The position numbers and the translations under genes were made by a program. A DNA stretch of 64,000 bases from Armatimonadota bacterium (GTDB lineage Bacteria > Armatimonadota > HRBIN16), in contig JBMFOT010000004.1 of the NCBI GenBank assembly GCA_049969495.1, positions 11,906 to 75,905 on the forward strand. The letters are read 5' to 3'. This document shows, in pieces, positions 1-64,000 of the stretch; position 1 is the first letter of the stretch, and every line of letters starts with the position of its first letter. The notes under the pieces were generated by a model, which saw only the letters and a list, made by a program, of their open reading frames with translations, did not search any database and was not told where the DNA came from.

Positions 1-390
1 CAGATTGTGGGCACGATTAGGCTACGAGTACTGGGCGATGCATCTGGCTATCTAGTATGCTTTGTGCGCGACTGCACCTCTTGTATCCAAACAGACCTTG
101 CAGCCTTGCATCGTGAAGCGATAAAGTACGGCGTCGCTGTCGTCGTCATAATGCCTGCTACACCTAACAGCGAGACGCATCTGACAGGTGCAAACGGGGT
201 CATACCTGTTGTCGTAGATGGGGATGGGCAACTGACCACAAAATTCAATGCGGTTTGGAATGGGCGTACATACCTCCTCTCACCACAAGGAAGGCTCTTG
301 TGGGTGCAGAGGCGCTGGGGTCCGGGGTACCGACCCGATCGAGATGCGGGGTTGATAAAGTGCCTTCAGGAGCTGGGAGGAAAGCAATGA
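1..390 (+). CDS. thioredoxin-fold redoxin (TlpA/AhpC-TSA-like thiol-disulfide oxidoreductase), 5' end probably upstream of window
   Basis: CxxC motif (CTSC) followed by a redoxin-like core (VAVVVIMPAT...GVIPVVVDGDGQL...LLSPQGRLL). Reading frame is open to the window edge. Stop at 388-390 overlaps the next start. Confidence 0.5.
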   Translation, partial: QIVGTIRLRVLGDASGYLVCFVRDCTSCIQTDLAALHREAIKYGVAVVVIMPATPNSETHLTGANGVIPVVVDGDGQLTTKFNAVWNGRTYLLSPQGRLLWVQRRWGPGYRPDRDAGLIKCLQELGGKQ

Positions 391-986
391 GGCGGGTAGA
401 GGCATTTACCATTTTGGAACTGCTCGTGGTGGTTGCTATTATCGGTGTGCTGGCGGGCATTTTGCTGGTGGCTTTCCATGCAGCCAGAGAACGTTCCAAA
501 CTCACTGCTTGCCTTTCCAACCTGCGGCAGATTGGAACAGCTCTCAGTCTCTACCGGCAAGACTACGACGGGGCTGATGCGATTGCTGGGCATGAGATGG
601 AATACTGGCAGTTGGGCTTACCTTCTTTCTCTCAGTTTGAACAGTTTCGCAGGCAGTACGTGAAGGATGATAGGGTATTCCATTGCCCGGGCTATTTCGG
701 CTGGATAGACCCTTTTACCTATGTGGGGTTGCCCCTGCAACGTGTCAACACCTACCAGTGGTGTGTGGACAGTGAGGACATGCCTGTTCCTGAGGAGCAG
801 CGATTTGCGAAGAGGGTCGCCAGAATGGGAGACCGGGTTGTGGTGTGCATTTGTGAGGTGCATAATCCTCCCGCGTCCCTTGATGCCCCAAGTACCGCGC
901 GCAAGCGCGTGAACATCCTGCGTCTCAGCCAGCAAGTGGAATCAAAGTGGGTGCCACTCCGCTCCACAGTCGTGGAGGGTTGGTAA
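387..986 (+). CDS. prepilin-type N-terminal cleavage/methylation domain protein (DUF1559-like pseudopilin family)
   Basis: N-terminus MRRVEAFTILELLVVVAIIGVLAGILL is a class III (type IV pilin) signal with the invariant E after the cleavage site. ATG 387 overlaps the upstream stop (ATGA). Confidence 0.7.
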   Translation: MRRVEAFTILELLVVVAIIGVLAGILLVAFHAARERSKLTACLSNLRQIGTALSLYRQDYDGADAIAGHEMEYWQLGLPSFSQFEQFRRQYVKDDRVFHCPGYFGWIDPFTYVGLPLQRVNTYQWCVDSEDMPVPEEQRFAKRVARMGDRVVVCICEVHNPPASLDAPSTARKRVNILRLSQQVESKWVPLRSTVVEGW

Positions 987-1013
987 TATCGCTACATGAG
1001 GAGGGTATTGCAT

Positions 1014-1403
1014 ATGAGCATTCGCGAACAACACATCCTGAGGGTGCTGGATGCCGGTATACTCGCGGCCACGCTCCTTATCTTCTTTCAAGTAATGGGT
1101 GTACCTCAGGTTCTTACCTGTCCTGCACAAACCTGCGTGGGAACCAACCCGTGCCCTCCTGCAATCCCCAATCAGTGTGGCTTCACTGTTAGCGGCGTCT
1201 GGCCTGCCTGTGCGACACGTGAAGGCGGATGTTGCCAGTATGGCTGCAGAACGTGGAGGCTGACAGGGACAGCACCCGAATGTCAGAATGTGCAGTGGGT
1301 GATTTGTACGTTTGCCTCAGCCTTGGTTGGAGGGGTGTGCAGTTCGAATCAGTGCATAGAACCACAGCCTCCTCCGCCGCCACCGCCTCCTATTTACGTT
1401 TAA
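1014..1403 (+). CDS. hypothetical Cys-rich membrane-anchored protein with poly-proline C-terminus
   Basis: SD GAGGAGGG 9 nt upstream of ATG 1014. One TM helix, then a Cys-rich (12 Cys) segment ending PPPPPPPPPIYV. Confidence 0.45.
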   Translation: MSIREQHILRVLDAGILAATLLIFFQVMGVPQVLTCPAQTCVGTNPCPPAIPNQCGFTVSGVWPACATREGGCCQYGCRTWRLTGTAPECQNVQWVICTFASALVGGVCSSNQCIEPQPPPPPPPPIYV

Positions 1404-1470
1404 TGCTAAAAATCGGCTCGCTGGGGACGACATCTCCAGCAAGTCTTACCACAGGGGGTGTATCACGCTG

Positions 1471-2049
1471 GTGAGATGTTTTGGGTATCTGCGTAAATAC
1501 AGGGTTCACCTGTTGCTCGCAGGGGTAGGGATACTGGTCCTGGGCTATCTCCTGTACAGGTGGCTATCGCCGCCATCGGCGGAAGAAGTTATGCATGCCA
1601 CCCTGGTCGCGTTACAAAGAGGAGACGTACAAACACTATATCGCCTCACCCACCCCGAGGAGTTGCGCTCTTTGAACCTGACCCCGCAGGCAATAGACGC
1701 CCTGTTAAGAACCGGCGTCTGGTATAAAGGTTATCCCAAACCTCTGGGGAAACCGGTGTTGCCACAACCACAGCCTCGCGACCAGCTCCGTTGGCTCGTG
1801 CCTCTGTCGCAGAAACCGGACCTTGTCATCCCGGTTTATCAGTCCGAGGATGGCCGGTGGTATCTTTCTTTGAGCCAGATGATGGCGATGATGAATGCGC
1901 TGACCTACCGCTTGGACAACAGAGCGCCTTCCTACTGGACAGTGGCGGAACGCTACGGCGTGCCGGGCTACTATACGCAGAGCATCATAACGGGCGAAAG
2001 GAAGCTGGTGCGCCGGCCAGGTGCCTCATCCTCTTCAACGCCCCAGTGA
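1471..2049 (+). CDS. hypothetical signal-anchored protein
   Basis: Long ORF with an N-terminal TM helix (LLLAGVGILVLGYLLY). No recognisable domain. 3' end overlaps the convergent GT2 gene by 15 nt. Confidence 0.4.
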   Translation: MRCFGYLRKYRVHLLLAGVGILVLGYLLYRWLSPPSAEEVMHATLVALQRGDVQTLYRLTHPEELRSLNLTPQAIDALLRTGVWYKGYPKPLGKPVLPQPQPRDQLRWLVPLSQKPDLVIPVYQSEDGRWYLSLSQMMAMMNALTYRLDNRAPSYWTVAERYGVPGYYTQSIITGERKLVRRPGASSSSTPQ

Positions 2050-2889
2050 TGTAAAGTAACGCCTCCTCCAGAACACGAACGCGCTTCCTGCCCACGCTGT
2101 CGCCATCGCCAGACCAAGCCAGCCGACTGGACGATGCATCACCGTCAGCCAGGCAGATACTGCTATCAGCGTCAGCCACACTTGCCATCCGCGCCACCAC
2201 ATCAGCGAGACGGGCAACAGGTCCACTATCGCACGAAGGTACCGACTGGCTCCGAAACGGCTGCGCCCGCGACGACGCACCACGTGAGGAACTGGCGATT
2301 CACTCACGCGGTATCCCATTCGCGCTGCCAGGATGGGCAGGTAGCGGTGCATCTCGGAGACCATCCACCGCTGCAGGTTTTCTGCCACTTCGCGTTTCAT
2401 CGCTTTGGTGCCGCAGTTCACGTCGTGCAGAGGGATGCCCGTCAGCCAGTTCAGCACGGCGTTGAACAGGCGTGAGGCGAGCACCCGAAAAGGGGTATCT
2501 TGCCGCTGCTGTCGCCACGCCACCACCAGATGCGCCTCGCCGGACTGCACCCGCGAGATCAACATGGGCAACACTTCGGGAGGCTCCTGCAGGTCGGCGT
2601 CTGTGGTCACCAGGATACTTCCCCGCGCGATGGCGAAACCGGCGGACAGCGCGGCGGTCTTCCCGCGTCGGCGAGGCAGCCGCACCGCACGGACGCACAC
2701 CGGCTGAGGCTGTTGGAGCAATATCTCTAATTGTTCTGGCGTGCTGTCGGTGCTGCCGTCGTCCACGTAGATAATCTCGCCGGACATATCCATTCCCGTC
2801 AGCACCTTCGTCAGGCGTGCGTGCAGCTCCGGCAGGTTCGCCTCCTCGTTGTACATGGGCACGATAATGCTCGCCTGCGGCGCGCTCAT
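2035..2889 (-). CDS. GT2 polyprenol-phosphate glycosyltransferase (Dpm1/ArnC/GtrB-like) with C-terminal TM helices
   Basis: IIVPMYNEE...YVDDGSTD...TDADLQ GT-A motifs. C-terminal membrane helices typical of the ArnC/GtrB family. Confidence 0.8.
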   Translation of the reverse strand: MSAPQASIIVPMYNEEANLPELHARLTKVLTGMDMSGEIIYVDDGSTDSTPEQLEILLQQPQPVCVRAVRLPRRRGKTAALSAGFAIARGSILVTTDADLQEPPEVLPMLISRVQSGEAHLVVAWRQQRQDTPFRVLASRLFNAVLNWLTGIPLHDVNCGTKAMKREVAENLQRWMVSEMHRYLPILAARMGYRVSESPVPHVVRRRGRSRFGASRYLRAIVDLLPVSLMWWRGWQVWLTLIAVSAWLTVMHRPVGWLGLAMATAWAGSAFVFWRRRYFTSLGR

Positions 2890-4484
2890 TGTGGCTTCGC
2901 CTCCACCCGGAACAGGTCAAACTGCTCGCGGTAGCGGTCGGGTAGCCATCGGAAAGGGGGCGCGCCCCGGAGCGAAGCATAGAAGCCCGCCTTCGGTGGC
3001 AGGGTCGCCAGGTGCGCCGGTGCGGTCATCTTTACGCTGTCTTCGTACAGCAGATGCGGCACTAGGGAGGGAGGCACGATTGCATCGCCACCCTCTGTGG
3101 GTATCGCTACCAGAGTGCCCTCGGCGGGCAGGCGGTTTGCGCTCACCTGCTGTAATCCGGCACGTCGGGCGTAGTACATCCACCCCCAGTGCCCCACGAA
3201 TGCCTGCGCACCGTGTTCCTTCGCCAGCAACTGCGCCCCCCGTCGATACACATCCGCTATCTGCATGTCGCACCAGCCTGCGTAGATGCCGAAGGCGGCT
3301 TGTAGCGCTGCTACCGTCGAAAGGGTCAGCCGTTTGCCCCAGCGCCACTGCCCCTCGGGAAGCCACAACAACACCAGCGGCGGAATGGCAGGCAGGAGAT
3401 GCCTCGCTGCGGCGAAGGGCGCACCAACGCCAATCGCGAGGAGCACCCACGCCGTCCACAGCACAGGGAAAGCCTGCTCTCGCCACGCTTCCCACGCGCG
3501 GAAGAGGGTCAAGACCAGCAGGAACGCCCCCGCCGCGTTCCAGAAGGCGGCTTCCGCGTCCCCTGCAGGCATGAACTGCTGCCATCGCCACCAGCCCACA
3601 GCCAGTGCGACTATCAGCGCGAGCACAAACACCTGTCGCCGTTTGCAGACGATGCCTGCCCAAAGCCATAAGAGCCACACTCCACCCAACCCTGCCAGCG
3701 TGCCCCACAGCCGATCACCAAGAGGCGTGCTGACATCGGAACGCTGCATGGTTGTCCAGAAGTGCAGCCGTCCGTGCACCAGCAGGTTCTGCGCGCACCA
3801 CAGGGCGAAAGGCAATAATGCAAGCATCCCCCACCACAGATGGCGAGGGCGTCTCTGCAGGAGCGCGTACGCTCCCAGTAACACCACTGCTCCCAGTGCC
3901 GAGTACTTCATCAATGCAGCACAGCCGGTTACCAGCGCGCCCCAGCCCATACGCCGGCTGTCTCCGGTATCACTACCCAGCACGAACCACGCTGTACCCA
4001 GCGTCCACAGGGCGACCATTGGCACATCGCGCATCAGGTTGGGGGAGACGATGGTTGCCGGATTCAGCATCACCAGTGCGGTGGCAAAGGTTTCATTGAC
4101 CTCAAAACGCCGTGCCAGCAGCAGCACACCCCACCAGAGCAAAATCTGCCATAGGAGCATGGCGGTATGCATCAGCCACTCGCGCTCTCCGCCAGCGAGT
4201 ATCCACAGGGCGAGATAGTAGCTGAGCAGTGGCGGGTTGGTGGTGACGTGGAAGGTGGGTTTGACCGCGCCGTCCCAGTCCAGCTCGCCGGAAAGCGGAT
4301 TCAGCGGGTTTCGCAGCACCTGCTGGGCGATATGCAGTACCACCGTGTCGTCGACGTGAAAGGGTTTCTGGATGAAGGCAATTTGAACGCTCAGTGCAAC
4401 CACCAGCACCCACCACGCGCCGGTAGGCACAGGACGATGAAGTACTTGCTGCGGTACACTCTCTGTCGCTTGCTGCTTGCCCAT
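2886..4484 (-). CDS. GT-C fold polyprenol-phosphate-sugar dependent glycosyltransferase (PMT/ArnT-like, GT39/GT83)
   Basis: Polytopic membrane protein (more than 10 TM helices) with a DD motif in the first loop (FHVDDTVV). 4-nt overlap with the upstream GT2 gene. ATG at 4484 has a better SD than the GTG at 4580. Confidence 0.7.
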   Translation of the reverse strand: MGKQQATESVPQQVLHRPVPTGAWWVLVVALSVQIAFIQKPFHVDDTVVLHIAQQVLRNPLNPLSGELDWDGAVKPTFHVTTNPPLLSYYLALWILAGGEREWLMHTAMLLWQILLWWGVLLLARRFEVNETFATALVMLNPATIVSPNLMRDVPMVALWTLGTAWFVLGSDTGDSRRMGWGALVTGCAALMKYSALGAVVLLGAYALLQRRPRHLWWGMLALLPFALWCAQNLLVHGRLHFWTTMQRSDVSTPLGDRLWGTLAGLGGVWLLWLWAGIVCKRRQVFVLALIVALAVGWWRWQQFMPAGDAEAAFWNAAGAFLLVLTLFRAWEAWREQAFPVLWTAWVLLAIGVGAPFAAARHLLPAIPPLVLLWLPEGQWRWGKRLTLSTVAALQAAFGIYAGWCDMQIADVYRRGAQLLAKEHGAQAFVGHWGWMYYARRAGLQQVSANRLPAEGTLVAIPTEGGDAIVPPSLVPHLLYEDSVKMTAPAHLATLPPKAGFYASLRGAPPFRWLPDRYREQFDLFRVEAKPQ

Positions 4485-4602
4485 AGTATTCCCTAACGCA
4501 ATTCTTTTCCCCGCCGTCCGGTAGAGAATCCTGCCAAACAGGAACTTCCTTGTCCTTTGTGAAACTGTATCCGTACCCACTTTACCAACGAGGAGCAGGA
4601 GA

Positions 4603-5409
4603 ATGGGTTCATTGAAGATTGGAGTTGCGCTGTGGTCGCTGTCGGCAGGGGAGACGGAGGAGAGGCTGGTGAACGCTTTGCAGACGGCGGCGGAGCTAGG
4701 TTTTCAGGGAGTGCAGCTGTGGAACGTTGCCAGCTACGGACCCTGTGTGTTAGACCCCGATAACTGCCAGGGCGCGCAGCGTGCTGAGTGGCGCAGGCGG
4801 GTGGAATCGTTCGGGTTGCAAATCAGTGGATTCTGTGCGCAAATGTCCGGTCCCACGCGCTTTGGCGGATTCGATGAGGCGGAGGGCATCGAGGAACGCA
4901 TCGCAAAGACGCAACGGTGTATCGAACTGGCGGTAGACATGGGCTCGCCAATTGTCACGACACACCCGGGCGTTATCCCTGAGCATAAGAGCGACCCTAT
5001 CTACCCCATTATTCGCGGCGCGATAGAGCAGGTAGCCAAACACGCCGAGAAGGTGGGAGGCATCTTCTGCATCGAGACGGGCATGGAGCCTGCGTCCGTG
5101 TTGAGGCAGTTTATTGAGGACATCGGCAGTCCTGCGCTGAGGGTGAACTACGACCCGGCGAACATGCTGTGGTATGGTGTGCTGGAGGGTGTGCGTGAGC
5201 TGGCTCCGTATATCGTGCACACGCACGCCAAAGACCGCCATCCCGATACGGGCAAACCCACCGTCGGGCAAGGGGCGGTGCCGTGGGACGAGTATATCGC
5301 CCTGCTGAAGTCCATTGGTTACGATGGGTGGTATGCGGTGGAAGACGAAAGCGGGCAAGATGTGGTAGAGTCTTTACGGCAGGGGCGAGAGTTTTTGGAA
5401 CGGTATTAA
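4603..5409 (+). CDS. sugar phosphate isomerase/epimerase (xylose-isomerase-like TIM barrel)
   Basis: GVALWSLS...GFQGVQLW...HPG...IETGMEP...YDPANM...HTHAKD motifs of the AP-endonuclease 2 / xylose isomerase-like fold. SD GGAGCAGGAG upstream. Confidence 0.75.
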   Translation: MGSLKIGVALWSLSAGETEERLVNALQTAAELGFQGVQLWNVASYGPCVLDPDNCQGAQRAEWRRRVESFGLQISGFCAQMSGPTRFGGFDEAEGIEERIAKTQRCIELAVDMGSPIVTTHPGVIPEHKSDPIYPIIRGAIEQVAKHAEKVGGIFCIETGMEPASVLRQFIEDIGSPALRVNYDPANMLWYGVLEGVRELAPYIVHTHAKDRHPDTGKPTVGQGAVPWDEYIALLKSIGYDGWYAVEDESGQDVVESLRQGREFLERY

Positions 5410-5412
5410 GCG

Positions 5413-5691
5413 ATGAATCAGAACATACGCTGTCCGAAGTGTGCGGCAGAGGTCAACGATCCCACGCAGCCGTGTCCGCAGTGCGGTTATGTGATCGAGC
5501 ATCCCCAGCGCAAGCGGTACCAGAGGCAGGTGATAGCATCTGGGGTAACGGTATTGCTGGGCTATGCGCTGGGAATGGCAGGCACAGCAACGCGATTGGA
5601 TGTACTGGGCATTACAGGGCTGGCGATGGGTTTTGTAGGTGGAGTGTGGCTGATGGTGTCGCTCTACCTTCTGCTGCGTACAGGGGTATGA
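5413..5691 (+). CDS. zinc-ribbon domain membrane protein
   Basis: CPKC...CPQC double CxxC at the N-terminus, followed by two TM helices. Confidence 0.5.
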   Translation: MNQNIRCPKCAAEVNDPTQPCPQCGYVIEHPQRKRYQRQVIASGVTVLLGYALGMAGTATRLDVLGITGLAMGFVGGVWLMVSLYLLLRTGV

Positions 5692-5701
5692 ACGGATACG
5701 G

Positions 5702-5731
5702 TTGACGCCGTGTCTGGTGGCAGGTTATAAT
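5702..5731 (+). promoter_or_regulatory. near-consensus sigma70 promoter upstream of the CelD-like GNAT operon
   Basis: TTGACG (5702-5707), 18 nt, TATAAT (5726-5731), then GGAGG at 5744-5748. Confidence 0.5.
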
Positions 5732-5756
5732 CAGTCGGCAAGAGGAGGAGGCTGGC

Positions 5757-6824
5757 ATTCGCGTCGTCGTTGCTGGTGAGGATTGGGAGCAGAGCCTGTG
5801 CTCCGTGTGGCGCGAGCTACAGGCGGTGAACCCGCAGGTTTCGCCTTTTCAGACGTGGGAGTGGGCGAGTCTGTGGTGGAAGCACTTTGGCAAGGGCAAA
5901 AGGGCGCAGGTGCTGTGCGTGCAGGAGGGCGGCGAAACGGTAGGCGTTGCCCCGTTGTATGCCAGCCGGACGGGCATGGGTAGAATGCTACGCTGGATGG
6001 GCACGGGCATTTCGGACAGGCTGGGCATCATCGCGGCGCCTGAATGTGAACGAACGGTTGCCGAGCGGGTGGCGGATTGGCTGGAAAGCTGGTGCTGCGC
6101 CGACCTGCACCAGATGGCGGACGGCTCGTGGATGGCTCGTGCTGCGGAGGCGCGAGGCTGGCACGTAGTGGGGCAAGAGAAGTGTCCGTATGTGGTGTTG
6201 CCCGAAACGTGGGATGCCTACTGGGGGTCTTTAAGTAAAAAGACGCGCTTCAACCTCGGCTATGCCCAGAGGCAGATGCAACGAGATTTCGGTGATGTGC
6301 GCCTGGATACCGCCGATTCAGAGGAGCTGCCAGCCGTGCTGGAGGCGTTGTTCGACCTGCACACGCGCCGGTGGCGACAGCGGATGTTGCCCGGGGGGTT
6401 CTTCCATCCGCGTGTGCGGCAGTTCCATCGCGAATGGGCGCAGTGTGCTTTGCGCAATGACTGGTTACGCCTTCACACGCTGTGGGCGGGCGGAGTGGTT
6501 CGGGCGGTGCTGTACGTATTTCACTTTGGGCGGCGTGCGTATTACTATCTGGGGGGCTTTGACCCCGTGCTGGCTCGCTATAGCATGGGTACGGTGCTGA
6601 CCGCCTACGCCATCCGTCGGGCGATAGAGGAGGGCTGTGTGGTGTTTGACTTCCTGCGCGGCGACGAGCCGTACAAGTATCGGTGGAAGCCACGCATCCA
6701 GTGGCATCGGCGGGCGTGCTCTGCGCGAGGTGCACTTGCATGGGCATGGCGCAAACGGGTAGACTGGGAAACCCGCTTGTGGTGGTGGCTACAGGCGCGT
6801 TTACACGGGAAGGGGGCATCGTAG
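5757..6824 (+). CDS. GNAT-fold acetyltransferase, CelD/BioF2-like (Acetyltransf_6)
   Basis: N-terminal WEW..LWWKHFG and C-terminal GGFDP...YKYRWKP motifs of the CelD-like family. First canonical in-frame start is GTG 5805. A strong SD (GGAGG at 5744-5748) sits 8 nt before an in-frame ATT at 5757, and the family N-terminus is encoded between 5757 and 5805. Confidence 0.65.
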   Translation: MRVVVAGEDWEQSLCSVWRELQAVNPQVSPFQTWEWASLWWKHFGKGKRAQVLCVQEGGETVGVAPLYASRTGMGRMLRWMGTGISDRLGIIAAPECERTVAERVADWLESWCCADLHQMADGSWMARAAEARGWHVVGQEKCPYVVLPETWDAYWGSLSKKTRFNLGYAQRQMQRDFGDVRLDTADSEELPAVLEALFDLHTRRWRQRMLPGGFFHPRVRQFHREWAQCALRNDWLRLHTLWAGGVVRAVLYVFHFGRRAYYYLGGFDPVLARYSMGTVLTAYAIRRAIEEGCVVFDFLRGDEPYKYRWKPRIQWHRRACSARGALAWAWRKRVDWETRLWWWLQARLHGKGAS

Positions 6825-7193
6825 ATGCGGTTTATCACGTTTCTGCTGGCGGTGGCGGCGTGTGCGGGGGTAGTGTATAATACTCAGCAGCTGCGTGAGC
6901 TTCGCCAGCAGGTGGAGCAGATACAGGTGAAGCTTGCCAGCCAGCAGAAGGGTACGGAACCTGCAGGCATCGCCGAGGCGAAGCAGCGTCTCCAGCGTGC
7001 TGTGCAGCTGATGAGCGCAGGGAAGCTGGATGAGGCGAAGAGGGAGCTGGAACAGGGCAGTAAAGCGCTTGCGGCGGTTGCGAACCGAAACGGCGATACC
7101 CAGCATACCCTTCGGCAGTTGCAACAGATGATGGAGAGCGCACGCAAGGAGCTGGCGCGCTTCTGGTCAGGCAAACAGGAGAAAACGCCATGA
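6825..7193 (+). CDS. hypothetical signal-anchored coiled-coil protein
   Basis: Starts 1 nt after the upstream stop. N-terminal hydrophobic helix, then a Q/E/K-rich coiled-coil. Overlaps the next start (ATGA). Confidence 0.5.
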   Translation: MRFITFLLAVAACAGVVYNTQQLRELRQQVEQIQVKLASQQKGTEPAGIAEAKQRLQRAVQLMSAGKLDEAKRELEQGSKALAAVANRNGDTQHTLRQLQQMMESARKELARFWSGKQEKTP

Positions 7194-7966
7194 CACGCAC
7201 AGCATGGTTCGGGCGGATTGGGTTGCTTTTTCTCGTCGTGTCGGCGATGCTCTCGCTCATGAGCTGTCGCGGCACGAACCTGCTGAGCAAGCAGGACGAG
7301 ATTCAGATCGGCAAAGAGGGCTCGGCGGCAATTGAGAAGGAGTACAAGCTGGACACCAACCCCGAGCGCGTGGCACTGGTGCAGGAAATCGGGCAGCGTG
7401 TGCTACAGGGAATGCGCCAGACGGAAGGCAAGCGCGCGCCGGATTTCCCCTTCACCTTCAAGGTGCTCGATAGCAAGGAGATAAACGCGGTCTCTTTGCC
7501 AGGGGGTCCGGTGTACGTTTTTCGCGGGTTGATGGAGCAAGTTGGCGACGACAGGGACATGCTGGCGGCGGTAATTGCGCACGAGGTAGGGCACATCGTG
7601 GCGCATCACGCGGCAAAGCAGATTTCCAGCAGCATTCTGGCGGACATCGCTATCTCGCTGGGCACGAAGGGCAGCGCACAGAAGGTGGCAAGCATTGCTA
7701 CCTCGCTAGTGATGCTACAATACAGCCGCGACGACGAGTACGATGCCGACCGTCGAGGCATCCTGTACACCCATGCTGCCGGTTACGATCCGGAAGGGCT
7801 GGTGCGCTTCTTCGAGAAGCTGCAGAAGCTGGAGAAAAGCCCCATGAAGGGACTGCTGGCGAACTTGCGCACCCACCCGCTGACAGAGAACCGCATCCTG
7901 CGGGCGAAGAAGCTGATTGCCCAGTTGCCTGATCGACAATCTCCGAGCGCGGCGCCGGGGCAATGA
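7190..7966 (+). CDS. M48 family zinc metallopeptidase lipoprotein
   Basis: Lipobox LMSC. HEVGH zinc motif with downstream E...D ligands (M48/Ste24-like). Confidence 0.8.
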   Translation: MTRTAWFGRIGLLFLVVSAMLSLMSCRGTNLLSKQDEIQIGKEGSAAIEKEYKLDTNPERVALVQEIGQRVLQGMRQTEGKRAPDFPFTFKVLDSKEINAVSLPGGPVYVFRGLMEQVGDDRDMLAAVIAHEVGHIVAHHAAKQISSSILADIAISLGTKGSAQKVASIATSLVMLQYSRDDEYDADRRGILYTHAAGYDPEGLVRFFEKLQKLEKSPMKGLLANLRTHPLTENRILRAKKLIAQLPDRQSPSAAPGQ

Positions 7967-8640
7967 GAGTTACCGCTATCATCCCCGCCTACAACGAGGA
8001 GACACGCCTGCCCCGAGTGCTGGAGGCGGTGCGCGCGGCGTCGCTGGTGGACGACATCGTGGTGGTCAGCGATGGTTCTCTGGACGGCACTTATGAGGTT
8101 GCTCGCCGCTTCGACGGGGTGCGTGCGCTACAGCTTCCTCAGAATCTCGGCAAGGGGGGAGCGATGCATGTCGGAGCGTGCCATACCGATTCGCCGGTGA
8201 TTGTGTTTCTGGACGCCGATTTGATTGGGCTGACCCCCGAACACGTGGATAGCCTTGTGGAGCCGGTGCGCTATGGCGACGCCGATATGACGCTTGGGGT
8301 GTTTCGTGGTGGCAGACGTGCTACCGACCTCGCGCAGAAGCTGTTTCCCTTCGTGAGCGGTCAGCGGGCTATTCGGCGGGAGCTGTTTCTGGAGGTGCCC
8401 AACGTGCAGTTCGCCCGCTTTGGCGTGGAGACGCAAATCACACGCTGGGCGGTGCGCCAGCGGTGGCGGGTACAGTATGTCGCGCTATATGGCGTCACGC
8501 ATCCGATGAAGGAGGAGAAGCTGGGGCGACTGCGCGGCACGGTCGCTCGCCTGCGCATGTATGCCGATATCGCTCGCATCCTGCTGGACGGGCGCGCCCC
8601 TGCTCAGGCGAGACGACTGTTTCGGCTGAAGAATAAGTAG
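7963..8640 (+). CDS. GT2 family glycosyltransferase
   Basis: IIPAYNEE...VVSDGSLDGT...LDADL GT-A motifs. Start overlaps the upstream stop. Confidence 0.75.
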   Translation: MRVTAIIPAYNEETRLPRVLEAVRAASLVDDIVVVSDGSLDGTYEVARRFDGVRALQLPQNLGKGGAMHVGACHTDSPVIVFLDADLIGLTPEHVDSLVEPVRYGDADMTLGVFRGGRRATDLAQKLFPFVSGQRAIRRELFLEVPNVQFARFGVETQITRWAVRQRWRVQYVALYGVTHPMKEEKLGRLRGTVARLRMYADIARILLDGRAPAQARRLFRLKNK

Positions 8641-8655
8641 CAGGGGGCGTGTGCG

Positions 8656-8841
8656 CTAGTACAAGTGCGCGGTCATTCCATTGCAGAGAAGCACACCATT
8701 GACGGATAAAGTCGTTCCCATCCTCTGTACGATTTGAATGTCGAGTTGGGAGTAATCCTGTTTCAGCTTTTGGAGCTCTGCTGCCCACTGCGGATTTTTC
8801 TCCACAAAGGTATAGCTATCGAACTTCTTTTCGATGTCCAA
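8656..8841 (-). CDS. small hypothetical protein in low-GC segment (TTG start)
   Basis: 61-codon ORF with protein-like composition inside a roughly 48% GC island. No SD. Weak support. Confidence 0.2.
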   Translation of the reverse strand: MDIEKKFDSYTFVEKNPQWAAELQKLKQDYSQLDIQIVQRMGTTLSVNGVLLCNGMTAHLY

Positions 8842-8970
8842 CGCAACCCGGGGACTGCCTTCGCAGGATTCGTGCCAACGCCAGTTGGCTTCGCCACAGG
8901 AGAACGGCTTCAGCTGTGCGGGGACACCTCAACAGCTCGGACGGAGCCTCGCCCTCTCATTAGAAAAGGT

Positions 8971-9000
8971 TGACAAATGTCTGCTTTTCTGCTGTACAGG
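8971..9000 (+). promoter_or_regulatory. candidate promoter of the phage head module
   Basis: TTGACA at 8971-8976 followed by a weak -10 (TGTACA). It lies 20-45 nt upstream of the SD GGAAGGAGGTGA and ATG 9019. Confidence 0.25.
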
Positions 9001-9018
9001 GTGGAAGGAGGTGAGCGC

Positions 9019-9793
9019 GATGGAAGTGGAGCGGGAGGCGAAGCTGTTTGAAGCCGGCTCCTATCCGGACAAGGGGCTGGAAGTGAGCGAGGAGCAGTTG
9101 CAGGCGCTGGTGGAGGGCTTTACCGCGCCGGTTCCGCTGATGGTAGAGCATCTGTCGCAGGGATGGCAGATTGGGCAGTTGAAGCGGTTGTGGCGACGGG
9201 GCAAGGAGCTGTTCGGGCGGCTGACCCTGCTGCCGGAGGCGGAGGCTCTGCTCAAACGGTTGGGCGTTCGTGGCATTAGTGTCGCGGTGACGCCTGATGT
9301 GAAGCGGATTGTAGAGGTATCGGTGACGGCGACGCCGCGGGTGGCGGATGCGCGCCTGCTCAGTGCGGGCGCGTTAACCTTTTCTGGGGAGATACTTTTG
9401 ACGGAGGTGACCGCGTTGGAACAGGATATGGAGGCGTTGCGCCAGCGGGCGGAGGCGGCAGAGTTTGCCCTGCGCGAGCGGCAGGTAGAGGAGACGCTGC
9501 AACGATGGCTTCGGCAGGGAAAGCTGACGCCGGCGACGCGCGAGATGGCGAAGACGCTGCTTCTGGAGGGTACGCAGACGGTGACCTTTGCAGGCGGTAG
9601 TGTAAGCATGGCGGAGGTGTTCGCCCGTTTTGTGGAGGCGTTGCCGCCGATGGTGCGTTTTGGCGAGGTGGCGCCGGCGGGAGAACCGGAGCATACACTG
9701 AGCGCGGAGGAGGAGGCGTTCCTGCGCAAGTACTGGGGCGACCTTTCGCCTGAGCGGATTGCCCGTTATCTGTCGGAAGGAAGGAGGCGATAG
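9019..9793 (+). CDS. phage head maturation protease/scaffold protein, Mu gpI-like
   Basis: SD GGAGG 8 nt upstream. Sits directly upstream of DUF2190 and gpT genes. C-terminal helical region carries a GKLTPATREMAKTLL motif reminiscent of Mu gpI. Confidence 0.55.
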
Positions 9794-9796
9794 GAG

Positions 9797-10210
9797 ATGG
9801 CAGCGTTGACGAGCGCGTACGACCCACAGGACAAGCCGGGCGAGCTGGTGAGCTACAAGGTAGGGGCGAACACGGTGATTTATAAAGGCGCGCTGGTGAG
9901 CGTGCGCAGCGATGGCTACGCCTACCCCTCGCGCAGCGGCACCGGTAGCGACGTGTTCGTAGGGGTGGCGTTCGAGAGCGTGGACAACACAGGCGGTGCG
10001 GCGGGCGCGAGGTCGGTGCGCGTGTGGAAGAGCGGCACTTACGTGTACAACGGCAGTGGCTTCACACAGGCGAGCGTGGGGCAAGCGATGTACGCAGCGG
10101 ACGACAACACGCTGACCACCACTTCTACCAACAACCAGCTGGTGGGCTACGTGGTAGAGGTGCTTTCGGCGACGCAGGCACGCATTCGGATCGACAACGC
10201 GGTACGGTAA
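9797..10210 (+). CDS. DUF2190 family phage protein (capsid cement/decoration-like)
   Basis: VFVGVAFESV...GTYVY...LTTT.TNNQLVGYVVEV...ARIRI pattern typical of DUF2190 proteins, which sit between protease and major capsid genes. Confidence 0.55.
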   Translation: MAALTSAYDPQDKPGELVSYKVGANTVIYKGALVSVRSDGYAYPSRSGTGSDVFVGVAFESVDNTGGAAGARSVRVWKSGTYVYNGSGFTQASVGQAMYAADDNTLTTTSTNNQLVGYVVEVLSATQARIRIDNAVR

Positions 10211-10224
10211 GAGGAGGATAGACG

Positions 10225-11151
10225 ATGCCAGCGATTACACGGAGCGAGATGGGCGTCCTGCTGGAGGCAGGTTTGCGTGCGGACTTCTTCGAGGCGTATC
10301 GGCGGCAGGTGGAGTCGGCGATTTACCCGCAGATTGCAACGGTGATTCAGACCGAGCTGCCCGCGCAGAAGTACGGGTGGCTGGGCAGTGTACCCGCGAT
10401 GCGCGAATTTGTGGACGAGCGCATGCCGAAGGGCTTGCGAGTAACTCATTACACCATTCAGGACACGGTGTGGGAGAGCACGATAGCGGTGGAGAGGCGC
10501 GCCCTGGAGGATGAGCAGATCGGAGCCATCCGGCTACGGGTGCAGGATTTGGGGCGCGAGGCGGCACGGCACAAGGACTATCTGGTGGTGAAAGCGTTGC
10601 TAGACGGGTTCAGCCAGGCGTGCTATGACGGTCAACCGCTCTTCTCGAATGCACACTCGGAGGGCGAGAGCGGCGCGCAGAGCAACGTCACTACCCAACC
10701 GCTGAATCCAGACAGCTTGCAGAGTGCCATCTCCACCATGATGCTGTTCAAGGACGACCAGGGCGTGCCTCTGGGCATTCTGCCGGATACGTTACTGGTG
10801 GGCCCGCGTTTGCGCTGGGCGGCGATGGAGCTGCTGGAGTCGCAGGTGGTAGTGGTTAAGGCGGGCACAGGCGACAACACGCCGTATCGCAACGTGCTGC
10901 AAGGTGCGCTGAGGCTGGTGGTCAGTCCGTATATCACGGGCAATCAGTGGTTTGTGCTGGACACCAGTCGGGCGGTGCGCGCGGTAATCCTGCAGGAGCG
11001 GTCGGATGTGCCGGTAGAGTTCTCGGCATTAGAGGACCCGTCGGTGAGCGAGAGCGTGTTTTTGCGGGACGTGGTGTATTACGGTGCGCGAGCGCGTTAC
11101 GGCGTGGGCTACGGCTTGTGGCAGACCGCTTACGGCAGCAACGCGAGCTAA
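10225..11151 (+). CDS. Mu-like prophage major head subunit gpT
   Basis: Size and sequence features match the Mu gpT family (PF10124-like), including the C-terminal ...YYGARARYGVGYGLWQ region. Strong SD GAGGAGG. Followed by a GC-rich palindrome. Confidence 0.8.
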   Translation: MPAITRSEMGVLLEAGLRADFFEAYRRQVESAIYPQIATVIQTELPAQKYGWLGSVPAMREFVDERMPKGLRVTHYTIQDTVWESTIAVERRALEDEQIGAIRLRVQDLGREAARHKDYLVVKALLDGFSQACYDGQPLFSNAHSEGESGAQSNVTTQPLNPDSLQSAISTMMLFKDDQGVPLGILPDTLLVGPRLRWAAMELLESQVVVVKAGTGDNTPYRNVLQGALRLVVSPYITGNQWFVLDTSRAVRAVILQERSDVPVEFSALEDPSVSESVFLRDVVYYGARARYGVGYGLWQTAYGSNAS

Positions 11152-11164
11152 CCCTCACCCCCTG

Positions 11165-11192
11165 CCCCTCTCCCAACGCTGCGGGAGAGGGG
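11165..11192. terminator. REP-like palindrome after the major capsid gene
   Basis: CCCCTCTCCC-AACGCTGC-GGGAGAGGGG, a perfect 10-bp stem. Same family as the elements at 13822-13851 and 32983-33012. Confidence 0.5.
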
Positions 11193-11195
11193 TGT

Positions 11196-11310
11196 TCGCT
11201 ATGCATGAAGAAGGCACTGAGAAAAATACTTCGTGTCTTAGTGGTGAATAACCACAAAGGCACTAAGGCACTAAGAAAAATACTTCGTGTCTTTGTGTCT
11301 TAGTGGTGAA
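11196..11310. repeat. low-GC imperfect tandem duplication (about 45-bp unit ending TAGTGGTGAATAA)
   Basis: AAGGCACTGAGAAAAATACTTCGTGTCTTAGTGGTGAATAA and AAGGCACTAAGAAAAATACTTCGTGTCTTTGTGTCTTAGTGGTGAATAA, joined by CCACAAAGGCACTAAGG. Confidence 0.6.
11205..11303 (+). CDS. possible 32-aa cationic repeat peptide (MKKALRKILRVLVVNNHKGTKALRKILRVFVS)
   Basis: ORF spanning the tandem repeat. Only a weak SD. Could be non-coding. Confidence 0.15.
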   Translation: MKKALRKILRVLVVNNHKGTKALRKILRVFVS

Positions 11311-11323
11311 TAAGAGGTGCATA

Positions 11324-11569
11324 ATGGACATCGGCATTCAGGTTTTGACGCTTATCGGGGCGATGGTGTCGGCGCAGTGGGCGTTTGCGCGGTTGACGTT
11401 GCGCGCGCTGGAGCGCATCATTCAGGCACAGGAGCAGACGCTTCGGGAGCACCTGACACGGCTGGAACAGGCGGTGCGGGGAAACACGGAGGCGCTTCAG
11501 GCTCTGAAAGAAACTCTTGCCTGCGTAAGGTTAAGCCATGCACGCTGGGCAGCAAGCAGAAAGGAGTGA
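11324..11569 (+). CDS. hypothetical small protein (hydrophobic N-terminus plus coiled coil)
   Basis: SD AAGAGG 6 nt upstream of ATG 11324. 81 aa. Confidence 0.45.
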   Translation: MDIGIQVLTLIGAMVSAQWAFARLTLRALERIIQAQEQTLREHLTRLEQAVRGNTEALQALKETLACVRLSHARWAASRKE

Positions 11570-11571
11570 GG

Positions 11572-12639
11572 ATGTTGCGATTCACCGATACAATGGGACG
11601 ATGGCAGGCGGTGCGGAGTGACGCGCCTTTTCCGGTAGCGGGTGGGCAGGTTCTGCACTGGCTGAACGACGACTTCAACACCGTGCTGGATACCGATATG
11701 TGGGAGGTGGTGTCGGGCAGCCCCGCTGTTGCCAGCGGCGAGCTGACCGTCGCCAGCGGCGTCGTGTTGCTCAGCAAAAAGTCGTTCCAGCCGCCATGCC
11801 TGATTGAATGCGTGGAGATGATGACCGCCCGCGCATCAACCGATAACTTCCGCATCGGCTTCTACACGGATGACAACAACCTCGTGGAGTGGAGCGCGAC
11901 GGGCACGGATCAAGCCCGCATGGACGCGCGGATGTCGGCGGGCGGTGTGGTCTCTGACCAGACGATTATCAACGTGGGTGCAGCGAACCTCTCCTACCGT
12001 CTTGCTTCCATCTACGTCGGACTGGGTGAAGCGGTCTGGGCGTATAGGACTATCAACAGCCAACTCGTACGCAATGAGGTGTATCGGATCGCTGAGAGCG
12101 GTATTCCTTCCGGCCCGTTCCGCGTCCGACTGGCAGGTCTTGCAGGCACCAGCACGTTGAAGGTGCATCGCGTGACGGCGTATCAGCTGGCGGAAACCGT
12201 TCCCCCTGGCGCGTTGGGTCATCACGTGGACGGGATGGCGTTGCCGGTCAGGCTGACCAACACGCCGTTTGCCACACAACCTTCCACCACCGCACTGGGT
12301 AGCATTCAGTCCACCACCGATACCTTCTCGTCACTGGCAGTGGGCACGGTGGGGACTGGCAGCAACCGCGCCTTCTACTCGGAGCAGTGCCACATCCAAG
12401 CGCATTTTCAGGGCGACCAACCGTTTAGCGCGTGGGTGGAAGCGCAGATCGATGGCACGAACTGGCAGGTGGTGTGGTATGGTCAGAGCATTGACGCCAC
12501 GACCGATGCGGTGCTTCGGTACTACGCGCAGAGCCCCATCATGCAGATATATGGTTCACGCAACTTCCGCGTGAAGGTGAAGAACACGGGAGCCGCTGCG
12601 GGCACCTTCAGGGGCACATTGGTAGCGACGATGCTATAG
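11572..12639 (+). CDS. hypothetical beta-rich phage-associated protein
   Basis: SD AAGGAG. ATG 11572 lies 2 nt after the upstream stop. 355 aa. No recognised motif. Confidence 0.5.
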   Translation: MLRFTDTMGRWQAVRSDAPFPVAGGQVLHWLNDDFNTVLDTDMWEVVSGSPAVASGELTVASGVVLLSKKSFQPPCLIECVEMMTARASTDNFRIGFYTDDNNLVEWSATGTDQARMDARMSAGGVVSDQTIINVGAANLSYRLASIYVGLGEAVWAYRTINSQLVRNEVYRIAESGIPSGPFRVRLAGLAGTSTLKVHRVTAYQLAETVPPGALGHHVDGMALPVRLTNTPFATQPSTTALGSIQSTTDTFSSLAVGTVGTGSNRAFYSEQCHIQAHFQGDQPFSAWVEAQIDGTNWQVVWYGQSIDATTDAVLRYYAQSPIMQIYGSRNFRVKVKNTGAAAGTFRGTLVATML

Positions 12640-12641
12640 GG

Positions 12642-12824
12642 GTGATGGTGATGAAGCGCATTCTGAAGCCGCTGATTATCCGGTGGTTAGATGAGCGGGC
12701 GTTGCGGCTGCCGCACTCGGTTAGGGAGAAGCTGGCGGATCGGTTGCAGGTAGAGGTCGCGCTCATCACCGCCGTAGAGGAAGCGATACGCGAGCAGATC
12801 ATCAAGAGCATACAGGAGTGGTGA
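12642..12824 (+). CDS. hypothetical small protein
   Basis: Tightly packed after the upstream gene. 60 aa. Confidence 0.35.
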   Translation: MMVMKRILKPLIIRWLDERALRLPHSVREKLADRLQVEVALITAVEEAIREQIIKSIQEW

Positions 12825-12827
12825 GAG

Positions 12828-13034
12828 ATGAGGGCATACGTGAAGGCTATCGGCACGAGCAACGTCACCCTCGTGGACATAGACAGCGGGGAGCGGTTCA
12901 GCGCGGGACTGGCTGCCATCCAGAAGCTGTTCGGTGTGGAGCTGAAGGAGGGCGACGTGTGGGAGTTCTACGCGAGCAAGCGTGACGACATCGCGGAGAA
13001 CTTCAAGCGGTGGCAGCTGGTTCAGCAGGCGTAG
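12828..13034 (+). CDS. hypothetical small protein
   Basis: SD GGTGAGAG upstream. 68 aa. Confidence 0.4.
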   Translation: MRAYVKAIGTSNVTLVDIDSGERFSAGLAAIQKLFGVELKEGDVWEFYASKRDDIAENFKRWQLVQQA

Positions 13035-13047
13035 GAGGTAGCGGTGG

Positions 13048-13467
13048 ATGGCGATTACGGTCACACGAGAGGCGGTGAAGCGCACCGCGGCGGTATCGTC
13101 CACCGCTTACGATGCCCAGGTCGATGCGCTCATTACCGACCTGGTTCCGGTGATAGAGTACACGCTGTCGTCGGACGCGCTGGCGGATAGCACGCTGGAG
13201 CCGGTGCTCAGTCGGGGCGCGACGGAGATTATCGCGGGCGAGTTTCTGGCACAGCGGTTGCGCGAGGAGGGGGCCACCGAGGCGTTCGAGGCGGGCGGCG
13301 TACGGGTGGGTGAAAGCCCTCAATCGCGCGCCGATTTGGGCGACCCGTACGGCCTGATTCAGCGTGGGTGGGCGCGGCTCATGCCTTTCCTGAAGCCGGT
13401 ATACACGCAATCCACCACGCGCAATCGGGAGCGGCAGGTTTCAGAGCAGACGATGCTGGGCTGGTAG
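13048..13467 (+). CDS. phage head-tail connector candidate (gp36/DUF1320-like size and position)
   Basis: 139 aa, directly downstream of the head genes. Assigned by size and synteny only. Confidence 0.35.
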   Translation: MAITVTREAVKRTAAVSSTAYDAQVDALITDLVPVIEYTLSSDALADSTLEPVLSRGATEIIAGEFLAQRLREEGATEAFEAGGVRVGESPQSRADLGDPYGLIQRGWARLMPFLKPVYTQSTTRNRERQVSEQTMLGW

Positions 13468-13782
13468 GTGAGGGAGATGTCGGCGCGAGCAGAACGGCTG
13501 AGGTCGCTGGTGAAGCGGCATGGTGAAGATGTGGTAGTGAACGGTACGCGCACGGTGCGCATGGTGGTGTTCGTGGCAACGAGCGGGCTGTTGCGCAGTC
13601 TGTTTACCGACAACGACCTACTAACTTTCAGCCGCCCGATGTGGGCAGGGGTGGTGGCGGCGGACGAAGTGCTGAACGAGGGCGATAGCATCTCCCGCGA
13701 CGGAGTGAGCCACACAGTGCGGAGGGTGATCACCCTGAAAAGCGGAAATGCCCCCGCTGTGAAGGTAGCAGTGTGGTGGTAG
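13468..13782 (+). CDS. phage head-tail joining protein candidate
   Basis: 104 aa. ATG overlaps the upstream stop. Assigned by position in the module only. Confidence 0.35.
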   Translation: MREMSARAERLRSLVKRHGEDVVVNGTRTVRMVVFVATSGLLRSLFTDNDLLTFSRPMWAGVVAADEVLNEGDSISRDGVSHTVRRVITLKSGNAPAVKVAVWW

Positions 13783-13851
13783 GGGCAACCCCCTGTGGTT
13801 GCCCCTATCCCCCTGTGGTTGCCCCTATCCAACCATGCGACGGGAGAGGGG
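13782..13851. terminator. cluster of REP-like palindromes between convergent genes
   Basis: GGGGCAACC-CCCTGT-GGTTGCCCC hairpin, a tandem copy of CCCTGTGGTTGCCCCTATCC, then CCCCTATCC-N11-GGGAGAGGGG. Confidence 0.5.
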
Positions 13852-13858
13852 CGTTCAA

Positions 13859-15361
13859 TTATTCATCTCCGACTTCCCCGAAGTTGCGCACCAGAATGCC
13901 GAAATCGAACAGGGTGATTTCGCCGTCGCCGTCGAAGTCGGCGGTGGGTTCAAAGCCCTCCTCTCCCTCCAGTTTACCGAACGCGCTGACCAGTTTGCCG
14001 AAATCGAACAGCGTCACCTCGTTATCGCCGTCGGCGTCGCCGTTGGCGAGGTTCAGCGTCAGAGTTCCTGCCGGCACGGTGATACCCGTCAGCACGCGGC
14101 GCAGGGAGCGGTCTGCCTTGAAGGCAAGGGTATAGGTTGTCGGCGTGAGGATGAGGTCAAACGTGCCATCGGCGTTCAGTGTCGGACTGAAAGTGAGCAG
14201 GGTTTCGCCCGTTGCTGCCGAGCGCACTTCCACCTGCAGAGGCAATCTGGAGTAGTCGCCCGTGTATCCGTCCATGTTCACAGTGACGGCAGTAGGTACC
14301 GGTGTCATCAGGAAGGCACGGGTGATGCCGTTGTGCGCACCGTAGCCGGTAATCTGTCCGAAGTTGTTGATGGCACGCGCTTCGTTAAGCACCCAGCCGG
14401 AACCTGCAGGCAGGAGGTCGTTGAGGTTGCGAAGCACGCCGTCTACCCACAGGAAGGCACGCAAGGAGACGTTGTCCGATAGATAGGAGTGCCCTACCAC
14501 GTGCCCGAGTTGATTGATACCGAAGGCGCGTCCTGTGTTGCCCCCCAGTGTGCCCAGATCGATGACGGTGGTACCTTCCCACAGTACGGGACGGGTGAGG
14601 GTGCTGGTTCCCACGCGCGTGTTGGAGAAGCCCACCACCTGCCCTCGGTCGTTGATGCCGAAGGCCTCGGAGATCGTGCCGTTTGGCAGATAGGGCAGGG
14701 CATCAGTGAGCGGGTTGATAGCGGCGTAGGGCTGTGTACGGAAAGCGCGTCGGCTGCCTGCCGAGCCGGAGCCTCCCACCACCTGTCCGAGGTTGTTGAT
14801 GTCGTTGGCTAGGCTGATTTCGTCGGGATTGCCGGTGATGTTACCGAGGTCAAACCAGTCCCACCAGCCGCCCGGGTTGTAACTCCAGCGGAAGGCGTGG
14901 TACACCCCGTCGGGGTTGATAGCAGACCATCCCACGACGTGTCCGGTGTTGTTAATGCCGTACGCTCTGCCCTGCCAGGTGTTGGGGATAGGACGCAGGT
15001 CTACCATCTCGCCCGGGTCTGCCTGGCGGTTGCCGTTAAGGTCTTGCCAGATAAAAGGATGGCGTGCCTGCGCGGTGTCGGTCCAACCCACGACCTGCCC
15101 CAAGTCGTTCACGTCGCGCCCTTCGCTGGCAGTGCCCGACAATACCCCCAGGTCAATCATCACACCACCTGTCCAGAAGAAGGCGTGTCCATCCGACCAT
15201 CCGACGACTTCGCCGAGGTTGTTGATGCCGTAGCCGCGGCTTTGCCCGTTCGCGGTGATCGCGCCCAGGTCGGTGATGGTATACTGTGCGTGGGCGACGG
15301 AGAGGCTTAGCGCGAAGGAGAACGCGCAGGCGAACACGTAAAGGGTTGGTAGGCGAACCAT
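13859..15361 (-). CDS. secreted HAF-repeat protein with C-terminal CarboxypepD_reg-like plus dockerin module
   Basis: Signal peptide. Repeated GINNxGxVVGWS/GINDRGQVVGFS units (HAF family). C-terminal DADGDNEVTLFDFG...DFDGDGEITLFDFGILVRNFGEVGDE double EF-hand (dockerin type I-like). Confidence 0.75.
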   Translation of the reverse strand: MVRLPTLYVFACAFSFALSLSVAHAQYTITDLGAITANGQSRGYGINNLGEVVGWSDGHAFFWTGGVMIDLGVLSGTASEGRDVNDLGQVVGWTDTAQARHPFIWQDLNGNRQADPGEMVDLRPIPNTWQGRAYGINNTGHVVGWSAINPDGVYHAFRWSYNPGGWWDWFDLGNITGNPDEISLANDINNLGQVVGGSGSAGSRRAFRTQPYAAINPLTDALPYLPNGTISEAFGINDRGQVVGFSNTRVGTSTLTRPVLWEGTTVIDLGTLGGNTGRAFGINQLGHVVGHSYLSDNVSLRAFLWVDGVLRNLNDLLPAGSGWVLNEARAINNFGQITGYGAHNGITRAFLMTPVPTAVTVNMDGYTGDYSRLPLQVEVRSAATGETLLTFSPTLNADGTFDLILTPTTYTLAFKADRSLRRVLTGITVPAGTLTLNLANGDADGDNEVTLFDFGKLVSAFGKLEGEEGFEPTADFDGDGEITLFDFGILVRNFGEVGDE

Positions 15362-15471
15362 TTGGTTTGTCGCTCCTTTCTTGCAGTGAAACTTGCCCGG
15401 ATAGGGGTGGGCGAAATCTATGCCGAGCTGGCGAAGCTATCATAGCACTGGACACTTGGATTTGTCAAGCG

Positions 15472-16749
15472 ATGGCGAATACAGAAATCGTACGTGCTGA
15501 AGATATATGGGCGGGATACGGTGCAACGCCTGTATTAAAGGGCATCCACCTGAGTATCTCGCGCGGTGAGTTTGTGGGCTTGCTGGGACCGAATGGCAGC
15601 GGCAAGTCCACCCTGTTGCGCGTGCTCAGCGGGGTGTTAAAGCCGCAGAGAGGACAGGTGTGGCTGAACGGACAACCGCTGGCTCAGCTGCGGGCGAAGG
15701 AGGTAGCGCAGAGGCTGGCGTTTGTGCCCCAGCGTGAGGAGGTGGCGTTCGGTTTCACCGCGTGGGAGGTGGTATTGTTAGGGCGTGCGCCGTACATCGG
15801 CTGGTGGGGCAAAGAGCGCGCGGAGGACACGCAGGCGACTCGGCGAGCGATGGAGCGCACGGACAGCCTGTCGCTGGCGGAGCGGACTTTCGGCACGCTG
15901 AGCGGCGGAGAGCGTCAACGGGTGGTGCTGGCGCGTGGGTTAGCGCAAGAGACGCCTCTGCTGTTTCTGGACGAACCGTTGACGCACCTGGACGTAGCAC
16001 ATCAGGTGAGCACGCTTTCGCTGCTGCGCCAGCTCAATCGTGAAGAGGGGTTAACGATACTGGCGGCGCTGCACGACATCAACCTCGCTTCGGAGTTCTG
16101 CGACAGGCTGGTTGTGCTCCGGCAGGGGCAGCTGGTGGCGGACGGCACTCCCCCAGAGGTCATCACGCCTGCTTTGCTGGCGCGGGTGTTCGGTTTAGAT
16201 GCGTGGGTACGGGTGAATCCGGCGACGGGACGTCCGCATGTGTTGCCGCGCACGTTGCAGCACGTGGAGGCGCAGGCGGGCAACGGCAGGCGGGTGCATG
16301 TGGTCTGTGGCGGGGGTACGGGTGCGGGGTGGATTAGCACACTGGCGCGAGCGGGATGGCATCTTTCGGTAGGGGTGCTGCATCTGCTGGACAGCGACGA
16401 GGAGGTGGCGCAGGAGCTGGGCGCAGAGGTGATTACGGAGGCGCCGTTCACGCCCATCTCAGCCGAGAGCCTTGCCTTACTGCGCGAGGCACTGGCAAAG
16501 GTGGAGGCGATACTCGTTGCGCCGGTAGCGTTTGGATACGGCAACCTCGCGAACCTGCAGGCAGTGGAGGAGGTGCAACGGGCAGGCAAACGGGTGCTGC
16601 TGGCGGACTGCAACTGGCAGGAGCGCGACTTTACCGGCGGGCAGGCGTTGGAGATGATAGAGCGGCTGAAGGCGAACGGGGCGCAGGTGGTTGATACGCC
16701 GGAGGAGGCGCTGGCGGTGCTGGAGACACTTTCAACGGATGAGAGGTAG
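15472..16749 (+). CDS. ABC transporter ATP-binding protein (FecE/FepC/BtuD-like) fused to an uncharacterised roughly 165-aa C-terminal domain
   Basis: Walker A GPNGSGKST, signature LSGGERQRV, Walker B LLFLDEP, H-loop ALHDIN. The C-terminal domain carries a glycine-rich VHVVCGGGTGAG motif. No SD before ATG 15472. Confidence 0.75.
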   Translation: MANTEIVRAEDIWAGYGATPVLKGIHLSISRGEFVGLLGPNGSGKSTLLRVLSGVLKPQRGQVWLNGQPLAQLRAKEVAQRLAFVPQREEVAFGFTAWEVVLLGRAPYIGWWGKERAEDTQATRRAMERTDSLSLAERTFGTLSGGERQRVVLARGLAQETPLLFLDEPLTHLDVAHQVSTLSLLRQLNREEGLTILAALHDINLASEFCDRLVVLRQGQLVADGTPPEVITPALLARVFGLDAWVRVNPATGRPHVLPRTLQHVEAQAGNGRRVHVVCGGGTGAGWISTLARAGWHLSVGVLHLLDSDEEVAQELGAEVITEAPFTPISAESLALLREALAKVEAILVAPVAFGYGNLANLQAVEEVQRAGKRVLLADCNWQERDFTGGQALEMIERLKANGAQVVDTPEEALAVLETLSTDER

Positions 16750-16752
16750 CAT

Positions 16753-17850
16753 ATGGTGTTTTCGCAACTATGGCGTCGTGTAAGGCGGCGCGGACTGGAC
16801 AGGGAGCAGGCGGCGGTGGAACCCATCGCCGCCCTTCGTTTTGGTGGCGCAGGGGATGCGGACGACCTGCTGCGCACGCGCGGGGAGCGGGTGTACGAGG
16901 AGATGCTCACCGACGCGCAGGTGCAGTCTGCGCTCACCACCAAGAAGTTCGGCGTGCTGGACGCGGACTGGCAAATCGTGCCCGGTGGCGAGGACGAGCG
17001 ATCACAACGGGCGGCGGAGCTGGTGCGCTTTGCGCTGGGGCAGCTGCGCGGTTCGGTGACCCGCATCCTGCTGAACGCGCTGGACGCCTTAGCGCACGGC
17101 TATGCGGTGCAGGAGATTAACTACACCCTGTGCGAGCAGGAGCCGTGGCGCGGGATGGTGGTATGGCAGAGCATCAAGAGCAAACCGCCCCGCCTGTTTC
17201 GGCTGGAGACGGACGAGTTCCGAAACCTGAGGGCATTATACCTGCGACTGCCGGGCGGTGAGGAGAAGCCCCTGCCTGCCGAGAAGTTTGTGGTGTATTC
17301 GTACAACGGCAGTTACGAATCGCCGACGGGGCGTAGTGACCTACGCGCGGCATACAAACACTGGTGGGCGAAGGGATTGCTGTTGAAGTTCTGGCTGTTA
17401 TCGCTGGAGAAGTTCGGTGCGCCGACGGTCAAAGGGGTGGTGCCGCGCCATGTGCCCGAGGCGGAGCGGCGGGAGCTGTTAGAGGTGTTGGATCGTATCC
17501 AGCAGGAGACGGCAGTGGTGCTGCCGGAGGACGTGCAGATTGAGTTGTTAGAGGGCAAGTCACCTGTTGGCGCGGCGTATCTGCAGGCGGTGCAGTTTCA
17601 CAACAAGGAGATTGCGCGGGCGATATTGGGGCAAACGCTGGCGACCGACGAAGGGATGCGCACCGGCTCGCTCGCACTGGGCAAGGTGCACTATCGCGTG
17701 ATGCAGCTCTATTTTCGCGCCTTGCGCAGGGACCTGGCTGAGCAGGTGATGGAGGAGCAGCTGTTCCGTCGGCTGGTAGAGCTAAACTTCGCCGACGCGA
17801 AGACGCCGCGATTCGTATGGGTGGAGAGAGAGGTTGCAGGGGAGGGGTAG
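16753..17850 (+). CDS. Mu gp29-like phage portal protein (DUF935), short form
   Basis: AILGQTLATDEGMRTGSLALGKVHYRV and KHWWAKGLLLKFWLLSLEKFGAPTVKG motifs characteristic of DUF935. 365 aa, against roughly 450-520 for typical family members. Confidence 0.6.
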   Translation: MVFSQLWRRVRRRGLDREQAAVEPIAALRFGGAGDADDLLRTRGERVYEEMLTDAQVQSALTTKKFGVLDADWQIVPGGEDERSQRAAELVRFALGQLRGSVTRILLNALDALAHGYAVQEINYTLCEQEPWRGMVVWQSIKSKPPRLFRLETDEFRNLRALYLRLPGGEEKPLPAEKFVVYSYNGSYESPTGRSDLRAAYKHWWAKGLLLKFWLLSLEKFGAPTVKGVVPRHVPEAERRELLEVLDRIQQETAVVLPEDVQIELLEGKSPVGAAYLQAVQFHNKEIARAILGQTLATDEGMRTGSLALGKVHYRVMQLYFRALRRDLAEQVMEEQLFRRLVELNFADAKTPRFVWVEREVAGEG

Positions 17851-17963
17851 GCATCCTCGTTACTTTACCGTTTTTTGTCCAATCCCCGCAAAGTGCGCAA
17901 TAGGTATGGCACTCCTCTTGCACTATTTCAGGGTGGAAACACCTTATGAAGGAGGAGTGTCTG

Positions 17964-18665
17964 ATGAGTCGATGGATTTTGAGCCTTGCAGTTGGGCTTG
18001 CGCTTGCCAGCAGTGCCTGCGCAGTGACCATCAGCCTGCACAGTTACGATACCAGCTACACCGCCGATACCGTTCTGGACGGCAGCACCCGTTGGGTCTA
18101 TATCGGCGCAATACGCCTGAATATTACGGGAGACCCCTTGCCAAAGGAAGCGTGGTGTGTGGACCTGAAGCAAGCGGTGGCGAGTGGTTCCTGGGACGCC
18201 GTGCAAAAGAACACCATCGCTACTGCGCTGGACGATGGGCGTCGTGCGGACTGGGCGATGGGCGCGTTGTGGAAGAACCGCCCCTCCGCTATCGATGCAC
18301 GGGGGCGTGCTGCGCTACAATTAGCGATATGGGAGGCGTTGTACGATGGTTTCGGCGCGAATCCGTTCAGCAGTGGACGCTTTCGCGTGACGAACGTGTT
18401 CAACGGCACAAACCGCAGCTCTACCGATAGCCTGACCCTGACGCTGGCGCAGAGCTATCTGCAGGCATGGAACGGTCTGGGCGTTCCGAACGGCGTTCTG
18501 TACGACGCTCCCTTGCCCGGTGCGGGCACACGCTCGCAGGATTTCATCCTGACACCGGGAGGGGGATTTACCCCTCAAGCGGTTCCTGAAGGGGGGACGC
18601 TTTCGCTGACGCTAGCCGGGTTGCTGGGTGTAGGCGGTCTGTTGAGGCGGCGGATAATGATGTAG
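17964..18665 (+). CDS. PEP-CTERM sorting domain secreted protein
   Basis: SD GAAGGAGG 8 nt before ATG 17964. Signal peptide. C-terminal VPEGGTLSLTLAGLLGVGGLLRRR, which is a PEP-like motif, a TM helix and an Arg cluster. Confidence 0.7.
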   Translation: MSRWILSLAVGLALASSACAVTISLHSYDTSYTADTVLDGSTRWVYIGAIRLNITGDPLPKEAWCVDLKQAVASGSWDAVQKNTIATALDDGRRADWAMGALWKNRPSAIDARGRAALQLAIWEALYDGFGANPFSSGRFRVTNVFNGTNRSSTDSLTLTLAQSYLQAWNGLGVPNGVLYDAPLPGAGTRSQDFILTPGGGFTPQAVPEGGTLSLTLAGLLGVGGLLRRRIMM

Positions 18666-18719
18666 CCCGCTCGCGGGGAGGGCTGGGGTGGGGGCTAAAC
18701 CGGCTCACCGAAAAACATC

Positions 18720-18741
18720 GGGCAACCACAGGGGGTTGCCC
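18720..18741 (-). terminator. intrinsic terminator for the minus-strand GNAT operon (inverted copy of the 13782 REP element)
   Basis: GGGCAACC-ACAGGG-GGTTGCCC. On the minus strand the hairpin is followed by GATGTTTTT. Confidence 0.55.
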
Positions 18742-18757
18742 CTACCGCATGGATGCG

Positions 18758-19735
18758 CTAAATCTGCCGAGACGCAGGATAGTATCGCTTCCACACGCGG
18801 AAGCCGATTTTGCCGTAGAAATCCACTAGGTCGGTCCAGTCGATTGCCATGCGTTGTGCGCCCTGCTGCTTTACGTACTCCACACCCTTGCAGAGCAGCG
18901 CCAGTCCCAACCCTTTCCCCCGCGTGCTCTGGGCAAGACCGATGGGTCCCAACCCGCCGTACGCTTCGCCCAGCAGCTGTCGCCAGTAGATGGATGGCCC
19001 GATGCGTTTGGAGCCGCGATGGAAGGTATGGCAGAACCCCACCACCTCATCCCCTTGCGTGAGGATAAGGATGTCGCGAGGGGTGTCCTCTACCTCCAGC
19101 CTCTTTGCGGTCTCGTAGTACCACCTGCCGGGAAACTCCTGCTGCAGGAAACGGAGCAGAGCGGGCACATCATCGGGGGTGCAGGAGCGTATGGAGTACT
19201 CCTCGCGCAGGCGTTGCAGATTCGCCTCCACCTCTTCGGGCACGCGATAGTCCGCCAGTTCGCGCGCCAGGTCCACTGCAACATGTTCGCCGATAGCGAA
19301 CCCCACCTCCCGCAGGAGCTGCTGGTGGAGGGTTTGCTCAGCGGGGACGCCGGGGAAGAAGTGGGCGGGGTCGGAGCCGTAGCTTACCCGCTTTCTCCCC
19401 TTCGCTTTCAGCCAGTCCAGCGCAATTTGCAGGAGCAGGCGGGCCGCCTGTAAGCCTTCCTCATTGGGCAGGAAGGCAAGCGCGCCGATCCACCCCTGCT
19501 CGGGCATCATGCCCGCCGAACCCAGCGGTTCTTTGCACACCTTCGCGTGCGCGTACGCCAGCAGGTTGCCCCTGGCGTCTTCCGTTACCCAAACCGCCTC
19601 CGGGTCGAAATGGGCATCCCGCAGCACGTTCTGTTCAAACAGAGCGGAATCCAGCGGGAACTGTTCGCCCATGCACCGGTTCCACAGATTCAATACCGCC
19701 CGTTCGTCTCCCGCACGCAAAAGGCGTATCTGCAT
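18758..19735 (-). CDS. tandem GNAT-domain N-acetyltransferase
   Basis: Two GNAT cores (R/Q-x-x-G-x-G/A motifs: GRKRV...; RGKGLGLALL). Confidence 0.75.
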   Translation of the reverse strand: MQIRLLRAGDERAVLNLWNRCMGEQFPLDSALFEQNVLRDAHFDPEAVWVTEDARGNLLAYAHAKVCKEPLGSAGMMPEQGWIGALAFLPNEEGLQAARLLLQIALDWLKAKGRKRVSYGSDPAHFFPGVPAEQTLHQQLLREVGFAIGEHVAVDLARELADYRVPEEVEANLQRLREEYSIRSCTPDDVPALLRFLQQEFPGRWYYETAKRLEVEDTPRDILILTQGDEVVGFCHTFHRGSKRIGPSIYWRQLLGEAYGGLGPIGLAQSTRGKGLGLALLCKGVEYVKQQGAQRMAIDWTDLVDFYGKIGFRVWKRYYPASRQI

Positions 19736-19737
19736 CT

Positions 19738-20304
19738 TCAGTGTCCCACTCTCTGTCCGTATTTATCTATCTGGGTTCGCAAATGGGCGTCATAGCGAGC
19801 CACGATGTCACGGGTCAGGATGATGCGTTCCAGTAGGTCACCCTCATCGCCTTCGATAACCTGCATCACGTGCGCCGGTGCGAACAGCTTCTCGAAGGGG
19901 TCCTCTTGCGGATTGCCATCTTGTTCGGAGAGCACCTGCCGGATGATGGGAGCCATCGCACGGCGCACGGGGGCGTAGTGCTCCGTGAACCAGTTTCGCA
20001 CCTGCTGGTACTGCTCGTCACAACCGTCGTGCACGGTGTCACGCGCTGCCCAGCACAGCACGTCTACCAGTTGTTCATACTGTTCGTAAAAAGCAAGAAA
20101 CTGCTCGCGCTGACGCCGGTACTGCGCCAGCGGGTCGGTGCGCTCCAGAATCCAGTGCGCCACCAGAGAGACCCCATCCTGTACCCGTGTGGTAAACGCC
20201 CTCATCCCCCGTACTGCCCAGAGATAACAACGGCGAATGAAATAATAGCGTACCCACTGCGCACGTAGCCAGCGAACCTCAGCGCCCTCTTGCGAACGAT
20301 GCAT
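19738..20304 (-). CDS. hypothetical protein
   Basis: Long ORF 3 nt upstream of the GNAT gene on the same strand. No motif recognised. Confidence 0.45.
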   Translation of the reverse strand: MHRSQEGAEVRWLRAQWVRYYFIRRCYLWAVRGMRAFTTRVQDGVSLVAHWILERTDPLAQYRRQREQFLAFYEQYEQLVDVLCWAARDTVHDGCDEQYQQVRNWFTEHYAPVRRAMAPIIRQVLSEQDGNPQEDPFEKLFAPAHVMQVIEGDEGDLLERIILTRDIVARYDAHLRTQIDKYGQRVGH

Positions 20305-20343
20305 GGTCGCCTCCTTCTCTCTTTCGATTCGCGGTGCAGAGGA

Positions 20344-20661
20344 CTATCCACCCGCACTGCGCTGCACAAAATTGAGCCGTAAGTCGGTCAGCAGACGCTC
20401 CAAATCGCGGCGCTGTGAGTCGGTGATATGGGGTTTCAGTACCTCTGTCAGCGCCGCCACACCGTCGATGGCAATCTTCGCCTGTGGCAGGTCCGTATGC
20501 AACTCCCCCGAGATGGGGTCTTTCCACAGGCCCATCTTAATCCATGCTTGAGCCTGCAGTTCCCCAATCAGCCACAAGACGAGGTTTACCACATCCACAG
20601 GTTCCTTCTGAACCTGTTCTTCCTGCGTGGCTTGCTCAGATTGCGCCTGCGGTTCCTCCAT
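20344..20661 (-). CDS. DUF1844 family protein
   Basis: VNLVLWLIGELQAQAWIKMGL...LPQAKIAIDGVAAL...LRLNFV pattern. The ATG at 20661 has an SD. The longer TTG ORF does not. Confidence 0.6.
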   Translation of the reverse strand: MEEPQAQSEQATQEEQVQKEPVDVVNLVLWLIGELQAQAWIKMGLWKDPISGELHTDLPQAKIAIDGVAALTEVLKPHITDSQRRDLERLLTDLRLNFVQRSAGG

Positions 20662-20719
20662 CTCAGCACCCCCAGCAGTGTCACCGATTATATCACACCT
20701 TCCTCGGGACGGCAACTGT

Positions 20720-23700
20720 TCATCTGTCTGCTTGTAGCTTAAAATGATAGTCGCCGGAGCCCACTTCCACTATCATCCAATCGCCATCATCACGTGCGCT
20801 TCTCACGCCGGGTACTCTGGGCACAAACGCGCCGTTGCGCCATACCTTGCCTTCCGCCTCCGTCAGGATGGGGTGTGCGATGCCCAGCTTGGGGATGTAT
20901 ACCGTTGCGGAGCTGTTGGCAGGCACGATGACACTCAGCAGAAAAGCGTCGGGACGCTTCTCCCAGCGTACCCCTACCCTGCCGCGCACGGTATCTACAG
21001 AGGCTTGCGCCCAGCGCAGGTCACCAACAGGATGCGGGCGTACGATGAAATGTTCCCAATCGCCTTGTGAAGCATCGGGCTGAATGCCCGCCAGCGCCTC
21101 ATAGAACCATGCGCTAACCAGCCCGAACGCAGGGTGGTTGTGCGAGTTCATACCCGGGCCGACCTCATACTTCCACAGCTCCCAGATGGTGGTCGCGCCC
21201 ATTCGCACCATGTAGCCCCAGCTGGGGTAGGTATCCTGTGAGGCAACTAGATAGGCGATGTCCGCGCGTCCCAGCATGGTCAGCGTATCCAGCAGGTAGC
21301 GTGTGCCAATGAACCCCGTGCTGAGGTGTCCTTTGTGGTTCACGGTAATGTCGTGTACCACACTGTCCAGCACCTTCTGCCGGTGTTCCTCCGGCACAAT
21401 GCCCAGATAAAGCGGGAAGATGTTGGAGAACTGGCTGCCGTTGCCGTACTGACCGCTCTGCGCGTTCCAGAAGCGTTTATTAAAGGCGTCGGCGATGCGT
21501 TCGCACAGGGCGCGGTACTCTCGCTCGTCGGTGTGTTTGCCCAGCACATGCGCGATGTCCGCCAGCACCTTCACGCTCAGGTAGTACGTGCCTGTGGAGA
21601 TAAGGTCTTTGGGCGTTTCCACCACCGCCACCCAATCGCCGTAGTTGTTGCGGGTGAGGATACAGTTCTCTCCTGCCTCCCGGCGCAGCATCTCCACGTA
21701 GCGCTTCATGCCCTCGTAGTGTTCTTCTAGCAGATATGTTGCACCCGTGTGGCGATACATATCCCAGCAGATGAATAGATATGCCCCTGCCCACTGCGGG
21801 TCGCCCGGGTTAGTGCCCCATACGTGGGGCACGGTGTCGGGAATGCGCCCGTCCTCGCCCTGCGCGTCGGCGATGTCGCGTAGGAACTTCACGTAGGCGG
21901 ATTCGGCGGTGAAGTTGTACAAGCCCATGTTGGCGGTCATCTGGGCATCGCCCATCCAGCCCTGTCGCTCGTCGCGCTGGGGACAGTCGGTGGGGATGCT
22001 GTGCCAGTTGGTGCGGTACCCCCACTGGGCGTTGCGCTGAATCTGGTTGAGTAGTTCGTTAGAGCACTCGAACTGCCCGCGTTGTGTAAAGGAAGTATGT
22101 ACCACTCTTCCTTCAATATCTTCCGGCTTCAGGGTGCCCGGGTAGCCCTCTACCTGCACGTAGCGGAAGCCGTGGTAGGTGAAGCGTGGCTCGTAAACCT
22201 CTATCCCCTTGCCTTTCAGGATGTAGGTATCGGTCGCTCTGGCGGAGCGCAGGTTTTGCTGGTTCACCAGCCCGTTCTCGAACAGCACTTCGGCGTGTTT
22301 GAGAGTCACGGTAGTGCCTGCGCTGCCTTTCACTTGCAGACGGCACCAGCCGGAGAAGTTCTGTCCGAAATCCACCACGAACACGCCCGGTCGCGGCTCG
22401 GAAATCCATTTGGGCTTGAGGGTCTGCGTCACCTTGATGGGCGGCATCATTTGCGCCGAGAGCGTCGCGCCTGGCGGGTCACTGAGCAATACCGGTTGCC
22501 ATTCCCCCTGCCGTTCGGCGAAGCCGGGTTCGCACCAGCCGGGTTGCTCCAGCCGAGCGTCGTACGTCTCGCCATGATACAGGCTGTTGTCCAGAACGGG
22601 ACTCTTTGCCCAGCGCCATTCGCCGTCGCTGAGGATAATTTGCTCGGTGCCGTCGGTGTATTCGATATGCATCTGTAGCAGCAAATGGGGTTTGCCCTTC
22701 CACCAGCCGTTGCCCAGTAGTGCGCCCACACAGTTATCGCCCCGTTTCAGCAGAGGAGTGACATCGTAGGTGCTGTAGTAGATGCGCTTGTGAAAGTTCG
22801 TGTAGGGCGGGTCCAGCACACGGTCGCCTACCCTCTTGCCGTTGAGATAGAGCTCATAATAACCCAAACCGGTGACGTAGGCGCGAGCGCGTTTGACCCT
22901 GCCTGTCACCCTGAACTCGCGTCGCAGCATGGGAGCGTACGTATCCGACGGACGGGATTCGCGCACCCCATCGGTGAGCATCGCCCGCGCCCAGTCGTTC
23001 TCCTCGATGCTGTCCATGTTCCAGCTGTCGGTGGTTACGGTAGCGTAGAGGGCGAGGTTTGTCCCTGCCGCGTCCAACACTTCCATCTCCGCCAGCGCCG
23101 CCAGCGGGCGCGTATCGGCGGGGTGGTGTAGTTTGGTGATAACCAGTCGCACATAGCGCGCCTTCTGATCGCCCACGTCGATGGCAAACGGTTTTGCGCC
23201 CGGATTGGGCACGTCGGCTTGCGTGTAGTCGGCGAGAAGGCGCGAACGGGTGAAGTCGGGCTCGTCGCTGGCTTCGAGGCGGAAGCGCACGGGAAAGCCG
23301 AAGCCGGGTTCGTCGCGCACCCAGTTATGCGGGCGGGCGGGGTAAAGCACCACCCGCCGGAACTGCACCGACCGGCGCAGGTCTAACTGCACCCATTTGG
23401 TCACGTCCACGCTGTCCGCAAACTGTGAGTGCCAGCCGTTTCCACCCGCTCGGGGCACGGCAATCCACTTCGCCTGCCACTCGTCGGGGTGCAGCAGAGC
23501 GGTTTCGAAGGTGGCAGGCTGGCTGTACGCACTGGCGACACCGTTGTGGTCCCATATCCGCACGCGCCAGTAGTAAGTGGTTCTGCTCTGCAGAGGTTTG
23601 CCCTCGTAGCGGACATGCAGACTCTGCGAGGATGCCACCTTACCGCTATCCCACATATCCGCTTTGCCATCGCGAAGCAGCTCCGGTCTGCTGGCGACCT

Positions 23701-23905
23701 GAATCTGGTATGCGCTCTGGCTGGCGCCGCGCTCCTGATGTTGCATCTGCCACGAGAAATGCGGCTGGAGGGTGTCTATTCCCAGAGGATTTTGCGACCA
23801 ATCGGTGAGAAGATGAGCGACGCTAAGACGACGCTTCGACTCGCCCGGTAGCGCAAGCATTAATAAAAGCACAGGAACAAGTAGCCAATCCGTTCGCAAC
23901 TTCAC
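20720..23905 (-). CDS. secreted alpha-L-rhamnosidase (GH78) with discoidin-like insert
   Basis: Signal peptide. N-terminal GH78 motifs (QPHFSW, YYWRVRIWD, FETALL). Catalytic six-hairpin region (WMGDAQ...YEEHY...). Confidence 0.85.
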   Translation of the reverse strand: MKLRTDWLLVPVLLLMLALPGESKRRLSVAHLLTDWSQNPLGIDTLQPHFSWQMQHQERGASQSAYQIQVASRPELLRDGKADMWDSGKVASSQSLHVRYEGKPLQSRTTYYWRVRIWDHNGVASAYSQPATFETALLHPDEWQAKWIAVPRAGGNGWHSQFADSVDVTKWVQLDLRRSVQFRRVVLYPARPHNWVRDEPGFGFPVRFRLEASDEPDFTRSRLLADYTQADVPNPGAKPFAIDVGDQKARYVRLVITKLHHPADTRPLAALAEMEVLDAAGTNLALYATVTTDSWNMDSIEENDWARAMLTDGVRESRPSDTYAPMLRREFRVTGRVKRARAYVTGLGYYELYLNGKRVGDRVLDPPYTNFHKRIYYSTYDVTPLLKRGDNCVGALLGNGWWKGKPHLLLQMHIEYTDGTEQIILSDGEWRWAKSPVLDNSLYHGETYDARLEQPGWCEPGFAERQGEWQPVLLSDPPGATLSAQMMPPIKVTQTLKPKWISEPRPGVFVVDFGQNFSGWCRLQVKGSAGTTVTLKHAEVLFENGLVNQQNLRSARATDTYILKGKGIEVYEPRFTYHGFRYVQVEGYPGTLKPEDIEGRVVHTSFTQRGQFECSNELLNQIQRNAQWGYRTNWHSIPTDCPQRDERQGWMGDAQMTANMGLYNFTAESAYVKFLRDIADAQGEDGRIPDTVPHVWGTNPGDPQWAGAYLFICWDMYRHTGATYLLEEHYEGMKRYVEMLRREAGENCILTRNNYGDWVAVVETPKDLISTGTYYLSVKVLADIAHVLGKHTDEREYRALCERIADAFNKRFWNAQSGQYGNGSQFSNIFPLYLGIVPEEHRQKVLDSVVHDITVNHKGHLSTGFIGTRYLLDTLTMLGRADIAYLVASQDTYPSWGYMVRMGATTIWELWKYEVGPGMNSHNHPAFGLVSAWFYEALAGIQPDASQGDWEHFIVRPHPVGDLRWAQASVDTVRGRVGVRWEKRPDAFLLSVIVPANSSATVYIPKLGIAHPILTEAEGKVWRNGAFVPRVPGVRSARDDGDWMIVEVGSGDYHFKLQADR

Positions 23906-23949
23906 CCTTCCTCCTTGCGGTTGTTGATATGGCTATTCGCTCCTGCCGG

Positions 23950-24699
23950 TCAGGTTCCTGCAATCTCTCGGTCAAGCGAGAGAATGGTTTGCAGCTGCCG
24001 AGCATTGTCGGGAGCGTAGCCGTTGGTGTCGTTGTTAAAGTACACGTATACCTGCTGTACCTGCTGGAGCAGATCGCGGATATGCGCAGCGAGGTCGTGC
24101 AGCTCCTCTGTGCTGTAACAGTAGTCATATGCCTGCGTTACCCCGTGCAAGCGGACGTAAGCAAACGGGGCGGTCACCGTCCAGTTTACCGGATAGCGAG
24201 GGTAACTGATGGTGCAATGCGCCACCCCCAGCGCACGGAGCATCTCGTACACCTCGTCGCACTCCCACGATGGGTGACGAAACTCCACCGCGACGCGCAC
24301 ACCCTCGGGGAACAACCGGAGGAACCCTTCCAGCAGCGGCACATCCTTGTGTAGCCCGGGCGGCAATTGCGCCAGGATCACTCCCAGCTTTTCCTCCAGC
24401 AACCTCAGTCGCTGCATCCATCGCTGTACGACCGGTTGGCAGTCGCGCAGGCGTTGCACATGCGTCGCCTGCCTGGAGAGCTTGGCAGCAAACACAAAGT
24501 GTTCCGGCGTCCGCCGGTGCCAGCTGAGCACCATGTTCTCAAAGGGCAAACGGTAAAAACTGCTGTTAATCTCGACGGTAGGAAACGCTCGTGCGTAGAA
24601 GGCAAGCCACCCTTCGCGTTCCAGTTCTGGTGGATAGAAGATACCCTGCCAGTGATCGTAGCTCCAGCCGGAAGTGCCGATAAGCACACGCGGTGCCAT
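23950..24699 (-). CDS. DUF72 (YecE-like) family protein
   Basis: IGTSGWSYDHWQGIFYP...FYARAFPTVEINSSFYRLP...VEFRHPSW motifs. Confidence 0.8.
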   Translation of the reverse strand: MAPRVLIGTSGWSYDHWQGIFYPPELEREGWLAFYARAFPTVEINSSFYRLPFENMVLSWHRRTPEHFVFAAKLSRQATHVQRLRDCQPVVQRWMQRLRLLEEKLGVILAQLPPGLHKDVPLLEGFLRLFPEGVRVAVEFRHPSWECDEVYEMLRALGVAHCTISYPRYPVNWTVTAPFAYVRLHGVTQAYDYCYSTEELHDLAAHIRDLLQQVQQVYVYFNNDTNGYAPDNARQLQTILSLDREIAGT

Positions 24700-24727
24700 G
24701 CGAAGCCCCCCTGTCTGCAGTATCCTC

Positions 24728-24757
24728 TTGACGATTCGCCCTCAGCTCCGATATAGT
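24728..24757 (+). promoter_or_regulatory. sigma70-like promoter upstream of gmhB
   Basis: TTGACG-N18-TATAGT, followed by SD AGGAGG and TTG start at 24790. Confidence 0.4.
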
Positions 24758-24789
24758 CCTTTTGGAGAACGTCAGAAGGAGGTGAACGC

Positions 24790-25368
24790 TTGAGCGAGAA
24801 AACAACCCGCCCTGCGCTGTTTCTGGACAGAGACGGTGTGATTAACGCCGACCCGGTAGAGTTCGTCACCAGTCCGGAGGAGCTGCAGCTGTTGGCTTGC
24901 TCAGCGGAGGCGATAGCGCGTTTCAATGCGCTGGGCGTGCCGGTGATTGTTTGCTCGAACCAGTCAGGAGTAGCAAAGGGGCTGTACACGCTGGAGACGC
25001 TGGAGCAAATCAGCGAGCGGCTACAGGAGATGCTGCGCGAATACCATGCGCATATCGACGCCTTTTACTATTGCCCGCACGATGATATGGACAACTGCGA
25101 TTGTCGGAAGCCTAAACCGGGGTTGCTACTTCGGGCGGCAAGGGAGCACGCTATCGCGCTGGAGAAATCGGTGTTCGTGGGCGATTCGTGGAGGGACATC
25201 ATTGCGGGACGCGCAGCGGGTGTAAAAACCGTGCTGGTGCTGAGCGGTCACGTGAAGCCGGAGATGCTTGATTCCCCCGAAATAACGCACCACCCACCCG
25301 ACCACATTGCGCCGGACCTTAAAGGGGCGACGGAGTGGATTCTACGCCAGCTGAACAGTTCGGAATAG
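24790..25368 (+). CDS. gmhB: D,D-heptose 1,7-bisphosphate phosphatase (HAD, histidinol-phosphatase-like)
   Basis: FLDRDGVIN...CSNQSGVAKG...YCPH..D.CDCRKPKPG...VGDSWRDIIAG motifs, including the Zn-binding CxH...CxC. Confidence 0.75.
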   Translation: MSEKTTRPALFLDRDGVINADPVEFVTSPEELQLLACSAEAIARFNALGVPVIVCSNQSGVAKGLYTLETLEQISERLQEMLREYHAHIDAFYYCPHDDMDNCDCRKPKPGLLLRAAREHAIALEKSVFVGDSWRDIIAGRAAGVKTVLVLSGHVKPEMLDSPEITHHPPDHIAPDLKGATEWILRQLNSSE

Positions 25369-25373
25369 CGCGC

Positions 25374-26834
25374 ATGTGCTGGTTTGCCGTGCTGCTTTTG
25401 CTGGGGATGCTGGTTAGCGATGCAAGGTCAGCCCCCTCCCCCTCAGAAGACGAAGCATGGCGACTGCTGGCGCGTCGCGTGGAGGCTCAGCAGTTTCGCC
25501 ACTTCACTGCGGAAGGGGATGCGGAGGTACAGTGGGGTATCCGGCGCGTGCGGGCACAGCGCATCGAGGGTGATATGGAGAGCGGCTGGATTACAGCCAC
25601 AGGCGGTGTGTTCTTCTTGGATGAACGGGGAACGCTCCGCGCCTCGCAGATGCGCTTTAATCTAAAGACATACGAAGGCGACCTATCCGATGTGCACGGT
25701 GAGATAGAGGGTATATTCATCACCGCCGAGTCCCTGCACTCCGATGGCAACCTGCTGACCATGCAGCACGTGACGCTGACCACCTGCGACAAGCACCCCC
25801 CCGATTTCCTGCTGTCTGCACGCAGCCTGAGCCTGAGCCCTGCTTTGCGGTTGCGTGCCCGTCATGTGTCACTGTCGGCGTGGGGGCATCGGTGGGTCAC
25901 TGTGCCGTATCTGAGCCGACGCATCGGCAGGCGCGAGCCGGGCGAACCGCTGTTACCGCAGATAGGCTACTCGCGCCGACGGGGGCTGATGGTGTACTAT
26001 GGCGACCTGCTGCCGCAGAGGTGGGGGCAGGTGCGCTACGGGTTGCGGGTATTCACCCGGCATGACCCCGAGATACGGGTGGACCTGCTGCGCAGGCTGG
26101 ACCATGCCGGTGACCAGGAACCCCTGCGCCGCCTGGAACCCACCGAGCGGCCCGGCGTGTCTTTTCTGGAGACTATCGGCACTCACGACTGGCGTACCTC
26201 GCTGGATAAGGGGATAAAGCAAGGGGCGTTCCTCTCCGTGCAGGCGAATTCACCGGTGGAGAATCTCCAGCGTACCGACCTTTATCTACGCGGTGCGGAA
26301 CTAGGCTACCAGACTGTTCACCCTGTGGGCGGTGGACTGCTGGAGACAGAGTGGAAGCTGGGACGGCTGAGGGAAAGCCCCACACTGGTTACCGCCAATC
26401 GTGCGCTTGCGCTCCTGCGCTGGCAATCCCGAACGCTGGAGGTGGGCAGGCAGGTTGGTACCGACGTGGTTCTGGAGGCGAGAGCGGGCGCGTACTCCGG
26501 CTCCGAGATGTACAGCTGGGTGCGGGCGCAGTGGGGTGTCTACTGGGATGCGGGAGAGCGCGTACAGCTGGGGGCGGGGCTGGCCCTCGCCGCTACGAGC
26601 GGCTACAGCCCGTTTGTGTTCGACCGGCTGGAAACGCGAAGGGAGGCGCGCTTCCGCCTGCGCCTGACCGAACGCTGGGGCGTGGATGTTCTGGGAATAT
26701 GGGATATCGAGCACCACCGCTGGCGTGACTGGCAGGTTGCTCTATCGCCACCGGCGCATTGCATTCAGCCGCGCATCCTGTGGAGCTACCAGCAACGCCA
26801 GCTGCAGGTGCAACTTAGCCTGGTGAGCAGGTGA
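25374..26834 (+). CDS. LptD/OstA-like LPS-assembly outer-membrane protein (short form)
   Basis: Signal peptide. OstA-like N-terminal region and a LTTCDKHPPDFLLSARSLSL motif (LptD TTC...P.W motif). Beta-rich C-terminus. Confidence 0.5.
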   Translation: MCWFAVLLLLGMLVSDARSAPSPSEDEAWRLLARRVEAQQFRHFTAEGDAEVQWGIRRVRAQRIEGDMESGWITATGGVFFLDERGTLRASQMRFNLKTYEGDLSDVHGEIEGIFITAESLHSDGNLLTMQHVTLTTCDKHPPDFLLSARSLSLSPALRLRARHVSLSAWGHRWVTVPYLSRRIGRREPGEPLLPQIGYSRRRGLMVYYGDLLPQRWGQVRYGLRVFTRHDPEIRVDLLRRLDHAGDQEPLRRLEPTERPGVSFLETIGTHDWRTSLDKGIKQGAFLSVQANSPVENLQRTDLYLRGAELGYQTVHPVGGGLLETEWKLGRLRESPTLVTANRALALLRWQSRTLEVGRQVGTDVVLEARAGAYSGSEMYSWVRAQWGVYWDAGERVQLGAGLALAATSGYSPFVFDRLETRREARFRLRLTERWGVDVLGIWDIEHHRWRDWQVALSPPAHCIQPRILWSYQQRQLQVQLSLVSR

Positions 26835-26880
26835 TAAGCGGGGGCGCACGGGTTACTTAATCCGCGCAGATGGTGGAGTA

Positions 26881-27969
26881 CTACGCTGCCTTTCTCAGTG
26901 GTTCCCGATCCGGTAGGGAGAAAACGTCATCGTCCGGCGCACTCGTTTTGAATGTGGCTTGCAGGTTTTGTATCACCGTCTGCCACACACCGGTAGGGAT
27001 ACTGAAAAACGCTTTGACCACCTGGGGGTCAAACTGCATGCCGGCGCACCTCTCCAGCTCGGCAAACGCCTCCTCCAGAGAAAGAGCCTTGCGATAGGGG
27101 CGGTCGGAGATCATGGCATCGAGCGCATCCGCGACGGCGAAGAGGCGTGCGCCGAGAGGAATCTCCTCGCCGCGCAACCCTTGTGGGTAGCCGTTGCCAT
27201 CCCACTGCTCATGGTGGCACAGTACCACCTCGCGTGCTGAGTCCTGCAGAGAACGCACCTTCATGCACATTCGATACCCGATAACGGGGTGCTGGCGCAT
27301 GATTTCCCACTCGGCGGCGTTCAGCGGACCGTTTTTGAAGAGAATGCTGTCGGGGATGCCGATTTTGCCCACGTCGTGCAGCAATGCGCCACGCTCGATG
27401 TTGGGATGTTGCTGGTGCGGGACACCCATCGCTTCGGCAAGTATCATCGTGTAGGTGGTAACCCGTTCGCTGTGCCCCTCTATCTCTCGCTCACGTGTCT
27501 CGAGCGCGCTCAGCAGTGCCTCCAGCATGTCGGAATACGCTTCGTTCAGTTTGCATAGATACTGCTTCTGCTCCTCCATCCAGATACTGTGGCGGCGGAT
27601 GTTGCGCTCTATCACGATAGGCAGTTCGTGCGCACGCCACGGCTTGGTGATGAAGTCGCTGGCTCCGCTGTCGAGCACTTCACGCAGCACCTCGATAGAA
27701 TCGTCTCCCGTCATAATGACAATAGGGATTTCGGGGTACTGCTGGCGTATCTGTTTGGCGAGCATTTTGCCTCCCATGCCGGGCATGTGCAGGTCCGACA
27801 GGCATACGTCTACACGCTGCTGTGCCAGTATCTGCAAGGCTTCTTGGCTACTGTACGCTCCGCTCACCATATAGCCATACGAACGCAAGACGCGCTCGAT
27901 GGCTTCAACCACCAGCGGCTCGTCGTCTACAACCAGCACGCGGGATTGAGTTGCAATAGCGCTTTTCAT
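26881..27969 (-). CDS. response regulator with HD-GYP phosphodiesterase output domain
   Basis: REC domain (VLVVDDE...D54-like SDLHMPGMGG...KP). HD...HHE.WDG.GYP motifs. The ATG at 27969 has SD GGGAAG. The longer ORF would run into the repeat array. Confidence 0.8.
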   Translation of the reverse strand: MKSAIATQSRVLVVDDEPLVVEAIERVLRSYGYMVSGAYSSQEALQILAQQRVDVCLSDLHMPGMGGKMLAKQIRQQYPEIPIVIMTGDDSIEVLREVLDSGASDFITKPWRAHELPIVIERNIRRHSIWMEEQKQYLCKLNEAYSDMLEALLSALETREREIEGHSERVTTYTMILAEAMGVPHQQHPNIERGALLHDVGKIGIPDSILFKNGPLNAAEWEIMRQHPVIGYRMCMKVRSLQDSAREVVLCHHEQWDGNGYPQGLRGEEIPLGARLFAVADALDAMISDRPYRKALSLEEAFAELERCAGMQFDPQVVKAFFSIPTGVWQTVIQNLQATFKTSAPDDDVFSLPDREPLRKAA

Positions 27970-27996
27970 TAGACTTCCCATTCGTGATCGAGATAA

Positions 27997-28207
27997 TGAG
28001 ATGTCTCGCTCAGCATGACACAAAACATGCCTTTTCCCTGTCATTCTGAGCGCAAGCGAAGAATCTCAGAGATGCTTCACTGCGTTCAGCATGACAAAGA
28101 GAGCGAGATGCTTCGCTCACGCTCAGCATGACACAAAACAGCTTCTGTTGCACCATAGGTGCAACACTCAACACCCCCCAGCGGCTGCCTCAGCATGACA
28201 ACTTACA
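27997..28207. repeat. array of 4 GCTCAGCATGACA boxes (two forming a 14-bp-arm inverted repeat) plus GAGATGCTTCGCTCA direct repeats
   Basis: Boxes at about 28009, 28085, 28123 and 28190. Inverted partner TGTCATTCTGAGCG at 28039-28052. Confidence 0.6.
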
Positions 28208-28230
28208 TTATCGGAAGACAGACAAATTGT

Positions 28231-28470
28231 TTACAGGGTGTTGCCGAAGCGTTCCACGTACTCCCGTAGCATGACGAGGCAACGTTGCAGGCAGTAGCGT
28301 GTAATCGCTTGCAGGTCAAAGCAACCGTCCAGCGCCGCTTCGCGGATGTTTGGGGGAACCACATCCAGATAAGGCAGGTTCGCAGGGAGAGGAACAAGAA
28401 TACGTTCCGGCATTTTCCACAGACGTACCTGGCTCTCAAATTGCGGAGACCACTGCACAGCAACCTCCAT
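28231..28470 (-). CDS. hypothetical small protein
   Basis: 80-aa ORF starting at MEVAVQW. The longer version would overlap sdhB. Weak support. Confidence 0.25.
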   Translation of the reverse strand: MEVAVQWSPQFESQVRLWKMPERILVPLPANLPYLDVVPPNIREAALDGCFDLQAITRYCLQRCLVMLREYVERFGNTL

Positions 28471-28559
28471 CAGCCACTGTCTGCCGTCGGTAGCGGTATA
28501 GAACTCCTGGTGAGTAACAGAAGCGGGGAGATTTTCTCGTGTTCCCCCCGCTTGCGTGT

Positions 28560-29330
28560 TTACTTCGCCAACCATTTGCGCAGTCGGTTTATGGTGATGT
28601 CGCGGTTCAGCTCGGCGATGGCCCGGGTCAACGGAATCTCTTTCGGGCAGACCTGCACACAGTTCTGGGCGTTGCCACAACCGGTCAACCCATCGGGTCC
28701 TGCCAGCACGTCAAACCGCTCGTCTTCCAGCGTTGCCCCCACAGGGTGCAGGTTGAACAATCTTACCTGCCCCAGCGCGGCGGGCCCGATGAAGTTGGAG
28801 TGTGAGTTCACATTGGGACAGGCTTCCAGACAACATCCACAGGTCATGCATCGGGCGAACTCGTAGCGTAGCTCGCGGATGCTGTCGGGAATGCGCGGAC
28901 CGGGTCCCAGGTCGTGTGTGCCGTCGATAGGAACCCATGCCCGGATGCGCTTGAGCGTCTCGAACATCTCGCTGCGGTCCACGATTAAGTCTCGCACCAC
29001 AGGGAATTTGGTCATGGGCTCCAGGGTGATTTCAAGGTGTTCACCAGCCCGCTTACCCACCTCGTCCACCAGCGCAGAGCACGCCTGGCGTACCCTGCCG
29101 TTAATCACCATGGTGCAGGTGCCGCATACCTCTTCCAGACAAGCGGCTTCCCATGCGGGGGCGGTAGTGGGCTTCCCCTGGCGGGTGACCGGGTTGCGCT
29201 GAATCTGCATCAGGCAGAAGATGACATTCATGCGCGGCTTGTATGGCACTTCGAACTCTTCCCAGTATGGCGCGCTCTGCGGGCTCGCCTGTCGTTTTAT
29301 CTTCAGTACCACGCTCTGGATGCCGTCCAT
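28560..29330 (-). CDS. sdhB: succinate dehydrogenase/fumarate reductase iron-sulfur subunit
   Basis: 2Fe-2S (CGTC), 4Fe-4S (CMTCGCCLEACP) and 3Fe-4S (CGNAQNCVQVCP) cysteine clusters. Confidence 0.85.
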   Translation of the reverse strand: MDGIQSVVLKIKRQASPQSAPYWEEFEVPYKPRMNVIFCLMQIQRNPVTRQGKPTTAPAWEAACLEEVCGTCTMVINGRVRQACSALVDEVGKRAGEHLEITLEPMTKFPVVRDLIVDRSEMFETLKRIRAWVPIDGTHDLGPGPRIPDSIRELRYEFARCMTCGCCLEACPNVNSHSNFIGPAALGQVRLFNLHPVGATLEDERFDVLAGPDGLTGCGNAQNCVQVCPKEIPLTRAIAELNRDITINRLRKWLAK

Positions 29331-29333
29331 ACG

Positions 29334-31223
29334 CTACTCTCCCTTATCATCCTTTACGCCGACAAGTTCGGCGGGTTGGGCTGCAGTAGAGATGGTCGCT
29401 TTCTTGTCCACGTCGTACTTGCGGATACGCGGCGGAATCAGCGAGGTGTCCACCGACTCGTAGAAGATGTGCGGACCGTCGGGCGTGTAGCTTGCCATCG
29501 TGGTCTTGAGCCACTCCGCATCGTTGCGTTCTGGATACTCGGGTTTGTAATGGGCGCCCCGGCTCTCGTTGCGCAGCAACGCGCCGCGCGTAATCACCTG
29601 CGCCAGTATCAGCATGTTGCGCAGGGCGCGGGTAAACGGCACAATCTGATTCGTCCACAGCGACGAGTCGTTGATGTTGATGCGCTTCCACCGCTCCATC
29701 AGTTCCAGAATCTTCTGCTCGGTCTGCTGGAGCCGGTCGTTATAGCGCACCACAGTGACGTTGTTGGTCATCCACTCACCCAGCTCCTGATGCAGTTTGT
29801 ACGGGTTCTCGTCGCCGGTCATCGTCAGCAGCTGCTGATAGTCCTGCTCATGGCGCTGGCGTTCGCTCTCATACAGCGATGCCGGCAGGCTATCGGCGGA
29901 GTTCTCCAACCCCTGCACATAGCGCACCACCGCGTTGCCCGCTACCTCGCCGCCGAAGATGCACGCCAGCAGGGCGTTCGCGCCCAGACGGTTCGCCCCG
30001 TGATACTGATACTCGCATTCGCCCGCTGCGTACAGACCGGGGATGTTGGTCATCTGATTGCGCGTGCTCTCGGGGTGCAGGAAGCCGTCGGGGGTGCGTT
30101 CATAGTCCACCCACAGTCCGCCCATCGAGTAGTGCACCGCCGGAAACACCCGCATCGGCACCTCGCGCGGGTCGTCGCCCACAAACTTGGTGTAGATTTC
30201 AATGATACCCAGCAGCTTGCGCTCTATCAGGTCACGGGGCAGATGCGTGATGTCCAGATACACCTCGTTGCGCCCCATGATGCCGCGCTTCTGGGTAACG
30301 CACACCTCGAATATCTCACGGGTGGCGATGTCGCGCGGTACCAGGTTGCCGTACGCGGGATACTTCTCTTCCAGGAAGTACCAGCGGTCGCTCTCAGGGA
30401 TTTCGCGCGGCGGTCGTTTGTCGTAAGGGTCTTTGGGCACCCAGACACGCCCGCCCTCGCCGCGAATCGCCTCCGACATCAGGCGCAACTTGTCTTCGCC
30501 CGGAATGGCGGTGGGATGCACCTGGATAAACTCGCCGTTGGCGTAGTACGCCCCCTGCTGGTAGCAGATGCTCGCTGCGGAACCGGTGTTGATGATGGAG
30601 TTGGTGGATTTGCCGAAGAGGTACCCGGGGCCACCTGTCGCCATCACCACCGCATCGGCGCGGAAGGCGCGAATCTCCATTGTGTGCAGGTTCTGCGCCA
30701 CGATGCCCCGACATCTGCCCTCCTCATCGCGCACGATGCCCAGAAACTCCCAGCCTTCGTACTTATTAACCAGCCCTTCCACCTCAAAGCGACGCACCTG
30801 CTCGTCCAGCGCGTACAGCAGTTGCTGACCGGTGGTAGAGCCGGCGAAGGCGGTACGGTGGTGTTTGGTTCCTCCGAAACGGCGGAAGTCCAGAAAGCCT
30901 TCCGGTGTGCGGTTGAAGGGCACGCCCATGCGGTCGAGCAGGTAGATAATGCCCGGAGCACGATAGCACATGCTTTTGACCGGCGGCTGGTGCGCGAGGA
31001 AATCGCCACCGTAGATGGTATCGTCAAAGTGCTCGTCGGGGCTATCGCCCTCGCCTTTGGTGTTTACTGCGCCGTTAATGCCTCCCTGTGCGCACACCGA
31101 GTGACTACGCTTCACTGGAACCAGCGAAAACAGGTCCACCGGCAACCCCTGCTCGGCGATTTTGATGACCGTCATCAGCCCGGCAAGCCCACCGCCGACG
31201 ACGATTGCACGTTGCTTTGCCAT
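29334..31223 (-). CDS. sdhA: succinate dehydrogenase/fumarate reductase flavoprotein subunit
   Basis: FAD-binding GGGLAG. Covalent-FAD His region (RSHSVCAQGG). HPTA and RGEGG motifs. Confidence 0.9.
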   Translation of the reverse strand: MAKQRAIVVGGGLAGLMTVIKIAEQGLPVDLFSLVPVKRSHSVCAQGGINGAVNTKGEGDSPDEHFDDTIYGGDFLAHQPPVKSMCYRAPGIIYLLDRMGVPFNRTPEGFLDFRRFGGTKHHRTAFAGSTTGQQLLYALDEQVRRFEVEGLVNKYEGWEFLGIVRDEEGRCRGIVAQNLHTMEIRAFRADAVVMATGGPGYLFGKSTNSIINTGSAASICYQQGAYYANGEFIQVHPTAIPGEDKLRLMSEAIRGEGGRVWVPKDPYDKRPPREIPESDRWYFLEEKYPAYGNLVPRDIATREIFEVCVTQKRGIMGRNEVYLDITHLPRDLIERKLLGIIEIYTKFVGDDPREVPMRVFPAVHYSMGGLWVDYERTPDGFLHPESTRNQMTNIPGLYAAGECEYQYHGANRLGANALLACIFGGEVAGNAVVRYVQGLENSADSLPASLYESERQRHEQDYQQLLTMTGDENPYKLHQELGEWMTNNVTVVRYNDRLQQTEQKILELMERWKRININDSSLWTNQIVPFTRALRNMLILAQVITRGALLRNESRGAHYKPEYPERNDAEWLKTTMASYTPDGPHIFYESVDTSLIPPRIRKYDVDKKATISTAAQPAELVGVKDDKGE

Positions 31224-31244
31224 GGAGTATCACCTCTTAAGCCT

Positions 31245-31895
31245 CTAGCGAAATGCGAACAGTGCCGACCACCCCAGCGCGGTCAGCAGCACGAAAATAA
31301 CCGCACACACCTTCGCGCACCCGCGCTGCGCCCGCTCGCTGATAGTAATGCCCCAGCGAATGCAGAAGTTCCAGATGCCGTTGGACAGGTGGAAAGTTGC
31401 GGAGGTAATTCCCAGCAGGTAGAACGCTACCACCCACGGATTGGCGAAATACTGCACCATACCGTCGTAGTGGAGGTTCGTACCGTATAGCCGGTGGCTG
31501 ATGGTGGTACCCCATACGTGCGCCGCGATATAGACGACCAGGATAATACCCGTGATGCGTTGCCACAGGTACATCCAGTTGCGCCAGTAGCCGTACCGTC
31601 CCACGTTCACCTGTCCATGCGCGGTGATTACCAGCCCATACAGTGCGTGGAACAGGATGGGGATAAAGATGAAGCCCCATTCCAGGATGTGCAACAGATG
31701 GCGGGGCATCGTCTTGTTAAAGAAGTCAATCACCGCGTTGTAGTGCGCGGGGCTGGCGAGCGCGAAGGAGTTGAGCGTCAAATGCTGAACCAGAAAAATG
31801 CCAACAGGCACAATACCGGACAACGAGTGCAGCCTGTGCAGGATGTGATTGTCGGCTGCAATGACCGATGTACGATGCGCTGCTGCGATAGCCAT
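31245..31895 (-). CDS. sdhC: succinate dehydrogenase cytochrome b subunit (5-TM, B. subtilis-type SdhC)
   Basis: 5 TM helices with conserved His residues. Directly upstream of sdhA. ATG 31895 has SD GAGGGA. Confidence 0.75.
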   Translation of the reverse strand: MAIAAAHRTSVIAADNHILHRLHSLSGIVPVGIFLVQHLTLNSFALASPAHYNAVIDFFNKTMPRHLLHILEWGFIFIPILFHALYGLVITAHGQVNVGRYGYWRNWMYLWQRITGIILVVYIAAHVWGTTISHRLYGTNLHYDGMVQYFANPWVVAFYLLGITSATFHLSNGIWNFCIRWGITISERAQRGCAKVCAVIFVLLTALGWSALFAFR

Positions 31896-32045
31896 GCTTT
31901 CCCTCACCAGTAAGGTTGCGTGCTTGAAGCATTTCCATTATACATCGAGTGTTTAAGAATGCGCAAATATTGCCCACCGAAAAGTATTGATTGAGGTACA
32001 ATCTGAGTATCAGCGGGTGAAGTATGTGAGGATGGCGGGTTCAAT

Positions 32046-33092
32046 ATGGAGCGTATCGTTCTGGCTTCGCCGCGTGGGTTTTGCGCCGGGGTGTCGTACG
32101 CGATAGAGGTGCTGGACCTGGCGATTAAGGCATACGGCACACCGATATACATGCGCCACGCGATTGTACATAATGAGCATGTGGTGCGCTCGTTCGAGCG
32201 ACGCGGGGTCATCTTTGTGGAAGAGGTATCGGAAATCCCGCGCGGCTCAACGGTTGTTCTCAGCGCGCACGGTGTGTCGCCACAGGTACGCCGCGAAGCG
32301 GCAGAGCGCAACTTGCGCGTCGTCGACGCCACCTGTCCCCTGGTCTCCAAGGTGCACCGCGAGGTACAGCGTTTTGCTTCGCAGGGCTATCACATCCTTT
32401 ACATCGGGCACGCTGGACATGTAGAAGCCTTGGGCACGATGGGACACGCCCCCGGGCAGATTACGCTGGTGCAGACGGTAGAAGACGCCGAGCGTGTACA
32501 AGTGCCGGACGGCAAGCTTGCAGTTGCCACGCAGACCACCCTGAGCGTGCACGAGGTGGAACGTGTGATGGCGGTGCTCAGACGACGTTTCCCGCACCTC
32601 GAAACACCTCCCAAAGAGGACATCTGCTATGCGACCACCAACCGCCAGAAAGCGGTCAGGGAGCTGGCAAAAGTGTGCGACCTGATACTGGTCATCGGCA
32701 GCCGCTCCAGCAGCAATTCCAACAGGCTGCGCGAGGTAGCAGAGGAGGCGGGCGTGCCCGCGTATCTGTTGCTGGAGCCCGAAGAGGTGCTTCCTGAATG
32801 GCGCACCGACTACCGCTCGGTAGGCGTTACCAGCGGTGCCTCCACGCCGGAAAGCTCGGTGGAGGCAATCATCGGCGAACTGCTGAAAGAGCATGAGCAC
32901 GTTCCCGTGCAGACCCTGGAGACCACCCGGGAGGACATCGCTTTTATCCCCCCGCGCACGTTGATTGCCAGCGCGAGTGTATCCCCCTCTCCCGAAGCTT
33001 CGGGAGAGGGGGCAAGGGGGCGAGGGTTACTCGTCCCCCATCGCGCCGAAGTTGCGAACCAGAATGCCGAAGTCAAACAGGGTGACCTCTAA
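32046..33092 (+). CDS. ispH: 4-hydroxy-3-methylbut-2-enyl diphosphate reductase, with a roughly 40-aa C-terminal extension
   Basis: SPRGFCAGV, ATCPLV and TTNRQ motifs with three conserved Cys. The ORF reads through the palindrome at 32983-33012. Confidence 0.85.
   Translation: MERIVLASPRGFCAGVSYAIEVLDLAIKAYGTPIYMRHAIVHNEHVVRSFERRGVIFVEEVSEIPRGSTVVLSAHGVSPQVRREAAERNLRVVDATCPLVSKVHREVQRFASQGYHILYIGHAGHVEALGTMGHAPGQITLVQTVEDAERVQVPDGKLAVATQTTLSVHEVERVMAVLRRRFPHLETPPKEDICYATTNRQKAVRELAKVCDLILVIGSRSSSNSNRLREVAEEAGVPAYLLLEPEEVLPEWRTDYRSVGVTSGASTPESSVEAIIGELLKEHEHVPVQTLETTREDIAFIPPRTLIASASVSPSPEASGEGARGRGLLVPHRAEVANQNAEVKQGDL
32983..33012. terminator. perfect 30-nt palindrome between convergent ispH and the lectin-dockerin gene
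   Basis: CCCCCTCTCCCGAAGCTTCGGGAGAGGGGG. Same family as the element at 11165. Confidence 0.5.
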
Positions 33093-35081
33093 ATCTCCGT
33101 CCAAATCGGCATCGGGGTTCCAGTTGCTATCGCCGGGCATGGAGCCGAACGCCGCTACCAGCCCACCGAAGTCAAACAGGGTGACCTCGTTGTCGCCGTC
33201 GATATCGCCGTTGGTGAGCGAGACATCCTGCCCGGTGACTTCCTCCGCCAGCCCAAGCGTAACACCTGTCAGGTTCACACGCAACCAGTGGCTGGCTTTG
33301 AAGGAAACCTCGTAGGTGCCCGGCTCTACCCACAGCGAGTAGTCGCCGTTGCGGTTGGTGAAGACGGTGCGGGTCTCTTCGCCACCGCCCTCCTTGCGCA
33401 AACGCACAGAGATGGGAACCAGCGATGGGTCACCTCCGTAGTCGCCCAGTGCGATATTTCCGCGGATCACCGCCAGCTTGCCATACAGCACAAAGGCGCA
33501 GTTCCAGCGGTCCTTCGGGTCTTGTCCCGCTTTAGGCTGGATGCTGTTTGGTGCGTACACCTCGAAGCCGGGGTTGGGGAAGGAGCGTGAACGCCACATG
33601 AAGTCCTGCTCTATTTCGGAGGGTTGGAGGTCGGCGCCGGTCAGCCACGCGAGCGCGCTGAAACCGGTAGTGTTGCCTGCACCGATGCCGTCCGAGTAGA
33701 TGGTCAGATAGTAATCACCTCCGGGCAGGAAGATGTCCAGGTTAGAGTAGCGGTGCAGCCAGTCCTCGCCGCCCGGAATGCGCGGGTCATTCACGCCAGC
33801 GGAGTATGCGCCCAGCACGCCCTGAGCCACCTGGTCGCCATCTACCGGTCGATTCAAGCCGGTACGTCGCCAGATGATGTAGCGCACGTTCGCACCCTGG
33901 TAACCATCCACCACAAACCAGTCGGCATCCACCTGGCTGATGACCGCACCGCCTGGCGGGATGCGGAAGGGAATGGCGGACCATCGCTGGGGCAGCGTCG
34001 CCGAATAGTTACCAGAGATGTAGCCCAGGTACACCTCCTGGTTGTTGGAGATGACCGTCTTCGGTGCGCCCGTGTCCCACACCACGCTTTTCGTGGACTC
34101 GTAGACCGCTGTGACGATGTGGTTGTCGTCCAGCGTGATCTGCAGTTCGGGGTCGCCGGAGTAGTCGACGCCGTCAATCTGCCATTTCTCGAACTCGTTA
34201 CCGTCGGGCGCAAAAGTTGCCGCGTTCAACGTAACAGGTGTGCCTGCCGGATACACGCGCACGAAGGGGGTCACCCCATTGCCGGTGCCCACCAGGTCGG
34301 CAGGTGCAGAGACGCTAACGCCCTCGTAGGGGTTGTCGCCCAGAATAATCAACGTGCGGGCAGGCGAGGTGAACGGCGTCAGCGTCCAGTTGAGCACATC
34401 GGTGTTTTCATAGGCGAACACCGTGCGTCCACTAAAGCCTACCCATGCGGAGCCGGAGCTGTCGAGCACGCCGGCGGCTGCGAGGTCAACAGCGAGTGTC
34501 AGCACCGCTTCGTTATCCACAGAGACGGTCAGCCAGCCTCCTGCATAGTCAATGCGTGCGGTGTGCACGCCTTCGTCATTAATGTTGATGGTGTTGGGGA
34601 AGAGGCTGGTGTATGTGCTCAGCGCGCCGTTGACATACACAGCAACCACGTTGGGGAAGTCGCCCTCTGGCAGACTGAAGAGAGTGGCAAAGCTCACGGT
34701 CACGGTTCCCGCGGTGCCCCTCTCATCAACGTTCAGGTTCGTCGAAACGTTCTGGATGTGGAATCCCAACCCGTGGCCCAGACCGTCCTCAGGCGACTGT
34801 CCATGCAACTGGAACCGGAAGGTGGTGGAGAAACCGTTTGTCAGGTTCTGCTTGGTGGTGTACCAGGCAGATCCCTGCTGATTCATGCGGTTTTCGGTCA
34901 GGCGGAGCCGGTTCGCGGTGACCTGGGCTGTACCCACCAGATTCAATCCTACCGAAGAACTGAAATCGGGGTAGTTAATCTGCGCGAAGGCGGGCACAAC
35001 TAGAAACGTAGCCAGCACCCAGCACAGCAAACCAATTGCATACCGGGTAGCACGAGACATCTGGATACCTCCTCCTTTCAT
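33027..35081 (-). CDS. secreted L-type-lectin-like protein with C-terminal CarboxypepD_reg-like plus dockerin module
   Basis: Signal peptide. N-terminal legume-lectin-like beta-sandwich signature. C-terminus DIDGDNEVTLFDFG...DLDGDLEVTLFDFGILVRNFGAMGDE. Confidence 0.7.
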   Translation of the reverse strand: MKGGGIQMSRATRYAIGLLCWVLATFLVVPAFAQINYPDFSSSVGLNLVGTAQVTANRLRLTENRMNQQGSAWYTTKQNLTNGFSTTFRFQLHGQSPEDGLGHGLGFHIQNVSTNLNVDERGTAGTVTVSFATLFSLPEGDFPNVVAVYVNGALSTYTSLFPNTININDEGVHTARIDYAGGWLTVSVDNEAVLTLAVDLAAAGVLDSSGSAWVGFSGRTVFAYENTDVLNWTLTPFTSPARTLIILGDNPYEGVSVSAPADLVGTGNGVTPFVRVYPAGTPVTLNAATFAPDGNEFEKWQIDGVDYSGDPELQITLDDNHIVTAVYESTKSVVWDTGAPKTVISNNQEVYLGYISGNYSATLPQRWSAIPFRIPPGGAVISQVDADWFVVDGYQGANVRYIIWRRTGLNRPVDGDQVAQGVLGAYSAGVNDPRIPGGEDWLHRYSNLDIFLPGGDYYLTIYSDGIGAGNTTGFSALAWLTGADLQPSEIEQDFMWRSRSFPNPGFEVYAPNSIQPKAGQDPKDRWNCAFVLYGKLAVIRGNIALGDYGGDPSLVPISVRLRKEGGGEETRTVFTNRNGDYSLWVEPGTYEVSFKASHWLRVNLTGVTLGLAEEVTGQDVSLTNGDIDGDNEVTLFDFGGLVAAFGSMPGDSNWNPDADLDGDLEVTLFDFGILVRNFGAMGDE

Positions 35082-35147
35082 GATTGGAAGTGCTACAGGT
35101 ACACCGTTGGCACCAAAAGTATATTACAAACACCACAAAAACGCAAG

Positions 35148-37658
35148 CTATCCTCCCGTTGTCGGTTCCCCTAGCCTTTGCAGGCTCTCTTTCGCGATGG
35201 TGTTGTTGGCATCGCGCTTGAGCACCTCGCGATATTGCTCGATGGCTTTCTGCTTTTGCCCTGCCTGCTCGTACATCCCTGCCAGACGCAGGCGGGTAGG
35301 AATGTCCTGCGGATAGCCCGCCAGAATGCGTTCGTAGATGCTGGCGGCTTTGAGGGGTTCATTGCGCTTTTCATATATTTGTGCTGTGCTGCGCAGCGCC
35401 TGCAGGTCAGCGCCGTCTATCTGCAGCACCTGCTCGTAGCTCCGGAGGGCGTCCTCCTCTTTGCCTGCCTCCTGCTGCAGCTGAGCCAGCGTCAGCCATA
35501 TTCCTTTTTGTTTCGGATGCTTCTGCGACAGTGAAGCCAGCAGTGGTATTCCATCGGCGGGTTTGCCCCGGTCGCGGTAAAAGTTCGCCAGGGCGCGTAC
35601 CGCCGCTTCATTCGTGGCATCACGTTCAATGATGGGCGTGACCAGAGCAGGAAACTGTTCCTCTTGCTTTAGTTGCACGAGACACCTCTGCAAGCCGCTG
35701 TATGCCCCGGGTTCGGTGGGTGCAACCTGCAGAATCTGTTCGTAAACCCGCTTCGCCTCTTCCCACTTTTGCTGTTCTTCGTAGGTGCGTGCTAGCAGAG
35801 TGCGCAGATAAGTATCTTTGGGCAGCTCTTTGATCCCTTGCTGGTACACCGCTATCGCGTCGTCTATGCGCTGGTGTTTCTTGTACAGAGAGGCAAGCAT
35901 CCCATAAAGGCGGGGCTCTTTGGGCTGGCGGGCAATCAGCTTGCGGTATTCCTGCACCGCTGCTTCAGTCTTGCCCTGATTCTCCAGCAGACGCGGGATG
36001 TTCACCAGGTAGAACATATCATTGGGGGTGATCTTTTCGATTTCCCGCAGCGCCTGAAGTGCGTCGTCTATTTTGTTCTGGCGCTCCAGAGCGACGGACA
36101 GCCGCCACCACGCCACTACATTTTTCGGGTTCCTCTGCACCACCCGGCGCATCTCGGTTGCCAGCCCGGCGTAGTCCTTATCCTGCTCGTACAGGTCGGC
36201 AATGAAGAACAGCACCTGTGAGTTGTTGGGCTGAATATCCAGCACCTGCCGGTAGTAGCCCAGCGCGTCTTTGCTGCGTTTCAGGCGAGCACACATTAGC
36301 CCGGCACCGTTCAGCGCGCCCAAATGTTTGGGGTCGATTTTCAGAATGCGCTGGTAGCGTTTGAGTGCCTCTTCGTATTGATTCGCCTGTGCCAGCACGT
36401 CTGCCACCTGCATCAGCACGCCCACGTTACTGGGAAACTGCCGCTCTGCCTTCTCCAGCTCACTGATCGCCTGCGGAATCTTATCCCGCTGTAGCCACAC
36501 GCGGGCACTGCGCAGCAGCGGCTCGGGGTTGTTTGGTTCCTGCTTTTGCCATTGCTCGTACTCCTTCAGGGCGTCGTCCCAGCGTCCCTGCGTTTCGGCA
36601 ATGTACGCCAGCCCCATCAGCGCGTTTACGTCCTGGGGGCGCATCTGGCGCAGCTTTTCGTACTCGCGTTTGGCGTTGTCCAGCTGGTTCTGGTTCAGCA
36701 GGCACAGTGCGAGGTTTGCCTGCGCCGCCACGTTTTTCGGTTGCGATTGCAAGACCTTGCGAAAGGCGATTTCCGCCTCGCGATACTGTTGCATGTTGAA
36801 GTGCGCCTGCCCGATGGCGAACCACAATCCCGCATCGTCGGGGTGCGTTTTCACCAGTTTCTCCAGCAGCTGCAGAGACTCTCGATGCTGATTCATACGC
36901 CCCAGCACCACCGCCAGGCGCAGGGTCAGGTCCTCGTTCTGGGGTTGCAGAGACAGAGCGCGGCGGTAGGCGTCGCGTGCCTGGGATAAATCGCCTGCAA
37001 TATCGCACGCCATTCCCAATCCCGCCCACGCCGCAGGGTTTTTCGGCTCTTGCTTGGTAATCTTCTTCAGAATGGGTATTGCCTTATGCGGCTGGCGCAT
37101 CTGCAGGTACACGTAGGCGAGGTTGAACTGGGTGTTGGTGGCTTTAGGGTTCAGCTGACTACTGCGCAGGAGGCTCTTCTCCGCCTCCGCAAAACGCTTC
37201 TGGGAGAGGTAAATCACCCCTAACACGAAGTGCCCTTCCGCGCTTTTGGGGGCGAGCTGCACGCCCTTCTGCGCCATCTGTGTCGCCTCACGCCATTTTT
37301 TCTGCTGGGCAAGGGCGGTCGCAAGTCGGAAATAGCCCTCCGGCAGTTTAGGCATGGCTTTGACCACCTGCCGGAACTGCGCTTCGGCAGATGGGAAGTC
37401 TCCCTGCGCCATGTAAATCTCACCCAGATTGAAACGCGCCATCGGTGTGTTGGGTTGCAGCTTGAGCAGCTCCTGATACGCCGCAATGGCTTCCTTCGCC
37501 TTACCTGCTCGCTGCAGCGAGACCGCCTTTTCGAACAGGGCGATAATCTTTTTGTCCTTCTCAGAGAGCTGCGGAGGCGCGGCGGAAACCCAGGCAAGGC
37601 AAACCGAGAGTATGTATATCAGAACGAAGATGACAGGTTGTTTCCTCATGTTCACCAC
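35148..37658 (-). CDS. tetratricopeptide (TPR) repeat protein, secreted or membrane-anchored
   Basis: N-terminal hydrophobic segment, followed by more than 20 TPR units (W-LG-Y-A-F-A-P motif pattern). Confidence 0.8.
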   Translation of the reverse strand: MVNMRKQPVIFVLIYILSVCLAWVSAAPPQLSEKDKKIIALFEKAVSLQRAGKAKEAIAAYQELLKLQPNTPMARFNLGEIYMAQGDFPSAEAQFRQVVKAMPKLPEGYFRLATALAQQKKWREATQMAQKGVQLAPKSAEGHFVLGVIYLSQKRFAEAEKSLLRSSQLNPKATNTQFNLAYVYLQMRQPHKAIPILKKITKQEPKNPAAWAGLGMACDIAGDLSQARDAYRRALSLQPQNEDLTLRLAVVLGRMNQHRESLQLLEKLVKTHPDDAGLWFAIGQAHFNMQQYREAEIAFRKVLQSQPKNVAAQANLALCLLNQNQLDNAKREYEKLRQMRPQDVNALMGLAYIAETQGRWDDALKEYEQWQKQEPNNPEPLLRSARVWLQRDKIPQAISELEKAERQFPSNVGVLMQVADVLAQANQYEEALKRYQRILKIDPKHLGALNGAGLMCARLKRSKDALGYYRQVLDIQPNNSQVLFFIADLYEQDKDYAGLATEMRRVVQRNPKNVVAWWRLSVALERQNKIDDALQALREIEKITPNDMFYLVNIPRLLENQGKTEAAVQEYRKLIARQPKEPRLYGMLASLYKKHQRIDDAIAVYQQGIKELPKDTYLRTLLARTYEEQQKWEEAKRVYEQILQVAPTEPGAYSGLQRCLVQLKQEEQFPALVTPIIERDATNEAAVRALANFYRDRGKPADGIPLLASLSQKHPKQKGIWLTLAQLQQEAGKEEDALRSYEQVLQIDGADLQALRSTAQIYEKRNEPLKAASIYERILAGYPQDIPTRLRLAGMYEQAGQKQKAIEQYREVLKRDANNTIAKESLQRLGEPTTGG

Positions 37659-38578
37659 TCCTTCATCAGTTCCGCCACCTGTTGCACGTCTTTATCCATC
37701 TGCGCCTTCAGCGACTGTAAAGACTCGAACTTCCGTTCGTCGCGCAGGCGGTAAAAGAAGGCGAGGTGTACCTCCTCACCGTACAGACTGCCTGAAAAAC
37801 CCAGCAGGTACGCTTCGATGGTGCGCTTCGTGCCGTCCACAGTAGGGCGCACACCGATGCTGATTGCCGCTGTGTAGCTGTTGCCTGTGCGCGGGTGTAG
37901 TAGTTTTCCCGCGTAGATTCCATCCTTCGGTACCAGCTGGGGCGCGCGCAGGTTCAGGTTTACCGTCGGGTAGCCCAGTTTCCTGCCCAGCTGCTGCCCG
38001 CGCACCACCACACCTTCCAGCACATACGCTCTGCCCAGCATGGCAGATGCCTCCTGCACCTCACCGTCCAGCAGTGCCTGGCGGATTCGGCTACTGCTGA
38101 TGCGCTCGCCACGATACAGCACGTCCGGTACATCCTCTACCTCGAAGCCGAAACGCGCCTGTACCTCCTGTAAATAATCCACACTGCCCATCCGTCGATG
38201 CCCGAAGCGGAAGTCCCTGCCCACCACGATACGACGCGCGTTCAATCGCCGCTGTAGTACCGAGCGCAGGAACGCTTCGGGATGCAGTGCGGAGAAATCA
38301 TGGTCGAAGCGTAACACCAGCACGTCCTGTACCCCGGTCCCCAGCAGCAGGCGCAGGCGGCTGGTCAGGGTGGTTAAATAGGGTGGTGCGTTTTCGGGTT
38401 GGATGGCTTCCTGCGGGTGGCGGTCAAAGGTGACCGCAACGGCAGGGATATGCAGTTCCTGCGCACGCTGGATAGCCACGCGAATAATTGCCTGATGTCC
38501 CCGGTGCACCCCGTCGAAGGAGCCGATGGTCACGACGCTGGCACGCAGGCTCAACGAACGCGGGTCGGAGCCGCTCAC
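37652..38578 (-). CDS. ribF: bifunctional riboflavin kinase / FMN adenylyltransferase
   Basis: GSFDGVHRGHQ nucleotidyltransferase motif. C-terminal riboflavin kinase motifs (GYPTVN, PTVDG...EAYLLGF). Confidence 0.85.
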   Translation of the reverse strand: MSGSDPRSLSLRASVVTIGSFDGVHRGHQAIIRVAIQRAQELHIPAVAVTFDRHPQEAIQPENAPPYLTTLTSRLRLLLGTGVQDVLVLRFDHDFSALHPEAFLRSVLQRRLNARRIVVGRDFRFGHRRMGSVDYLQEVQARFGFEVEDVPDVLYRGERISSSRIRQALLDGEVQEASAMLGRAYVLEGVVVRGQQLGRKLGYPTVNLNLRAPQLVPKDGIYAGKLLHPRTGNSYTAAISIGVRPTVDGTKRTIEAYLLGFSGSLYGEEVHLAFFYRLRDERKFESLQSLKAQMDKDVQQVAELMKEW

Positions 38579-39513
38579 CCCAGGTCCTCCTCCACGCTAC
38601 GCGGACGATACAGCACGTGCTCCCCAAAGACCTTGTAGGGCCATACCTCGTCGCGGCGCACGGTAGCAATGGCGAACAGGTCGCCTGACGCATCCAATAC
38701 GGCGATGTACGGGGGCTTATCCTCCGGCAGAGGCACAGGCGGAAACGGTTTCGGTTTGACGAATCTACCCAGCCGAAACAGACGCAGCACGCGAGGGTGA
38801 GGTGTCCAGACAGGAAGAATGCCCTCTATCGCCTTCGCCATCGGGATGAGATGGTCTGCAGCGTTGCCCGCTTCCAGCTGCTGCAGGGTTGCCGCCTTCT
38901 CGGCGCGGAAGCTGCCGATTGCGGTGCGCACCAACCGCTTCATGGTTGCTCCTGCGCCCAGCGCATCGCCGATGTCCGCACAGAGGGTGCGGATGTAGGT
39001 TCCGGTAGAACACTCCACTTCGATGTCCGCCTCGGGGTGTTCGCCGGGCGAGAAGCGCAACAGTTCCAAACGATACACCTGCACCTGACGAGCCTCTCTG
39101 GGCACGACCTTCCCCTCCCGGGCGAGGTCATACAGCCTCCTGCCCTCATGGTGTACCGCCGAGTGCATGGGCGGGATCTGCTCGATCTCTCCCGTGAAGC
39201 GGGGCAGCACAGCCTCCAGCATCTGGCGCGTGATACCGCTGGCATCGGTGCTGGCAATCACCTTCCCTTCCATGTCCTGCGTGTCGGTCTGCACACCCAG
39301 CACCATCGTCGCACGATAGGTTTTGGGAAGCCATTGCAGAAATTCGTTCAGGCGGGTGGCTTTGCCCAGACAGATGAGCAATACCCCTTCCGCACCGGGG
39401 TCCAGCGTGCCGGTGTGTCCAGCCCGTCGTACACCGAGCAGTCGGCGTACGGCGTCTACCGCCTCGCGCGAGGTCATGCCCGCTGGCTTATAGAGGTTGA
39501 GCAGTGCATCCAT
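38575..39513 (-). CDS. truB: tRNA pseudouridine(55) synthase
   Basis: LNLYKPAGMTS...HTGTLDP catalytic Asp motif. PUA-like C-terminus. Confidence 0.85.
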   Translation of the reverse strand: MDALLNLYKPAGMTSREAVDAVRRLLGVRRAGHTGTLDPGAEGVLLICLGKATRLNEFLQWLPKTYRATMVLGVQTDTQDMEGKVIASTDASGITRQMLEAVLPRFTGEIEQIPPMHSAVHHEGRRLYDLAREGKVVPREARQVQVYRLELLRFSPGEHPEADIEVECSTGTYIRTLCADIGDALGAGATMKRLVRTAIGSFRAEKAATLQQLEAGNAADHLIPMAKAIEGILPVWTPHPRVLRLFRLGRFVKPKPFPPVPLPEDKPPYIAVLDASGDLFAIATVRRDEVWPYKVFGEHVLYRPRSVEEDLG

Positions 39514-40469
39514 TCTCGCAGTGCCTCAATCACTTTCTGTTTCACCTCGGCGATGTCACCTTCTACCCAGAACCCTGCCGCCAGTCGATGCCCGCCCCCT
39601 CCGAACTTCTCTGCCAGCTTTGCCATATCGATGCGCTCGTCGCGACTGCGCACGCTCACGCGCACACGCCCCGGCTTCACTTCCCGTAACAGCGCCAGCA
39701 CGACGCTATCACGCACCGCTCGCAGCTGGGTGATGATGCCTTCAGTGTCTTCGTCCGTGGCGCCCAGCTCGGTGAAATCCTCGTGGCTCAGGTAAGACCA
39801 CACCAGCCGCCCCTCTTCTTCCTGCCGGATATGCTCGAGGGCGCGCCCCAGCAGTTTGACGCTGGGGAAAGAGCGTCGTTCAAAAACCTCTTCTGCAATC
39901 TGCGCCGGTGATGCCCCCGCCTCCATCAGGGTTGCGCTCAGGCGGAAGGTGGTCGGCGAGACGTTCATGTAACGATAAAGACCGGTGTCGGTGATGATGC
40001 CGGTGAGCAGGCAGGTGGCGATAGCGGGGGTGATGGGGGCGTCCATCACCTTCAGCAGGCGGTAGACGATTTCGGCAGTGGCGGCCGCTTTGGGCTGCTG
40101 GATACGGATATCGCCGAACGCGCCTTCGGTGACGTGGTGGTCGATATCCACGATGATTCGCGCCGAGAACACCACCTCTTTCGCCTTCCCGATGCGCTCG
40201 GGCATACCGGTATCGCATACCACCGCCACATCGAAGCCGCGTTGCTCGGTGGAGGTGAGTATCTTCTCTGCGCCGGGCAGAAATCGGTATATCTCCGGCA
40301 CGCCGTCACTGCTCAGGGTGATGACTCGCTTGCCCGACCCCTCCAGCGCTGCCTGCAGAGCCAGCGCACACCCCAGCGTGTCGCCGTCGGGGTTGAGGTG
40401 ACAGGCAAGAACCACGCTTTTTGCCTCCCGTAACACCTGAGCAACCTGTTGTAAATGGCGGCGAATCAT
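39474..40469 (-). CDS. nrnA: DHH-DHHA1 phosphoesterase (NrnA-like oligoribonuclease/pAp phosphatase)
   Basis: CHLNPDGD, DHH (IDHH) and DHHA1 GGGH motifs. Overlaps the truB start by 40 nt. Confidence 0.8.
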   Translation of the reverse strand: MIRRHLQQVAQVLREAKSVVLACHLNPDGDTLGCALALQAALEGSGKRVITLSSDGVPEIYRFLPGAEKILTSTEQRGFDVAVVCDTGMPERIGKAKEVVFSARIIVDIDHHVTEGAFGDIRIQQPKAAATAEIVYRLLKVMDAPITPAIATCLLTGIITDTGLYRYMNVSPTTFRLSATLMEAGASPAQIAEEVFERRSFPSVKLLGRALEHIRQEEEGRLVWSYLSHEDFTELGATDEDTEGIITQLRAVRDSVVLALLREVKPGRVRVSVRSRDERIDMAKLAEKFGGGGHRLAAGFWVEGDIAEVKQKVIEALREWMHCSTSISQRA

Positions 40470-40810
40470 TCTTGTTCCAGCTGACGCAACAGCTCGTGTA
40501 CACGCATTCCTGCTTCGATGCCTTCATCCGGCTCGAACTGGATTTCCGGCACGATACGCAGGTGCGCGCGGCGACCGAACTCGCCTCGAATACGCCCGGC
40601 AAGTGCGCGCAATACTTCCAGCGCTTTATCCCGCGCCTCTATGCCCCCCAGCGCGCTCACATACACCTTAGCGTGGCTCAAGTCGCGCGATACCCTTGCC
40701 TGGGTGATGGTCACCCCCGCAAGACGCGGGTCCTTCAACTCGTGCCGTACGATGTCGCTGATTTCGCTAACCAGCAAACTCTCTATCTTGGATACTCTGT
40801 TGCTGCTCAT
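40466..40810 (-). CDS. rbfA: ribosome-binding factor A
   Basis: RVSKIESLL..EISDI...DPRL..VTIT.ARVS.DL..AKVYVS pattern. Confidence 0.85.
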   Translation of the reverse strand: MSSNRVSKIESLLVSEISDIVRHELKDPRLAGVTITQARVSRDLSHAKVYVSALGGIEARDKALEVLRALAGRIRGEFGRRAHLRIVPEIQFEPDEGIEAGMRVHELLRQLEQE

Positions 40811-40813
40811 TTT

Positions 40814-41098
40814 TCACCACAACTCCATATTGACTGCGATCACTTCAATACGCGGGTCGGCGTATAAAAAGTCCAGCGCCTTGTTCAGCACGCTGTTGAC
40901 GTGCTGTTTGTCGTTACCCACGCAGGAAAAGCCCAGCGTTGCCTGCTGCCATTCATCCAGATGGTCTACCTCGGCAGCAGAGAGGTTGAACTTGTTGCGC
41001 AAGGTGTCTAAAGTACTGCGCACCACGTGGCGCTTCTCTTTCAGAGAGGTTGCTTCATAAAGATGCAACTCTACCGTCAGTACGCCGACGACCATCAT
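40814..41098 (-). CDS. DUF503 (YlxP-like) family protein
   Basis: Roughly 95-aa protein between infB and rbfA, starting at MMVVGVLTVELHLYEATSLKEKR, which is typical of DUF503. Confidence 0.65.
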   Translation of the reverse strand: MMVVGVLTVELHLYEATSLKEKRHVVRSTLDTLRNKFNLSAAEVDHLDEWQQATLGFSCVGNDKQHVNSVLNKALDFLYADPRIEVIAVNMELW

Positions 41099-41123
41099 CG
41101 CACCTGCTGGTACTCGGTATCTT

Positions 41124-43088
41124 CTACGAAACCGCTGTTGTGCTCCGCTGAGTAATCGTATGTCCGGCGCGAGAGACTTCTCGCCTCTCGAAGCATTCGA
41201 TGGTGTCACCTTCCTCGAAGTCCGAGAAGCCATCCACCATGATACCGCATTCGTAGCCCTGAGCGATTTCGCGGACGTCCTCTTTCAGGTGGCGCAGGGA
41301 AGCGATTTTGCCGGTGTACAGCAACTCCTTCTTGCGCCAGACACGCGCCTCGGCGTTGCGCACTATCTTGCCCTCGGTGACATAGCACCCCGCAACCGTG
41401 CCGCGCGGCAAGCTGAACACGGCGCGCACCTCCGCCTTACCCAGCGGAAACTCCTCCGTGACCGGCTGTAGCATCCCCAGCATCGCCGCCTTGATATCCT
41501 CTACCAGCTCGTAGATGATACGGTAGGTGCGTACTTCCACACGCTCCTGCTCGGCGACGCGCTGTGCTTCGGGTTCCACCCGCACGTTAAAGCCGATAAC
41601 CAGTGCATTGGACGCCGATGCCAGCATGATGTCGGACTCGGTGATGTTACCCACCGCTGCGTGTAGCACCCGCAGGCGTACCTCAGGGTGTTCCAGTCGC
41701 TCCAGCGCGCTGCGCACCGCTTCCACCGAGCCGTGCACGTCCGCCTTGAGTACCACCAGCAGCTCCTTGATTTCGCCCTCCTTAATCAGGCGACTGAGGT
41801 CTTTCATCGTCACGCGGGCACGCTGGCTGGCCAGCTTCTCCTGGCGGTGGCGTTGCTCGCGCTCCATAGCGATTTGTCGGGCGGTGCGCTCGTCTTTCAC
41901 CACTTCCATCTTTTCTCCCGCATTGGGCACTGCCGACAAGCCGACGACCTCCACCGGCATAGCTGGGGTGGCTTTGGGCACGCGGTTGCCTCTATCGTCC
42001 AGCAGCGCCTTAATGCGCCCATAGGCTTCCCCTGCTACTACCGCATCACCCTGCTTAAATGTGCCTTGCTGCACGATGATAGTGGCGACGGGACCCCTGC
42101 CTTTGTCCAGCTTGGACTCGATCACCACTCCCTTGGCGGGGGCGTTCGGGTCGGCTTTCAGCTCCTGTACCTCGGCGACCAGCAGGATGGACTCGAGCAG
42201 GTCGCCCAGCCCGATACGTTGTTTCGCCGATACGGGCACGAAGATGGTATCACCACCCCATTCCTCCGGCACCACCCCCAGCTCCGCCAGCTGCTGTTTC
42301 ACCCGGTCGGGGTTGGCTTCGGGTTTGTCTATCTTGTTGATGGCGACGATGATAGGCACATTAGCCGCTTTGGCGTGGTTCAGCGCTTCCACGGTCTGGG
42401 GCATCACGCCGTCGTCGGCGGCAACCACCAGCACTGCGATGTCGGTGACCTGTGCGCCTCGCGCTCGCATAGCGGTGAAGGCTTCGTGTCCGGGGGTATC
42501 CAGGAAGGTGATTTTTGCCTTCTCGCCGGCGTGCTCTATCTCCACCTGATACGCGCCGATATGCTGGGTAATACCGCCGTATTCCCCTTCTGCTACGTTA
42601 GTGCGCCGGATGGCATCCAGCAAGGTGGTCTTTCCGTGGTCTACGTGCCCGAGAATGGTCACTACCGGCGGCCGGGGTTGTGGACCGCCTGACGATGCGG
42701 TGCGAGGGCGCACGCTTTCGGGCAATTCTGGCTCTTTTGCCTCTATCCAGCGGATACTATAGCCCAGCTCATACGCGACTCGCTCGATCTGGTCGGCGGA
42801 GAGCTGCTGGTTCAGCCCCGCCAGCACGCCTACTTTCATCAGCTTTTGCTGCACCTGCGTGGACTGTACGCCCAGAGCCTGCGCCAGCTCGCGCACGGTC
42901 AGTGACGGCGGTAGCTCCACTACCGGATGCCCTTTGTCGAGCACCTCGCGCACTGCCTGCGCTGTGGAGATATCTATCAGGCTATCGGCGTTCTCTACCT
43001 CCACGCCCAGGTCGGTTAGCGTGCTGAGCAGCTCGGCAACACTCATCTGCAGGTCTTTTGCTAAATCACCAACACGGATACGGTTCAC
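41124..43088 (-). CDS. infB: translation initiation factor IF-2
   Basis: GTPase G1-G4 motifs ([21 protein letters not shown]). Conserved C-terminal domains. Confidence 0.9.
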
Positions 43089-43381
43089 GAGCGAGTCACC
43101 TCCTCCTCTTCTGCCTGCGCAGCCAGCTGCAGCAGCTGCTGCGCAGTATCCGCTGGCAACGGTACTTTCAGCGACCGCTCCAGCTTCTTCGCCTTCAATG
43201 CTACCTGCACGCAGGACATGCTCCGGCAGACGTATGCCCCACGCCCCGCCCTCTTACCAGTAGGGTCTACAACCACCGCGCCTTCCGGGGTGCGCACGAC
43301 GCGTATCAGTCCCCTCTTCGGCGCGGCGGTTCGGCACGCCACGCACGTTCGTATCGGCGTCCATTTGCGTGTAGGCATCAC
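43085..43381 (-). CDS. ylxR: YlxR/DUF448 family RNA-binding protein
   Basis: RTCVACR...GRGAYVC motif. Located between nusA and infB. Confidence 0.75.
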   Translation of the reverse strand: MMPTRKWTPIRTCVACRTAAPKRGLIRVVRTPEGAVVVDPTGKRAGRGAYVCRSMSCVQVALKAKKLERSLKVPLPADTAQQLLQLAAQAEEEEVTRS

Positions 43382-43406
43382 GAACCCCCAAAGGCTGTTT
43401 TTCTCC

Positions 43407-44486
43407 TCAGGACACGCTTTCCTGTTCCTCTTTGCCTGTTGTCAGCGCGTCTTGGGAAATCTGGGATTCACTTCGAATATCTATTTTCCAGCCGGTCAAG
43501 CGCGCCGCCAGCCGCACGTTCTGCCCCGCTTTGCCGATTGCCAGCGAGAGCTGGTCATCGGGCACGATGACCAGCGCACTCTTCTCTTTCTCGTTCAGAT
43601 GCACTCTCGAAACCTTCGCCGGGCTCAGCGCCTCCGCGATAAACTGCGCCGGATCGGGATACCAGCGGATGATGTCTATCTTTTCATCGTACAGCTCGTT
43701 CACTACCGCTTGCACCCGGGTTCCACGCAGTCCTACGCAACTGCCCACCGGGTCGATATTCGGCTCCTTCGCCCACACGGCGATTTTGGAGCGCGCGCCC
43801 GGCTCCCGGGCTACCGCTTTAATCACCACGCTTCCCTCGCGCACCTCAGGCACCTCCAGCTCGAACAGGCGGCGGATGAGGCTGGGGTGACTGCGCGACA
43901 CGATAATGCGCGGCGACTTCGTGGTCCGCTCCACACGCAGCAGATACACGCGCAGGCGGTCGTGCGGGCGATACGGTTCATTGGGTACCTGCTCCTCAGG
44001 CGGCAGAATGGCTTCCACTCTATCGAGATCGATAATCACGTTCGGCCCTTCCCTGCGTTGCACGAAGCCGGAGAGAGTCTCTCCTACGCGCTCTTGAAAC
44101 TCCTGGTATATCTGTTCCCGCTCCGCTTCGCGGATGCGCTGTACAATCACCTGCTTGGCGGTTTGTGCAGCGATGCGCCCGAAGTCCTCCAGGTCCACCG
44201 GTACAGACACGGTATCCCCAATCTCCGCTTCCGGTTTAAACTTCCGCGCCTCCTCCAGTGTAATCTGGGTATGCGGGTTCTCCACCTCTTCCACGACGGT
44301 ACGCTCACAGAACAAACGAACCCCCGCCTTACTGGAATCGAGGCGAAGGCGCACATCGCCGACAGCGCCACAGTGCTTCTTATAGGCGTTGGTCAAAGCG
44401 GTTTCCAGCGCCTCCCAGAGCACCGCCAGCGGGATGTCCCTCTCGCGTTCCAGCGCACGCAGTATCTCAATGAGTTCGCTATTCAT
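43407..44486 (-). CDS. nusA: transcription termination/antitermination factor NusA
   Basis: N-terminal domain, S1 and two KH domains (GxxG: VGLRGTRVQAV, IGKAGQNVRLA). Confidence 0.9.
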   Translation of the reverse strand: MNSELIEILRALERERDIPLAVLWEALETALTNAYKKHCGAVGDVRLRLDSSKAGVRLFCERTVVEEVENPHTQITLEEARKFKPEAEIGDTVSVPVDLEDFGRIAAQTAKQVIVQRIREAEREQIYQEFQERVGETLSGFVQRREGPNVIIDLDRVEAILPPEEQVPNEPYRPHDRLRVYLLRVERTTKSPRIIVSRSHPSLIRRLFELEVPEVREGSVVIKAVAREPGARSKIAVWAKEPNIDPVGSCVGLRGTRVQAVVNELYDEKIDIIRWYPDPAQFIAEALSPAKVSRVHLNEKEKSALVIVPDDQLSLAIGKAGQNVRLAARLTGWKIDIRSESQISQDALTTGKEEQESVS

Positions 44487-44515
44487 ATCTACCCCTCTCC
44501 GGTTACCTCTTCACA

Positions 44516-44550
44516 GGGTAAGAAAAAGAGTGGGCGAGCCTGCCCACTCT
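44516..44550 (-). terminator. intrinsic terminator/attenuator in the nusA leader
   Basis: AGAGTGGGC-GAGCCT-GCCCACTCT hairpin, followed on the minus strand by TTTTTCTT. It sits about 30 nt upstream of the nusA SD. Confidence 0.5.
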
Positions 44551-44731
44551 CTTCCGAGATTATTGCTACCCCCTTATGCCGCCCTACCTGCACATCATAC
44601 CCTCAACCATCATAAGTATATCATATCGGCAACCTTTTACGCAACTGCGACAGGCGTTTGGGCAGGAGAAACAGCCGGGCAAAGCGTAGAGAAAAACGGT
44701 CAATTCACACGAACACAATAGGAGCACAACC

Positions 44732-44923
44732 ATGGCGAAGCACTCTACAGAGGAGATTGAAGGACGCCCGCGCACGGTGGTGGAGCTGGAACCCGGTGAG
44801 CGTGTGGCGCTGTGTCGTTGCTTCAAGTCCAGCAAGTTCCCCTTCTGCGACGGCACCCATAAGCAGTATCAGGGCATGGGACCGGTTATCGTGCAGGCGC
44901 CGGGGGAGAAAAAGCAAGAGTAG
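44732..44923 (+). CDS. CDGSH iron-sulfur domain protein
   Basis: CRCFKSSKFPFCDGTH (C-x-C-x9-C-D-G-T-H). SD AGGAG. Confidence 0.75.
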   Translation: MAKHSTEEIEGRPRTVVELEPGERVALCRCFKSSKFPFCDGTHKQYQGMGPVIVQAPGEKKQE

Positions 44924-45106
44924 TCTGTTTTTGGTCGCGACAGAGCGCGACCCCCCAAGCGGTACGTGGAAGGCGAGGCTCCTGCCGAGCCGTAATCATT
45001 TTGTCCGATGCGCACTGAAGTGCGCTACTACGGACGGTCCGGCGTTCACGGCTCGCTAACAAGCTCGCCCTCCCCGTGAGACATCTCCGGATTGGTAGCT
45101 AGCGGG

Positions 45107-45481
45107 CTAAAGCTTCTTTGTTTTCGTCTTCTTACGGTACTCGCACACGGGACACTCTTTTTTGTTCTTCTCGCTGTAGTAGCCGCACACTTTGCACTTC
45201 TTCACGAGGCTGGAAAGCTTGACCATCGGCTTCTTGCAGTGCTGGCAATTGCCCGGCTTGTCCGCCATGGCACCACAGCTGGTGCACACGTACGCACCCG
45301 CTTTTGCCATCTGCAGATTGCAGATGGGGCACTTCCCCTGCTTGTCTGCCCCCACTTTGCACATCATGCAGACGTACTGAGGAACGCCCTTGTCTGCCTT
45401 CGGTTTCCCTCCTTTTTGTGCCAGCGCGGCCACATTCAGCAAAAGCACTGCCGCCAGCAAACAGGCTATCGCCTGTCGCAT
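45107..45481 (-). CDS. secreted protein with three tandem Y-x-C-x-x-C...G-x-C-x-x-C Zn-ribbon repeats
   Basis: Signal peptide. Repeats YVCMMCKVGADKQGKCPICNLQM, YVCTSCGAMADKPGNCQHCKKPM and CKVCGYYSEKNKKECPVCEY. K-rich C-terminus. SD GGAGGTGAGG. Confidence 0.6.
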   Translation of the reverse strand: MRQAIACLLAAVLLLNVAALAQKGGKPKADKGVPQYVCMMCKVGADKQGKCPICNLQMAKAGAYVCTSCGAMADKPGNCQHCKKPMVKLSSLVKKCKVCGYYSEKNKKECPVCEYRKKTKTKKL

Positions 45482-45533
45482 GTGTATAAACCTCACCTCC
45501 TTTCAGTAATTTCTCTTCGCCGTGTGGGATGGC

Positions 45534-47555
45534 CTATCCTGCTGCCAGGTATTTTCCCCACCAGTCCACAATCTGTTGCAATCGGTGCACGCGCAGGTCG
45601 GGCGGGCCAGAGCGCGAGAGCCCATGATTGCTCTCCAGCGGATACCGCACCAGCACCGCCTCCTTCTTCTGCACCTTGAGCGCGGCAAACAGCTGTTCCG
45701 CCTGTTCGATGGGACAGCGCAGGTCGCCCTCGCTATGGATGATAAGCAACGGGGTATGGATATTGCCTGCATACTTCAGCGGTGAGTGCTCCCACAGGTG
45801 CTGTGGCTCTGCCCAGGCGTTGCCCCGGAAGTAGTCGCCGCCGGGTAGCAGAGGCAAGTCACAGGTTCCCGCCATGCTGTGCAGATTCACCACACTGCGG
45901 TCGGTGATAGCGGCGCGGAAGCGGTCGGTATGCGACACCACCCAGTTGGTCATGTAGCCGCCGTAGGAACCGCCCATGACGCCCATGCGCGTCTCGTCAA
46001 TATACCCGCGTGCCACCAGCGCATCTACCGCTGCCATCAGGTCGGCGTAATCGGGTCCGCCCCATGCCCCTTTGATAGCGGCAGTGTGTGCTTCACCGTA
46101 TCCCTTGCTGCCGCGCGGGTTGGTGTACAACACCACGTAGCCCTGCGCTGCCAGCAGCTGAAACTCATGGAAAAATACCCATCCGTACTGTGCGTGCGGT
46201 CCGCCGTGTATCTCCAGGATAAGGGGGTACTTCTTCGTCGGGTCAAAGTCGGGTGGGGGCAGAATCCAGCCGTGCACTTCGTTGCCATCGGGCGAGGTAC
46301 AGGTAAACTCTTCGGGAGCCTGTACCTGCACTTCCGCCAGCCACTCGGCGTTGAAGCAGGTAATGGCGTCGGCGTTCTGTATCGCCCCGTCTTCCAGCGT
46401 GCCGGTGAATACCTCGTGAGGTCGCGTGGCCGTGCCTTCGCACCAGGCGAGACACTTGCCATCCGCGCTGAGAGAGAACGTCGTGATGTCGGCACGCTCT
46501 CCACGCAGAGCAACAGGTTCGCCTCCGTCGGCGGGGATGCTGTAAAGCTTCGTGCTGCCCCTATCGCTGGCAAGGAACAGCAACCGTTTGCCGTCAGGCG
46601 TCCACACTGGACGGCTCCCTCCGCCCACGTCGCGCATGTCGCTGAGAGTGAGGTTGCCTAGCGAACGGTCAAATCCCTCCGTGATGTCTCGTGCTGTGCC
46701 GTTGCTCAGGTCGGCTATCCACAGGTGGTCATTGGTAACACCCCAAATGTCCTCTACCTTCGTATGTCCGATATAGGCGATGCGCATGCCGTCGGGCGAG
46801 AAAGCGAGTCCGCTCTTGGGTCCCTTCGGAGCCTCTACCCGCTGCAGGTCGCCGCCTTCGGCAGGAACCAGCCAGATATCTTCGAGGTTGGGATTCAGGT
46901 CGGGGTCTTCACTGCGGTTGCACACAAAGGCAATCTTGCTGCTGTCTGGAGACCAGCTCAGGCCGCTGCAGGATGTCGCCTCGCTCGTGAGCTGCTTTGC
47001 CTCGCCGGTACGAGCGTCCGTCACCCATACCTGATAGTACTCGCCGTCGAAAAAGCCTGCGCCGTCCAGCCGGTAAAACGGACGGGTGATGATACGGGGT
47101 GGGGTGGATAGCCCCTTCTCCTTGCGCTCTTTCACCACCTGTTCGCGCCACTGCTCGGGCGTAAGGCGGAAGGTAAATGCTATCTTCTTGCCGTCCGGCG
47201 ACCAGGCAATTTCACCGATGCTACCTTCCTCCAGCGAGGTGAGTGCACGCGCCTCGCCGCCGTCTACCGGTATCAGGAATATCTGCGATTTCGGCTTCTG
47301 GCGATTGCTGACGAAGGCGATGCTCTTGCCGTCAGGCGACCAGCGCGGCTGACTATCGGCAACCTCGCCGCCGGTAAACTGGCGCACCTCGCGCGTGCGC
47401 AGATTGCAAAGGTATAGATGACTGAAGTATTTGTTCTTCTCACGGTCGGCGGTTTTCACCACGCAGACCACCCGCTCACCATCGGGCGCAATCTGCGCAT
47501 CGCTGACCAGCCAGAGCCGAAATAGGTCGTCGATGGAAATGGTTCTTGGCATCAC
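45534..47555 (-). CDS. S9 family serine peptidase with N-terminal beta-propeller
   Basis: TolB-like propeller repeats (WSPDGK). C-terminal GGSYGGYM nucleophile elbow, with Asp and His. Confidence 0.85.
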   Translation of the reverse strand: MMPRTISIDDLFRLWLVSDAQIAPDGERVVCVVKTADREKNKYFSHLYLCNLRTREVRQFTGGEVADSQPRWSPDGKSIAFVSNRQKPKSQIFLIPVDGGEARALTSLEEGSIGEIAWSPDGKKIAFTFRLTPEQWREQVVKERKEKGLSTPPRIITRPFYRLDGAGFFDGEYYQVWVTDARTGEAKQLTSEATSCSGLSWSPDSSKIAFVCNRSEDPDLNPNLEDIWLVPAEGGDLQRVEAPKGPKSGLAFSPDGMRIAYIGHTKVEDIWGVTNDHLWIADLSNGTARDITEGFDRSLGNLTLSDMRDVGGGSRPVWTPDGKRLLFLASDRGSTKLYSIPADGGEPVALRGERADITTFSLSADGKCLAWCEGTATRPHEVFTGTLEDGAIQNADAITCFNAEWLAEVQVQAPEEFTCTSPDGNEVHGWILPPPDFDPTKKYPLILEIHGGPHAQYGWVFFHEFQLLAAQGYVVLYTNPRGSKGYGEAHTAAIKGAWGGPDYADLMAAVDALVARGYIDETRMGVMGGSYGGYMTNWVVSHTDRFRAAITDRSVVNLHSMAGTCDLPLLPGGDYFRGNAWAEPQHLWEHSPLKYAGNIHTPLLIIHSEGDLRCPIEQAEQLFAALKVQKKEAVLVRYPLESNHGLSRSGPPDLRVHRLQQIVDWWGKYLAAG

Positions 47556-47867
47556 AAGGTTCCTCCTGGTTGCTATGCTACCTCCTGTAGCCGCAACCTT
47601 CAGGTTGTGGCTACAGGATGACGAACAGACGAAGTCAATCGGTCAATATCTACAGAATCATCTGTGGTGGAGCACTATGGCATCTCACATTCGAATTCTC
47701 TCGTGACCGAAGCCGTTCCTGCCTGGCTCATGCTGGTAAGAACAAAGGGTACAATAGGTAACGGTGAGGAAAATCGCGATAGCTGGCATAATTCCTCACG
47801 GAGCGCAACTTTTCGAGCGCGCCCGGTGTCTAATAAGAAATGAAGGAAATGAGGAGGTCGCTTCAAG

Positions 47868-48794
47868 ATGTGGTGGAGAACGATTGCAGCCATCGTAGCG
47901 TTATCCGCTTGCGCTGTCGCCCCGCTGTGGGCACAACCTGCCCCGGGTGAGCCTGAGCCTCCGCCGGAGCCACCCGTGGACGTGCCTTCAGAGCCGGTGA
48001 TGCCACCGCCGCCGCCCGCCGATTTTCAGCCGCCTGCGGCACAGCCTCAGCAGCAATTGCCCCAGCAAGCGCGGCAAACCGGCAGTGACGTGCGACAGGT
48101 TCTGGCAGACGTCGCACAGCGGTTTCGGCTGCAGGTAGTGGTGGACCCGCTGTTGCAGGGGCGGGTGACGCCACCGGCGCAGGCAAAGGACGCTCAGGCT
48201 GCACTGGATGCCGTCGTCAAACAGGTACCTGGCGTCGTCTGGCGCAAGGTGTACCTGCGCGCGGATATGGAGTTGCCCGCTTCCGAGACGCTGGTCAACT
48301 GGGTACGCTCCATCGTGAACCTCGAGGCGCAGGGGCTCATTGTCGCCGATGCTACCGGTAATCGGATCACCTCCTTTGTGCGCAATGTGACCGTATCGCC
48401 GGACTTCGAGCAGCAGCTGGACCAGATGGTTCCGGCGTTCAAGACGCGCCCGGTGTACGTGGTGTTTTACCAGCAACCGATGGTTGCCCAGCAAGCGGGG
48501 CAGCGTGGTAGGCAGGGACAAACACGCGCAGAGGATTTCCTGGCGCTGGAGCAACAGCGGATGCAGTTGTTCATGCAGATGTCGCCGGAGGAGCGTCAGA
48601 GGGCGATGCGCATGGGCATCCAGATGTTCATGAACATGGACCCGTCACTGCGGATGCAGATGATGCAAGAAGGGTTGCGCATGTTCATGAACATGTCCCC
48701 TGAAGAGCGAAGGATGCTGATGGAGCAGGGGATGCAGATGTTCCAGCAGATGATGGGGGGACCGCCTCCCGGTCCACCTGCGCCCGGACGGTAA
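47868..48794 (+). CDS. secreted Pro-rich / Met-rich repeat protein
   Basis: SD GAGGAGG. Signal peptide. PEPPPEPP linker. C-terminal repeats M-x-L/M-F-M-x-M-S/D-P-E/S-E/L-R. Confidence 0.6.
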   Translation: MWWRTIAAIVALSACAVAPLWAQPAPGEPEPPPEPPVDVPSEPVMPPPPPADFQPPAAQPQQQLPQQARQTGSDVRQVLADVAQRFRLQVVVDPLLQGRVTPPAQAKDAQAALDAVVKQVPGVVWRKVYLRADMELPASETLVNWVRSIVNLEAQGLIVADATGNRITSFVRNVTVSPDFEQQLDQMVPAFKTRPVYVVFYQQPMVAQQAGQRGRQGQTRAEDFLALEQQRMQLFMQMSPEERQRAMRMGIQMFMNMDPSLRMQMMQEGLRMFMNMSPEERRMLMEQGMQMFQQMMGGPPPGPPAPGR

Positions 48795-48850
48795 AAATTG
48801 GAAGGCGCGCCTTCGCGCCTTCCACGATACCTGATGAGGGAAGGTGACGA

Positions 48851-49498
48851 ATGGTACTGACAGCTGGCACGCCCACGGAGGCAACAAAAGAGATTACGTT
48901 TAATATGATTGCGCCACTAGACGAAGACATCTTGCTGGTGCGCCGATGCAGCGACGGCGACTCGTCCGCTTTTGAGAAACTGTACCAGAAGTACATGCGC
49001 CTGGTATACAGCGTGGTGTACCGGATGGTGCCCGGTGAGGAAGCGCACGACCTGACGCAGGAGGTGTTCATCCGGGCGTTCAAGAACATCCGCTCCTTCC
49101 GCGGGGACAGCAGCTTCCGCGCGTGGCTGCTGCGTATCGCGCACAACTTGTGCTGCAATCGTCTGCGCGACATGAAGCGAGAGAGGACCGATTCGCTGGA
49201 AGAGATGGCAGAGCGCGAAAACGGCGGTTACGAGCCGGTATCGGACGAGGATTTACAGGCGCATGTGGAGCGCGAGGAGCTGCAACGGAAAGTGCGCGAG
49301 GTGCTGGCGCGTTTGCCCGAAGACTACCGGACAATGCTGGTGCTACGTGACTTCGAGCAGCTTTCCTATGAGGAAATCAGTCACATCACCGGCTTAACGA
49401 TTGCCAACGTGAAATCGCGTTTGCATCGTGCCCGATTGGCTTTTAAGCGTCTTTTTGAACCTTATTATCGAACTTACTGGCAGGGGGTAGGTGAGTAA
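48851..49498 (+). CDS. ECF (sigma-70 group 4) RNA polymerase sigma factor
   Basis: Region 2 (DLTQEVFIRAF...AWLLRIAHNLCCNRLR) and region 4 (LSYEEISHITGLTIANVKSRLHRAR). SD GGAAGGTGA. Confidence 0.85.
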   Translation: MVLTAGTPTEATKEITFNMIAPLDEDILLVRRCSDGDSSAFEKLYQKYMRLVYSVVYRMVPGEEAHDLTQEVFIRAFKNIRSFRGDSSFRAWLLRIAHNLCCNRLRDMKRERTDSLEEMAERENGGYEPVSDEDLQAHVEREELQRKVREVLARLPEDYRTMLVLRDFEQLSYEEISHITGLTIANVKSRLHRARLAFKRLFEPYYRTYWQGVGE

Positions 49499-49500
49499 CC

Positions 49501-49902
49501 ATGCGTTGCGAAGAGGTACAGGATCGACTGAGCGCGCTGATTGACGAGCAGCTGAGCCAGACAGAGCGGGAACAGGTACAGCACCACCTGTACGCGTGTG
49601 AGGACTGCTTGCGGGAATATCAGGAGTTGCGCCGGTTTGTGGAGTTCTGCCGGCAGCTGGAAGCGCCGGAGCCCCGAATTGACCTGTGGCAAGAGTTCCA
49701 GCCGATGCTCGCCGAGATTATCGCCGAACAACGGTTGTCTTTTACCCAGCGGCTGCGCCACCAATGGAGCCGTCTGGTGTCGCAGGTCTGCTACGGCATC
49801 ATCCTGTTCCTGCAGGTGGTAACGTACCAGCTGACCATCACGCTATCGCGCTATATCATGGAACCAGAGCGCCCGGCTTACGGCCGCTCGGCACAGGGGT
49901 GA
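49501..49902 (+). CDS. anti-sigma factor, zf-HC2 type, single TM
   Basis: H-x3-C-x2-C motif (HHLYACEDC) with a C-x-E upstream. One TM helix. Sits immediately after the ECF sigma gene. Confidence 0.7.
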   Translation: MRCEEVQDRLSALIDEQLSQTEREQVQHHLYACEDCLREYQELRRFVEFCRQLEAPEPRIDLWQEFQPMLAEIIAEQRLSFTQRLRHQWSRLVSQVCYGIILFLQVVTYQLTITLSRYIMEPERPAYGRSAQG

Positions 49903-50582
49903 TGACGGTGAGCATCGAAGGCTTCGTGCAGTGGCTGCAAACGCCCTATGCTACCGTACTGTTCACCTTTATTGGGCTGGCGTTTCTGGTGACGGAGTTC
50001 CTCACCCGACCGGTGTGGTCGTGGGTGGGCACGGTGGGCGTGCTGTTTTTAGGAACGGTCTTCGTGGCGCACCTGTGGAGCGGCTCGCACTGGTGGGGTA
50101 TGGCGGTCTTCGCGCTGGGCGCGGCGCTGGTCATTGTCGAGACGCACATCCTGCCTGGGCGAGGAATCTTCGCGCTGCTCGGCTTCCTGTGCATCTTCGC
50201 GGGAATGCGTGAGGCTATCACCATACAATCACATCCCCTCTTCGCGCTGGTGGTCTCTTCGATACTGACCCTGATGAGCATGGTGGTCTTTTTCCTCTAC
50301 CTGCCCAAGAGCCATTTGTGGCGCGAGATGCAGCACCGTATGCAGCTCTCGATGCCCACCGGCTGGGAGGCTCAACGCGAACTGCTCGGTGCGGAGGGAA
50401 TAACCGTGACCGACCTCACTCCGGGAGGCATGGCGCAGATTGGCGGCATCAGCCTGCGCGTGCTCACCGAGCAAGAGTTTCTACCTGCCCACACTCCCGT
50501 GCGCGTGGCGGAAGTGCGCCCCGATGGGGTGGTGGTGGAGCCGTTGAGCAAACCCTCGCACTCCGAAGTGGAGCAGAGTTAA
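49902..50582 (+). CDS. NfeD-like membrane protein (short form, TM region plus C-terminal OB-fold)
   Basis: 4-5 TM helices, then GMAQIGGISLRVLTEQEFLPAHTPVRVAEVRPDGVVVEP. The start overlaps the anti-sigma stop (TGATG). Confidence 0.7.
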   Translation: MTVSIEGFVQWLQTPYATVLFTFIGLAFLVTEFLTRPVWSWVGTVGVLFLGTVFVAHLWSGSHWWGMAVFALGAALVIVETHILPGRGIFALLGFLCIFAGMREAITIQSHPLFALVVSSILTLMSMVVFFLYLPKSHLWREMQHRMQLSMPTGWEAQRELLGAEGITVTDLTPGGMAQIGGISLRVLTEQEFLPAHTPVRVAEVRPDGVVVEPLSKPSHSEVEQS

Positions 50583-50594
50583 TTTGTCGCGCAC

Positions 50595-51440
50595 CTATCC
50601 GTGGCGCCGCGCCCAGGAGTGAAAGTGCTCCTGAAGCCACATCGCGGTTTCCATCATAGATGGCCCTTCGTGGATAATGTTTTGCCCCTTTTGTACCGTA
50701 CCCACCACCACATAAGGCGCAGGGTTCCACCGGTGCCAGCGTCGCTCCTCGATAAGAGCCTTTACGTCCACTGGGTAGTCAGGTTCGGTGTGGAAAAGAA
50801 GCACATCGGGTCTCGCCACTGTTACCTGCTCAAGGTCAGGCACAAAGTAGGCACGACGGTCTCGCCCAAAGATGTTGTCTCCTCCAGTCGCTTCTATTAG
50901 GTCATGGATGAAGCTGAGCGCGCCGACCGTACGCAGATGCCTGCCAAACCACAGCTCGATGTAGACGCGCGGACGACGCGCCGGAGCGGACAGACAGAGC
51001 GTTTGAAACTGCTGTTCCCACCGCTGGCGCAGGCGACGGGCGGATTCCACCTCGTTCACTAGCCCTCCCAGCAGATTCAGGTTCTCCATCACCCCGCTGA
51101 TACTGCTGGGCAGCGGCAGGGCATACACCGGATAACCTGCTTGCGCCAGTTTGATGCCCAGCGTGCGCTGGATGCCGGTGGTGAGCAGTATCAGGTCGGG
51201 GTTTATCTGCCGGAGCAGGGATTCGTCCACACGCAGGTAGTCACCCACCACCGGCAGGTCGTTGGCGGGAATATAGCGGGAGCAATACACGGAGATGCCA
51301 GCCACTCGATGCCCACAGCCCATTTCGAAAAGGGCCTCGGTTAAAGAGGACGCCAGACAGACAATGCGCTGTGGATGGTCCGCGATATCGACGTTCACCC
51401 CCAGCGGTTCACAGAAAACTCGCACCGGATCCCTCCTCAT
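50595..51440 (-). CDS. ABC transporter substrate-binding protein, cluster A-II (BtuF/FhuD/TroA-like)
   Basis: RIVCLASSLTEALFEMG...PDLILL...YALP... Peripla_BP_2 pattern. No adjacent permease or ATPase. Confidence 0.65.
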   Translation of the reverse strand: MRRDPVRVFCEPLGVNVDIADHPQRIVCLASSLTEALFEMGCGHRVAGISVYCSRYIPANDLPVVGDYLRVDESLLRQINPDLILLTTGIQRTLGIKLAQAGYPVYALPLPSSISGVMENLNLLGGLVNEVESARRLRQRWEQQFQTLCLSAPARRPRVYIELWFGRHLRTVGALSFIHDLIEATGGDNIFGRDRRAYFVPDLEQVTVARPDVLLFHTEPDYPVDVKALIEERRWHRWNPAPYVVVGTVQKGQNIIHEGPSMMETAMWLQEHFHSWARRHG

Positions 51441-51570
51441 GAACAGCGCTACGCTCACAGTGTAGCAGTATTTGCAGCGGTTGTAAACCGGCTGGTGTAG
51501 TACCAATCAGGGGTGATACACGATAGCGCTTCCTACACAGGATGACTGCCGTTTAGGCGGGGGGAGGGCT

Positions 51571-51954
51571 TCACAGCTCACGCACGACCCGGGCTGGCAG
51601 AGTCTGTCGTTCGGCAAGAACCTGCTCCACCCGCTCCTGAACCATCTGCTCCATCTGGGCATGAAGTGTCTCGATCTCCTGCTGGAGCTTTTCCACCCTG
51701 TCCAGCAGGTCCAGAATAATCTCCACCCCGGCGAGGTTCACCCCCAGATCGCGCGTCAGTCGCTGAATCTGGCGCAACCGTTCGATATCCGCCTCAGAGT
51801 ACAGACGGTTCTTCCGATTGATGCGCTTGGGACGTATTAAGCCCATGCGCTCGTACATGCGCAGCGTCTGCGGGTGCATATCGCACAGCCTCGCCGCCAC
51901 GCTAATCAGGTAAATCGGTTCGTGCTTGTCGCGAATGCTGTCTGCCATGCTCAC
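51571..51954 (-). CDS. hspR: MerR-family heat-shock repressor HspR
   Basis: MerR HTH ([25 protein letters not shown]). Last gene of the dnaK operon. Confidence 0.8.
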
Positions 51955-51971
51955 ATCCCCCCTGACATCGG

Positions 51972-53003
51972 TTAAACACGAGAAGTCGTTGTCGTGCCGT
52001 GCAGTTGCGCCAGCTGTTGTAGCAGCTCCCGCTCGCGGGAGGTCAACGTGCGCGGCACAGTGACTCGTACTCGCGCATACAGGTCGCCATAGCCGCTACC
52101 CTTCAGGCGAGGCATTCCCTGACCGGCTAACCGGAATACCTGCCCGCTCTGCGTACCGGCAGGCACTTTCATCATCACGCTGCCCTTGAGGGTGGGCACA
52201 CGCACTTCGCCGCCTAAGGCGGCAGTGGTGTAGGGCACGTCCACATCCACATACAGGTCATCCCCCTTCCGCTCGAAGGTGGGGTGCGGACGCATGCGCA
52301 CTATCAGGTATAGGTCACCACGCTGTCCCCCTCGTCCGGTGAGTCCCTCACCGGCAAGGCGGATCTTCGAGCCGTCCTGTACGCCGGCAGGGATTCGCAC
52401 CTCCAGCCGCTTGTGGCGCGGCACGGTTCCTCTTCCCTGACAGTTCGAGCAAACCTGTCCCAGCGTGTAGAAGCCACTGCGCGTACGCGAGGCTCCTGTG
52501 CCTCCGCACTGCGGGCAGGTATCCTGTAGAGTTACCGAGAGCGTGCGCGTTGCCCCGGTATACGCTTCTTCCAGCGAGACCTCTATCGGGTATTCCACAT
52601 CCAGCGAGGCATCGAACACGGGACCAAAATCGGTTTCGGCGGTGCGTTGTCCGAATGCGTCGCCGAACAGCGTGGCGAACAGGTCGCCCAGCCCACCGAA
52701 GCCGAAATCGCGCAGGTCCTGCCAACTGCCACCGCCGGAGAATCCGCCAGGCTGTTGCTGCTGCTCGCTGTAGTATTTCCACATCTCGCCGTACTGGTCG
52801 TACTTCGCCCGCTTCTCCGGGTCGGAGAGCACCTCGTATGCCTCGCTGATTTCCTTGAACTTCTCTTCCGCGCTCTTGTCGCCCGGGTTCACGTCCGGGT
52901 GGTACTTGCGAGCCAGTCGGCGATATGCCTGTTTAATCTCCTTTTCGGTGGCATTGCGCGGCACACCGAGTATGGCATAGTAGTCCTTATATTTGAAGTT
53001 CAT
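51972..53003 (-). CDS. dnaJ: DnaJ-class chaperone (J domain, G/F region, reduced Zn finger, C-terminal domains)
   Basis: J domain with HPD (KYHPDVN). Only two CxxCxGxG repeats ([16 protein letters not shown]). Confidence 0.85.
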
Positions 53004-53030
53004 CGTTGCCTCGCCACCTTCACGACGGGT

Positions 53031-53070
53031 TTATCAAAAGGGGCAGGGCAGCCGTTACCGCCCTGCCCCT
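53031..53070 (-). terminator. intercistronic hairpin/attenuator between hsp20 and dnaJ
   Basis: AGGGGCAGGGC-N10-GCCCTGCCCCT, followed on the minus strand by CTTTTGATAA. Confidence 0.45.
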
Positions 53071-53097
53071 CTATCCTCAGCAGGCAAGGTTGGGGGA

Positions 53098-53553
53098 TTA
53101 CCCAGCCTTCACCTGCACCTTCTTCGGGCGCACCTGCTCCGCTTTGGGCAGGGTGATGGTCAACACACCATCCTTGTAGTGCGCCGTCACCTTCTCGGCA
53201 TCGATGGGCGTGCCGAGTGTGAACGTTCGCTGGAACGTGCCGTAGGCGCGCTCGATGCGCACGTAGTCTTTACGGCGCTCCTCGTCCTGGAACTTGCGCT
53301 CACCCTTGACGCACAGCGTGTCGCCCGTCAGCTCGATCTCCACTTCCTCGGGCTTCACGCCGGGCAGTTCCATGTTAATCGTGATTTCGTTGTCGTCCTC
53401 GCGCACGTCCACTGCGGGCGCCCACACGCGAGGCAGGGTCGGCTCGCTGCGGCGCGCCACCGCGTTGCCGAAGAACTGGTTCATCAGCTGGCTCATCTCA
53501 CGCTCGAAGCGATTCAGCATGTCCACAGGATCCTCCCAGCGCACCAATGCCAT
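53098..53553 (-). CDS. Hsp20/alpha-crystallin family small heat shock protein
   Basis: PAVDVREDDNEITINMELPGVKPEEVEIEL...GTFQRTFTLGTPIDAEKVTAHYKDGVLTITLPK. Confidence 0.85.
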   Translation of the reverse strand: MALVRWEDPVDMLNRFEREMSQLMNQFFGNAVARRSEPTLPRVWAPAVDVREDDNEITINMELPGVKPEEVEIELTGDTLCVKGERKFQDEERRKDYVRIERAYGTFQRTFTLGTPIDAEKVTAHYKDGVLTITLPKAEQVRPKKVQVKAG

Positions 53554-53631
53554 CGTCGTTCACCTCCTTCGTCGTTGAAGTTTTTGGTGCTATCTCATCT
53601 GCCCGCGGTTGCCCGCGGGCAGATATTGCCG

Positions 53632-55455
53632 TTACTCGGACTTGAACTCGGCGTCGATGACCTCGCCATCCCCGGACGAGCTACTGCTGCCTGTCTGTGC
53701 GCCGGTTCCGGCGTAGGTCTGCGACGCCTGCTCATACAACCTCTGCGACAGATGGTACGACTCCTGCTGCAACGCCTCCATTCGCTGCCGAATGAGGCTG
53801 ATGTCGTTCTTGTTGATAGCGTCGCGCAGGTCGGAGATTGCCTGCTCGATGCGCAGCTTCTCGTCCGACGGCACGCGGTCGCCGAGGTCGCGCAACATGC
53901 GCTCGGTCTGGTATGCCAGCGAGTCCGCCTGATTGCGCACTTCGGCTTCCTCGCGGCGTCGGCGGTCTTCCTCCGCGTGCGCCTGCGCTTCCTTCACCAT
54001 GCGGTCAATCTCCTCGCGCGTCAGGTTACTGGAGCCGGTGATGGTAATCGCCTGCTGCTTGCCGGTGCCCAGGTCCTTCGCCGACACGTGCAGGATGCCG
54101 TTGGCGTCGATGTCGAAGGTGACCTCGATCTTGGGCACCCCACGCGGCGCAGGCGGAATACCGGTCAGATGGAACCGCCCCAGCGTCTTGTTGTCGCGCG
54201 CCATCTCGCGCTCGCCCTGCAGCACATGGATTTCCACTTCGGTCTGCCCATCGGCGGCGGTGGTGAAGATTTCGCTCTTGCGAGTCGGAATGGTAGTGTT
54301 GCGCTCGATGAGCTTGGTGAACACGCCGCCCAGCGTCTCGATGCCCAGCGATAGCGGCGTCACGTCCAGCAACACGACGTCTTTCACTTCTCCGCCGAGC
54401 ACGCCCGCCTGAATCGCCGCGCCAATGGCGACCACCTCGTCGGGGTTAACCCCCTTGTTCGGCTCCTTACCGGAGAGTTTGCGCACCAGCTCCTGCACGC
54501 AGGGCATGCGCGTGGCACCACCGACGAGAATGACCTCGTCGATATCCTTCACGTCCAGCTTTGCGTCGGACAAAGCCTGATAGAACGGACCTTTTAGCCG
54601 CTCTACTAGGTCGGCAGTGAGCTCCTCGAACTTGGCACGGGTGAGCTTGTACAGCAAGTGCTTCGGACCCTCGGCGTCGGCGGTGATGAAGGGCAGGTTA
54701 ATCTCCGTCTCCACCATGCTGGAGAGTTCGATCTTCGCCTTCTCAGCCGCTTCGCGCAGTCGCTGCAACGCCTGCGGGTCCTTGCGCAGGTCGATACCCG
54801 TCTCCTTCTTGAACTCATCCGCCGCCCAGTTGACGATGCGCATGTCGAAGTCGTCGCCACCCAGATGGGTATCACCCGAGGTGGCTTTCACCTCGAACAC
54901 ACCATCGCCAACCTCCAGAATGGACACGTCGAACGTACCGCCACCCAGGTCAAACACTAGGATGGTCTCATTGGACTTCTTGTCCAGTCCGTAAGCGAGC
55001 GCAGCAGCTGTCGGCTCGTTGATGATGCGCAGCACCTTCAATCCAGCGATTTCGCCCGCGTTTTTGGTTGCGGTGCGCTGCGCATCGTTGAAGTAAGCCG
55101 GTACGGTAATTACCGCTGCCTCTACCTTCTCGCCTAGGTACGCCTCGGCATCCGCCTTCAGTTTCTGCAGAATCATCGCCGAGATCTCCTCTGGCGTGTA
55201 TTCCTTATCGTCAATGCGGATGCGCTCGCGCGTACCCATTTTGCGTTTAATAGACACAATGGTGCGGTCTGGGTTGATAATCGCCTGTCGCTTGGCGGCA
55301 GCCCCCACCAGACGCTCACCGGTTTTGGTGAACGCCACCACCGACGGCGTCAGGCGGCTCCCTTCGGCATTCGGGATGACCACCGGCTCGCCGCCCTCCA
55401 TGACCGCAACCACCGAGTTGGTCGTACCAAGGTCAATACCTACTGTCTTTCCCAT
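53632..55455 (-). CDS. dnaK: molecular chaperone DnaK (Hsp70)
   Basis: [18 protein letters not shown] and the full Hsp70 architecture. Confidence 0.95.
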
Positions 55456-55518
55456 ATCTATCCTCCGCTTCTATGAGTGCTTTCTTCGGAAGGTTCTCTC
55501 TTGTGATTTCCGTGCATT

Positions 55519-55548
55519 ATTATACCACTTGAGCGTGATGATGTCAAG
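55519..55548 (-). promoter_or_regulatory. dnaK promoter with embedded HspR operator (HAIR-like inverted repeat)
   Basis: On the minus strand: TTGACA (55547-55542), 17 nt, TATAAT (55524-55519). The inverted repeat CTTGACA-TCATCAC-GCTCAAG spans the -35 box and spacer. HAIR consensus is CTTGAGT-N7-ACTCAAG. Confidence 0.7.
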
Positions 55549-55639
55549 TGATTTGAGGGAAATTTTTGAGGGATTTTTGTATGAAGCGTTCTCAAGGCGA
55601 AGCACACACCTGCCGAATATTCCTTATAGGGAGGAACGC

Positions 55640-56017
55640 ATGAGAGAACAGCCCGAGGAATCGGTCTCGCGACGAGAGCTGCGTCGGCAGGTATTCCGCT
55701 GGATACGCATCCATCAGGTGTACTTGCTTCCCAATGGGCACCGCTGGCGCACAAAGACGCTGTATCGCCGCCGGACCATGAAAGAGCAACAACCGGTGGA
55801 GGTGCGGTACCTGTGTGCGCTGCATCCGCATATCGAGCTGGCGTTCCTGCAGCATCCAGTTGACTACACCCTGCCCGGTGTGATTCGCTTCCCACACCCG
55901 GAGCGCCCCGGTCGCTTCCTGATACTGTTTTGCCCGGAGTGTTGCGGTGCAGGTTATCACAGCCTGAGCTTCCCAATGCCGGCCCCGGCTTCAGAGCCGC
56001 CTCCTTCCAGCAAGTAG
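55640..56017 (+). CDS. hypothetical protein
   Basis: SD GGGAGG 6 nt before ATG 55640. 125 aa. Contains CPECCG. Confidence 0.35.
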   Translation: MREQPEESVSRRELRRQVFRWIRIHQVYLLPNGHRWRTKTLYRRRTMKEQQPVEVRYLCALHPHIELAFLQHPVDYTLPGVIRFPHPERPGRFLILFCPECCGAGYHSLSFPMPAPASEPPPSSK

Positions 56018-56077
56018 GAACCTGTCTGCCATATGGTGAAGTTACTGAAAGGCATTCACCGCAATGAGGAGGTTAAC

Positions 56078-57745
56078 ATGCCGTTACCTATTCGCGATGT
56101 GGCGAAGTACTTGGGACTGCTCGACGAAGAGCTGATATTGTACGGGGAACACAAAGCCAAAATTCGCTTGAGTGCACTGGAAAGGCTGGCATCCCGCCCG
56201 CAGGGAAAGATCATCATAGTAACCGCCATTACCCCAACGCCTGCAGGCGAAGGCAAAACGGTTACCACTATCGGGCTTGGCGACGCCTTGCGCCGGATTG
56301 GAGAGCGAGCGACGGTGTGTATCCGAGAGCCCTCGTTGGGACCTGTTTTTGGAGTTAAGGGAGGCGGTACGGGTGGGGGCAAGGCGCAAGCATATCCGGC
56401 GGATGACATTAACCTCCACTTCACCGGCGATATCCACGCGGTGACGGCAGCCCACAACTTGCTGGCTGCCATGATAGAGGCACATATTCATCATGGTAAC
56501 TCTGCGGGTTTCGATGCGCATGGTGTGTGGTGGAACCGTGTACTGGACGTGCCGGACCGCTCCCTGCGCAAAGTGATTACCGGTCTTGGTGGAAAATCCA
56601 ATGGTGTGCCGCGCGAGACAGGCTTCGAGATTACCGCTGCCTCCGAGATAATGGCAGTTCTCTCGTTAAGTACCAGCTGGCATGACCTGCGCCGACGACT
56701 GGGGCAGATTGTGGTAGGGGTTACTCGTGACGGTAGCCCCATCACGGCGGAAGATATCGGTGCTGCAGGCGCGATGAGCGTGCTGATGCGCGATGCGCTC
56801 ATGCCGAACCTCGTGCAGACGCTGGAGGGGGTACCTCTGCTGATACACGCAGGACCGTTTGGCAATATCGCCACAGGATGCAACTCCGTGCTCGCGGATA
56901 GAATCGCTCTCCAGACCAGCGACTATGTGGTAACAGAGGCGGGTTTTGGAGCGGACCTGGGCTTTGAGAAGTTCTGTCATATCGTGTCGCCTGTTCTGGG
57001 CAAGGCTCCCGACGTAGCAGTGCTGGTGGCGACCGTGCGCGCGCTAAAGGTGCATAGCGGGAAGTTTAAGGTAACCTCAGGCAAACCACTTCCCGCCGAA
57101 CTGGACAAAGAAGACCTGAATGCCCTGGAGCAGGGTGCAGAGAATCTGAAGGCTCACATCGACATTGTGCATCGGCTGGGGGTTCCGGTGGTGGTAGCCA
57201 TCAACCGGTTTCCTGCTGATACAGAGGCGGAGGTAGACCTGCTGGGCAAGCTCGCGCTTGCTGCTGGAGCGGATAGCGTAGCGGTATCGCAAAGCTTCGC
57301 GCACGGTGCAGAGGGAGGTATTGCTCTGGCAGAAGCGGTGCGCGACATCTGCAGGCAAAGCACAAGCCAGTTTCAACCGTTGTATCCCGATAACGCTCCA
57401 CTGACACAGAAGATAGAGACCATTGCCCAACAGGTTTACGGTGCAGGCGACGTGCATTATGAAGCAGGCGTGCGGTCGCAACTGAAGCAGTTCGAGAAGT
57501 GGGGTTTTCGTCATCTACCTGTCTGCTTCGCCAAGACGCAGTTCTCGCTGTCGCATGACCCGAACCTGAAAGGTACTCCACGCGATTTCACCCTGCCGGT
57601 CACGGAGGCACAGCTGGCTTCAGGAGCGGGTTTTGTCCGCGTGCTGTGTGGGGAGATAATGACCATGCCGGGGCTGCCTGCTGAGCCGGCTGCCAAGCGG
57701 ATGGACGTTGACGAATGTGGACGCATTACCGGCATGTCCTGGTAG
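56078..57745 (+). CDS. fhs: formate--tetrahydrofolate ligase
   Basis: TPAGEGKTT P-loop and typical FTHFS motifs throughout. SD GAGGAGG. Confidence 0.9.
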   Translation: MPLPIRDVAKYLGLLDEELILYGEHKAKIRLSALERLASRPQGKIIIVTAITPTPAGEGKTVTTIGLGDALRRIGERATVCIREPSLGPVFGVKGGGTGGGKAQAYPADDINLHFTGDIHAVTAAHNLLAAMIEAHIHHGNSAGFDAHGVWWNRVLDVPDRSLRKVITGLGGKSNGVPRETGFEITAASEIMAVLSLSTSWHDLRRRLGQIVVGVTRDGSPITAEDIGAAGAMSVLMRDALMPNLVQTLEGVPLLIHAGPFGNIATGCNSVLADRIALQTSDYVVTEAGFGADLGFEKFCHIVSPVLGKAPDVAVLVATVRALKVHSGKFKVTSGKPLPAELDKEDLNALEQGAENLKAHIDIVHRLGVPVVVAINRFPADTEAEVDLLGKLALAAGADSVAVSQSFAHGAEGGIALAEAVRDICRQSTSQFQPLYPDNAPLTQKIETIAQQVYGAGDVHYEAGVRSQLKQFEKWGFRHLPVCFAKTQFSLSHDPNLKGTPRDFTLPVTEAQLASGAGFVRVLCGEIMTMPGLPAEPAAKRMDVDECGRITGMSW

Positions 57746-57757
57746 TGCACGGCTCGA

Positions 57758-58609
57758 TTACCGCACGATGGTTTCGATAATCCGGGAGAGGTCGTCCAGA
57801 TCGTAAAAATGGATTTCGATGGTGCCCCTGCCGTTAGAGTGGCGTATTTGCACCCGCGTAGCGAGCGTGTTGCGCAACCTGTCCTCCAGCGCAAGTATGT
57901 GGGGGTCCGGGTCGGATGTTTCACGTGAAACAGGAGAGACAGCGGGGGAAAGTTGGCGGCTCGCCGCGCGAGCCGCACGCTCTGTTTCCCTCACGCTCCA
58001 GCCCGACCGCACAGCGCGGTGATACATTTCCCGTCTTGCATCCTCCGGTGCCATCAACAATGCGCGAGCGTGTCCCTCTGAGATTTTGCCCTCTCTTAAC
58101 CCGTTCAGTATCTCTGTATCCAGCGTGAGAAGCCGAAGCGTGTTTGCGACTGCCGTGCGGCTCTTTCCGACCTTTTGGGCTACCTCTTCTTGCGTCATTC
58201 CAAACCGCTCCATTAAGGTGCGATACGCTATCGCCTCGTCGACCGCGTTGATGTCCTCACGCTGCACGTTCTCAACCAGCGCCAGCTCCAGCCGTTCCTC
58301 GTCACTCACCTGCCGTACAATAGCAGGCACTGTAGAAAGCCCCGCAACACGAGCCGCTCGCCAACGCCTCTCCCCTGCGATAAGCTGATATCTGCCGTCC
58401 GGCAACGGCTGGATGATGACCGGCTGAAGTACGCCGTGCTCGCGGATCGACGCAGCAAGATCCTCAATACCCTCTTCGTCTACACCCCGACGAGGCTGAT
58501 CCGGATTTGGCACGATAGCGGAAAGGGGAACCTCCATCACCCCTTCGCTTGCTTCCTCTGCTGCCGAGATGAGCGCAGATAGCCCCCTACCCAATCCTCT
58601 GCGAGTCAT
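57758..58609 (-). CDS. parB: chromosome partitioning protein ParB
   Basis: GLGRGL, LIAGERRWRAA, and HTH plus C-terminal dimerisation region. Confidence 0.85.
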   Translation of the reverse strand: MTRRGLGRGLSALISAAEEASEGVMEVPLSAIVPNPDQPRRGVDEEGIEDLAASIREHGVLQPVIIQPLPDGRYQLIAGERRWRAARVAGLSTVPAIVRQVSDEERLELALVENVQREDINAVDEAIAYRTLMERFGMTQEEVAQKVGKSRTAVANTLRLLTLDTEILNGLREGKISEGHARALLMAPEDARREMYHRAVRSGWSVRETERAARAASRQLSPAVSPVSRETSDPDPHILALEDRLRNTLATRVQIRHSNGRGTIEIHFYDLDDLSRIIETIVR

Positions 58610-59363
58610 GACTCATCACCTCCAGAGCGAACTGTCGGTACGCCTCAGCACCGCGCGATTTCGGGTCGTAGAGCACGACAGGCATCCCGAAACTCGGCGC
58701 TTCGCTTAACCGTACATTGCGCGGTATGACCACCGCTGAAACGATCTCTCCAAAAAAGCCCCTGACCTCGTCCTCTACCTGCTGGGCCAACCGCAAACGG
58801 GGGTCTTTCATGGTCAATAACACGTGCGCTATGCGTAGGCCGGGATTCAACCGACGGCGCACCAGGTCCACCGTGCGCATCAGCTGCGTAATGCCCTCCA
58901 GCGCATAGTACTCGCATTGAATGGGCACAATGGCTTTATCACACGCGGTCAGACAGTTCACCGTCAACAATCCCAATGAGGGAGGGGTGTCAATGAAGAT
59001 ATAAGCATACCTCTCTTTCAACGGCTCTAAAGCGCTCTTGAGCACGTGCTCGCGGCTGATGCGGGTCATCAGCTCAATCTCCGCGCCAGCAAGGTCAAGC
59101 GTCGACGGTACGACATCCAACCCCTGCACTGAGGTGCGCAAGACAACCTCTTCCAGAGGCAGGTCATCTACAAGTACCTGATAGATACTGCGGGAAAGCT
59201 TGCCCTTTTCTATGCCCACTCCGCTGGTCGCGTTTCCTTGAGGGTCCGCGTCCACCAGAAGAACCCGTTGTCCGGTCAGCGCAATCGCGGCTGCAACGTT
59301 CACTGCTGTAGTGGTTTTCCCCACCCCGCCTTTCTGGTTGACAACGGCATACACTGTGCCCAT
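58587..59363 (-). CDS. parA: chromosome partitioning ATPase ParA/Soj
   Basis: Deviant Walker A KGGVGKTT. Full ParA pattern. Confidence 0.9.
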   Translation of the reverse strand: MGTVYAVVNQKGGVGKTTTAVNVAAAIALTGQRVLLVDADPQGNATSGVGIEKGKLSRSIYQVLVDDLPLEEVVLRTSVQGLDVVPSTLDLAGAEIELMTRISREHVLKSALEPLKERYAYIFIDTPPSLGLLTVNCLTACDKAIVPIQCEYYALEGITQLMRTVDLVRRRLNPGLRIAHVLLTMKDPRLRLAQQVEDEVRGFFGEIVSAVVIPRNVRLSEAPSFGMPVVLYDPKSRGAEAYRQFALEVMSHDSQRIG

Positions 59364-59422
59364 CAGTGCATCGCCTCCTTGCCTTTCGGCTTCAACGCAC
59401 CCCGCGCCGATTCCTGCTCCAA

Positions 59423-59451
59423 TTGACTTTTGCTTCCCATGTTGCTACACT
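59423..59451 (+). promoter_or_regulatory. sigma70-like promoter upstream of the EPS locus
   Basis: TTGACT-N17-TACACT about 30 nt upstream of SD GGAGG and GTG 59484. Confidence 0.35.
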
Positions 59452-59483
59452 GAAAGCAATCGCTCAGGAGGTTCTATCGCTCT

Positions 59484-61691
59484 GTGTATCGCGAGCACAG
59501 TGTGCTGGTTCATCTGGCGGACATCCTTCGACGACGGCGCGTATATATTGCTTCATGCTTCGCGCTGGTGTTGTTGGGCACTGCACTCATTACTTTTACC
59601 ATGAGCCCTGTATATCGGGCGAAAGCCATCGTGCAAATTGAACAGCCTTCCGGTTTTGTGTTGCGAACAGATGTATTTGGTGCTGGCTTTACGCGCACCG
59701 TACCTCAGGAACAGGCGGAAATGCTGGATACCTACCCTTATAAGTCGCTGGTGGATGCGATAGTGATTATTTCTGAAAAAGAGGGCATTTTATTGTCTGA
59801 ATATAAAACTCCAGAGAATATACGAACGCTTTTTGAACATATTCTCTGTAAAACGACAGACTCTCCCGATGTAGAAGGATGTATCCTGACGCGCGCAGCA
59901 CAAATCGAAGGGCGCAACCCCCGCGTGCCCAAAGAGGAGGAGGACTTCGAACAAGACATTCAGGGGCGATTAATAGAAGATACCGGCTTGATCGAGCTGT
60001 TCGCAGAGGCGCGTTCGCCACGTCGCGCTCAAGATGCAGCGAATGCTGCTGCTCTGGCGGTCGCCTGGCAAAACGAGCGTCTGCGCAAAGAGGAAGCACG
60101 CAACACCGTCCGTTTCATTCGCAACCAACTGGAAGCGCCCGGAGGAGTAAAACAACAGCTGGCTGAAGCAGACGAAAAGCTGGCATCTTTTCAGCGAGAA
60201 AAGGCTTTTCTGGATGCGAACGAGCAGATACGTGCGCTGATGCAACAGGTGGTGGAGCTGAACAACCGGCAATGGCAGGGCAACCTGCGCTTGACAGACC
60301 TGCGCACGCGCCTCGCCGCGACGCGCCAGCGGCTGGGACTGGAACCCTCTACCCTGGTCTCGCCCACCATCTATGAAAACCCGACGGTGCAGGAAATCAA
60401 AAAGCAGCTGGTAACCGCAGAAGCCGACCTGCTGGCGTTGCAGGCTCAATTTACTGATGAGCACCCTCGTGTTCAGGCCGCTCTCGCCCGCGTCGAGTCG
60501 TTACGAGAGCGGCTCCGACAGGAAGCTGCGCGCATTGAGAGCGTGCAACGTTTGCCGAACCCTGTCCACCAGGAGTTATACAAAAACGTCGCATTGCTCT
60601 CCGCAGATATTGTAGGGCAGGAAGCACAGATGAGAGCGCTGGAAGAAGCCCTGCGTCGTATCCGTCAGCAAATGTTGGCGGTACCGGAAGTGGAAAAGCA
60701 ATTCACCCAGCTCCTGCGCCAGCGACAGGCACTGGAAAAACGTTATCTCTTCCTGATGGAACGGTTGCAAGAGGCGGAACTGACGCAGGCAGTTAAGCTG
60801 GGCAACGCGCGCGTGGTGGAGCTGGCGCAACTGCCCGGTAAACGGGTCAAGCCACGGCGTATCCTGAATATGCTGATGGGCACGATACTGGGGGCACTGC
60901 TGGCTATCGGCTTTGCGCTGCTGCTGGAACAGATAGACCGTCGTGTGCCGTCGGCTCAGCAGGCTTCAGAATGGCTTAACGCGCCGTTGCTCGGCAGCAT
61001 TCCCGCCCTGCGCGACGGGGCAGAGTCCCCTGTTCTGAATCAACCGGCTGCCGTAGAAGCGTTTCGCCATCTGCGCACTACCCTCCGCCTGTCATCACAA
61101 GGTCGCCCTCTCCGTGCTCTTATGGTTACTTCTCCTTCCCCGGGCGATGGAAAGACTTTTGTATCCAGACACCTGTCGGTCAGCATAGCGCAGTCCGGGC
61201 GACGTGTGCTTCTGATAGACGCCGACCTGCGCCTGCCCATGCAGCATCGCTTTGAGAGCATACCGCCGTCGCCCGGGTTGACCAACATCCTTCTCGGAGA
61301 GAGCGGGGCGGAGGAGTGCCTTCGCCATACCAGCGTGGACAACCTCTGGTTATTACCGGCGGGCGATGTGCCTCCGAACCCCACCGAACTGCTGGAAAGC
61401 GCAAAGATGCAGGAGATCTTGGCGCAGTTGAGGGAACGGTACGACATGCTTATTATGGACGTACCGCCCGTGGGTATGTTCGCTGACGCACGTGTGCTCG
61501 CACTTCACAACGACGCTATCCTGATGGTGCTTCAGCCGGGAGCCACTCTGCGCGATGCGGCGCTCCACGCAGTGGAGACCATCCATACTTTGTCGGAAGC
61601 AAGATTTCTGGGTATCGTGGCGAACAGAGTACCTGTCCCAACCAACAGGTACGGACCCTACTATCCCTCTGCAAGGAGGCATGGCTCGTGA
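59484..61691 (+). CDS. polysaccharide co-polymerase / tyrosine autokinase (Wzc/GumC/EpsG-like)
   Basis: N-terminal Wzz domain with TM. Long coiled-coil. Second TM. C-terminal P-loop kinase (SPSPGDGKTFVS, Walker B LLIDAD, DxD). Confidence 0.8.
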   Translation: MYREHSVLVHLADILRRRRVYIASCFALVLLGTALITFTMSPVYRAKAIVQIEQPSGFVLRTDVFGAGFTRTVPQEQAEMLDTYPYKSLVDAIVIISEKEGILLSEYKTPENIRTLFEHILCKTTDSPDVEGCILTRAAQIEGRNPRVPKEEEDFEQDIQGRLIEDTGLIELFAEARSPRRAQDAANAAALAVAWQNERLRKEEARNTVRFIRNQLEAPGGVKQQLAEADEKLASFQREKAFLDANEQIRALMQQVVELNNRQWQGNLRLTDLRTRLAATRQRLGLEPSTLVSPTIYENPTVQEIKKQLVTAEADLLALQAQFTDEHPRVQAALARVESLRERLRQEAARIESVQRLPNPVHQELYKNVALLSADIVGQEAQMRALEEALRRIRQQMLAVPEVEKQFTQLLRQRQALEKRYLFLMERLQEAELTQAVKLGNARVVELAQLPGKRVKPRRILNMLMGTILGALLAIGFALLLEQIDRRVPSAQQASEWLNAPLLGSIPALRDGAESPVLNQPAAVEAFRHLRTTLRLSSQGRPLRALMVTSPSPGDGKTFVSRHLSVSIAQSGRRVLLIDADLRLPMQHRFESIPPSPGLTNILLGESGAEECLRHTSVDNLWLLPAGDVPPNPTELLESAKMQEILAQLRERYDMLIMDVPPVGMFADARVLALHNDAILMVLQPGATLRDAALHAVETIHTLSEARFLGIVANRVPVPTNRYGPYYPSARRHGS

Positions 61692-62752
61692 AAGGGCTGA
61701 TACTCAGCGGTGGCAAAGGCACTCGCCTGCGCCCGATTACCTACACCGGCGCGAAGCAGCTCATCCCCATCGCCAACAAGCCGGTGCTGTTCTACGGCAT
61801 CGAAGCGATACGCGATGCAGGCATTACCGACGTGGGCATTATCGTGGGCGATACGCGCGAAGAGATTATGCAGGCGGTGGGCGACGGCAGCCGATGGGGC
61901 ATTCACGTCACCTATATCCACCAGCCGGAGCCGCTCGGGCTGGCGCACGCGGTCAAAATCGCGCAGGATTTTCTCGGTAACGAGCCATTTGTGATGTATC
62001 TGGGCGATAACCTCGTCAAAGAGGGCATCACCCCCTTCGTGCGCGAGTTCGAGCAGATGCGTCCTCACGCGCAGATACTGCTGGCACATGTGCCCAACCC
62101 GCAGGAGTTCGGCGTGGCGGTGCTGGAGGGTGACAGGGTGGTGCGCCTCGTCGAAAAGCCCAAACAGCCTCCTTCCGACCTCGCGCTGGTGGGCGTGTAC
62201 ATGTTCGACGAACATATCTTCGAAGCGGTCAACGCCATCCGCCCCTCCGCGCGGGGAGAACTGGAAATCACCGACGCCATCCAGTATCTCATCGACCACG
62301 GCTATCAGGTGCGCTCGCACATCATCAGCGGATGGTGGAAGGACACGGGCAACCTCGATGCCATTCTGGAAGCGAACCGCATCCTGCTGGAAGACATCGG
62401 GCGCGACATCCGCGCCGAAGTGGACGCCACATCGCGCCTGCACGGACGGGTCTCTATCGGCGAAGGCACGCGCGTGGTGCACAGTGTGATTCGCGGTCCC
62501 GTTGTCATCGGTGCGAACTGCCTCATCGAAAACGCCTATGTCGGTCCCTTCACCTCCATCGCCGACGGAGTGCACATCGTCGCCAGCGAGATAGAGCACA
62601 GCGTAATACTGGAAGGTTGCCGCATCCTGAACGTTGGCTCGCGTGTGGAGGATAGCCTGCTGGGGCGCAACGTCACCGTCTGCCGTGACGAGGGCAAGCC
62701 GCGCGCGGTGCGGCTCATGCTGGGAGATAATAGTCAGGTCAATCTGCTGTGA
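61688..62752 (+). CDS. sugar-1-phosphate nucleotidyltransferase, long-form (RmlA-like N-domain plus C-terminal left-handed beta-helix)
   Basis: GLILSGGKGTRLRPIT. Hexapeptide repeats in the C-terminus. GTGA start/stop overlap. Confidence 0.75.
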   Translation: MKGLILSGGKGTRLRPITYTGAKQLIPIANKPVLFYGIEAIRDAGITDVGIIVGDTREEIMQAVGDGSRWGIHVTYIHQPEPLGLAHAVKIAQDFLGNEPFVMYLGDNLVKEGITPFVREFEQMRPHAQILLAHVPNPQEFGVAVLEGDRVVRLVEKPKQPPSDLALVGVYMFDEHIFEAVNAIRPSARGELEITDAIQYLIDHGYQVRSHIISGWWKDTGNLDAILEANRILLEDIGRDIRAEVDATSRLHGRVSIGEGTRVVHSVIRGPVVIGANCLIENAYVGPFTSIADGVHIVASEIEHSVILEGCRILNVGSRVEDSLLGRNVTVCRDEGKPRAVRLMLGDNSQVNLL

Positions 62753-63969
62753 AGAGCTGGCAGTTCACCACCCGCTGGTTGCTCAGTTCACAGTTCGCTG
62801 CCCGCGTGCTGGGGCTGGTGAACAACGTGTTGCTGGCGCGATGGCTCGCCCCCGCCTCGTACGGCGATTTCACGCAGGCGATGGCAATTGCCGGGTCGCT
62901 GGCTCCCCTTGCCGATATGGGCGTTTCTGCCATTATCACCCGACACACCGCACGCCGTCCCCATGCCTTTTTCGTGCTAAGCGCAGCCATCGGCTTGCGA
63001 GTGGTGCAGGCATCTCTGCTGTTGGGCGTGGCGATGCTGGCAGCGTGGTGGGTGTACCATGCGCCCTCCCTCAAGGTCGCTCTCGCGCTGGCAGGGGCAT
63101 ACTGGGCGACAGCCTGTGTTCACCAGCTGCTCGCAGGGGTGGCGCGGGCGCGAATGCAGGCGCATCTCGAAACGCGAGCGGTTGTGCTGGAGCGCGTGAC
63201 CACCGTGCTACTGGCGGCAGGGGGGGCTTTGTGGCTTGGCTTGAGCGGAGCGTTGCTGGGAGTGTTGGCTGGCGGCACGCTGGCACTGATATTCTATCTC
63301 CGCCACCTCCCTCTTCCCCGGGCACGGGTGCGCCGACTCACATGGAAAATGTTGCTTGCACTCGGTGCGCCGCTGGCAATTGCCGATGTGTGTCACGGAC
63401 TTATCATGCGACTGGACATCCTCGCCGTTGGGATGCGATACGGGTCGCAAAGCGTCGGTTGGTACGGCAGCGCTAGCACCCTGCTCTGGGCGAGCAATCT
63501 GGTAGCGGGCTCGATGTCGCTGGCGATGGTTCCCGTCGCTGCCTCGCAGGGGAGAGGAGCACATGGGGTCGCCTTGCGAGTGCTTCGGTGGATGCTGGCG
63601 GTCGCGGTACTGCTGACACTGGTGCTGAGCGGTGGAGCGAGGTTCTGGATTAGCCTGCTGTATGGAGCAGAATACGCCCCCGCCTCTGACGCTTTAAGGG
63701 TGTTGGCATGGTGTTTGGTTCCTGCGTCGGTAGTGGCTTGGGGGAACGCGGTGTTGCTGGTATGCCACCGAACAGCATGGGTGGGGGTGGTAGCCGTTGG
63801 GGGGCTGGCGTGTCTTGCGCTTTGCCTGTGGTGGTGGCTCCCACACGGTCTGTTGGGAGCGTGCTACGCCCAGCTAGCCACGCAGTGCAGTATGGCAGGG
63901 TGGCTGTGGTGGTGGATACGAAAAAATAGCCCAGCGGTGAAACTTCGCCCGCCCAAATCGGTCATATAA
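62749..63969 (+). CDS. MOP-superfamily polysaccharide flippase (Wzx-like)
   Basis: 12 or more TM helices, Arg/Trp-rich. Polysaccharide biosynthesis protein pattern. GTGA overlap with the upstream gene. Confidence 0.7.
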   Translation: MKSWQFTTRWLLSSQFAARVLGLVNNVLLARWLAPASYGDFTQAMAIAGSLAPLADMGVSAIITRHTARRPHAFFVLSAAIGLRVVQASLLLGVAMLAAWWVYHAPSLKVALALAGAYWATACVHQLLAGVARARMQAHLETRAVVLERVTTVLLAAGGALWLGLSGALLGVLAGGTLALIFYLRHLPLPRARVRRLTWKMLLALGAPLAIADVCHGLIMRLDILAVGMRYGSQSVGWYGSASTLLWASNLVAGSMSLAMVPVAASQGRGAHGVALRVLRWMLAVAVLLTLVLSGGARFWISLLYGAEYAPASDALRVLAWCLVPASVVAWGNAVLLVCHRTAWVGVVAVGGLACLALCLWWWLPHGLLGACYAQLATQCSMAGWLWWWIRKNSPAVKLRPPKSVI

Positions 63970-64000
63970 AGAGGATTTGAAACAGACTGATGCGGGGAGG

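What the first reader, a model, noticed from the sequence alone, without database searches (positions are those of the whole stretch)
9019..13782. Mu-like head-morphogenesis module with no tail, terminase, transposase or integrase genes
Five genes encode a gpI-like protease/scaffold, a DUF2190 protein, a gpT major capsid protein, several small ORFs and two connector-sized proteins. The module is bounded on both sides by low-GC segments (8641-9018 and 11196-11310) and by REP palindromes. It is immediately followed by host-type genes: a secreted HAF protein and an ABC ATPase. A gp29-like portal gene lies 3 kb downstream, out of Mu order. Either this is a decayed Mu-like prophage, or it is a tail-less capsid-encoding element. 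The second option would resemble capsid-forming phage satellites, or a domesticated particle that packages or displays something.
Basis: partly seen in the sequence, partly recalled or inferred. Interest (0 to 1): 0.7.

Follow-up and report, generated by a model that had tools for sequence, protein, structure and literature searches.

The report
Domesticated tail-less phage head genes
This is not a decaying prophage: it is an intact set of phage-head genes that Armatimonadota bacteria have inherited vertically and kept under strong selection across at least two classes, with no tail genes found beside it in any of about 90 genomes and contigs examined, so it is probably a host-owned capsid particle of a kind not yet described.

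Summary

It is not decay. The same genes are intact in at least 80 species-level genomes. These span the classes HRBIN16 (the window's lineage) and Fimbriimonadia. Flanking housekeeping genes differ between lineages. dN/dS is 0.01-0.10 for the capsid gene and 0.03-0.26 for the others. Synonymous divergence matches that of neighbouring host genes.

Sister lineages keep TerS/TerL, and some keep a holin-like gene and an endolysin, beside the head genes. None carries a tail gene. The closest real phages do carry tail genes directly after the capsid gene.

Best reading: an anciently domesticated, head-only DNA-packaging particle, functionally between a gene transfer agent and the packaging module of capsid-forming satellites.

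Untested: whether tail genes, and in this clade TerL, lie elsewhere in the genome.

The ABC ATPase that sits where TerL sits in relatives is most likely an ordinary corrinoid-type transporter subunit.

The parts
8969..9019 (+). Conserved promoter-like footprint (GTTGACAAATGTCT ... TGTACAGGGTGGAAGGAGGTG) with a Shine-Dalgarno sequence, directly upstream of the first module gene
   Evidence: This is the only alignable stretch upstream of the protease gene in nine HRBIN16-type genomes. The 14-mer occurs once in the window. Promoter function is inferred.
9020..9793 (+). Mu gpI-type prohead protease fused to a scaffold domain (257 aa)
   Evidence: phrog_976 E 4e-12; PF10123 E 1e-3. His44, Ser87, Glu99 and Ser101 are invariant, including in phage homologues. 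dN/dS is 0.08-0.26.
9797..10210 (+). Head decoration / cement protein (DUF2190)
   Evidence: PF09956 E 4e-7; phrog_1731 E 3e-27. Present in 78 of 80 genome loci. dN/dS is 0.02-0.11.
10225..11151 (+). Major capsid protein, Mu gpT family (308 aa)
   Evidence: PF10124 E 3e-65. Intact in 80 of 80 genome loci at 50-97% identity. dN/dS is 0.04-0.08 in the window's clade and 0.01-0.10 in other lineages.
11165..11192 (+). G+C-rich hairpin (CCCCTCTCCC-N8-GGGAGAGGGG) 14 nt after the capsid gene stop; terminator or attenuator-like
   Evidence: Read directly from the sequence. A related copy lies at 13837-13852 (I6). Function is inferred.
11211..11313 (+). 40% GC spacer holding a two-copy direct repeat
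   Evidence: D7 and D9 (94-96% identity); GC. Function unknown.
11324..11569 (+). Small protein with an N-terminal hydrophobic helix followed by a coiled coil; a conserved member of the module
   Evidence: Homologous to the protein in the same position in Fimbriimonadaceae (hhalign probability 86%, E 6e-6). dN/dS is 0.09-0.23. A role as holin or membrane tether is a guess.
11572..12639 (+). 355-aa beta-rich protein specific to the HRBIN16-type clade; function unknown
   Evidence: Present in all HRBIN16-type loci. Only 15 representatives exist among 1.84 billion proteins. dN/dS is 0.11-0.22. No Pfam, PHROG, NCBIfam or PDB hit. The AF2 model is unusable (pLDDT 37).
12642..13034 (+). Two small ORFs (60 aa and 68 aa), clade-specific and fast-evolving
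   Evidence: 44-71% identity; dN/dS 0.13-0.45. It is uncertain whether they are coding.
13048..13467 (+). Head-tail adaptor (HK97 gp6 / Mu gpJ fold)
13468..13782 (+). 104-aa protein in the head-closure/stopper position
   Evidence: Always directly follows the adaptor. Found in 43 loci by clustering. dN/dS is 0.14-0.25. The role is inferred from position only; there is no family or PDB hit.
13783..13804 (.). Palindrome GGGCAACC-N6-GGTTGCCC between convergent genes (left copy)
   Evidence: One of only two copies in the window.
13859..15361 (-). Interposed host gene: secreted HAF-repeat protein with a dockerin-like C-terminus
   Evidence: TIGR02913 E 4e-53. It has its own sigma70-like promoter at 15468-15439. 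Present only in the HRBIN16-type clade.
15472..16749 (+). Interposed host-type gene: corrinoid/siderophore-class ABC ATPase with an MJ0874-like C-terminal domain. It occupies the position that TerL holds in relatives.
   Evidence: NF007082 E 3e-99 over the full length. PF27219 is recorded on orthologues. The same architecture occurs without phage genes nearby in metagenomes. Compare the TerL position in L078.
16753..17850 (+). Portal protein, Mu gp29 family (365 aa)
   Evidence: PF06074 E 1e-72; phrog_113 E 2e-78. Homologues of 353-460 aa occur throughout Armatimonadota. dN/dS is 0.08-0.11.
18720..18741 (.). Palindrome GGGCAACC-N6-GGTTGCCC between convergent genes (right copy, inverted relative to the left one)
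   Evidence: (I1: 27 nt, 100% complementary).

Best explanation
The region is the local part of an anciently domesticated, vertically inherited phage-head gene set of Armatimonadota.

Shown:
- The genes for a Mu-type procapsid are intact: protease/scaffold, capsid protein, decoration protein and portal.
- The genes for a neck are intact: a gp6/gpJ-type adaptor and a small protein that always follows it.
- All are under strong purifying selection and have host-like GC content.
- They sit among housekeeping genes that differ between lineages.
- Related lineages carry the same genes together with TerS/TerL, and some also carry a holin-like gene and an M15 endolysin.
- No tail gene lies beside them in any of about 90 loci.

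Inferred mechanism:
1. Transcription starts at the conserved promoter at 8969-9019.
2. The capsid protein assembles around the scaffold on a portal ring.
3. The protease (His44/Ser87) removes the scaffold.
4. A TerL encoded elsewhere in this genome pumps DNA in through the portal.
5. The decoration protein stabilises the expanded shell.
6. The adaptor and the 104-aa protein seal the portal.
7. The finished product is a DNA-filled capsid without a tail of its own, released on cell lysis.
8. It then either acquires tails made by co-infecting phages, as capsid-forming satellites do, or serves as protected extracellular DNA.

The HAF and ABC ATPase genes are host genes that have come to lie inside the dispersed module.
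For: Identity of the parts.

Conservation:
- Capsid homologues of 52-93% identity and 295-354 aa (nearly all 302-316) occur on contigs up to 2.65 Mb.
- Eighty species-level genome loci were retrieved. Every record that names a phylum names Armatimonadota.
- The window's portal is 93% identical to that of KatS3mg022 (c__HRBIN16). KatS3mg015 and KatS3mg018 (Fimbriimonadia) carry the module too (PMC9671151).

Intactness:
- There are no internal stops in the capsid, decoration, protease, adaptor or portal genes of 80 genomes.

Selection:
- Window against L006-L014: MCP 0.04-0.08, decoration 0.02-0.11, portal 0.08-0.11, protease 0.08-0.26, adaptor 0.10-0.15.
- Flanking host genes give 0.05-0.15, with similar dS.
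- Independent lineage pairs: MCP 0.01-0.10, TerL 0.10-0.18, portal 0.03-0.08.

Chromosomal setting:
- Neighbours are RseP, Dxr, LysA, TrpS and ribosomal protein S20.
- Shared flanking genes decay with capsid divergence.
- The capsid tree groups by host lineage, with phage sequences outside.

No tail:
- Clustering of all ORFs from 83 Armatimonadota loci plus the first 30 kb of the window finds no recurrent family other than module genes and housekeeping genes.
- ORFs of the nearest phages match only portal, protease, decoration, capsid and endolysin genes.
- Those phages carry Mu F, Neck1, tape-measure and Dit genes around the capsid gene.
- Collinear versions end after the closure gene. L103 runs TerS-TerL-(an interposed PEP-CTERM gene)-portal-protease-decoration-MCP-adaptor-closure and then host genes. 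L101 adds a holin-like gene and an endolysin.
Against: - Tail genes could lie elsewhere. TerL, portal and even the adaptor are already separated from the capsid gene in some lineages, so absence from the neighbourhood is not absence from the genome.
- No TerL was found within 10 kb in the window's clade, and its presence elsewhere could not be checked (one search was inconclusive).
- There is no evidence of expression or of particles. A search of one metatranscriptome paper's supplements found nothing.
- The closure role of the 104-aa protein rests on position only.
- The adaptor model comes from a single sequence.
- The dN/dS values are simple Nei-Gojobori pairwise estimates.
Confidence: 0.55

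Rival explanations
1. It is a complete gene transfer agent whose tail genes, like its TerL and portal in many lineages, have been scattered to other chromosomal sites. The particle would be a normal tailed one.
For: - Module genes are demonstrably dispersed. TerL-portal lie 19 kb from the capsid gene in GCA_026129715.1.
- Only the protease-decoration-capsid trio is adjacent in the GBS-DC clade.
- An adaptor and a closure-position protein are retained under selection, which is what a particle that joins a tail would need.
Against: - TerL (9 loci) and portal (about 15 loci) often turn up within 10 kb of the capsid gene among the 83 loci. No tail-like family ever does.
- Versions that keep the phage gene order stop after the closure gene, where tail genes start in phages.
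Confidence: 0.2
2. The capsid has been put to a use that does not involve packaging DNA. Examples are a protein or metabolite compartment, or a decoy that soaks up the tails of infecting phages as a defence. In the window's clade TerL would have been lost.
For: - No TerL lies within 10 kb in any genome of the ABC-portal clade.
- A host ABC ATPase occupies the TerL position.
- A membrane-anchored small protein is conserved inside the module.
Against: - Portal, adaptor and closure-position genes remain under strong purifying selection in this clade. That is hard to explain without a DNA channel to fill and seal.
- Sister lineages keep TerL under selection.
- No cargo gene is evident.
Confidence: 0.12
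3. It is a mobile phage satellite of the capsid-forming PICI type, or a fragment of one.
For: The gene content matches a cf-PICI packaging module: capsid, protease, portal, adaptor and connector, with no tail (definition in 10.1101/2025.02.11.637232).
Against: - No integrase, replication or regulation module lies next to it in any locus.
- Flanks are housekeeping genes. Synonymous divergence equals that of the flanks.
- There is one copy per genome among the retrieved loci.
- Genes are split by host genes.
- No adaptor relative exists in IMG/VR.
Confidence: 0.05
4. It is a decaying remnant of a Mu-like prophage with no function.
For: - Tail, transposase, Mu F and (locally) terminase genes are missing.
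- A published survey listed such a region in a GBS-DC MAG as an 'incomplete' prophage (PMC8597652).
- One TerL (L053) has an in-frame stop.
Against: - ORFs are intact in 80 genomes.
- dN/dS is 0.01-0.26.
- The module is conserved across classes.
- A promoter is conserved.
Confidence: 0.03

Closest known systems
Gene transfer agents (RcGTA of Rhodobacter capsulatus and relatives; Bartonella BaGTA; Brachyspira VSH-1)
   Same: - Phage-derived structural and packaging genes owned by the host.
- Vertically inherited over deep divergences and under purifying selection.
- No replication, integration or lysogeny genes.
- Some components encoded at separate loci.
- Lysis genes associated with the module in some lineages.
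   Different: - All described gene transfer agents encode a tail next to the head genes (established knowledge). No tail gene was found here.
- The head here is Mu gpT/gpI/gp29 type with a DUF2190 decoration protein.
- The host is Armatimonadota, for which the literature searches found no report.
- Packaging of random host DNA is untested.
[quoted passage not shown]
   Same: - A head-only set: capsid, protease, portal, adaptor and connector, with TerS/TerL in sister lineages and no tail module.
- cf-PICIs release tail-less DNA-filled capsids that later bind phage tails (10.1101/2025.02.11.637232). That is a working precedent for the mechanism proposed here.
   Different: - No integrase, replication or regulation module, and no HNH gene.
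- Not a discrete 10-18 kb island.
- Genes are interrupted by, and scattered among, housekeeping genes.
- Inherited vertically across classes.
- Some lineages carry lysis genes, which cf-PICIs lack by definition.
Mu-like tailed phages, including the uncultured relatives IMGVR_UViG_3300003891_000003 (L086) and Faecalibacterium phage FP_Mushu
   Same: - Homologous capsid protein (50% identity to L086; 34-37% to deposited phages), decoration protein (57%), protease/scaffold (38%) and portal (28%).
- Same protease-decoration-capsid gene order.
   Different: - The phages also carry Mu F-type head morphogenesis, Neck1, tape-measure and Dit genes.
- None of these has a match in any Armatimonadota locus.
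- No transposase or other early genes are present here.

Membership tests
Mu-like (transposable) prophage | gpT-family major capsid protein, gpI-type protease/scaffold and gp29-type portal | tested here: met
   PF10124 E 3e-65; PF06074 E 1e-72; phrog_976 E 4e-12 (PF10123 only E 1e-3).
Mu-like (transposable) prophage | gp28-type large terminase next to the portal, and a Mu F (gp30) head-morphogenesis gene | tested here: not met
   No TerL in the 64 kb window. An ABC ATPase precedes the portal. Mu F of the related phage L086 has no match in any locus. TerL does precede the portal in Fimbriimonadaceae.
Mu-like (transposable) prophage | MuA/MuB transposition genes and a tail module | tested here: not met
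   None among the window ORFs scanned with Pfam. No tail-gene match in the 85 Armatimonadota loci then held (83 distinct) or the window.
Gene transfer agent | Host-chromosomal, vertically inherited, non-replicative phage-derived genes under purifying selection | tested here: met
   Housekeeping flanks. dN/dS 0.01-0.26, with dS equal to that of the flanks. Capsid tree groups by host lineage. No formal tree reconciliation was done.
Gene transfer agent | Encodes a complete head-plus-tail particle | tested here: inconclusive
   No tail gene within 10 kb in about 90 loci. Whole genomes could not be scanned.
Gene transfer agent | Packages random host DNA in pieces too small to carry its own genes, and transfers them | not testable with these tools
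   Needs particle purification and sequencing of DNase-protected DNA.
Gene transfer agent | Production under host regulatory control and release by lysis | tested here: inconclusive
   A conserved promoter footprint exists, but its regulator is unknown. Holin-like and M15 endolysin genes adjoin the module in L101, and an endolysin adjoins it in L005, L029 and L038. None is in the window.
Capsid-forming PICI (phage satellite) | Own packaging module (capsid, protease, portal, adaptor, connector) and no tail module | tested here: met
   The connector role of the 104-aa protein is inferred from position.
Capsid-forming PICI (phage satellite) | TerS, TerL and HNH endonuclease within the island | tested here: not met
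   Absent from the window. TerS and TerL are present in L101 and L103. No HNH gene was seen.
Capsid-forming PICI (phage satellite) | Integrase or recombinase, replication module and regulation module in a discrete 10-18 kb island | tested here: not met
   No such genes flank the module in the window and none recurs across loci. The module is split by host genes.
Encapsulin nanocompartment | HK97-fold shell protein without portal, protease/scaffold or neck, with a cargo gene carrying a targeting peptide | tested here: not met
   Portal, protease/scaffold and adaptor are all present and under selection.

The most novel reading that the evidence does not exclude
Armatimonadota carry a class-spanning, host-owned capsid machine that truly has no tail. 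It would be a third kind of domesticated phage particle, beside tailed gene transfer agents and tailocins. It would make sealed, DNA-filled heads that either borrow tails from infecting phages or deliver DNA in some other way. A more extreme version applies to the HRBIN16-type clade: there the corrinoid-type ABC ATPase, which sits 4-12 nt upstream of the portal in the HRBIN16-type genomes and L029, exactly where TerL sits in relatives, would have a role in the system.
Probability: 0.3. Interest if true: 0.9.

Novelty: new variant of a known kind. Interest (0 to 1): 0.75.

Why it matters
Domesticated phage particles are known as tailed gene transfer agents in a few lineages and as tail-only bacteriocins. 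Head-only packaging modules are known only from mobile satellites.

This gene set is head-only, fixed in the chromosome, and conserved under strong selection across at least two classes of a poorly studied phylum. That suggests capsids alone can be worth keeping for a bacterium over very long times.

It offers a test of whether 'tail piracy' or capsid-protected DNA operates as a host-level trait. The phylum is abundant and transcriptionally active in hot-spring mats, where metatranscriptomes already exist.

It also gives a practical warning. Prophage finders report these loci as 'incomplete prophages' (PMC8597652), which hides a conserved cellular function.

Tried and rejected
- Profile searches of the adaptor and closure families against PDB sequences, Pfam and PHROGs gave only two weak PF05135 hits.
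- hhalign of the adaptor and closure families against the neck-position ORFs of phage L086 showed no similarity.
- The 355-aa protein stayed uncharacterised:
  - The single-sequence AF2 model is unusable (pLDDT 37).
  - The PDB profile search was empty.
  - The hhalign link to the 140-aa gene of L101 is only E 0.016.
- I tried to learn whether the window's clade has TerL elsewhere by matching contig lengths in a TerL profile search. This failed because only the top 120 of 2665 hits are listed.
- The adaptor family has no relative in IMG/VR, so no candidate tail donor was identified.
- The promoter 14-mer does not recur upstream of other module genes in the window.
- Supplements of the hot-spring metatranscriptome paper hold no capsid, portal or terminase annotations.
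- I considered whether the ABC ATPase replaces the terminase and rated it unlikely, for three reasons:
  - It is a full-length match to the corrinoid ABC ATPase family, with all ABC motifs.
  - The same architecture occurs without phage genes elsewhere.
  - An orphan binding protein of the matching class lies in the window.
- Apparent in-frame stops in the protease, portal and ABC HSPs turned out to be the natural stop codons.

Full report
**1. What is in the window**

On the + strand, from 9020 to 13782, nine ORFs follow one another with gaps of 0-15 nt, apart from one 150-nt spacer.

- 9020-9793: protease/scaffold. phrog_976 gives E 4e-12; PF10123 only E 1e-3.
- 9797-10210: DUF2190/cement protein. 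PF09956 E 4e-7; phrog_1731 E 3e-27.
- 10225-11151: gpT capsid protein. PF10124 E 3e-65.
- 11324-11569: an 81-aa protein with an N-terminal hydrophobic helix and a coiled coil.
- 11572-12639: a 355-aa beta-rich protein.
- 12642-12824 and 12828-13034: two ORFs of 60 and 68 aa.
- 13048-13467: a 139-aa protein.
- 13468-13782: a 104-aa protein.

Three more genes follow:
- A secreted HAF-repeat protein on the opposite strand (13859-15361).
- An ABC ATPase (15472-16749).
- Four nucleotides later, a Mu gp29-type portal (16753-17850; PF06074 E 1e-72).

All other window ORFs that were scanned with Pfam (most ORFs of at least 150 aa) are ordinary host-type genes or have no family hit. They include IF-2, TruB, RibF, DnaK/DnaJ, succinate dehydrogenase, LytB, ParA/ParB, glycosyltransferases and a rhamnosidase. 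No terminase, tail, integrase or transposase gene was found, either by Pfam or by tblastn with a related TerL.

- The 40% GC segment 11196-11310 lies inside the module.
- Segment 8641-9018 is only slightly low in GC.

**2. It is not a local oddity**

- The capsid protein has homologues of 52-93% identity, 295-354 aa (nearly all 302-316), on contigs up to 2.65 Mb. Those that carry a name are annotated as Armatimonadota. The portal shows the same pattern.
- A scan of one genome per species returned 130 relatives. The 80 best are all from Armatimonadota wherever the record names a phylum.
- The nearest is Bacterium HR16 (97% capsid identity). It is collinear with window 8.8-18.7 kb, including the HAF, ABC, portal and PEP-CTERM genes.
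- The window's portal is 93% identical to that of KatS3mg022. Kato et al. place that MAG in the class-level clade c__HRBIN16 and place KatS3mg015 and KatS3mg018 in Fimbriimonadia (PMC9671151). KatS3mg015 (L002) and KatS3mg018 (L036) carry the module too.
- The gene set therefore spans at least two classes.

**3. It is maintained, not decaying**

- Across the 80 genome loci the capsid gene is full length in all of them. The decoration gene is full length in 78, the protease in 74 and the adaptor in at least 50. The shortfalls come from contig ends or from relocation.
- No internal stop occurs in any of these genes. The apparent stops are the natural termini.
- Pairwise Nei-Gojobori dN/dS values, window against nine HRBIN16-type genomes:
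  - capsid 0.04-0.08
  - decoration 0.02-0.11
  - portal 0.08-0.11
  - protease 0.08-0.26
  - adaptor 0.10-0.15
  - 104-aa protein 0.14-0.25
  - 355-aa protein 0.11-0.22
  - flanking host genes 0.05-0.15
- Synonymous divergence of the module tracks that of the flanks. For L006, dS is 0.36 for the capsid gene against 0.18-0.30 for the flanks. For L008 it is 0.87 against 0.78-1.13.
- Independent pairs in other lineages give capsid 0.01-0.10, TerL 0.10-0.18 and portal 0.03-0.08.
- Module GC (61.6%) equals that of the genome (59.9%).
- A roughly 50-nt footprint with a TTGACA box and a Shine-Dalgarno sequence is the only conserved stretch upstream of the first gene in nine genomes.

**4. It is chromosomal and inherited vertically**

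- Neighbours are housekeeping genes that differ between lineages. In one Fimbriimonadaceae genome they are RseP, Dxr, LysA, an M50 peptidase and TrpS. Ribosomal protein S20 and a SurA-like gene lie next to the TerL-portal pair in the same genome.
- The number of shared flanking gene families falls steadily with capsid divergence. It is 3.1 per pair at over 90% identity and 0.1 at 50-60%.
- A neighbour-joining capsid tree separates an HRBIN16-type clade, a GBS-DC clade and a Fimbriimonadaceae clade, with phage sequences outside.
- No integrase, replication gene or tRNA recurs next to the module.

**5. What the full gene set looks like**

- In L103 the genes keep a phage-like order: TerS, TerL, (an interposed PEP-CTERM gene), portal, protease/scaffold, decoration, capsid, a 121-aa gene, adaptor, closure-position gene and three small membrane-type ORFs. 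Host genes follow.
- In L101, TerS and TerL lie 4.4 kb away, across three host genes. After the closure-position gene come a holin-like 115-aa protein, an M15 endolysin (phrog_2649 E 3e-31) and two small genes.
- In L078 the order is protease, decoration, capsid, two small membrane proteins, adaptor, closure, TerL, portal, all within about 6 kb.
- In GCA_026129715.1 the TerL-portal pair lies 19 kb from the capsid genes.
- In the GBS-DC clade only the protease-decoration-capsid trio stays together.
- TerL keeps its Walker A motif (ACGRRWGKT) and other invariant residues. One TerL (L053) has an in-frame stop.

**6. No tail**

- I clustered all ORFs from 83 Armatimonadota loci and the first 30 kb of the window. 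The only families that recur are the module genes, their shadow ORFs and housekeeping genes.
- All ORFs of the 15 nearest IMG/VR contigs were searched against these loci and the window. Only portal, protease, decoration, capsid and endolysin genes match.
- The nearest phage (L086; capsid 50% identical, decoration 57%) carries a Mu F-type gene after the portal. After the capsid gene it carries Neck1, tape-measure and Dit genes.
- TerL and portal turn up within 10 kb of the capsid gene in 9 and about 15 loci respectively. No tail-like family ever does.
- This is strong evidence that tail genes are not part of the linked set. It does not prove their absence from the genomes, which I could not scan whole.

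**7. The ABC ATPase**

- In the window's clade, and also in OW818647.1, OY781964.1 and CAZHSN010000054.1, a 425-aa ABC ATPase sits between the neck genes and the portal. That is the place TerL occupies in L078. These genomes form one clade in the capsid tree.
- The protein matches the corrinoid ABC transporter ATPase model NF007082 over its full length (E 3e-99, below the equivalog cut-off). The canonical ABC motifs are visible in its sequence.
- Proteins of the same architecture at 36-45% identity occur in many metagenome contigs with no phage genes nearby.
- An orphan Peripla_BP_2 binding protein, the partner class for such ATPases, lies at 50595-51506 in the window.
- I therefore read it as a transporter subunit that became fixed next to the portal in one clade.
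- The exact positional replacement of TerL remains unexplained. It is kept as a low-probability lead.

**8. Mechanism**

Shown: the parts list, their integrity, the selection on them, and their linkage to packaging and lysis genes in relatives.

Inferred:
1. A procapsid assembles on the portal, and the fused protease removes the scaffold.
2. TerL packages DNA.
3. The DUF2190 protein stabilises the shell.
4. The adaptor and the 104-aa protein seal the portal.
5. Tail-less heads are released.

The conserved adaptor suggests that the portal vertex is meant to dock something. The working precedent is the capsid-forming PICIs, which release tail-less DNA-filled capsids that later bind phage tails (10.1101/2025.02.11.637232).

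Unexplained conserved members:
- The membrane-anchored coiled-coil protein is homologous between classes (hhalign probability 86%, E 6e-6).
- The 355-aa clade-specific protein belongs to a family with only 15 representatives among 1.84 billion proteins.

**9. Comparison with what is known**

- It works like a gene transfer agent in ownership, inheritance and selection.
- It works like a cf-PICI packaging module in gene content.
- It fails defining features of each. No tail gene was found, as a gene transfer agent would require. There is no integrase, replication or regulation module and no discrete island, as a cf-PICI would require.
- It also lacks the Mu transposase, Mu F and tail genes, and it is not an encapsulin.
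- Literature searches found no description of it. One survey lists a 7.1-kb 'portal; head; capsid' region in a GBS-DC MAG as an incomplete prophage (PMC8597652).

**10. Verdict**

Whole-genome checks for tail genes and for TerL in this clade are still needed.

Noticed in passing
window 13783-13804 and 18720-18741: The palindrome GGGCAACC-N6-GGTTGCCC occurs only twice in the 64 kb (0.05 expected). Both copies lie between convergent genes. They form 27-nt perfect inverted copies of each other and bracket the HAF-ABC-portal-PEP-CTERM block. They could be shared bidirectional terminators or the scars of a rearrangement.
   Followed up: partly
window 11165-11313: A G+C-rich hairpin lies right after the capsid gene stop. 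It is followed by a 40% GC spacer with a two-copy direct repeat (11211-11243 and 11265-11297, 94% identical). A related hairpin sequence lies at 13837-13852.
   Followed up: no
window 8656-8841 (-): A 61-aa ORF lies in the spacer upstream of the module and has no family hit. It is unclear whether it is a gene.
   Followed up: no
window 50595-51506 (-): An orphan Peripla_BP_2 substrate-binding protein, the partner class of the ABC ATPase at 15472-16749, lies 34 kb away with no permease beside either gene. Functionally linked genes appear to be scattered in this genome.
   Followed up: partly
window 13859-15361 (-) and 33027-35081 (-): The C-terminal, dockerin-like ~135 aa of the HAF protein are 52% identical to the C-terminus of a lectin-domain protein 18 kb away.
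   Followed up: no
window 17946-18665; L103 9277-9918; L001 7752-8456: PEP-CTERM secreted proteins lie next to module genes in three separate lineages, with no detectable similarity to one another. This may be chance, given how common such proteins appear to be in these genomes.
   Followed up: no
L053 15683-16975: The TerL of this Fimbriimonadales MAG has one in-frame stop codon (query position 97 of 417). It is the only disrupted module gene seen. It may be an assembly error or a real loss.
   Followed up: partly
L001 5655-7484 (-) and six other Fimbriimonadaceae loci: A conserved ~606-aa protein with no Pfam domain lies divergently about 1 kb upstream of the head module in seven genomes. 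It could be a regulator or an accessory gene of the module.
   Followed up: no
L101 13287-13709; proteins P0372-P0374: The C-terminal ~100 aa of the window's 355-aa protein also exist as stand-alone proteins of about 100-117 aa. They weakly resemble the 140-aa gene that follows the endolysin in L101 (hhalign E 0.016).
   Followed up: partly
L005 11091-11564; L029 14075-14518; L038 14931-15395: An M15 peptidase directly follows the portal in three genomes of the ABC-portal clade. Its gene fragments on the phage contigs L086 and L090 are 57-68% identical to it. The gene is absent from the window.
   Followed up: partly

Follow-up and report, generated by a model that had tools for sequence, protein, structure and literature searches.

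Why do two secreted proteins that share nothing over most of their length end in the same module? This question is posed by a stretch of 64,000 nucleotides from an Armatimonadota bacterium of the HRBIN16 lineage (contig JBMFOT010000004.1), here called the window. Its minus strand encodes a 500-aa secreted HAF-repeat protein (13859..15361, with the stop codon at 13859-13861) and a 684-aa secreted lectin-like protein (33027..35081). The first contains 7 HAF repeats (TIGR02913, NCBIfam; 177 bits, E 4e-53), and multiple repeats of ~39 residues lie above the cut-off, which is the hallmark of the HAF family. The N-terminal part of the second gives a weak legume-lectin-like match (Pfam Lectin_L-type_dom, E 4e-8, below the cut-off). 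Reading of the sequences predicts a Sec signal peptide of aa 1-25 in the HAF protein (15287..15361, minus strand; ...SVAHA/QY), in which a hydrophobic stretch precedes an AxA-type site, and a signal peptide of aa 1-33 in the lectin-like protein (34983..35081, minus strand; ...VPAFA/QI), whose true start may be Met8. BLASTP finds no significant alignment between the N-terminal regions and joins the proteins at their C-termini only (aa 366-500 with aa 548-684, 52% identity, E 3e-34), in agreement with an earlier note on this DNA that had described unrelated N-termini and a common C-terminal module. The figure of about 65% identity given there describes the dockerin half (69% global identity over the last 65 aa) and is too high for the module as a whole (54% over the last 110 aa, 51% over 137 aa).

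A six-frame motif scan of the window detects exactly two module copies, both on the minus strand (13862-14266 in the HAF gene and 33030-33440 in the lectin-like gene). The genes around them are housekeeping genes (IspH, a TPR protein, RibF, TruB, IF2) or belong to a Mu-like prophage, and no partner gene or operon was seen in these neighbourhoods. An exopolysaccharide locus lies elsewhere in the window (59484-63969). The window DNA is ~90% identical to the metagenome-assembled genome (MAG) L068 (CALJAP01) and syntenic with other module-bearing MAGs. HRbin16_00041 is an orthologue of the HAF protein, and the lectin-like gene has syntenic orthologues in L002, L003, L004, L021 and L068. An exact look-up in the contig collection returned no identical record of either protein.

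Each copy consists of two parts, a beta-sandwich resembling an X-module and a dockerin. In the HAF protein the sandwich (14045..14266, minus strand, aa ~366-439) is delimited by a sub-threshold CarboxypepD_reg match and by the alignment with the other copy, and carries KADRSLR, a variant of the KASHWLR motif of the family. In the lectin-like protein (33213..33440, minus strand, aa 548-623) the invariant KASHWLR is present, the CarboxypepD_reg match reaches E 1.2e-6, and the assignment is further based on AlphaFold2 strands and on the Foldseek alignment to XDoc chains, that is X-module-dockerin dyads. The dockerin of the first copy (13862..14044, minus strand), located by motif scan, has DADGDNEVTLFD and DFDGDGEITLFD as its EF-hand-like Ca loops, with a helix after each loop, and ends in FGEVGDE before the stop. 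That of the second copy (33030..33212, minus strand), defined by motif scan, AlphaFold2 and family consensus, contains the Ca loops DIDGDNEVTLFD and DLDGDLEVTLFD, the helices LFDFGGLVAAFG and LFDFGILVRNFG and the tail AMGDE, again followed by the stop. Thus both window proteins terminate in GDE and a stop codon. Both copies show the dockerin architecture of two tandem segments of ~22 residues, each with an EF-hand-like loop (D or N at positions 1, 3 and 5, D at 12) and a helix; the loop starts are 33 residues apart, and the helices are present in the AlphaFold2 model. Pfam reports CarboxypepD_reg followed by Dockerin_1 in both proteins, with every match below the gathering cut-off: Dockerin_1 (PF00404) scores 21.4 bits in copy 1 and 16.8 bits in copy 2 against 22.9, and CarboxypepD_reg scores 18.5 and 29.2 against 32.3. 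Some other members of the module family do pass the Dockerin_1 cut-off, with 23.3-29.0 bits.

Models of known C-terminal tags do not recognize the module. T9SS C-terminal domain (CTD) models of the Por_Secre_tail/TIGR04183 type (Pfam, NCBIfam) give no match to the window proteins at E<=1, and the extreme C-terminus is a helical dockerin in the AlphaFold2 model. PEP-CTERM models (TIGR02595, PF07589) do not match either, and the module ends in FG..GDE without a hydrophobic helix. The GC-type dockerin model NF041540 (cut-off 29 bits) matches neither window protein. T1SS-type and T9SS CTD signals were considered and rejected, as no model matches and N-terminal Sec signal peptides are predicted.

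AlphaFold2, given aa 538-684 of the lectin-like protein and an alignment of 70 sequences, models the module as one compact, rigid unit with a mean pLDDT of 97.6 and a pTM of 0.89. When this model was compared with the PDB by Foldseek, each of the ten top-ranking matches was the XDoc chain of a type II cohesin-XDoc complex; they include 4WI0_B, 2B59_B, 5G5D_B, 4FL4, 3KCP, 4U3S_B, 5M0Y_B and 5K39_B. These alignments span both domains (~152 columns, TM 0.73-0.77, E 1e-10 to 2e-7) at a sequence identity of 18-23%, and transthyretin-like domains, which match the sandwich only, rank far below them. The model thus shows an XDoc-like dyad, in which a transthyretin/Ig-like beta-sandwich lies immediately N-terminal of the dockerin and is packed with it as one unit, and the contrast with cohesin-dockerin biology drawn in the earlier note is not borne out by the predicted fold. 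The sandwich half itself yields only CarboxypepD_reg, SdrD_B and NOMO1-like matches in Pfam and does not fall into the cellulosomal X-module family, so that the dyad may have arisen by convergence.

The module is by no means confined to two proteins, the outcome under which the idea of a lineage-specific terminal module on diverse secreted cargo would have fallen. Scanning one genome per species, we find 408 genomic copies confirmed by tblastn. The best 80 of these 408 come from nine Armatimonadota MAGs, with at least 19 copies and 16 loci from HR16. A word-indexed search returned 141 proteins, and those with a named source belong to hot-spring Armatimonadota MAGs (HR16, KatS3mg022/023, Ch118 and others). 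When 1.84 billion representative proteins were searched with a profile, 4040 representatives reached E<=1e-10, and 207 of these also E<=1e-30. The placement at the C-terminus is near-invariant. Among 82 module-bearing ORFs in 77 examined loci, the distance from the start of the second Ca loop to the stop is exactly 26 residues in 77. GDE forms the last residues in 62, and not in the remaining 20. The motif ...[FY]G..G[DE] with 0-2 further residues ends 121 of the 142 representatives that were first seen in the profile search, including more distant versions from Fimbriimonadaceae; most of the other 21 are GC-type dockerin proteins or giant proteins with a match to the beta-sandwich repeat only. 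A dockerin as such does not need a stop at a fixed distance of 26 residues from the second Ca loop start, mostly after GDE, which suggests some further constraint.

What precedes the module is highly diverse. With the module removed, the N-terminal parts of 76 locus proteins sort into 20 families that are unrelated to one another (at least 20 overall), each with orthologues in several genomes. Their Pfam domains include propellers (HAF, LVIVD, NHL, PD40), lectin-like, PA14, CBM_4_9/fn3 and CARDB domains, S8 subtilases, M23 peptidases with Ig arrays and sortilin/BNR, and many cargo proteins have no Pfam match at all. A glycoside-hydrolase domain was found in none of the 28 cargo proteins scanned with Pfam, which indicates, in line with the earlier note, that the module system is not a cellulosome. 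Conservation of the dockerin half (62 aa) is in turn very high, with a mean identity of 87% across 76 gapless copies from nine genomes, and of 90% (minimum 81%) among the 19 HR16 copies. Such conservation on unrelated cargo is expected if all copies fit one shared receptor.

The strongest hint at the role of the module comes from proteins that end differently. Within the flanks of module genes, 15 of 17 motif-scan matches are genuine PEP-CTERM-type tails, and 5 of 6 scanned PEP-CTERM representatives exceed the cut-off of TIGR02595, which is 16. The sixth comes from the window itself; it is secreted, has 239 aa and a PEP-CTERM-like tail (VPEGGTLSLTLAGLLGVGGLLRRRIMM), and is encoded on the plus strand (17946..18665), 2.6 kb from the HAF gene; it scores 15.7 bits with TIGR02595 and E 2.4e-5 with floc_PepA and has an orthologue at L042:1605-2372. 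Of the 15 genuine PEP-CTERM proteins, 12 have module-tagged paralogues whose cargo is 63-80% identical over the full length. At L044, the PEP-CTERM protein (6490-7140) and the product of the adjoining module gene (5377-6417) are 80% identical over 188 aa; in L014, L016, L017, L018, L027 and L034, PEP-CTERM genes are convergent to their module-tagged twins (63-68% identity over 225 aa); and a HAF protein with six repeats and a PEP-CTERM tail (L053:8124-9248) is 63-67% identical to HAF proteins that carry the module. The two endings thus look like alternative anchors, a natural "choice of anchor" for one kind of cargo. This swap of tags on paralogous cargo, often in neighbouring genes, supports a role of the module in localisation or anchoring and agrees with the analogy to PEP-CTERM as an anchor that had been drawn before.

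On balance, we think that the module is probably a non-cellulosomal, Ca2+-dependent docking tag of the XDoc type that serves surface display in parallel to PEP-CTERM. A lineage of thermophilic Armatimonadota (HR16/HRBIN16, Ch118, KatS3mg022/023 and relatives) carries it at the C-terminus of dozens of Sec-exported proteins. The N-terminal signal peptide seen in the sequences would drive export of the cargo. The dyad would then fold around two Ca2+ ions, for which the sequence provides the Ca-loop residues and the model the fold. Finally, the near-invariant helix surfaces of the dockerin, helped by the X-module, would bind one common surface receptor non-covalently and so hold the cargo, in analogy to type II and type III XDoc-cohesin anchoring. 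Several observations speak against this reading. LptC/LptD_N matches indicate that the module-bearing organisms appear to be diderm, in which case the tagged proteins would have to cross an outer membrane. Furthermore, the window copies remain below the Dockerin_1 cut-off, the sandwich resembles CarboxypepD_reg and not the cellulosomal X-module family, the stop position is stricter than a dockerin demands, the structure is a predicted one, and there is no cohesin in the proteins scanned. Pfam detects no cohesin in the 44 window ORFs, as the earlier note had stated, nor in a total of ~84 proteins comprising these ORFs and ~40 proteins from related loci and database matches. A literature search for dockerin or cohesin in Armatimonadetes/Armatimonadota returned nothing relevant.

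A candidate receptor has nevertheless emerged, a conserved 228-aa PEP-CTERM protein (L059:10366-11049) whose family includes HRbin16_02861 and KatS3mg022_1955. The family has 48 homologues, and all named members are from Armatimonadota, including HR16, KatS3mg022, KatS3mg023 and Ch118. Its predicted structure exceeds a pLDDT of 95 in the core, and the PDB entry that it matches best is 2ZF9, the type III cohesin of ScaE (E 7.6e-6), with GH123 N-domains and the p53 core at similar scores; further cohesin matches (5K39_A, 2XDH, 1QZN, 5N5P, 6KGE, 3UL4) have target-normalised TM values of 0.44-0.66. At the sequence level, however, Pfam, NCBIfam, and the PDB sequence and profile searches show no relation to cohesins, hhalign against the verified CipA cohesin (1AOH) is negative, and a profile search for cohesin-annotated distant relatives leads back only to the closed family of the protein. 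The constant neighbour of the candidate gene is proline dehydrogenase, and in KatS3mg022/023 the gene shows no linkage to XDoc genes. We therefore regard it as a rather unlikely, though conceivable, arrangement that XDoc-tagged adhesin-like proteins and peptidases dock on this receptor, which would itself be fixed by PEP-CTERM/exosortase, in a non-cellulosomal cohesin-dockerin display. If true, two routes of surface anchoring that research has treated apart until now would be linked. Other genes recur around the module genes, namely those for DUF1559/prepilin-like proteins (26 of 729 flanking ORFs) and for DUF6785/DUF6784 membrane proteins, which adjoin two cargo families; as partners, both were judged to be likely background or synteny.

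The strict C-terminal placement could also mean that the module is not a binding domain, but a sorting or secretion signal that is read, and possibly removed, by a dedicated machine of the lineage, comparable to the T9SS CTD or to PEP-CTERM/exosortase. Its position at the very end of the chain in 77 of 82 locus ORFs and 121 of 142 representatives, the tail G[DE][DE] before the stop, the swaps with PEP-CTERM on paralogous cargo and the lack of a detected cohesin in the proteins scanned would all fit such a signal. Yet XDoc dyads match the module in fold over its full length, its sequence shows neither a transmembrane helix nor a basic cluster nor a cleavage motif, the sorting-domain models of NCBIfam and Pfam all fail to match it, and no candidate processing enzyme recurs beside its genes. 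Moreover, the RHS/Tox-REase-7 toxin P0191 carries the module at residues 84-215 and the chain runs on past ...FGRAGD, and in three small proteins of the KatS3mg022 type (P0099, P0100, P0113) the dockerin follows directly after the signal peptide. N-terminal or internal modules fit a binding module and would not be tolerated by a C-terminal signal, which speaks against the likeness to secretion-sorting signals such as the T9SS CTD that had been suggested. We consider a sorting signal unlikely.

A docking tag need not dock on a protein, and Ca2+-dependent binding of the dyad might be directed at envelope or matrix material of another kind, for example exopolysaccharide, peptidoglycan or an S-layer glycan. 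No cohesin would then exist, in line with the failure to find one in the proteins scanned. PEP-CTERM systems with exosortase/EpsH are associated with exopolysaccharide production, and the exopolysaccharide locus in the window as well as the frequent occurrence of CarboxypepD_reg-like sandwiches in carbohydrate-active and surface proteins would suit this idea. However, solved dockerins bind proteins, and the Foldseek PDB matches of the module are without exception protein complexes. Conservation appears to peak on the pair of helices with which dockerins in XDoc complexes touch cohesins, rather than in a groove-like sugar site. Matrix binding is hence, in our view, similarly improbable.

The very high identity among copies could mean concerted evolution, and many non-cellulosomal dockerins reportedly have no known partner; the module might accordingly be a stabilising or oligomerising Ca2+ domain that has no targeting role and was spread by domain shuffling or gene conversion. 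We assign this possibility a low probability, as the systematic replacement of PEP-CTERM by the module on the same cargo points to localisation, and the tag is kept on orthologous cargo families in nine genomes whose DNA diverges by ~10-25%, arguing for selection and not for recent conversion; the two window copies are themselves only 51-69% identical. A classical cellulosome, with dockerin enzymes on a multi-cohesin scaffoldin, is very improbable despite the weak Dockerin_1 matches and a secreted GH78 rhamnosidase nearby in the window, given that the GH78 protein lacks a dockerin, glycoside-hydrolase domains are absent from the 28 cargo proteins scanned, and neither cohesin nor scaffoldin was seen in the proteins scanned. 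The text of a 2024 genome survey of cellulosome-displaying bacteria does not mention 'Armatimonad' (PMC11557425).

The docking-tag reading, which we prefer, has implications beyond this locus. An XDoc dyad is found here on dozens of non-enzymatic and proteolytic surface proteins of a little-studied and mostly uncultured phylum, and the natural swaps with PEP-CTERM indicate the purpose of the module, namely surface localisation. To our knowledge, cohesin-dockerin biology is known nearly exclusively from the cellulosomes of Firmicutes, while many dockerin-like modules elsewhere have no assigned role. That a single, very conserved module of 137 aa is involved makes the question of the receptor directly testable. 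The module also offers a rule to predict the surface proteome of hot-spring Armatimonadota, and a thermostable, orthogonal docking pair would be added for protein engineering.

The XDoc dyad is the device that fastens cellulosomes to cells, the type II XDoc binding to type II cohesins of cell-anchoring proteins. The structures 2B59, 4WI0, 5G5D, 5M0Y and 5K39 show type II XDoc modules of cellulosomal scaffoldins (CipA of C. thermocellum, ScaA of A. cellulolyticus). They share with the Armatimonadota module a beta-sandwich rigidly fused to a C-terminal dockerin with two Ca loops, and the predicted structure superposes over both domains. In contrast, the module is only 18-23% identical to them and has a sandwich of the CarboxypepD_reg type. 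In Firmicutes the type II XDoc resides on one scaffoldin, whereas the module resides on dozens of non-CAZyme proteins of apparently diderm Armatimonadota, and the type II cohesin/SLH anchor of the Firmicutes system has no counterpart among the proteins scanned here.

A related system is the type III XDoc of R. flavefaciens (CttA, ScaB, cysteine peptidase), where the dyad holds diverse proteins at the surface; non-CAZyme proteins, including a cysteine peptidase, bind the surface cohesin ScaE via XDoc (PMC12484212). The ScaE cohesin 2ZF9 is the best structural match of the 228-aa candidate. However, ScaE is an identified receptor that is anchored by sortase/LPXTG, while the sole receptor candidate for the module is PEP-CTERM-anchored and shows no sequence relationship to cohesins.

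The PEP-CTERM/exosortase system (TIGR02595), together with the 'choice-of-anchor' families of NCBIfam, likewise places a C-terminal tag on diverse secreted proteins, and it shares cargo families with the module in the same genomes, namely HAF repeats and two families without Pfam matches. The tags as such differ strongly. PEP-CTERM is a motif of ~25 residues with a transmembrane helix and a basic tail that is processed by a membrane enzyme, whereas the module is a soluble, folded dyad of 137 residues with predicted Ca2+ binding and an acidic end. GC-type dockerin domain-anchored proteins (NF041540) also have a curated dockerin-like C-terminal domain that is regarded as a non-cellulosomal anchor, and P0231 and P0030 give weak, sub-threshold matches to this model. 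Unlike the module, GC-type dockerins (for example in P0150 and P0231 from Phycisphaerales) terminate in ...GCWVP, and several are found in one protein. Finally, the non-cellulosomal cohesin and dockerin modules (Peer et al., 2009), such as the cohesin 2XDH of Archaeoglobus fulgidus, are similarly found on non-cellulolytic proteins outside the Firmicutes, with mostly unknown partners. The Armatimonadota module differs from these dockerins in its fixed XDoc architecture, its great expansion and strong conservation, and the PEP-CTERM paralogues with which it is paired.

A point of comparison for the HAF-repeat gene, whose 500-aa product carries the X-module-dockerin-like C-terminal module (XDoc; window 13859-15361, minus strand), comes from L042, a locus of the related MAG CAKZNX. 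Here, positions 4841-5027 are the syntenic counterpart of window 13776-15484, the HAF-XDoc gene is missing and its flanks are contiguous, lying about 186 bp apart. The related genomes thus differ by the insertion or deletion of this gene. The orthologue of a second protein of the window also lies in L042, where it adjoins another XDoc gene. In the window this is a secreted 239-aa protein (17946-18665, plus strand) with a weak thioester-domain match and a PEP-CTERM-like tail, which scores just under the cut-off of the TIGR02595 model (15.7 versus 16). The beginning of an exopolysaccharide locus, of a kind that is a usual companion of PEP-CTERM/exosortase systems, is found at 59484-63969. It encodes a chain-length determinant of the Wzz/GNVR tyrosine-kinase type, along with a sugar nucleotidyltransferase and a Polysacc_synt flippase. 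No gene for an exosortase turned up before the end of the window. A secreted GH78 alpha-L-rhamnosidase of 1061 aa with an F5/8 type C domain (20720-23905, minus strand) has neither a dockerin nor a PEP-CTERM tag.

A Mu-like prophage remnant is located at 8834-13782 and 16753-17850, and its phage genes enclose the HAF-XDoc gene together with an ABC ATPase gene. Its ORFs match Mu protease I (8834-9793; weak and under the cut-off, E 1.1e-3), the major head protein gpT (10225-11151) and the Mu portal (16753-17850); two further small ORFs, at 13048-13467 and 13468-13782, have no Pfam match. As listed, the ABC ATPase ORF begins at 15286 and shares 15286-15361 with the 5' end of the HAF gene; in reality it probably begins at an ATG further downstream (MANTEIV..., around 15470). 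Long antisense ORFs within both module genes (e.g. 33624-35003, in the lectin-like gene) look like high-GC artefacts.

DUF1559-like pseudopilins are very common near XDoc genes, where they account for 26 of 729 ORFs; this may reflect either local enrichment or abundance throughout the genome. They occur in the flanks of L006, L014, L016, L018, L020, L024, L025, L037 and other loci, in some cases together with a LacI regulator and a large protein resembling glycoside phosphorylases; the window encodes one such prepilin-type N-terminal methylation protein (255-986, plus strand). In several genomes, large polytopic DUF6785/DUF6784 membrane proteins adjoin XDoc proteins of two different cargo families (L037:9069-11015, L059:7908-9941; also L039, L047, L048 and L060). 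Furthermore, secreted proteins of 665-830 aa without Pfam match (L035:2924-4918, L070:3211-5700) are encoded beside XDoc genes. They contain many 'G.T.GV.G.S.S..G.GV.G.A' repeats, and a C-terminal domain of about 130 aa is conserved between them.

Dockerin-like repeats are also found in other phyla. Four database proteins from Phycisphaerales and others (P0150, P0183, P0197 and P0231) each contain 4-10 tandem repeats, and some terminate in ...GCWVP (GC-type dockerin, NF041540-like). These proteins are members of a separate dockerin-based system.

Follow-up and report, generated by a model that had tools for sequence, protein, structure and literature searches.

In the 64-kb stretch of Armatimonadota DNA analysed here (hereafter the window), positions 27970-28230 form the spacer between two minus-strand genes, a small ORF upstream and an HD-GYP response regulator gene downstream. 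The regulator gene (26881..27969, minus strand) encodes the Pfam domains Response_reg, HD_5 and HD, and its start was set at the ATG at 27969 to match 362-aa orthologs (orthologs measure 361-362 aa). The longest ORF of the regulator begins inside the array of repeats described below. The small ORF (28231..28575, minus strand) encodes a conserved 114-aa protein with no Pfam family, overlaps the end of sdhB by 16 nt, and has a counterpart of 108-114 aa in the same position in the three orthologous loci L277, L278 and L279. Genes sdhC, sdhA and sdhB precede the small ORF upstream of the spacer. All flanking genes are thus on the same strand, and the array sits downstream of the small ORF, with a stop codon on one side and a start codon on the other. 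Directly 3' of the small ORF stop codon and upstream of the array, the spacer alignment reveals a block of 30 nt (28201..28230, minus strand; TTGTC..CCGATAATG.AA) that is conserved in all four genomes. This block may be a -10-like element; it is not among the predictions of our promoter scan.

A sequence-only reading of this DNA had pointed to four copies of a 13-nt box in the spacer. The cluster is real and holds five copies: with at most 1 mismatch, GCTCAGCATGACA is found at 28008-28020 (+), 28039-28051 (-), 28084-28096 (+), 28121-28133 (+), and 28188-28200 (+), four direct and one inverted copy within 193 bp, and nowhere else in the 64-kb window, where the one further match, at 38033, requires 2 mismatches. 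As a count over the whole window, the bare 13-mer is unremarkable (6 matches against 2.6 expected, with 6 or more in 7 of 100 shuffles). What is remarkable is the clustering of the boxes and the full unit to which they belong. All of the boxes belong to a longer unit, GAGATNCTTC...TCAGN'ATGACA, whose 3' half they form, and the pattern GAGATNCTTC-N(4-16)-TCAGNATGAC matches the window three times against 0.00 expected. Read on the strand opposite to the box, the unit is TGTC-ATNCT-GA-GC-GNA-GC-GA-AGN'AT-CTC, 28-29 nt in length, so that the 13-nt box of the sequence-only reading corresponds to the tag-side half of this unit. Other elements of that reading were recovered as well, namely an inverted repeat with 14-nt arms (28007-28020 and 28039-28052, 93% complementary) and direct repeats of GAGATGCTTC(G/A)CT at 28069 and 28105, to which a degenerate copy at 27998 can be added. 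There is also a longer inverted repeat, with 29-nt arms at 28039-28067 and 28105-28133 (86% complementary).

Of the five copies in the window, three are full units, one is eroded and one is a half-unit. When a covariance model of the unit was run over the 64 kb, the array gave hits of 47.9, 47.7, 46.4 and 15.4 bits, and the next best hit was 11.8 bits (E = 0.23). The best of these, U4 (TGTCATGCTGAGCGTGAGCGAAGCATCTC; 28105..28133, minus strand; 47.9 bits, E 1.7e-13), carries the TGTC tag and the CTC tail on either side of a hairpin made up of the 5-bp stem ATGCT/AGCAT, the tandem G·A, the helix GC/GC and the loop GTGA; its predicted fold is the structure supported by covariation (-12.8 kcal/mol as RNA). 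U3 (TGTCATGCTGAACGCAGTGAAGCATCTC; 28069..28096, minus strand; 47.7 bits) has an inner helix of A-T/C-G instead of G-C/C-G, a compensated change, with GCA as its loop, and this ACGNAGT variant is also present in 15 of 116 copies elsewhere. U2 (TGTCATTCTGAGCGCAAGCGAAGAATCTC; 28039..28067, plus strand; 46.4 bits), with the stem variant ATTCT/AGAAT and the loop GCAA, takes part in both inverted repeats and lies inverted to U3 across a 1-nt gap, the two forming a heterodimer with tags outward (HH). U1 (TGTCATGCTGAGCGAGACATCTC; 27998..28020, minus strand; 15.4 bits, E 0.014) is the eroded unit, located 28 nt upstream of the regulator start codon, and has lost its central mini-hairpin and accumulated mutations in its 3' arm. 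The flank ACAAAACA is common to U1 and U4, which suggests a local duplication. U5 (TGTCATGCTGAGG; 28188..28200, minus strand), identified by the box scan and the ortholog alignment, is a tag-side half-unit. The units are in mixed orientations, with gaps of 18, 1 and 8 nt, in agreement with the earlier opinion against a CRISPR array.

The perfect palindrome TTGCACC-ATA-GGTGCAA, which the sequence-only reading had placed one base further on (28149-28165), lies at 28148..28164. It is unrelated to the unit, it would form an RNA hairpin of -13.2 kcal/mol (z -4.55), and no copy of it was found among the 279 loci searched. Since the array contains inverted repeats, the sense-strand RNA of 27960-28235 is predicted to form a single long, nested hairpin (-106.7 kcal/mol, z -4.67). 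No Rfam family matched the window at gathering threshold, and a search of 27700-28500 returned chance-level matches only (E values of at least 0.1 and scores well short of the gathering threshold). Nor was an intrinsic terminator detected, as the CTC tail is followed by random sequence and the terminator-like matches inside the array are weak.

The closest homologs of the regulator are found in Armatimonadota MAGs. The order sdhC-sdhA-sdhB-smallORF-regulator is kept in L277, L278 and L279, whose regulators are 90, 81 and 76% identical. In contrast to the 261-bp spacer in the window, the spacers of these three loci are only 74-75 bp, and the covariance model detected no unit in them; 63 kb from the three relatives gave one weak match. 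Beyond the conserved block next to the small ORF, the alignment shows about 195 nt that exist in the window only, compared with about 20 nt in the orthologs, and weak homology returns just ahead of the start codon. This lineage-specific segment spans approximately 27998..28192, its boundaries being approximate because the flanks have diverged, and it holds the three full units, the eroded unit and the unrelated palindrome. On the evidence of this alignment, a repeat cluster is inserted between the small ORF and the HD-GYP gene in this Armatimonadota lineage, and the three relatives are without the insertion. The insertion point in the closest relative reads TGTCATGCGAAG, and the first 8 nt of U5 (TGTCATGC, 28193-28200) align to it in the repeat-free ortholog L277. 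Eight bases of the fourth direct box were thus already there, and it may be speculated that they favoured insertion.

To define the unit by comparison, IMG/VR contigs were scanned with patterns in which the position under test was left unconstrained, and therefore the search could not itself produce covariation. The N and N' positions were complementary in 117 of 117 copies (T/A 66, C/G 44, G/C 7), and in a later scan in 174 of 175, with all four Watson-Crick pairs represented. When the entire outer stem was left free, all 5 pairs formed in 102 of 116 copies, far above arm shuffles (n=2000), which averaged 56.6 and reached 67 at most. Base-pair covariation is seen at each stem position, as illustrated by the variants ATTCT/AGAAT, ATCCT/AGGAT, ACCCT/AGGGT, ATTCC/GGAAT, ATGCT/AGCAT and GTCCT/AGGAC, with the first pair being A-T in 102 and the second T-A in 101 of the 116 copies. 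The stem comprises nine stacked positions, of which positions 6-7 are not Watson-Crick pairs but an invariant G·A/A·G mismatch: with the four mismatch positions unconstrained, GA/GA was found in 75 of 77 copies, and Watson-Crick pairs never. For the inner pair, the counts are 96 copies with G-C, 16 with A-T and one with T-A. Outside the hairpin, of 175 copies retrieved with unconstrained flanks, 131 carry TGTC and 14 carry CGTC as their tag, and the tail is CTC (C in 90%, T in 72%, C in 67%); farther out on either side the sequence is random.

When neither the length nor the sequence of the centre was constrained, a 7-nt centre was found in 65% of 309 copies, and 186 of these 202 consist of 2 bp and a triloop, mainly as GCGNAGC (GCGCAGC 47, GCGAAGC 46, GCGGAGC 26 and GCGTAGC 14 of the 309). 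Longer centres, such as GGCGAAGCC and GGGCCGCAGCCC, are likewise self-paired. Most copies have a 3-nt loop (GNA), and a smaller number, U2 and U4 among them, have one of 4 nt. The folding energies of single units are unremarkable compared with shuffles, using either RNA or DNA parameters, and the support for the structure therefore comes from covariation and not from predicted stability. Taken as a comparative result, these patterns indicate that the unit is a specific, selected structure that goes beyond a mere palindrome. An asymmetry test of G·T against A·C for the folded strand was uninformative (about 9 versus 9). The d(GCGNAGC) DNA mini-hairpin with its GNA triloop and tandem sheared G·A pairs are generic structural motifs and not a genetic element. 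The commonest centre of the unit is exactly GCGNAGC, flanked by 5'-GA and 3'-AG on the TGTC strand; the nearest-neighbour models did not reproduce any special stability. Other resemblances that were considered, to hammerhead-like elements, the K-turn, group II intron domain 5, the IncP nic-site and attC, were dropped, as the conserved positions that these require are absent or fall on positions that covary.

The unit is widespread. It occurs in intergenic DNA of more than 15 named bacterial lineages and in phage-like contigs. A scan of a genome collection, made with the G/C stem variant only, gave at least 120 matches, and among the matches listed are Bacteroidota (many Hymenobacter, Chryseobacterium, Alistipes and Dysgonomonas), Chloroflexota of several classes, Acidobacteriota, Verrucomicrobiota, Planctomycetota, Armatimonadota, Ignavibacteria, Nitrospinales, Kiritimatiellia, Elusimicrobia, Poribacteria, one CPR genome, and several Desulfobacterota. 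The IMG/VR viral scans gave 75 to more than 120 loci each, from contigs that may contain prophages or misassigned bacterial fragments. Altogether, 577 full-length matches were collected in 357 loci. Carriers contain about 0.18 further arrays per 10 kb (about one per 55 kb) beyond the copy by which they were ascertained, comparable with the one array per 64 kb of the window. A metagenome scan with an extended, window-specific form of the box returned 7 loci, all unrelated, and BLAST searches found no match for the array in PLSDB plasmids and none for a consensus dimer in GenBank phages. An unrelated locus of another Armatimonadota MAG (L154) carries a trimer of the same direct-direct-inverted form and with the same stem variants. 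The sequence-only reading had named, as what would refute it, a box that is a generic REP, frequent at random positions of the genome and missing from orthologous promoters. This is largely what is seen, in that the box is missing from the three orthologous spacers and its wide dispersal is evident in other genomes.

Genes around the units were called with a codon-model caller, which reproduces the sdh genes and the regulator of the window. Of 447 non-redundant units, 51 (11%) lie inside ORFs, in contrast to a coding fraction of 82%; 252 lie in co-directional, 29 in convergent and 30 in divergent spacers. These proportions are near background, and convergent spacers are not preferred. In co-directional spacers of bacterial loci, the TGTC strand is sense in 126 cases and antisense in 126. 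Neighbouring units less than 200 nt apart are mostly arranged with tags outward (HH, 55 pairs) or directly (HT, 34), and rarely with tags inward (TT, 6). The HH dimers are mainly heterodimers (33 of 53), and the spacers within dimers, with gaps of 1-84 nt, are unrelated in sequence and length. Of the partial copies, 37 retain the side with the tag and 5 that with the tail, and such copies are often tandemly reiterated. Strands within a locus agree in 76 of 99 cases against 65.7 expected, a figure that we do not rely on because tandem duplications inflate it. One viral contig (L039) contains five units with an 87-88-nt period, which represents tandem duplication of an identical dimer together with its spacer.

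The units also differ by presence and absence between related sequences. A single unit is present in one and absent from the other of two related phage contigs (L011 and L218), and another such pair (L038 and L014) differs by an extra half-box. A clear target-site duplication was found neither at the insertion in the window nor at the L011/L218 polymorphism. No enzyme that mobilises the unit could be linked to it: the 1 kb around units holds no recurrent transposase or nuclease, and the two RAYT-like ORFs present in about 3 Mb have no unit within 400 nt. The sole recurrent protein clusters adjoining units are phage structural proteins, as a consequence of the collection that was searched.

In viral contigs, the unit is biased with regard to strand. 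Of 96 sequence clusters, 75 have the TGTC strand of the unit on the C-rich strand and 21 do not, and since coding and G-rich strands coincide in 68 of 73 clusters, transcription and replication are inseparable as the source of this bias. Counting one vote per cluster, solo viral units have GAGAT in the sense orientation in 50 cases versus 21, and their positions peak 10-30 nt upstream of start codons. No such strand bias is present in bacterial loci (72 versus 84). Because of this bias in viral contigs, a function in phages should not be dismissed. It is conceivable, at a rather low probability, that the TGTC hairpin with tandem G·A and GCGNAGC has stayed one family across phyla and phages because a conserved factor reads it, such as a trans-acting ssDNA enzyme by which it would be spread horizontally, or because the unit is functional in phages.

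Most probably, the array in the window is a BIME/NIME-like cluster of a short REP-type palindromic repeat with a CGTC/TGTC-tagged architecture, selfish or nearly neutral, whose effect on the regulator, if any, would be a by-product. The unit is dispersed in the intergenic DNA of many lineages, and it was inserted here in one lineage only; for these reasons, we regard the array as selfish repeat DNA and not as a dedicated operator. A single strand of the 28-29-nt unit folds, as covariation supports, into a hairpin whose outer 5-bp helix (A-T, T-A, N-N', C-G, T-A) is followed by the invariant tandem G·A/A·G mismatch and then by a 2-bp helix closed by GNA or a 4-nt loop, leaving the (T/C)GTC tag on the 5' side and the CTC tail on the 3' side unpaired. 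In the mechanism that we propose by analogy with REP/RAYT, such a hairpin would be an intermediate that is recognised in trans, and the unit would spread in this way as selfish or near-neutral DNA. In the REP/RAYT and IS200/IS605 systems, HUH/Y1 enzymes read a conserved unpaired tag that adjoins a hairpin (PMC6006769). As for the HD-GYP gene, a transcript across the spacer would gain about 190 nt predicted to fold into the long nested hairpin, and this addition could, by analogy with E. coli REPs, make the upstream sdh message more stable, or could impede read-through or the initiation of regulator translation.

Such effects might have been exapted. The inserted repeat could now act within the operon, either as a 3' stabiliser or partial terminator of the sdhCAB-smallORF message or as a structured leader that lowers regulator translation or read-through. 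E. coli REPs stabilise upstream mRNA and affect translation (references in PMC6006769), and these precedents count in favour of an RNA role here, together with the position of the array between a stop and a start codon of genes that are all on one strand, the strong predicted fold of the sense strand, and the weak terminator-like sites within the array. Action at the RNA level is also argued for many REPs by Di Nocera et al. (PMC3733652). However, the strong hairpins lack a U-tract directly after them, the relatives do without the array, and bacterial units are indifferent to the direction of transcription (126 versus 126), with convergent spacers as rare as divergent ones (29 versus 30). From the even orientation, along with the lack of preference for convergent spacers, no family-wide selection for a sense-strand RNA role is seen, and we consider exaptation at this locus possible but unlikely. 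An independent small RNA gene is far less probable, and so is a CRISPR-like array, a pair of readings to which we assign the lowest probability of those considered here. Structured units are repeated in an intergenic region, and the five units of L039 are evenly spaced, but that array is a duplicated identical dimer and spacer without variable spacers, the short and uneven gaps and mixed orientations in the window do not suit CRISPR, nothing relevant appeared in Rfam at E up to 10, and the array is not kept in relatives. The suggestion of a small structured RNA in the sequence-only reading is thus disfavoured by the lack of an Rfam family, by the lack of conservation, and by the balanced orientation.

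The same reading had also proposed a multi-site operator, in which the boxes would be transcription-factor sites controlling the HD-GYP response regulator. Several 13-nt boxes close to the start codon, two of them arranged as a dyad, are what such an operator might look like. This proposal did not survive comparison with the three orthologous spacers, which have no boxes, or with the hundreds of unrelated spacers, from many phyla and viral contigs, in which the unit occurs. Furthermore, the boxes are halves of hairpins with covarying arms, which is unexpected for a site read by a protein as duplex DNA, and an operator is therefore highly improbable. Its third suggestion, a MITE inserted in the promoter region, was correct in that a small repeat is inserted there, but a REP-type palindromic cluster is not a classical MITE, which would derive by deletion from an insertion sequence with a DDE transposase and would have terminal inverted repeats and target-site duplications. 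Like MITEs, the unit is small, non-autonomous and intergenic and shows presence/absence polymorphism, and its tags-outward dimers resemble short terminal inverted repeats bounding 60-100 bp. Unlike MITEs, its basic element is a single 28-nt hairpin, and lone units exist and vary by presence and absence. Moreover, no target-site duplication is visible, no related transposase or parent insertion sequence was found nearby, and the dimers, mainly heterodimers, enclose unrelated spacers, all of which leave a classical MITE very improbable, if slightly less so than an operator.

For the locus itself, the preferred reading of the array as a REP-type cluster means that the boxes are not a c-di-GMP-related operator, and a tempting false lead is removed. 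They belong to an insertion of repeat DNA that is missing from relatives, and no inference on how the HD-GYP regulator is controlled should be drawn from them. It is of wider relevance that, in Bacteroidota, Chloroflexota and phage-like contigs alike, a 28-nt element keeps the same sequence, non-canonical G·A pairs and unpaired tag. Units also get translated into spurious ORFs and artificial N-terminal extensions, so a model of the unit would aid annotation. The interest of this analysis is modest with respect to the window locus, and somewhat greater with respect to the repeat family.

Searches of literature full text with the box and unit sequences matched PCR primers only, and the peptides that it would encode were unmatched; the RepRanger paper (PMC12306157) holds nothing specific to the unit family. 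Among known systems, the GTAG REPs and REPINs with their RAYT (TnpA-REP) proteins also comprise tagged hairpins between genes, inverted doublets, compensated stem variants and clusters (BIMEs), and by analogy the unit plausibly works in the same way. It differs from them in that its tag is TGTC/CGTC and not GTAG, in that RAYT-like ORFs are not flanked by units, and in that its sequence is common across phyla, whereas GTAG families are mostly species- or genus-specific.

A closer resemblance is offered by the CGTC REPs described by Di Nocera, De Gregorio & Rocco (2013; PMC3733652), a superfamily that includes Neisseria dRS3 and Rickettsia RPE-4 and RPE-6; our comparison covers the descriptions and peptides given in the accessible part of that paper. 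In those families, the tag is often TGTC, with a CCTC variant as well, and the stem, which starts with A-T and T-A, is a perfect 8-9 bp with a loop of 4-5 nt and an unpaired tail of 3 nt with the consensus CCA. Their HH dimers predominate, TT dimers are rare and HT dimers negligible. The same account assigns them no dedicated transposase and leaves open what makes and moves them, a question that can be addressed with more data, and more diverse data, in the present family. Compared with the published families, as they are described there, the unit is different in its interior CTGAGC-GNA-GCGAAG with the tandem G·A mismatch and, in most copies, a 3-nt loop, in its CTC tail, and in its 34 direct (HT) neighbours, which are not negligible. 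Its taxa differ as well, being Bacteroidota, Chloroflexota, Acidobacteria, the PVC group, Armatimonadota and viral contigs, compared with a mostly alphaproteobacterial published set. In addition, the unit would read VILSEAKDL, matching none of the peptides listed for CGTC-1 to CGTC-4 (VIPAKAGI, VIAGLDPAI and others). Based on these descriptions and listed peptides rather than on consensus sequences, we consider the unit a new, previously unnamed family of the CGTC/TGTC-tagged REP kind, with the reservation that one family listed there, for example that of Gramella forsetii, may be the same. The features in which it resembles the CGTC REPs, with agreement in part only for the stem, the tail and the dimers in view of the differences just listed, are a short extragenic palindrome with an unpaired terminal (C/T)GTC tag, a stem that starts with A-T then T-A and has about nine stacked positions, and a 3-nt unpaired tail beginning with C, along with predominant HH and rare TT pairs, frequent heterodimers, occurrence in clusters, families that span several phyla, and the lack of a transposase gene flanked by the repeats.

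The array of REP-like units lies between two genes, both on the minus strand. On one side is a small ORF of 114 aa with no Pfam family (28231-28575), whose overlap with the end of sdhB is 16 nt. Gene calls of 108-114 aa occupy the corresponding position in each of three Armatimonadota relatives, so this ORF appears to be a genuine, conserved small gene appended to the sdhCAB operon. On the other side, the longest ORF of the HD-GYP regulator (26881-28044) starts at 28044, within unit U2, and this start would give the regulator 25 extra residues encoded by repeat DNA. Comparison with orthologs places the true start at 27969, and automatic annotation could over-extend the regulator gene.

In L277, the closest ortholog and free of the repeat, the sequence TGTCATGCGAAG (~9955-9970) aligns to 28193-28200 of the window, precisely where the array begins. 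It resembles the two ends of the unit joined, with the middle absent. TGTCATGCGAAG could represent an older similarity, already present, that favoured insertion; alternatively, it could be the scar left by an excised unit. The lineage-specific insertion also contains a perfect palindrome with 7-bp arms, TTGCACC-ATA-GGTGCAA (28148-28164), which has no relation to the repeat unit and of which zero copies were found among the 279 loci compared. As RNA, its hairpin is lengthened to 9 bp (-13.2 kcal/mol, z -4.55).

Both L277 (20296-21089) and a second array-free relative, L278 (20276-21089), carry a gene for a Mu-type portal protein (Pfam Portal_Mu) on the downstream (3') side of the regulator gene, ~9 kb away, which hints at a prophage. 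Two ORFs, on the minus strand of locus L199 (4556-5023) and of the viral contig L219 (1170-1817), contain HUH and Y motifs characteristic of REP-associated tyrosine transposases, and neither ORF has a unit within 400 nt.

Of 96 sequence clusters among the IMG/VR viral contigs (L001-L093, L214-L276, L280-L357), 75 have the TGTC strand of the unit on the C-rich strand, and in these contigs units in the GAGAT sense show a peak at distances of 10-30 nt upstream from start codons. Unlike in viral contigs, no strand bias of the unit was seen in the bacterial genome loci. Three kinds of local reiteration were observed around units: a whole-dimer tandem repeat of 87-88 nt in five copies (L039, 8593-8970), the tag-side half TGTCATCCTGAGCGCAGC present five times in tandem with a 20-nt period (L233, 1044-1141), and runs of the hexamer ATGACA adjoining units (L014, L017, and L038). 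The tag end of the unit looks like a duplication hot spot.

In the MAGs SKYG40 and SKYG83, units are repeatedly adjoined by a second, unrelated short repeat, GGAGCCTCGCCCTCCA (L160, ~5230-5480; L191, ~2360-2380), and the spacers that hold them are mosaics of several repeat families. A sister family, TGTCATCCTGAGCTTGTCGAAGGATGC, is found at ~1920-2200 of L362, in the 2.79-Mb metagenome contig Ga0213875_10000001, where its copies lie in tandem, intermixed with half-units ending in GCTCAGCATGACA. This family has the tag, outer stem, and CTGAGC...CGAAG frame in common with the unit but differs in its centre, and suggests a wider superfamily.
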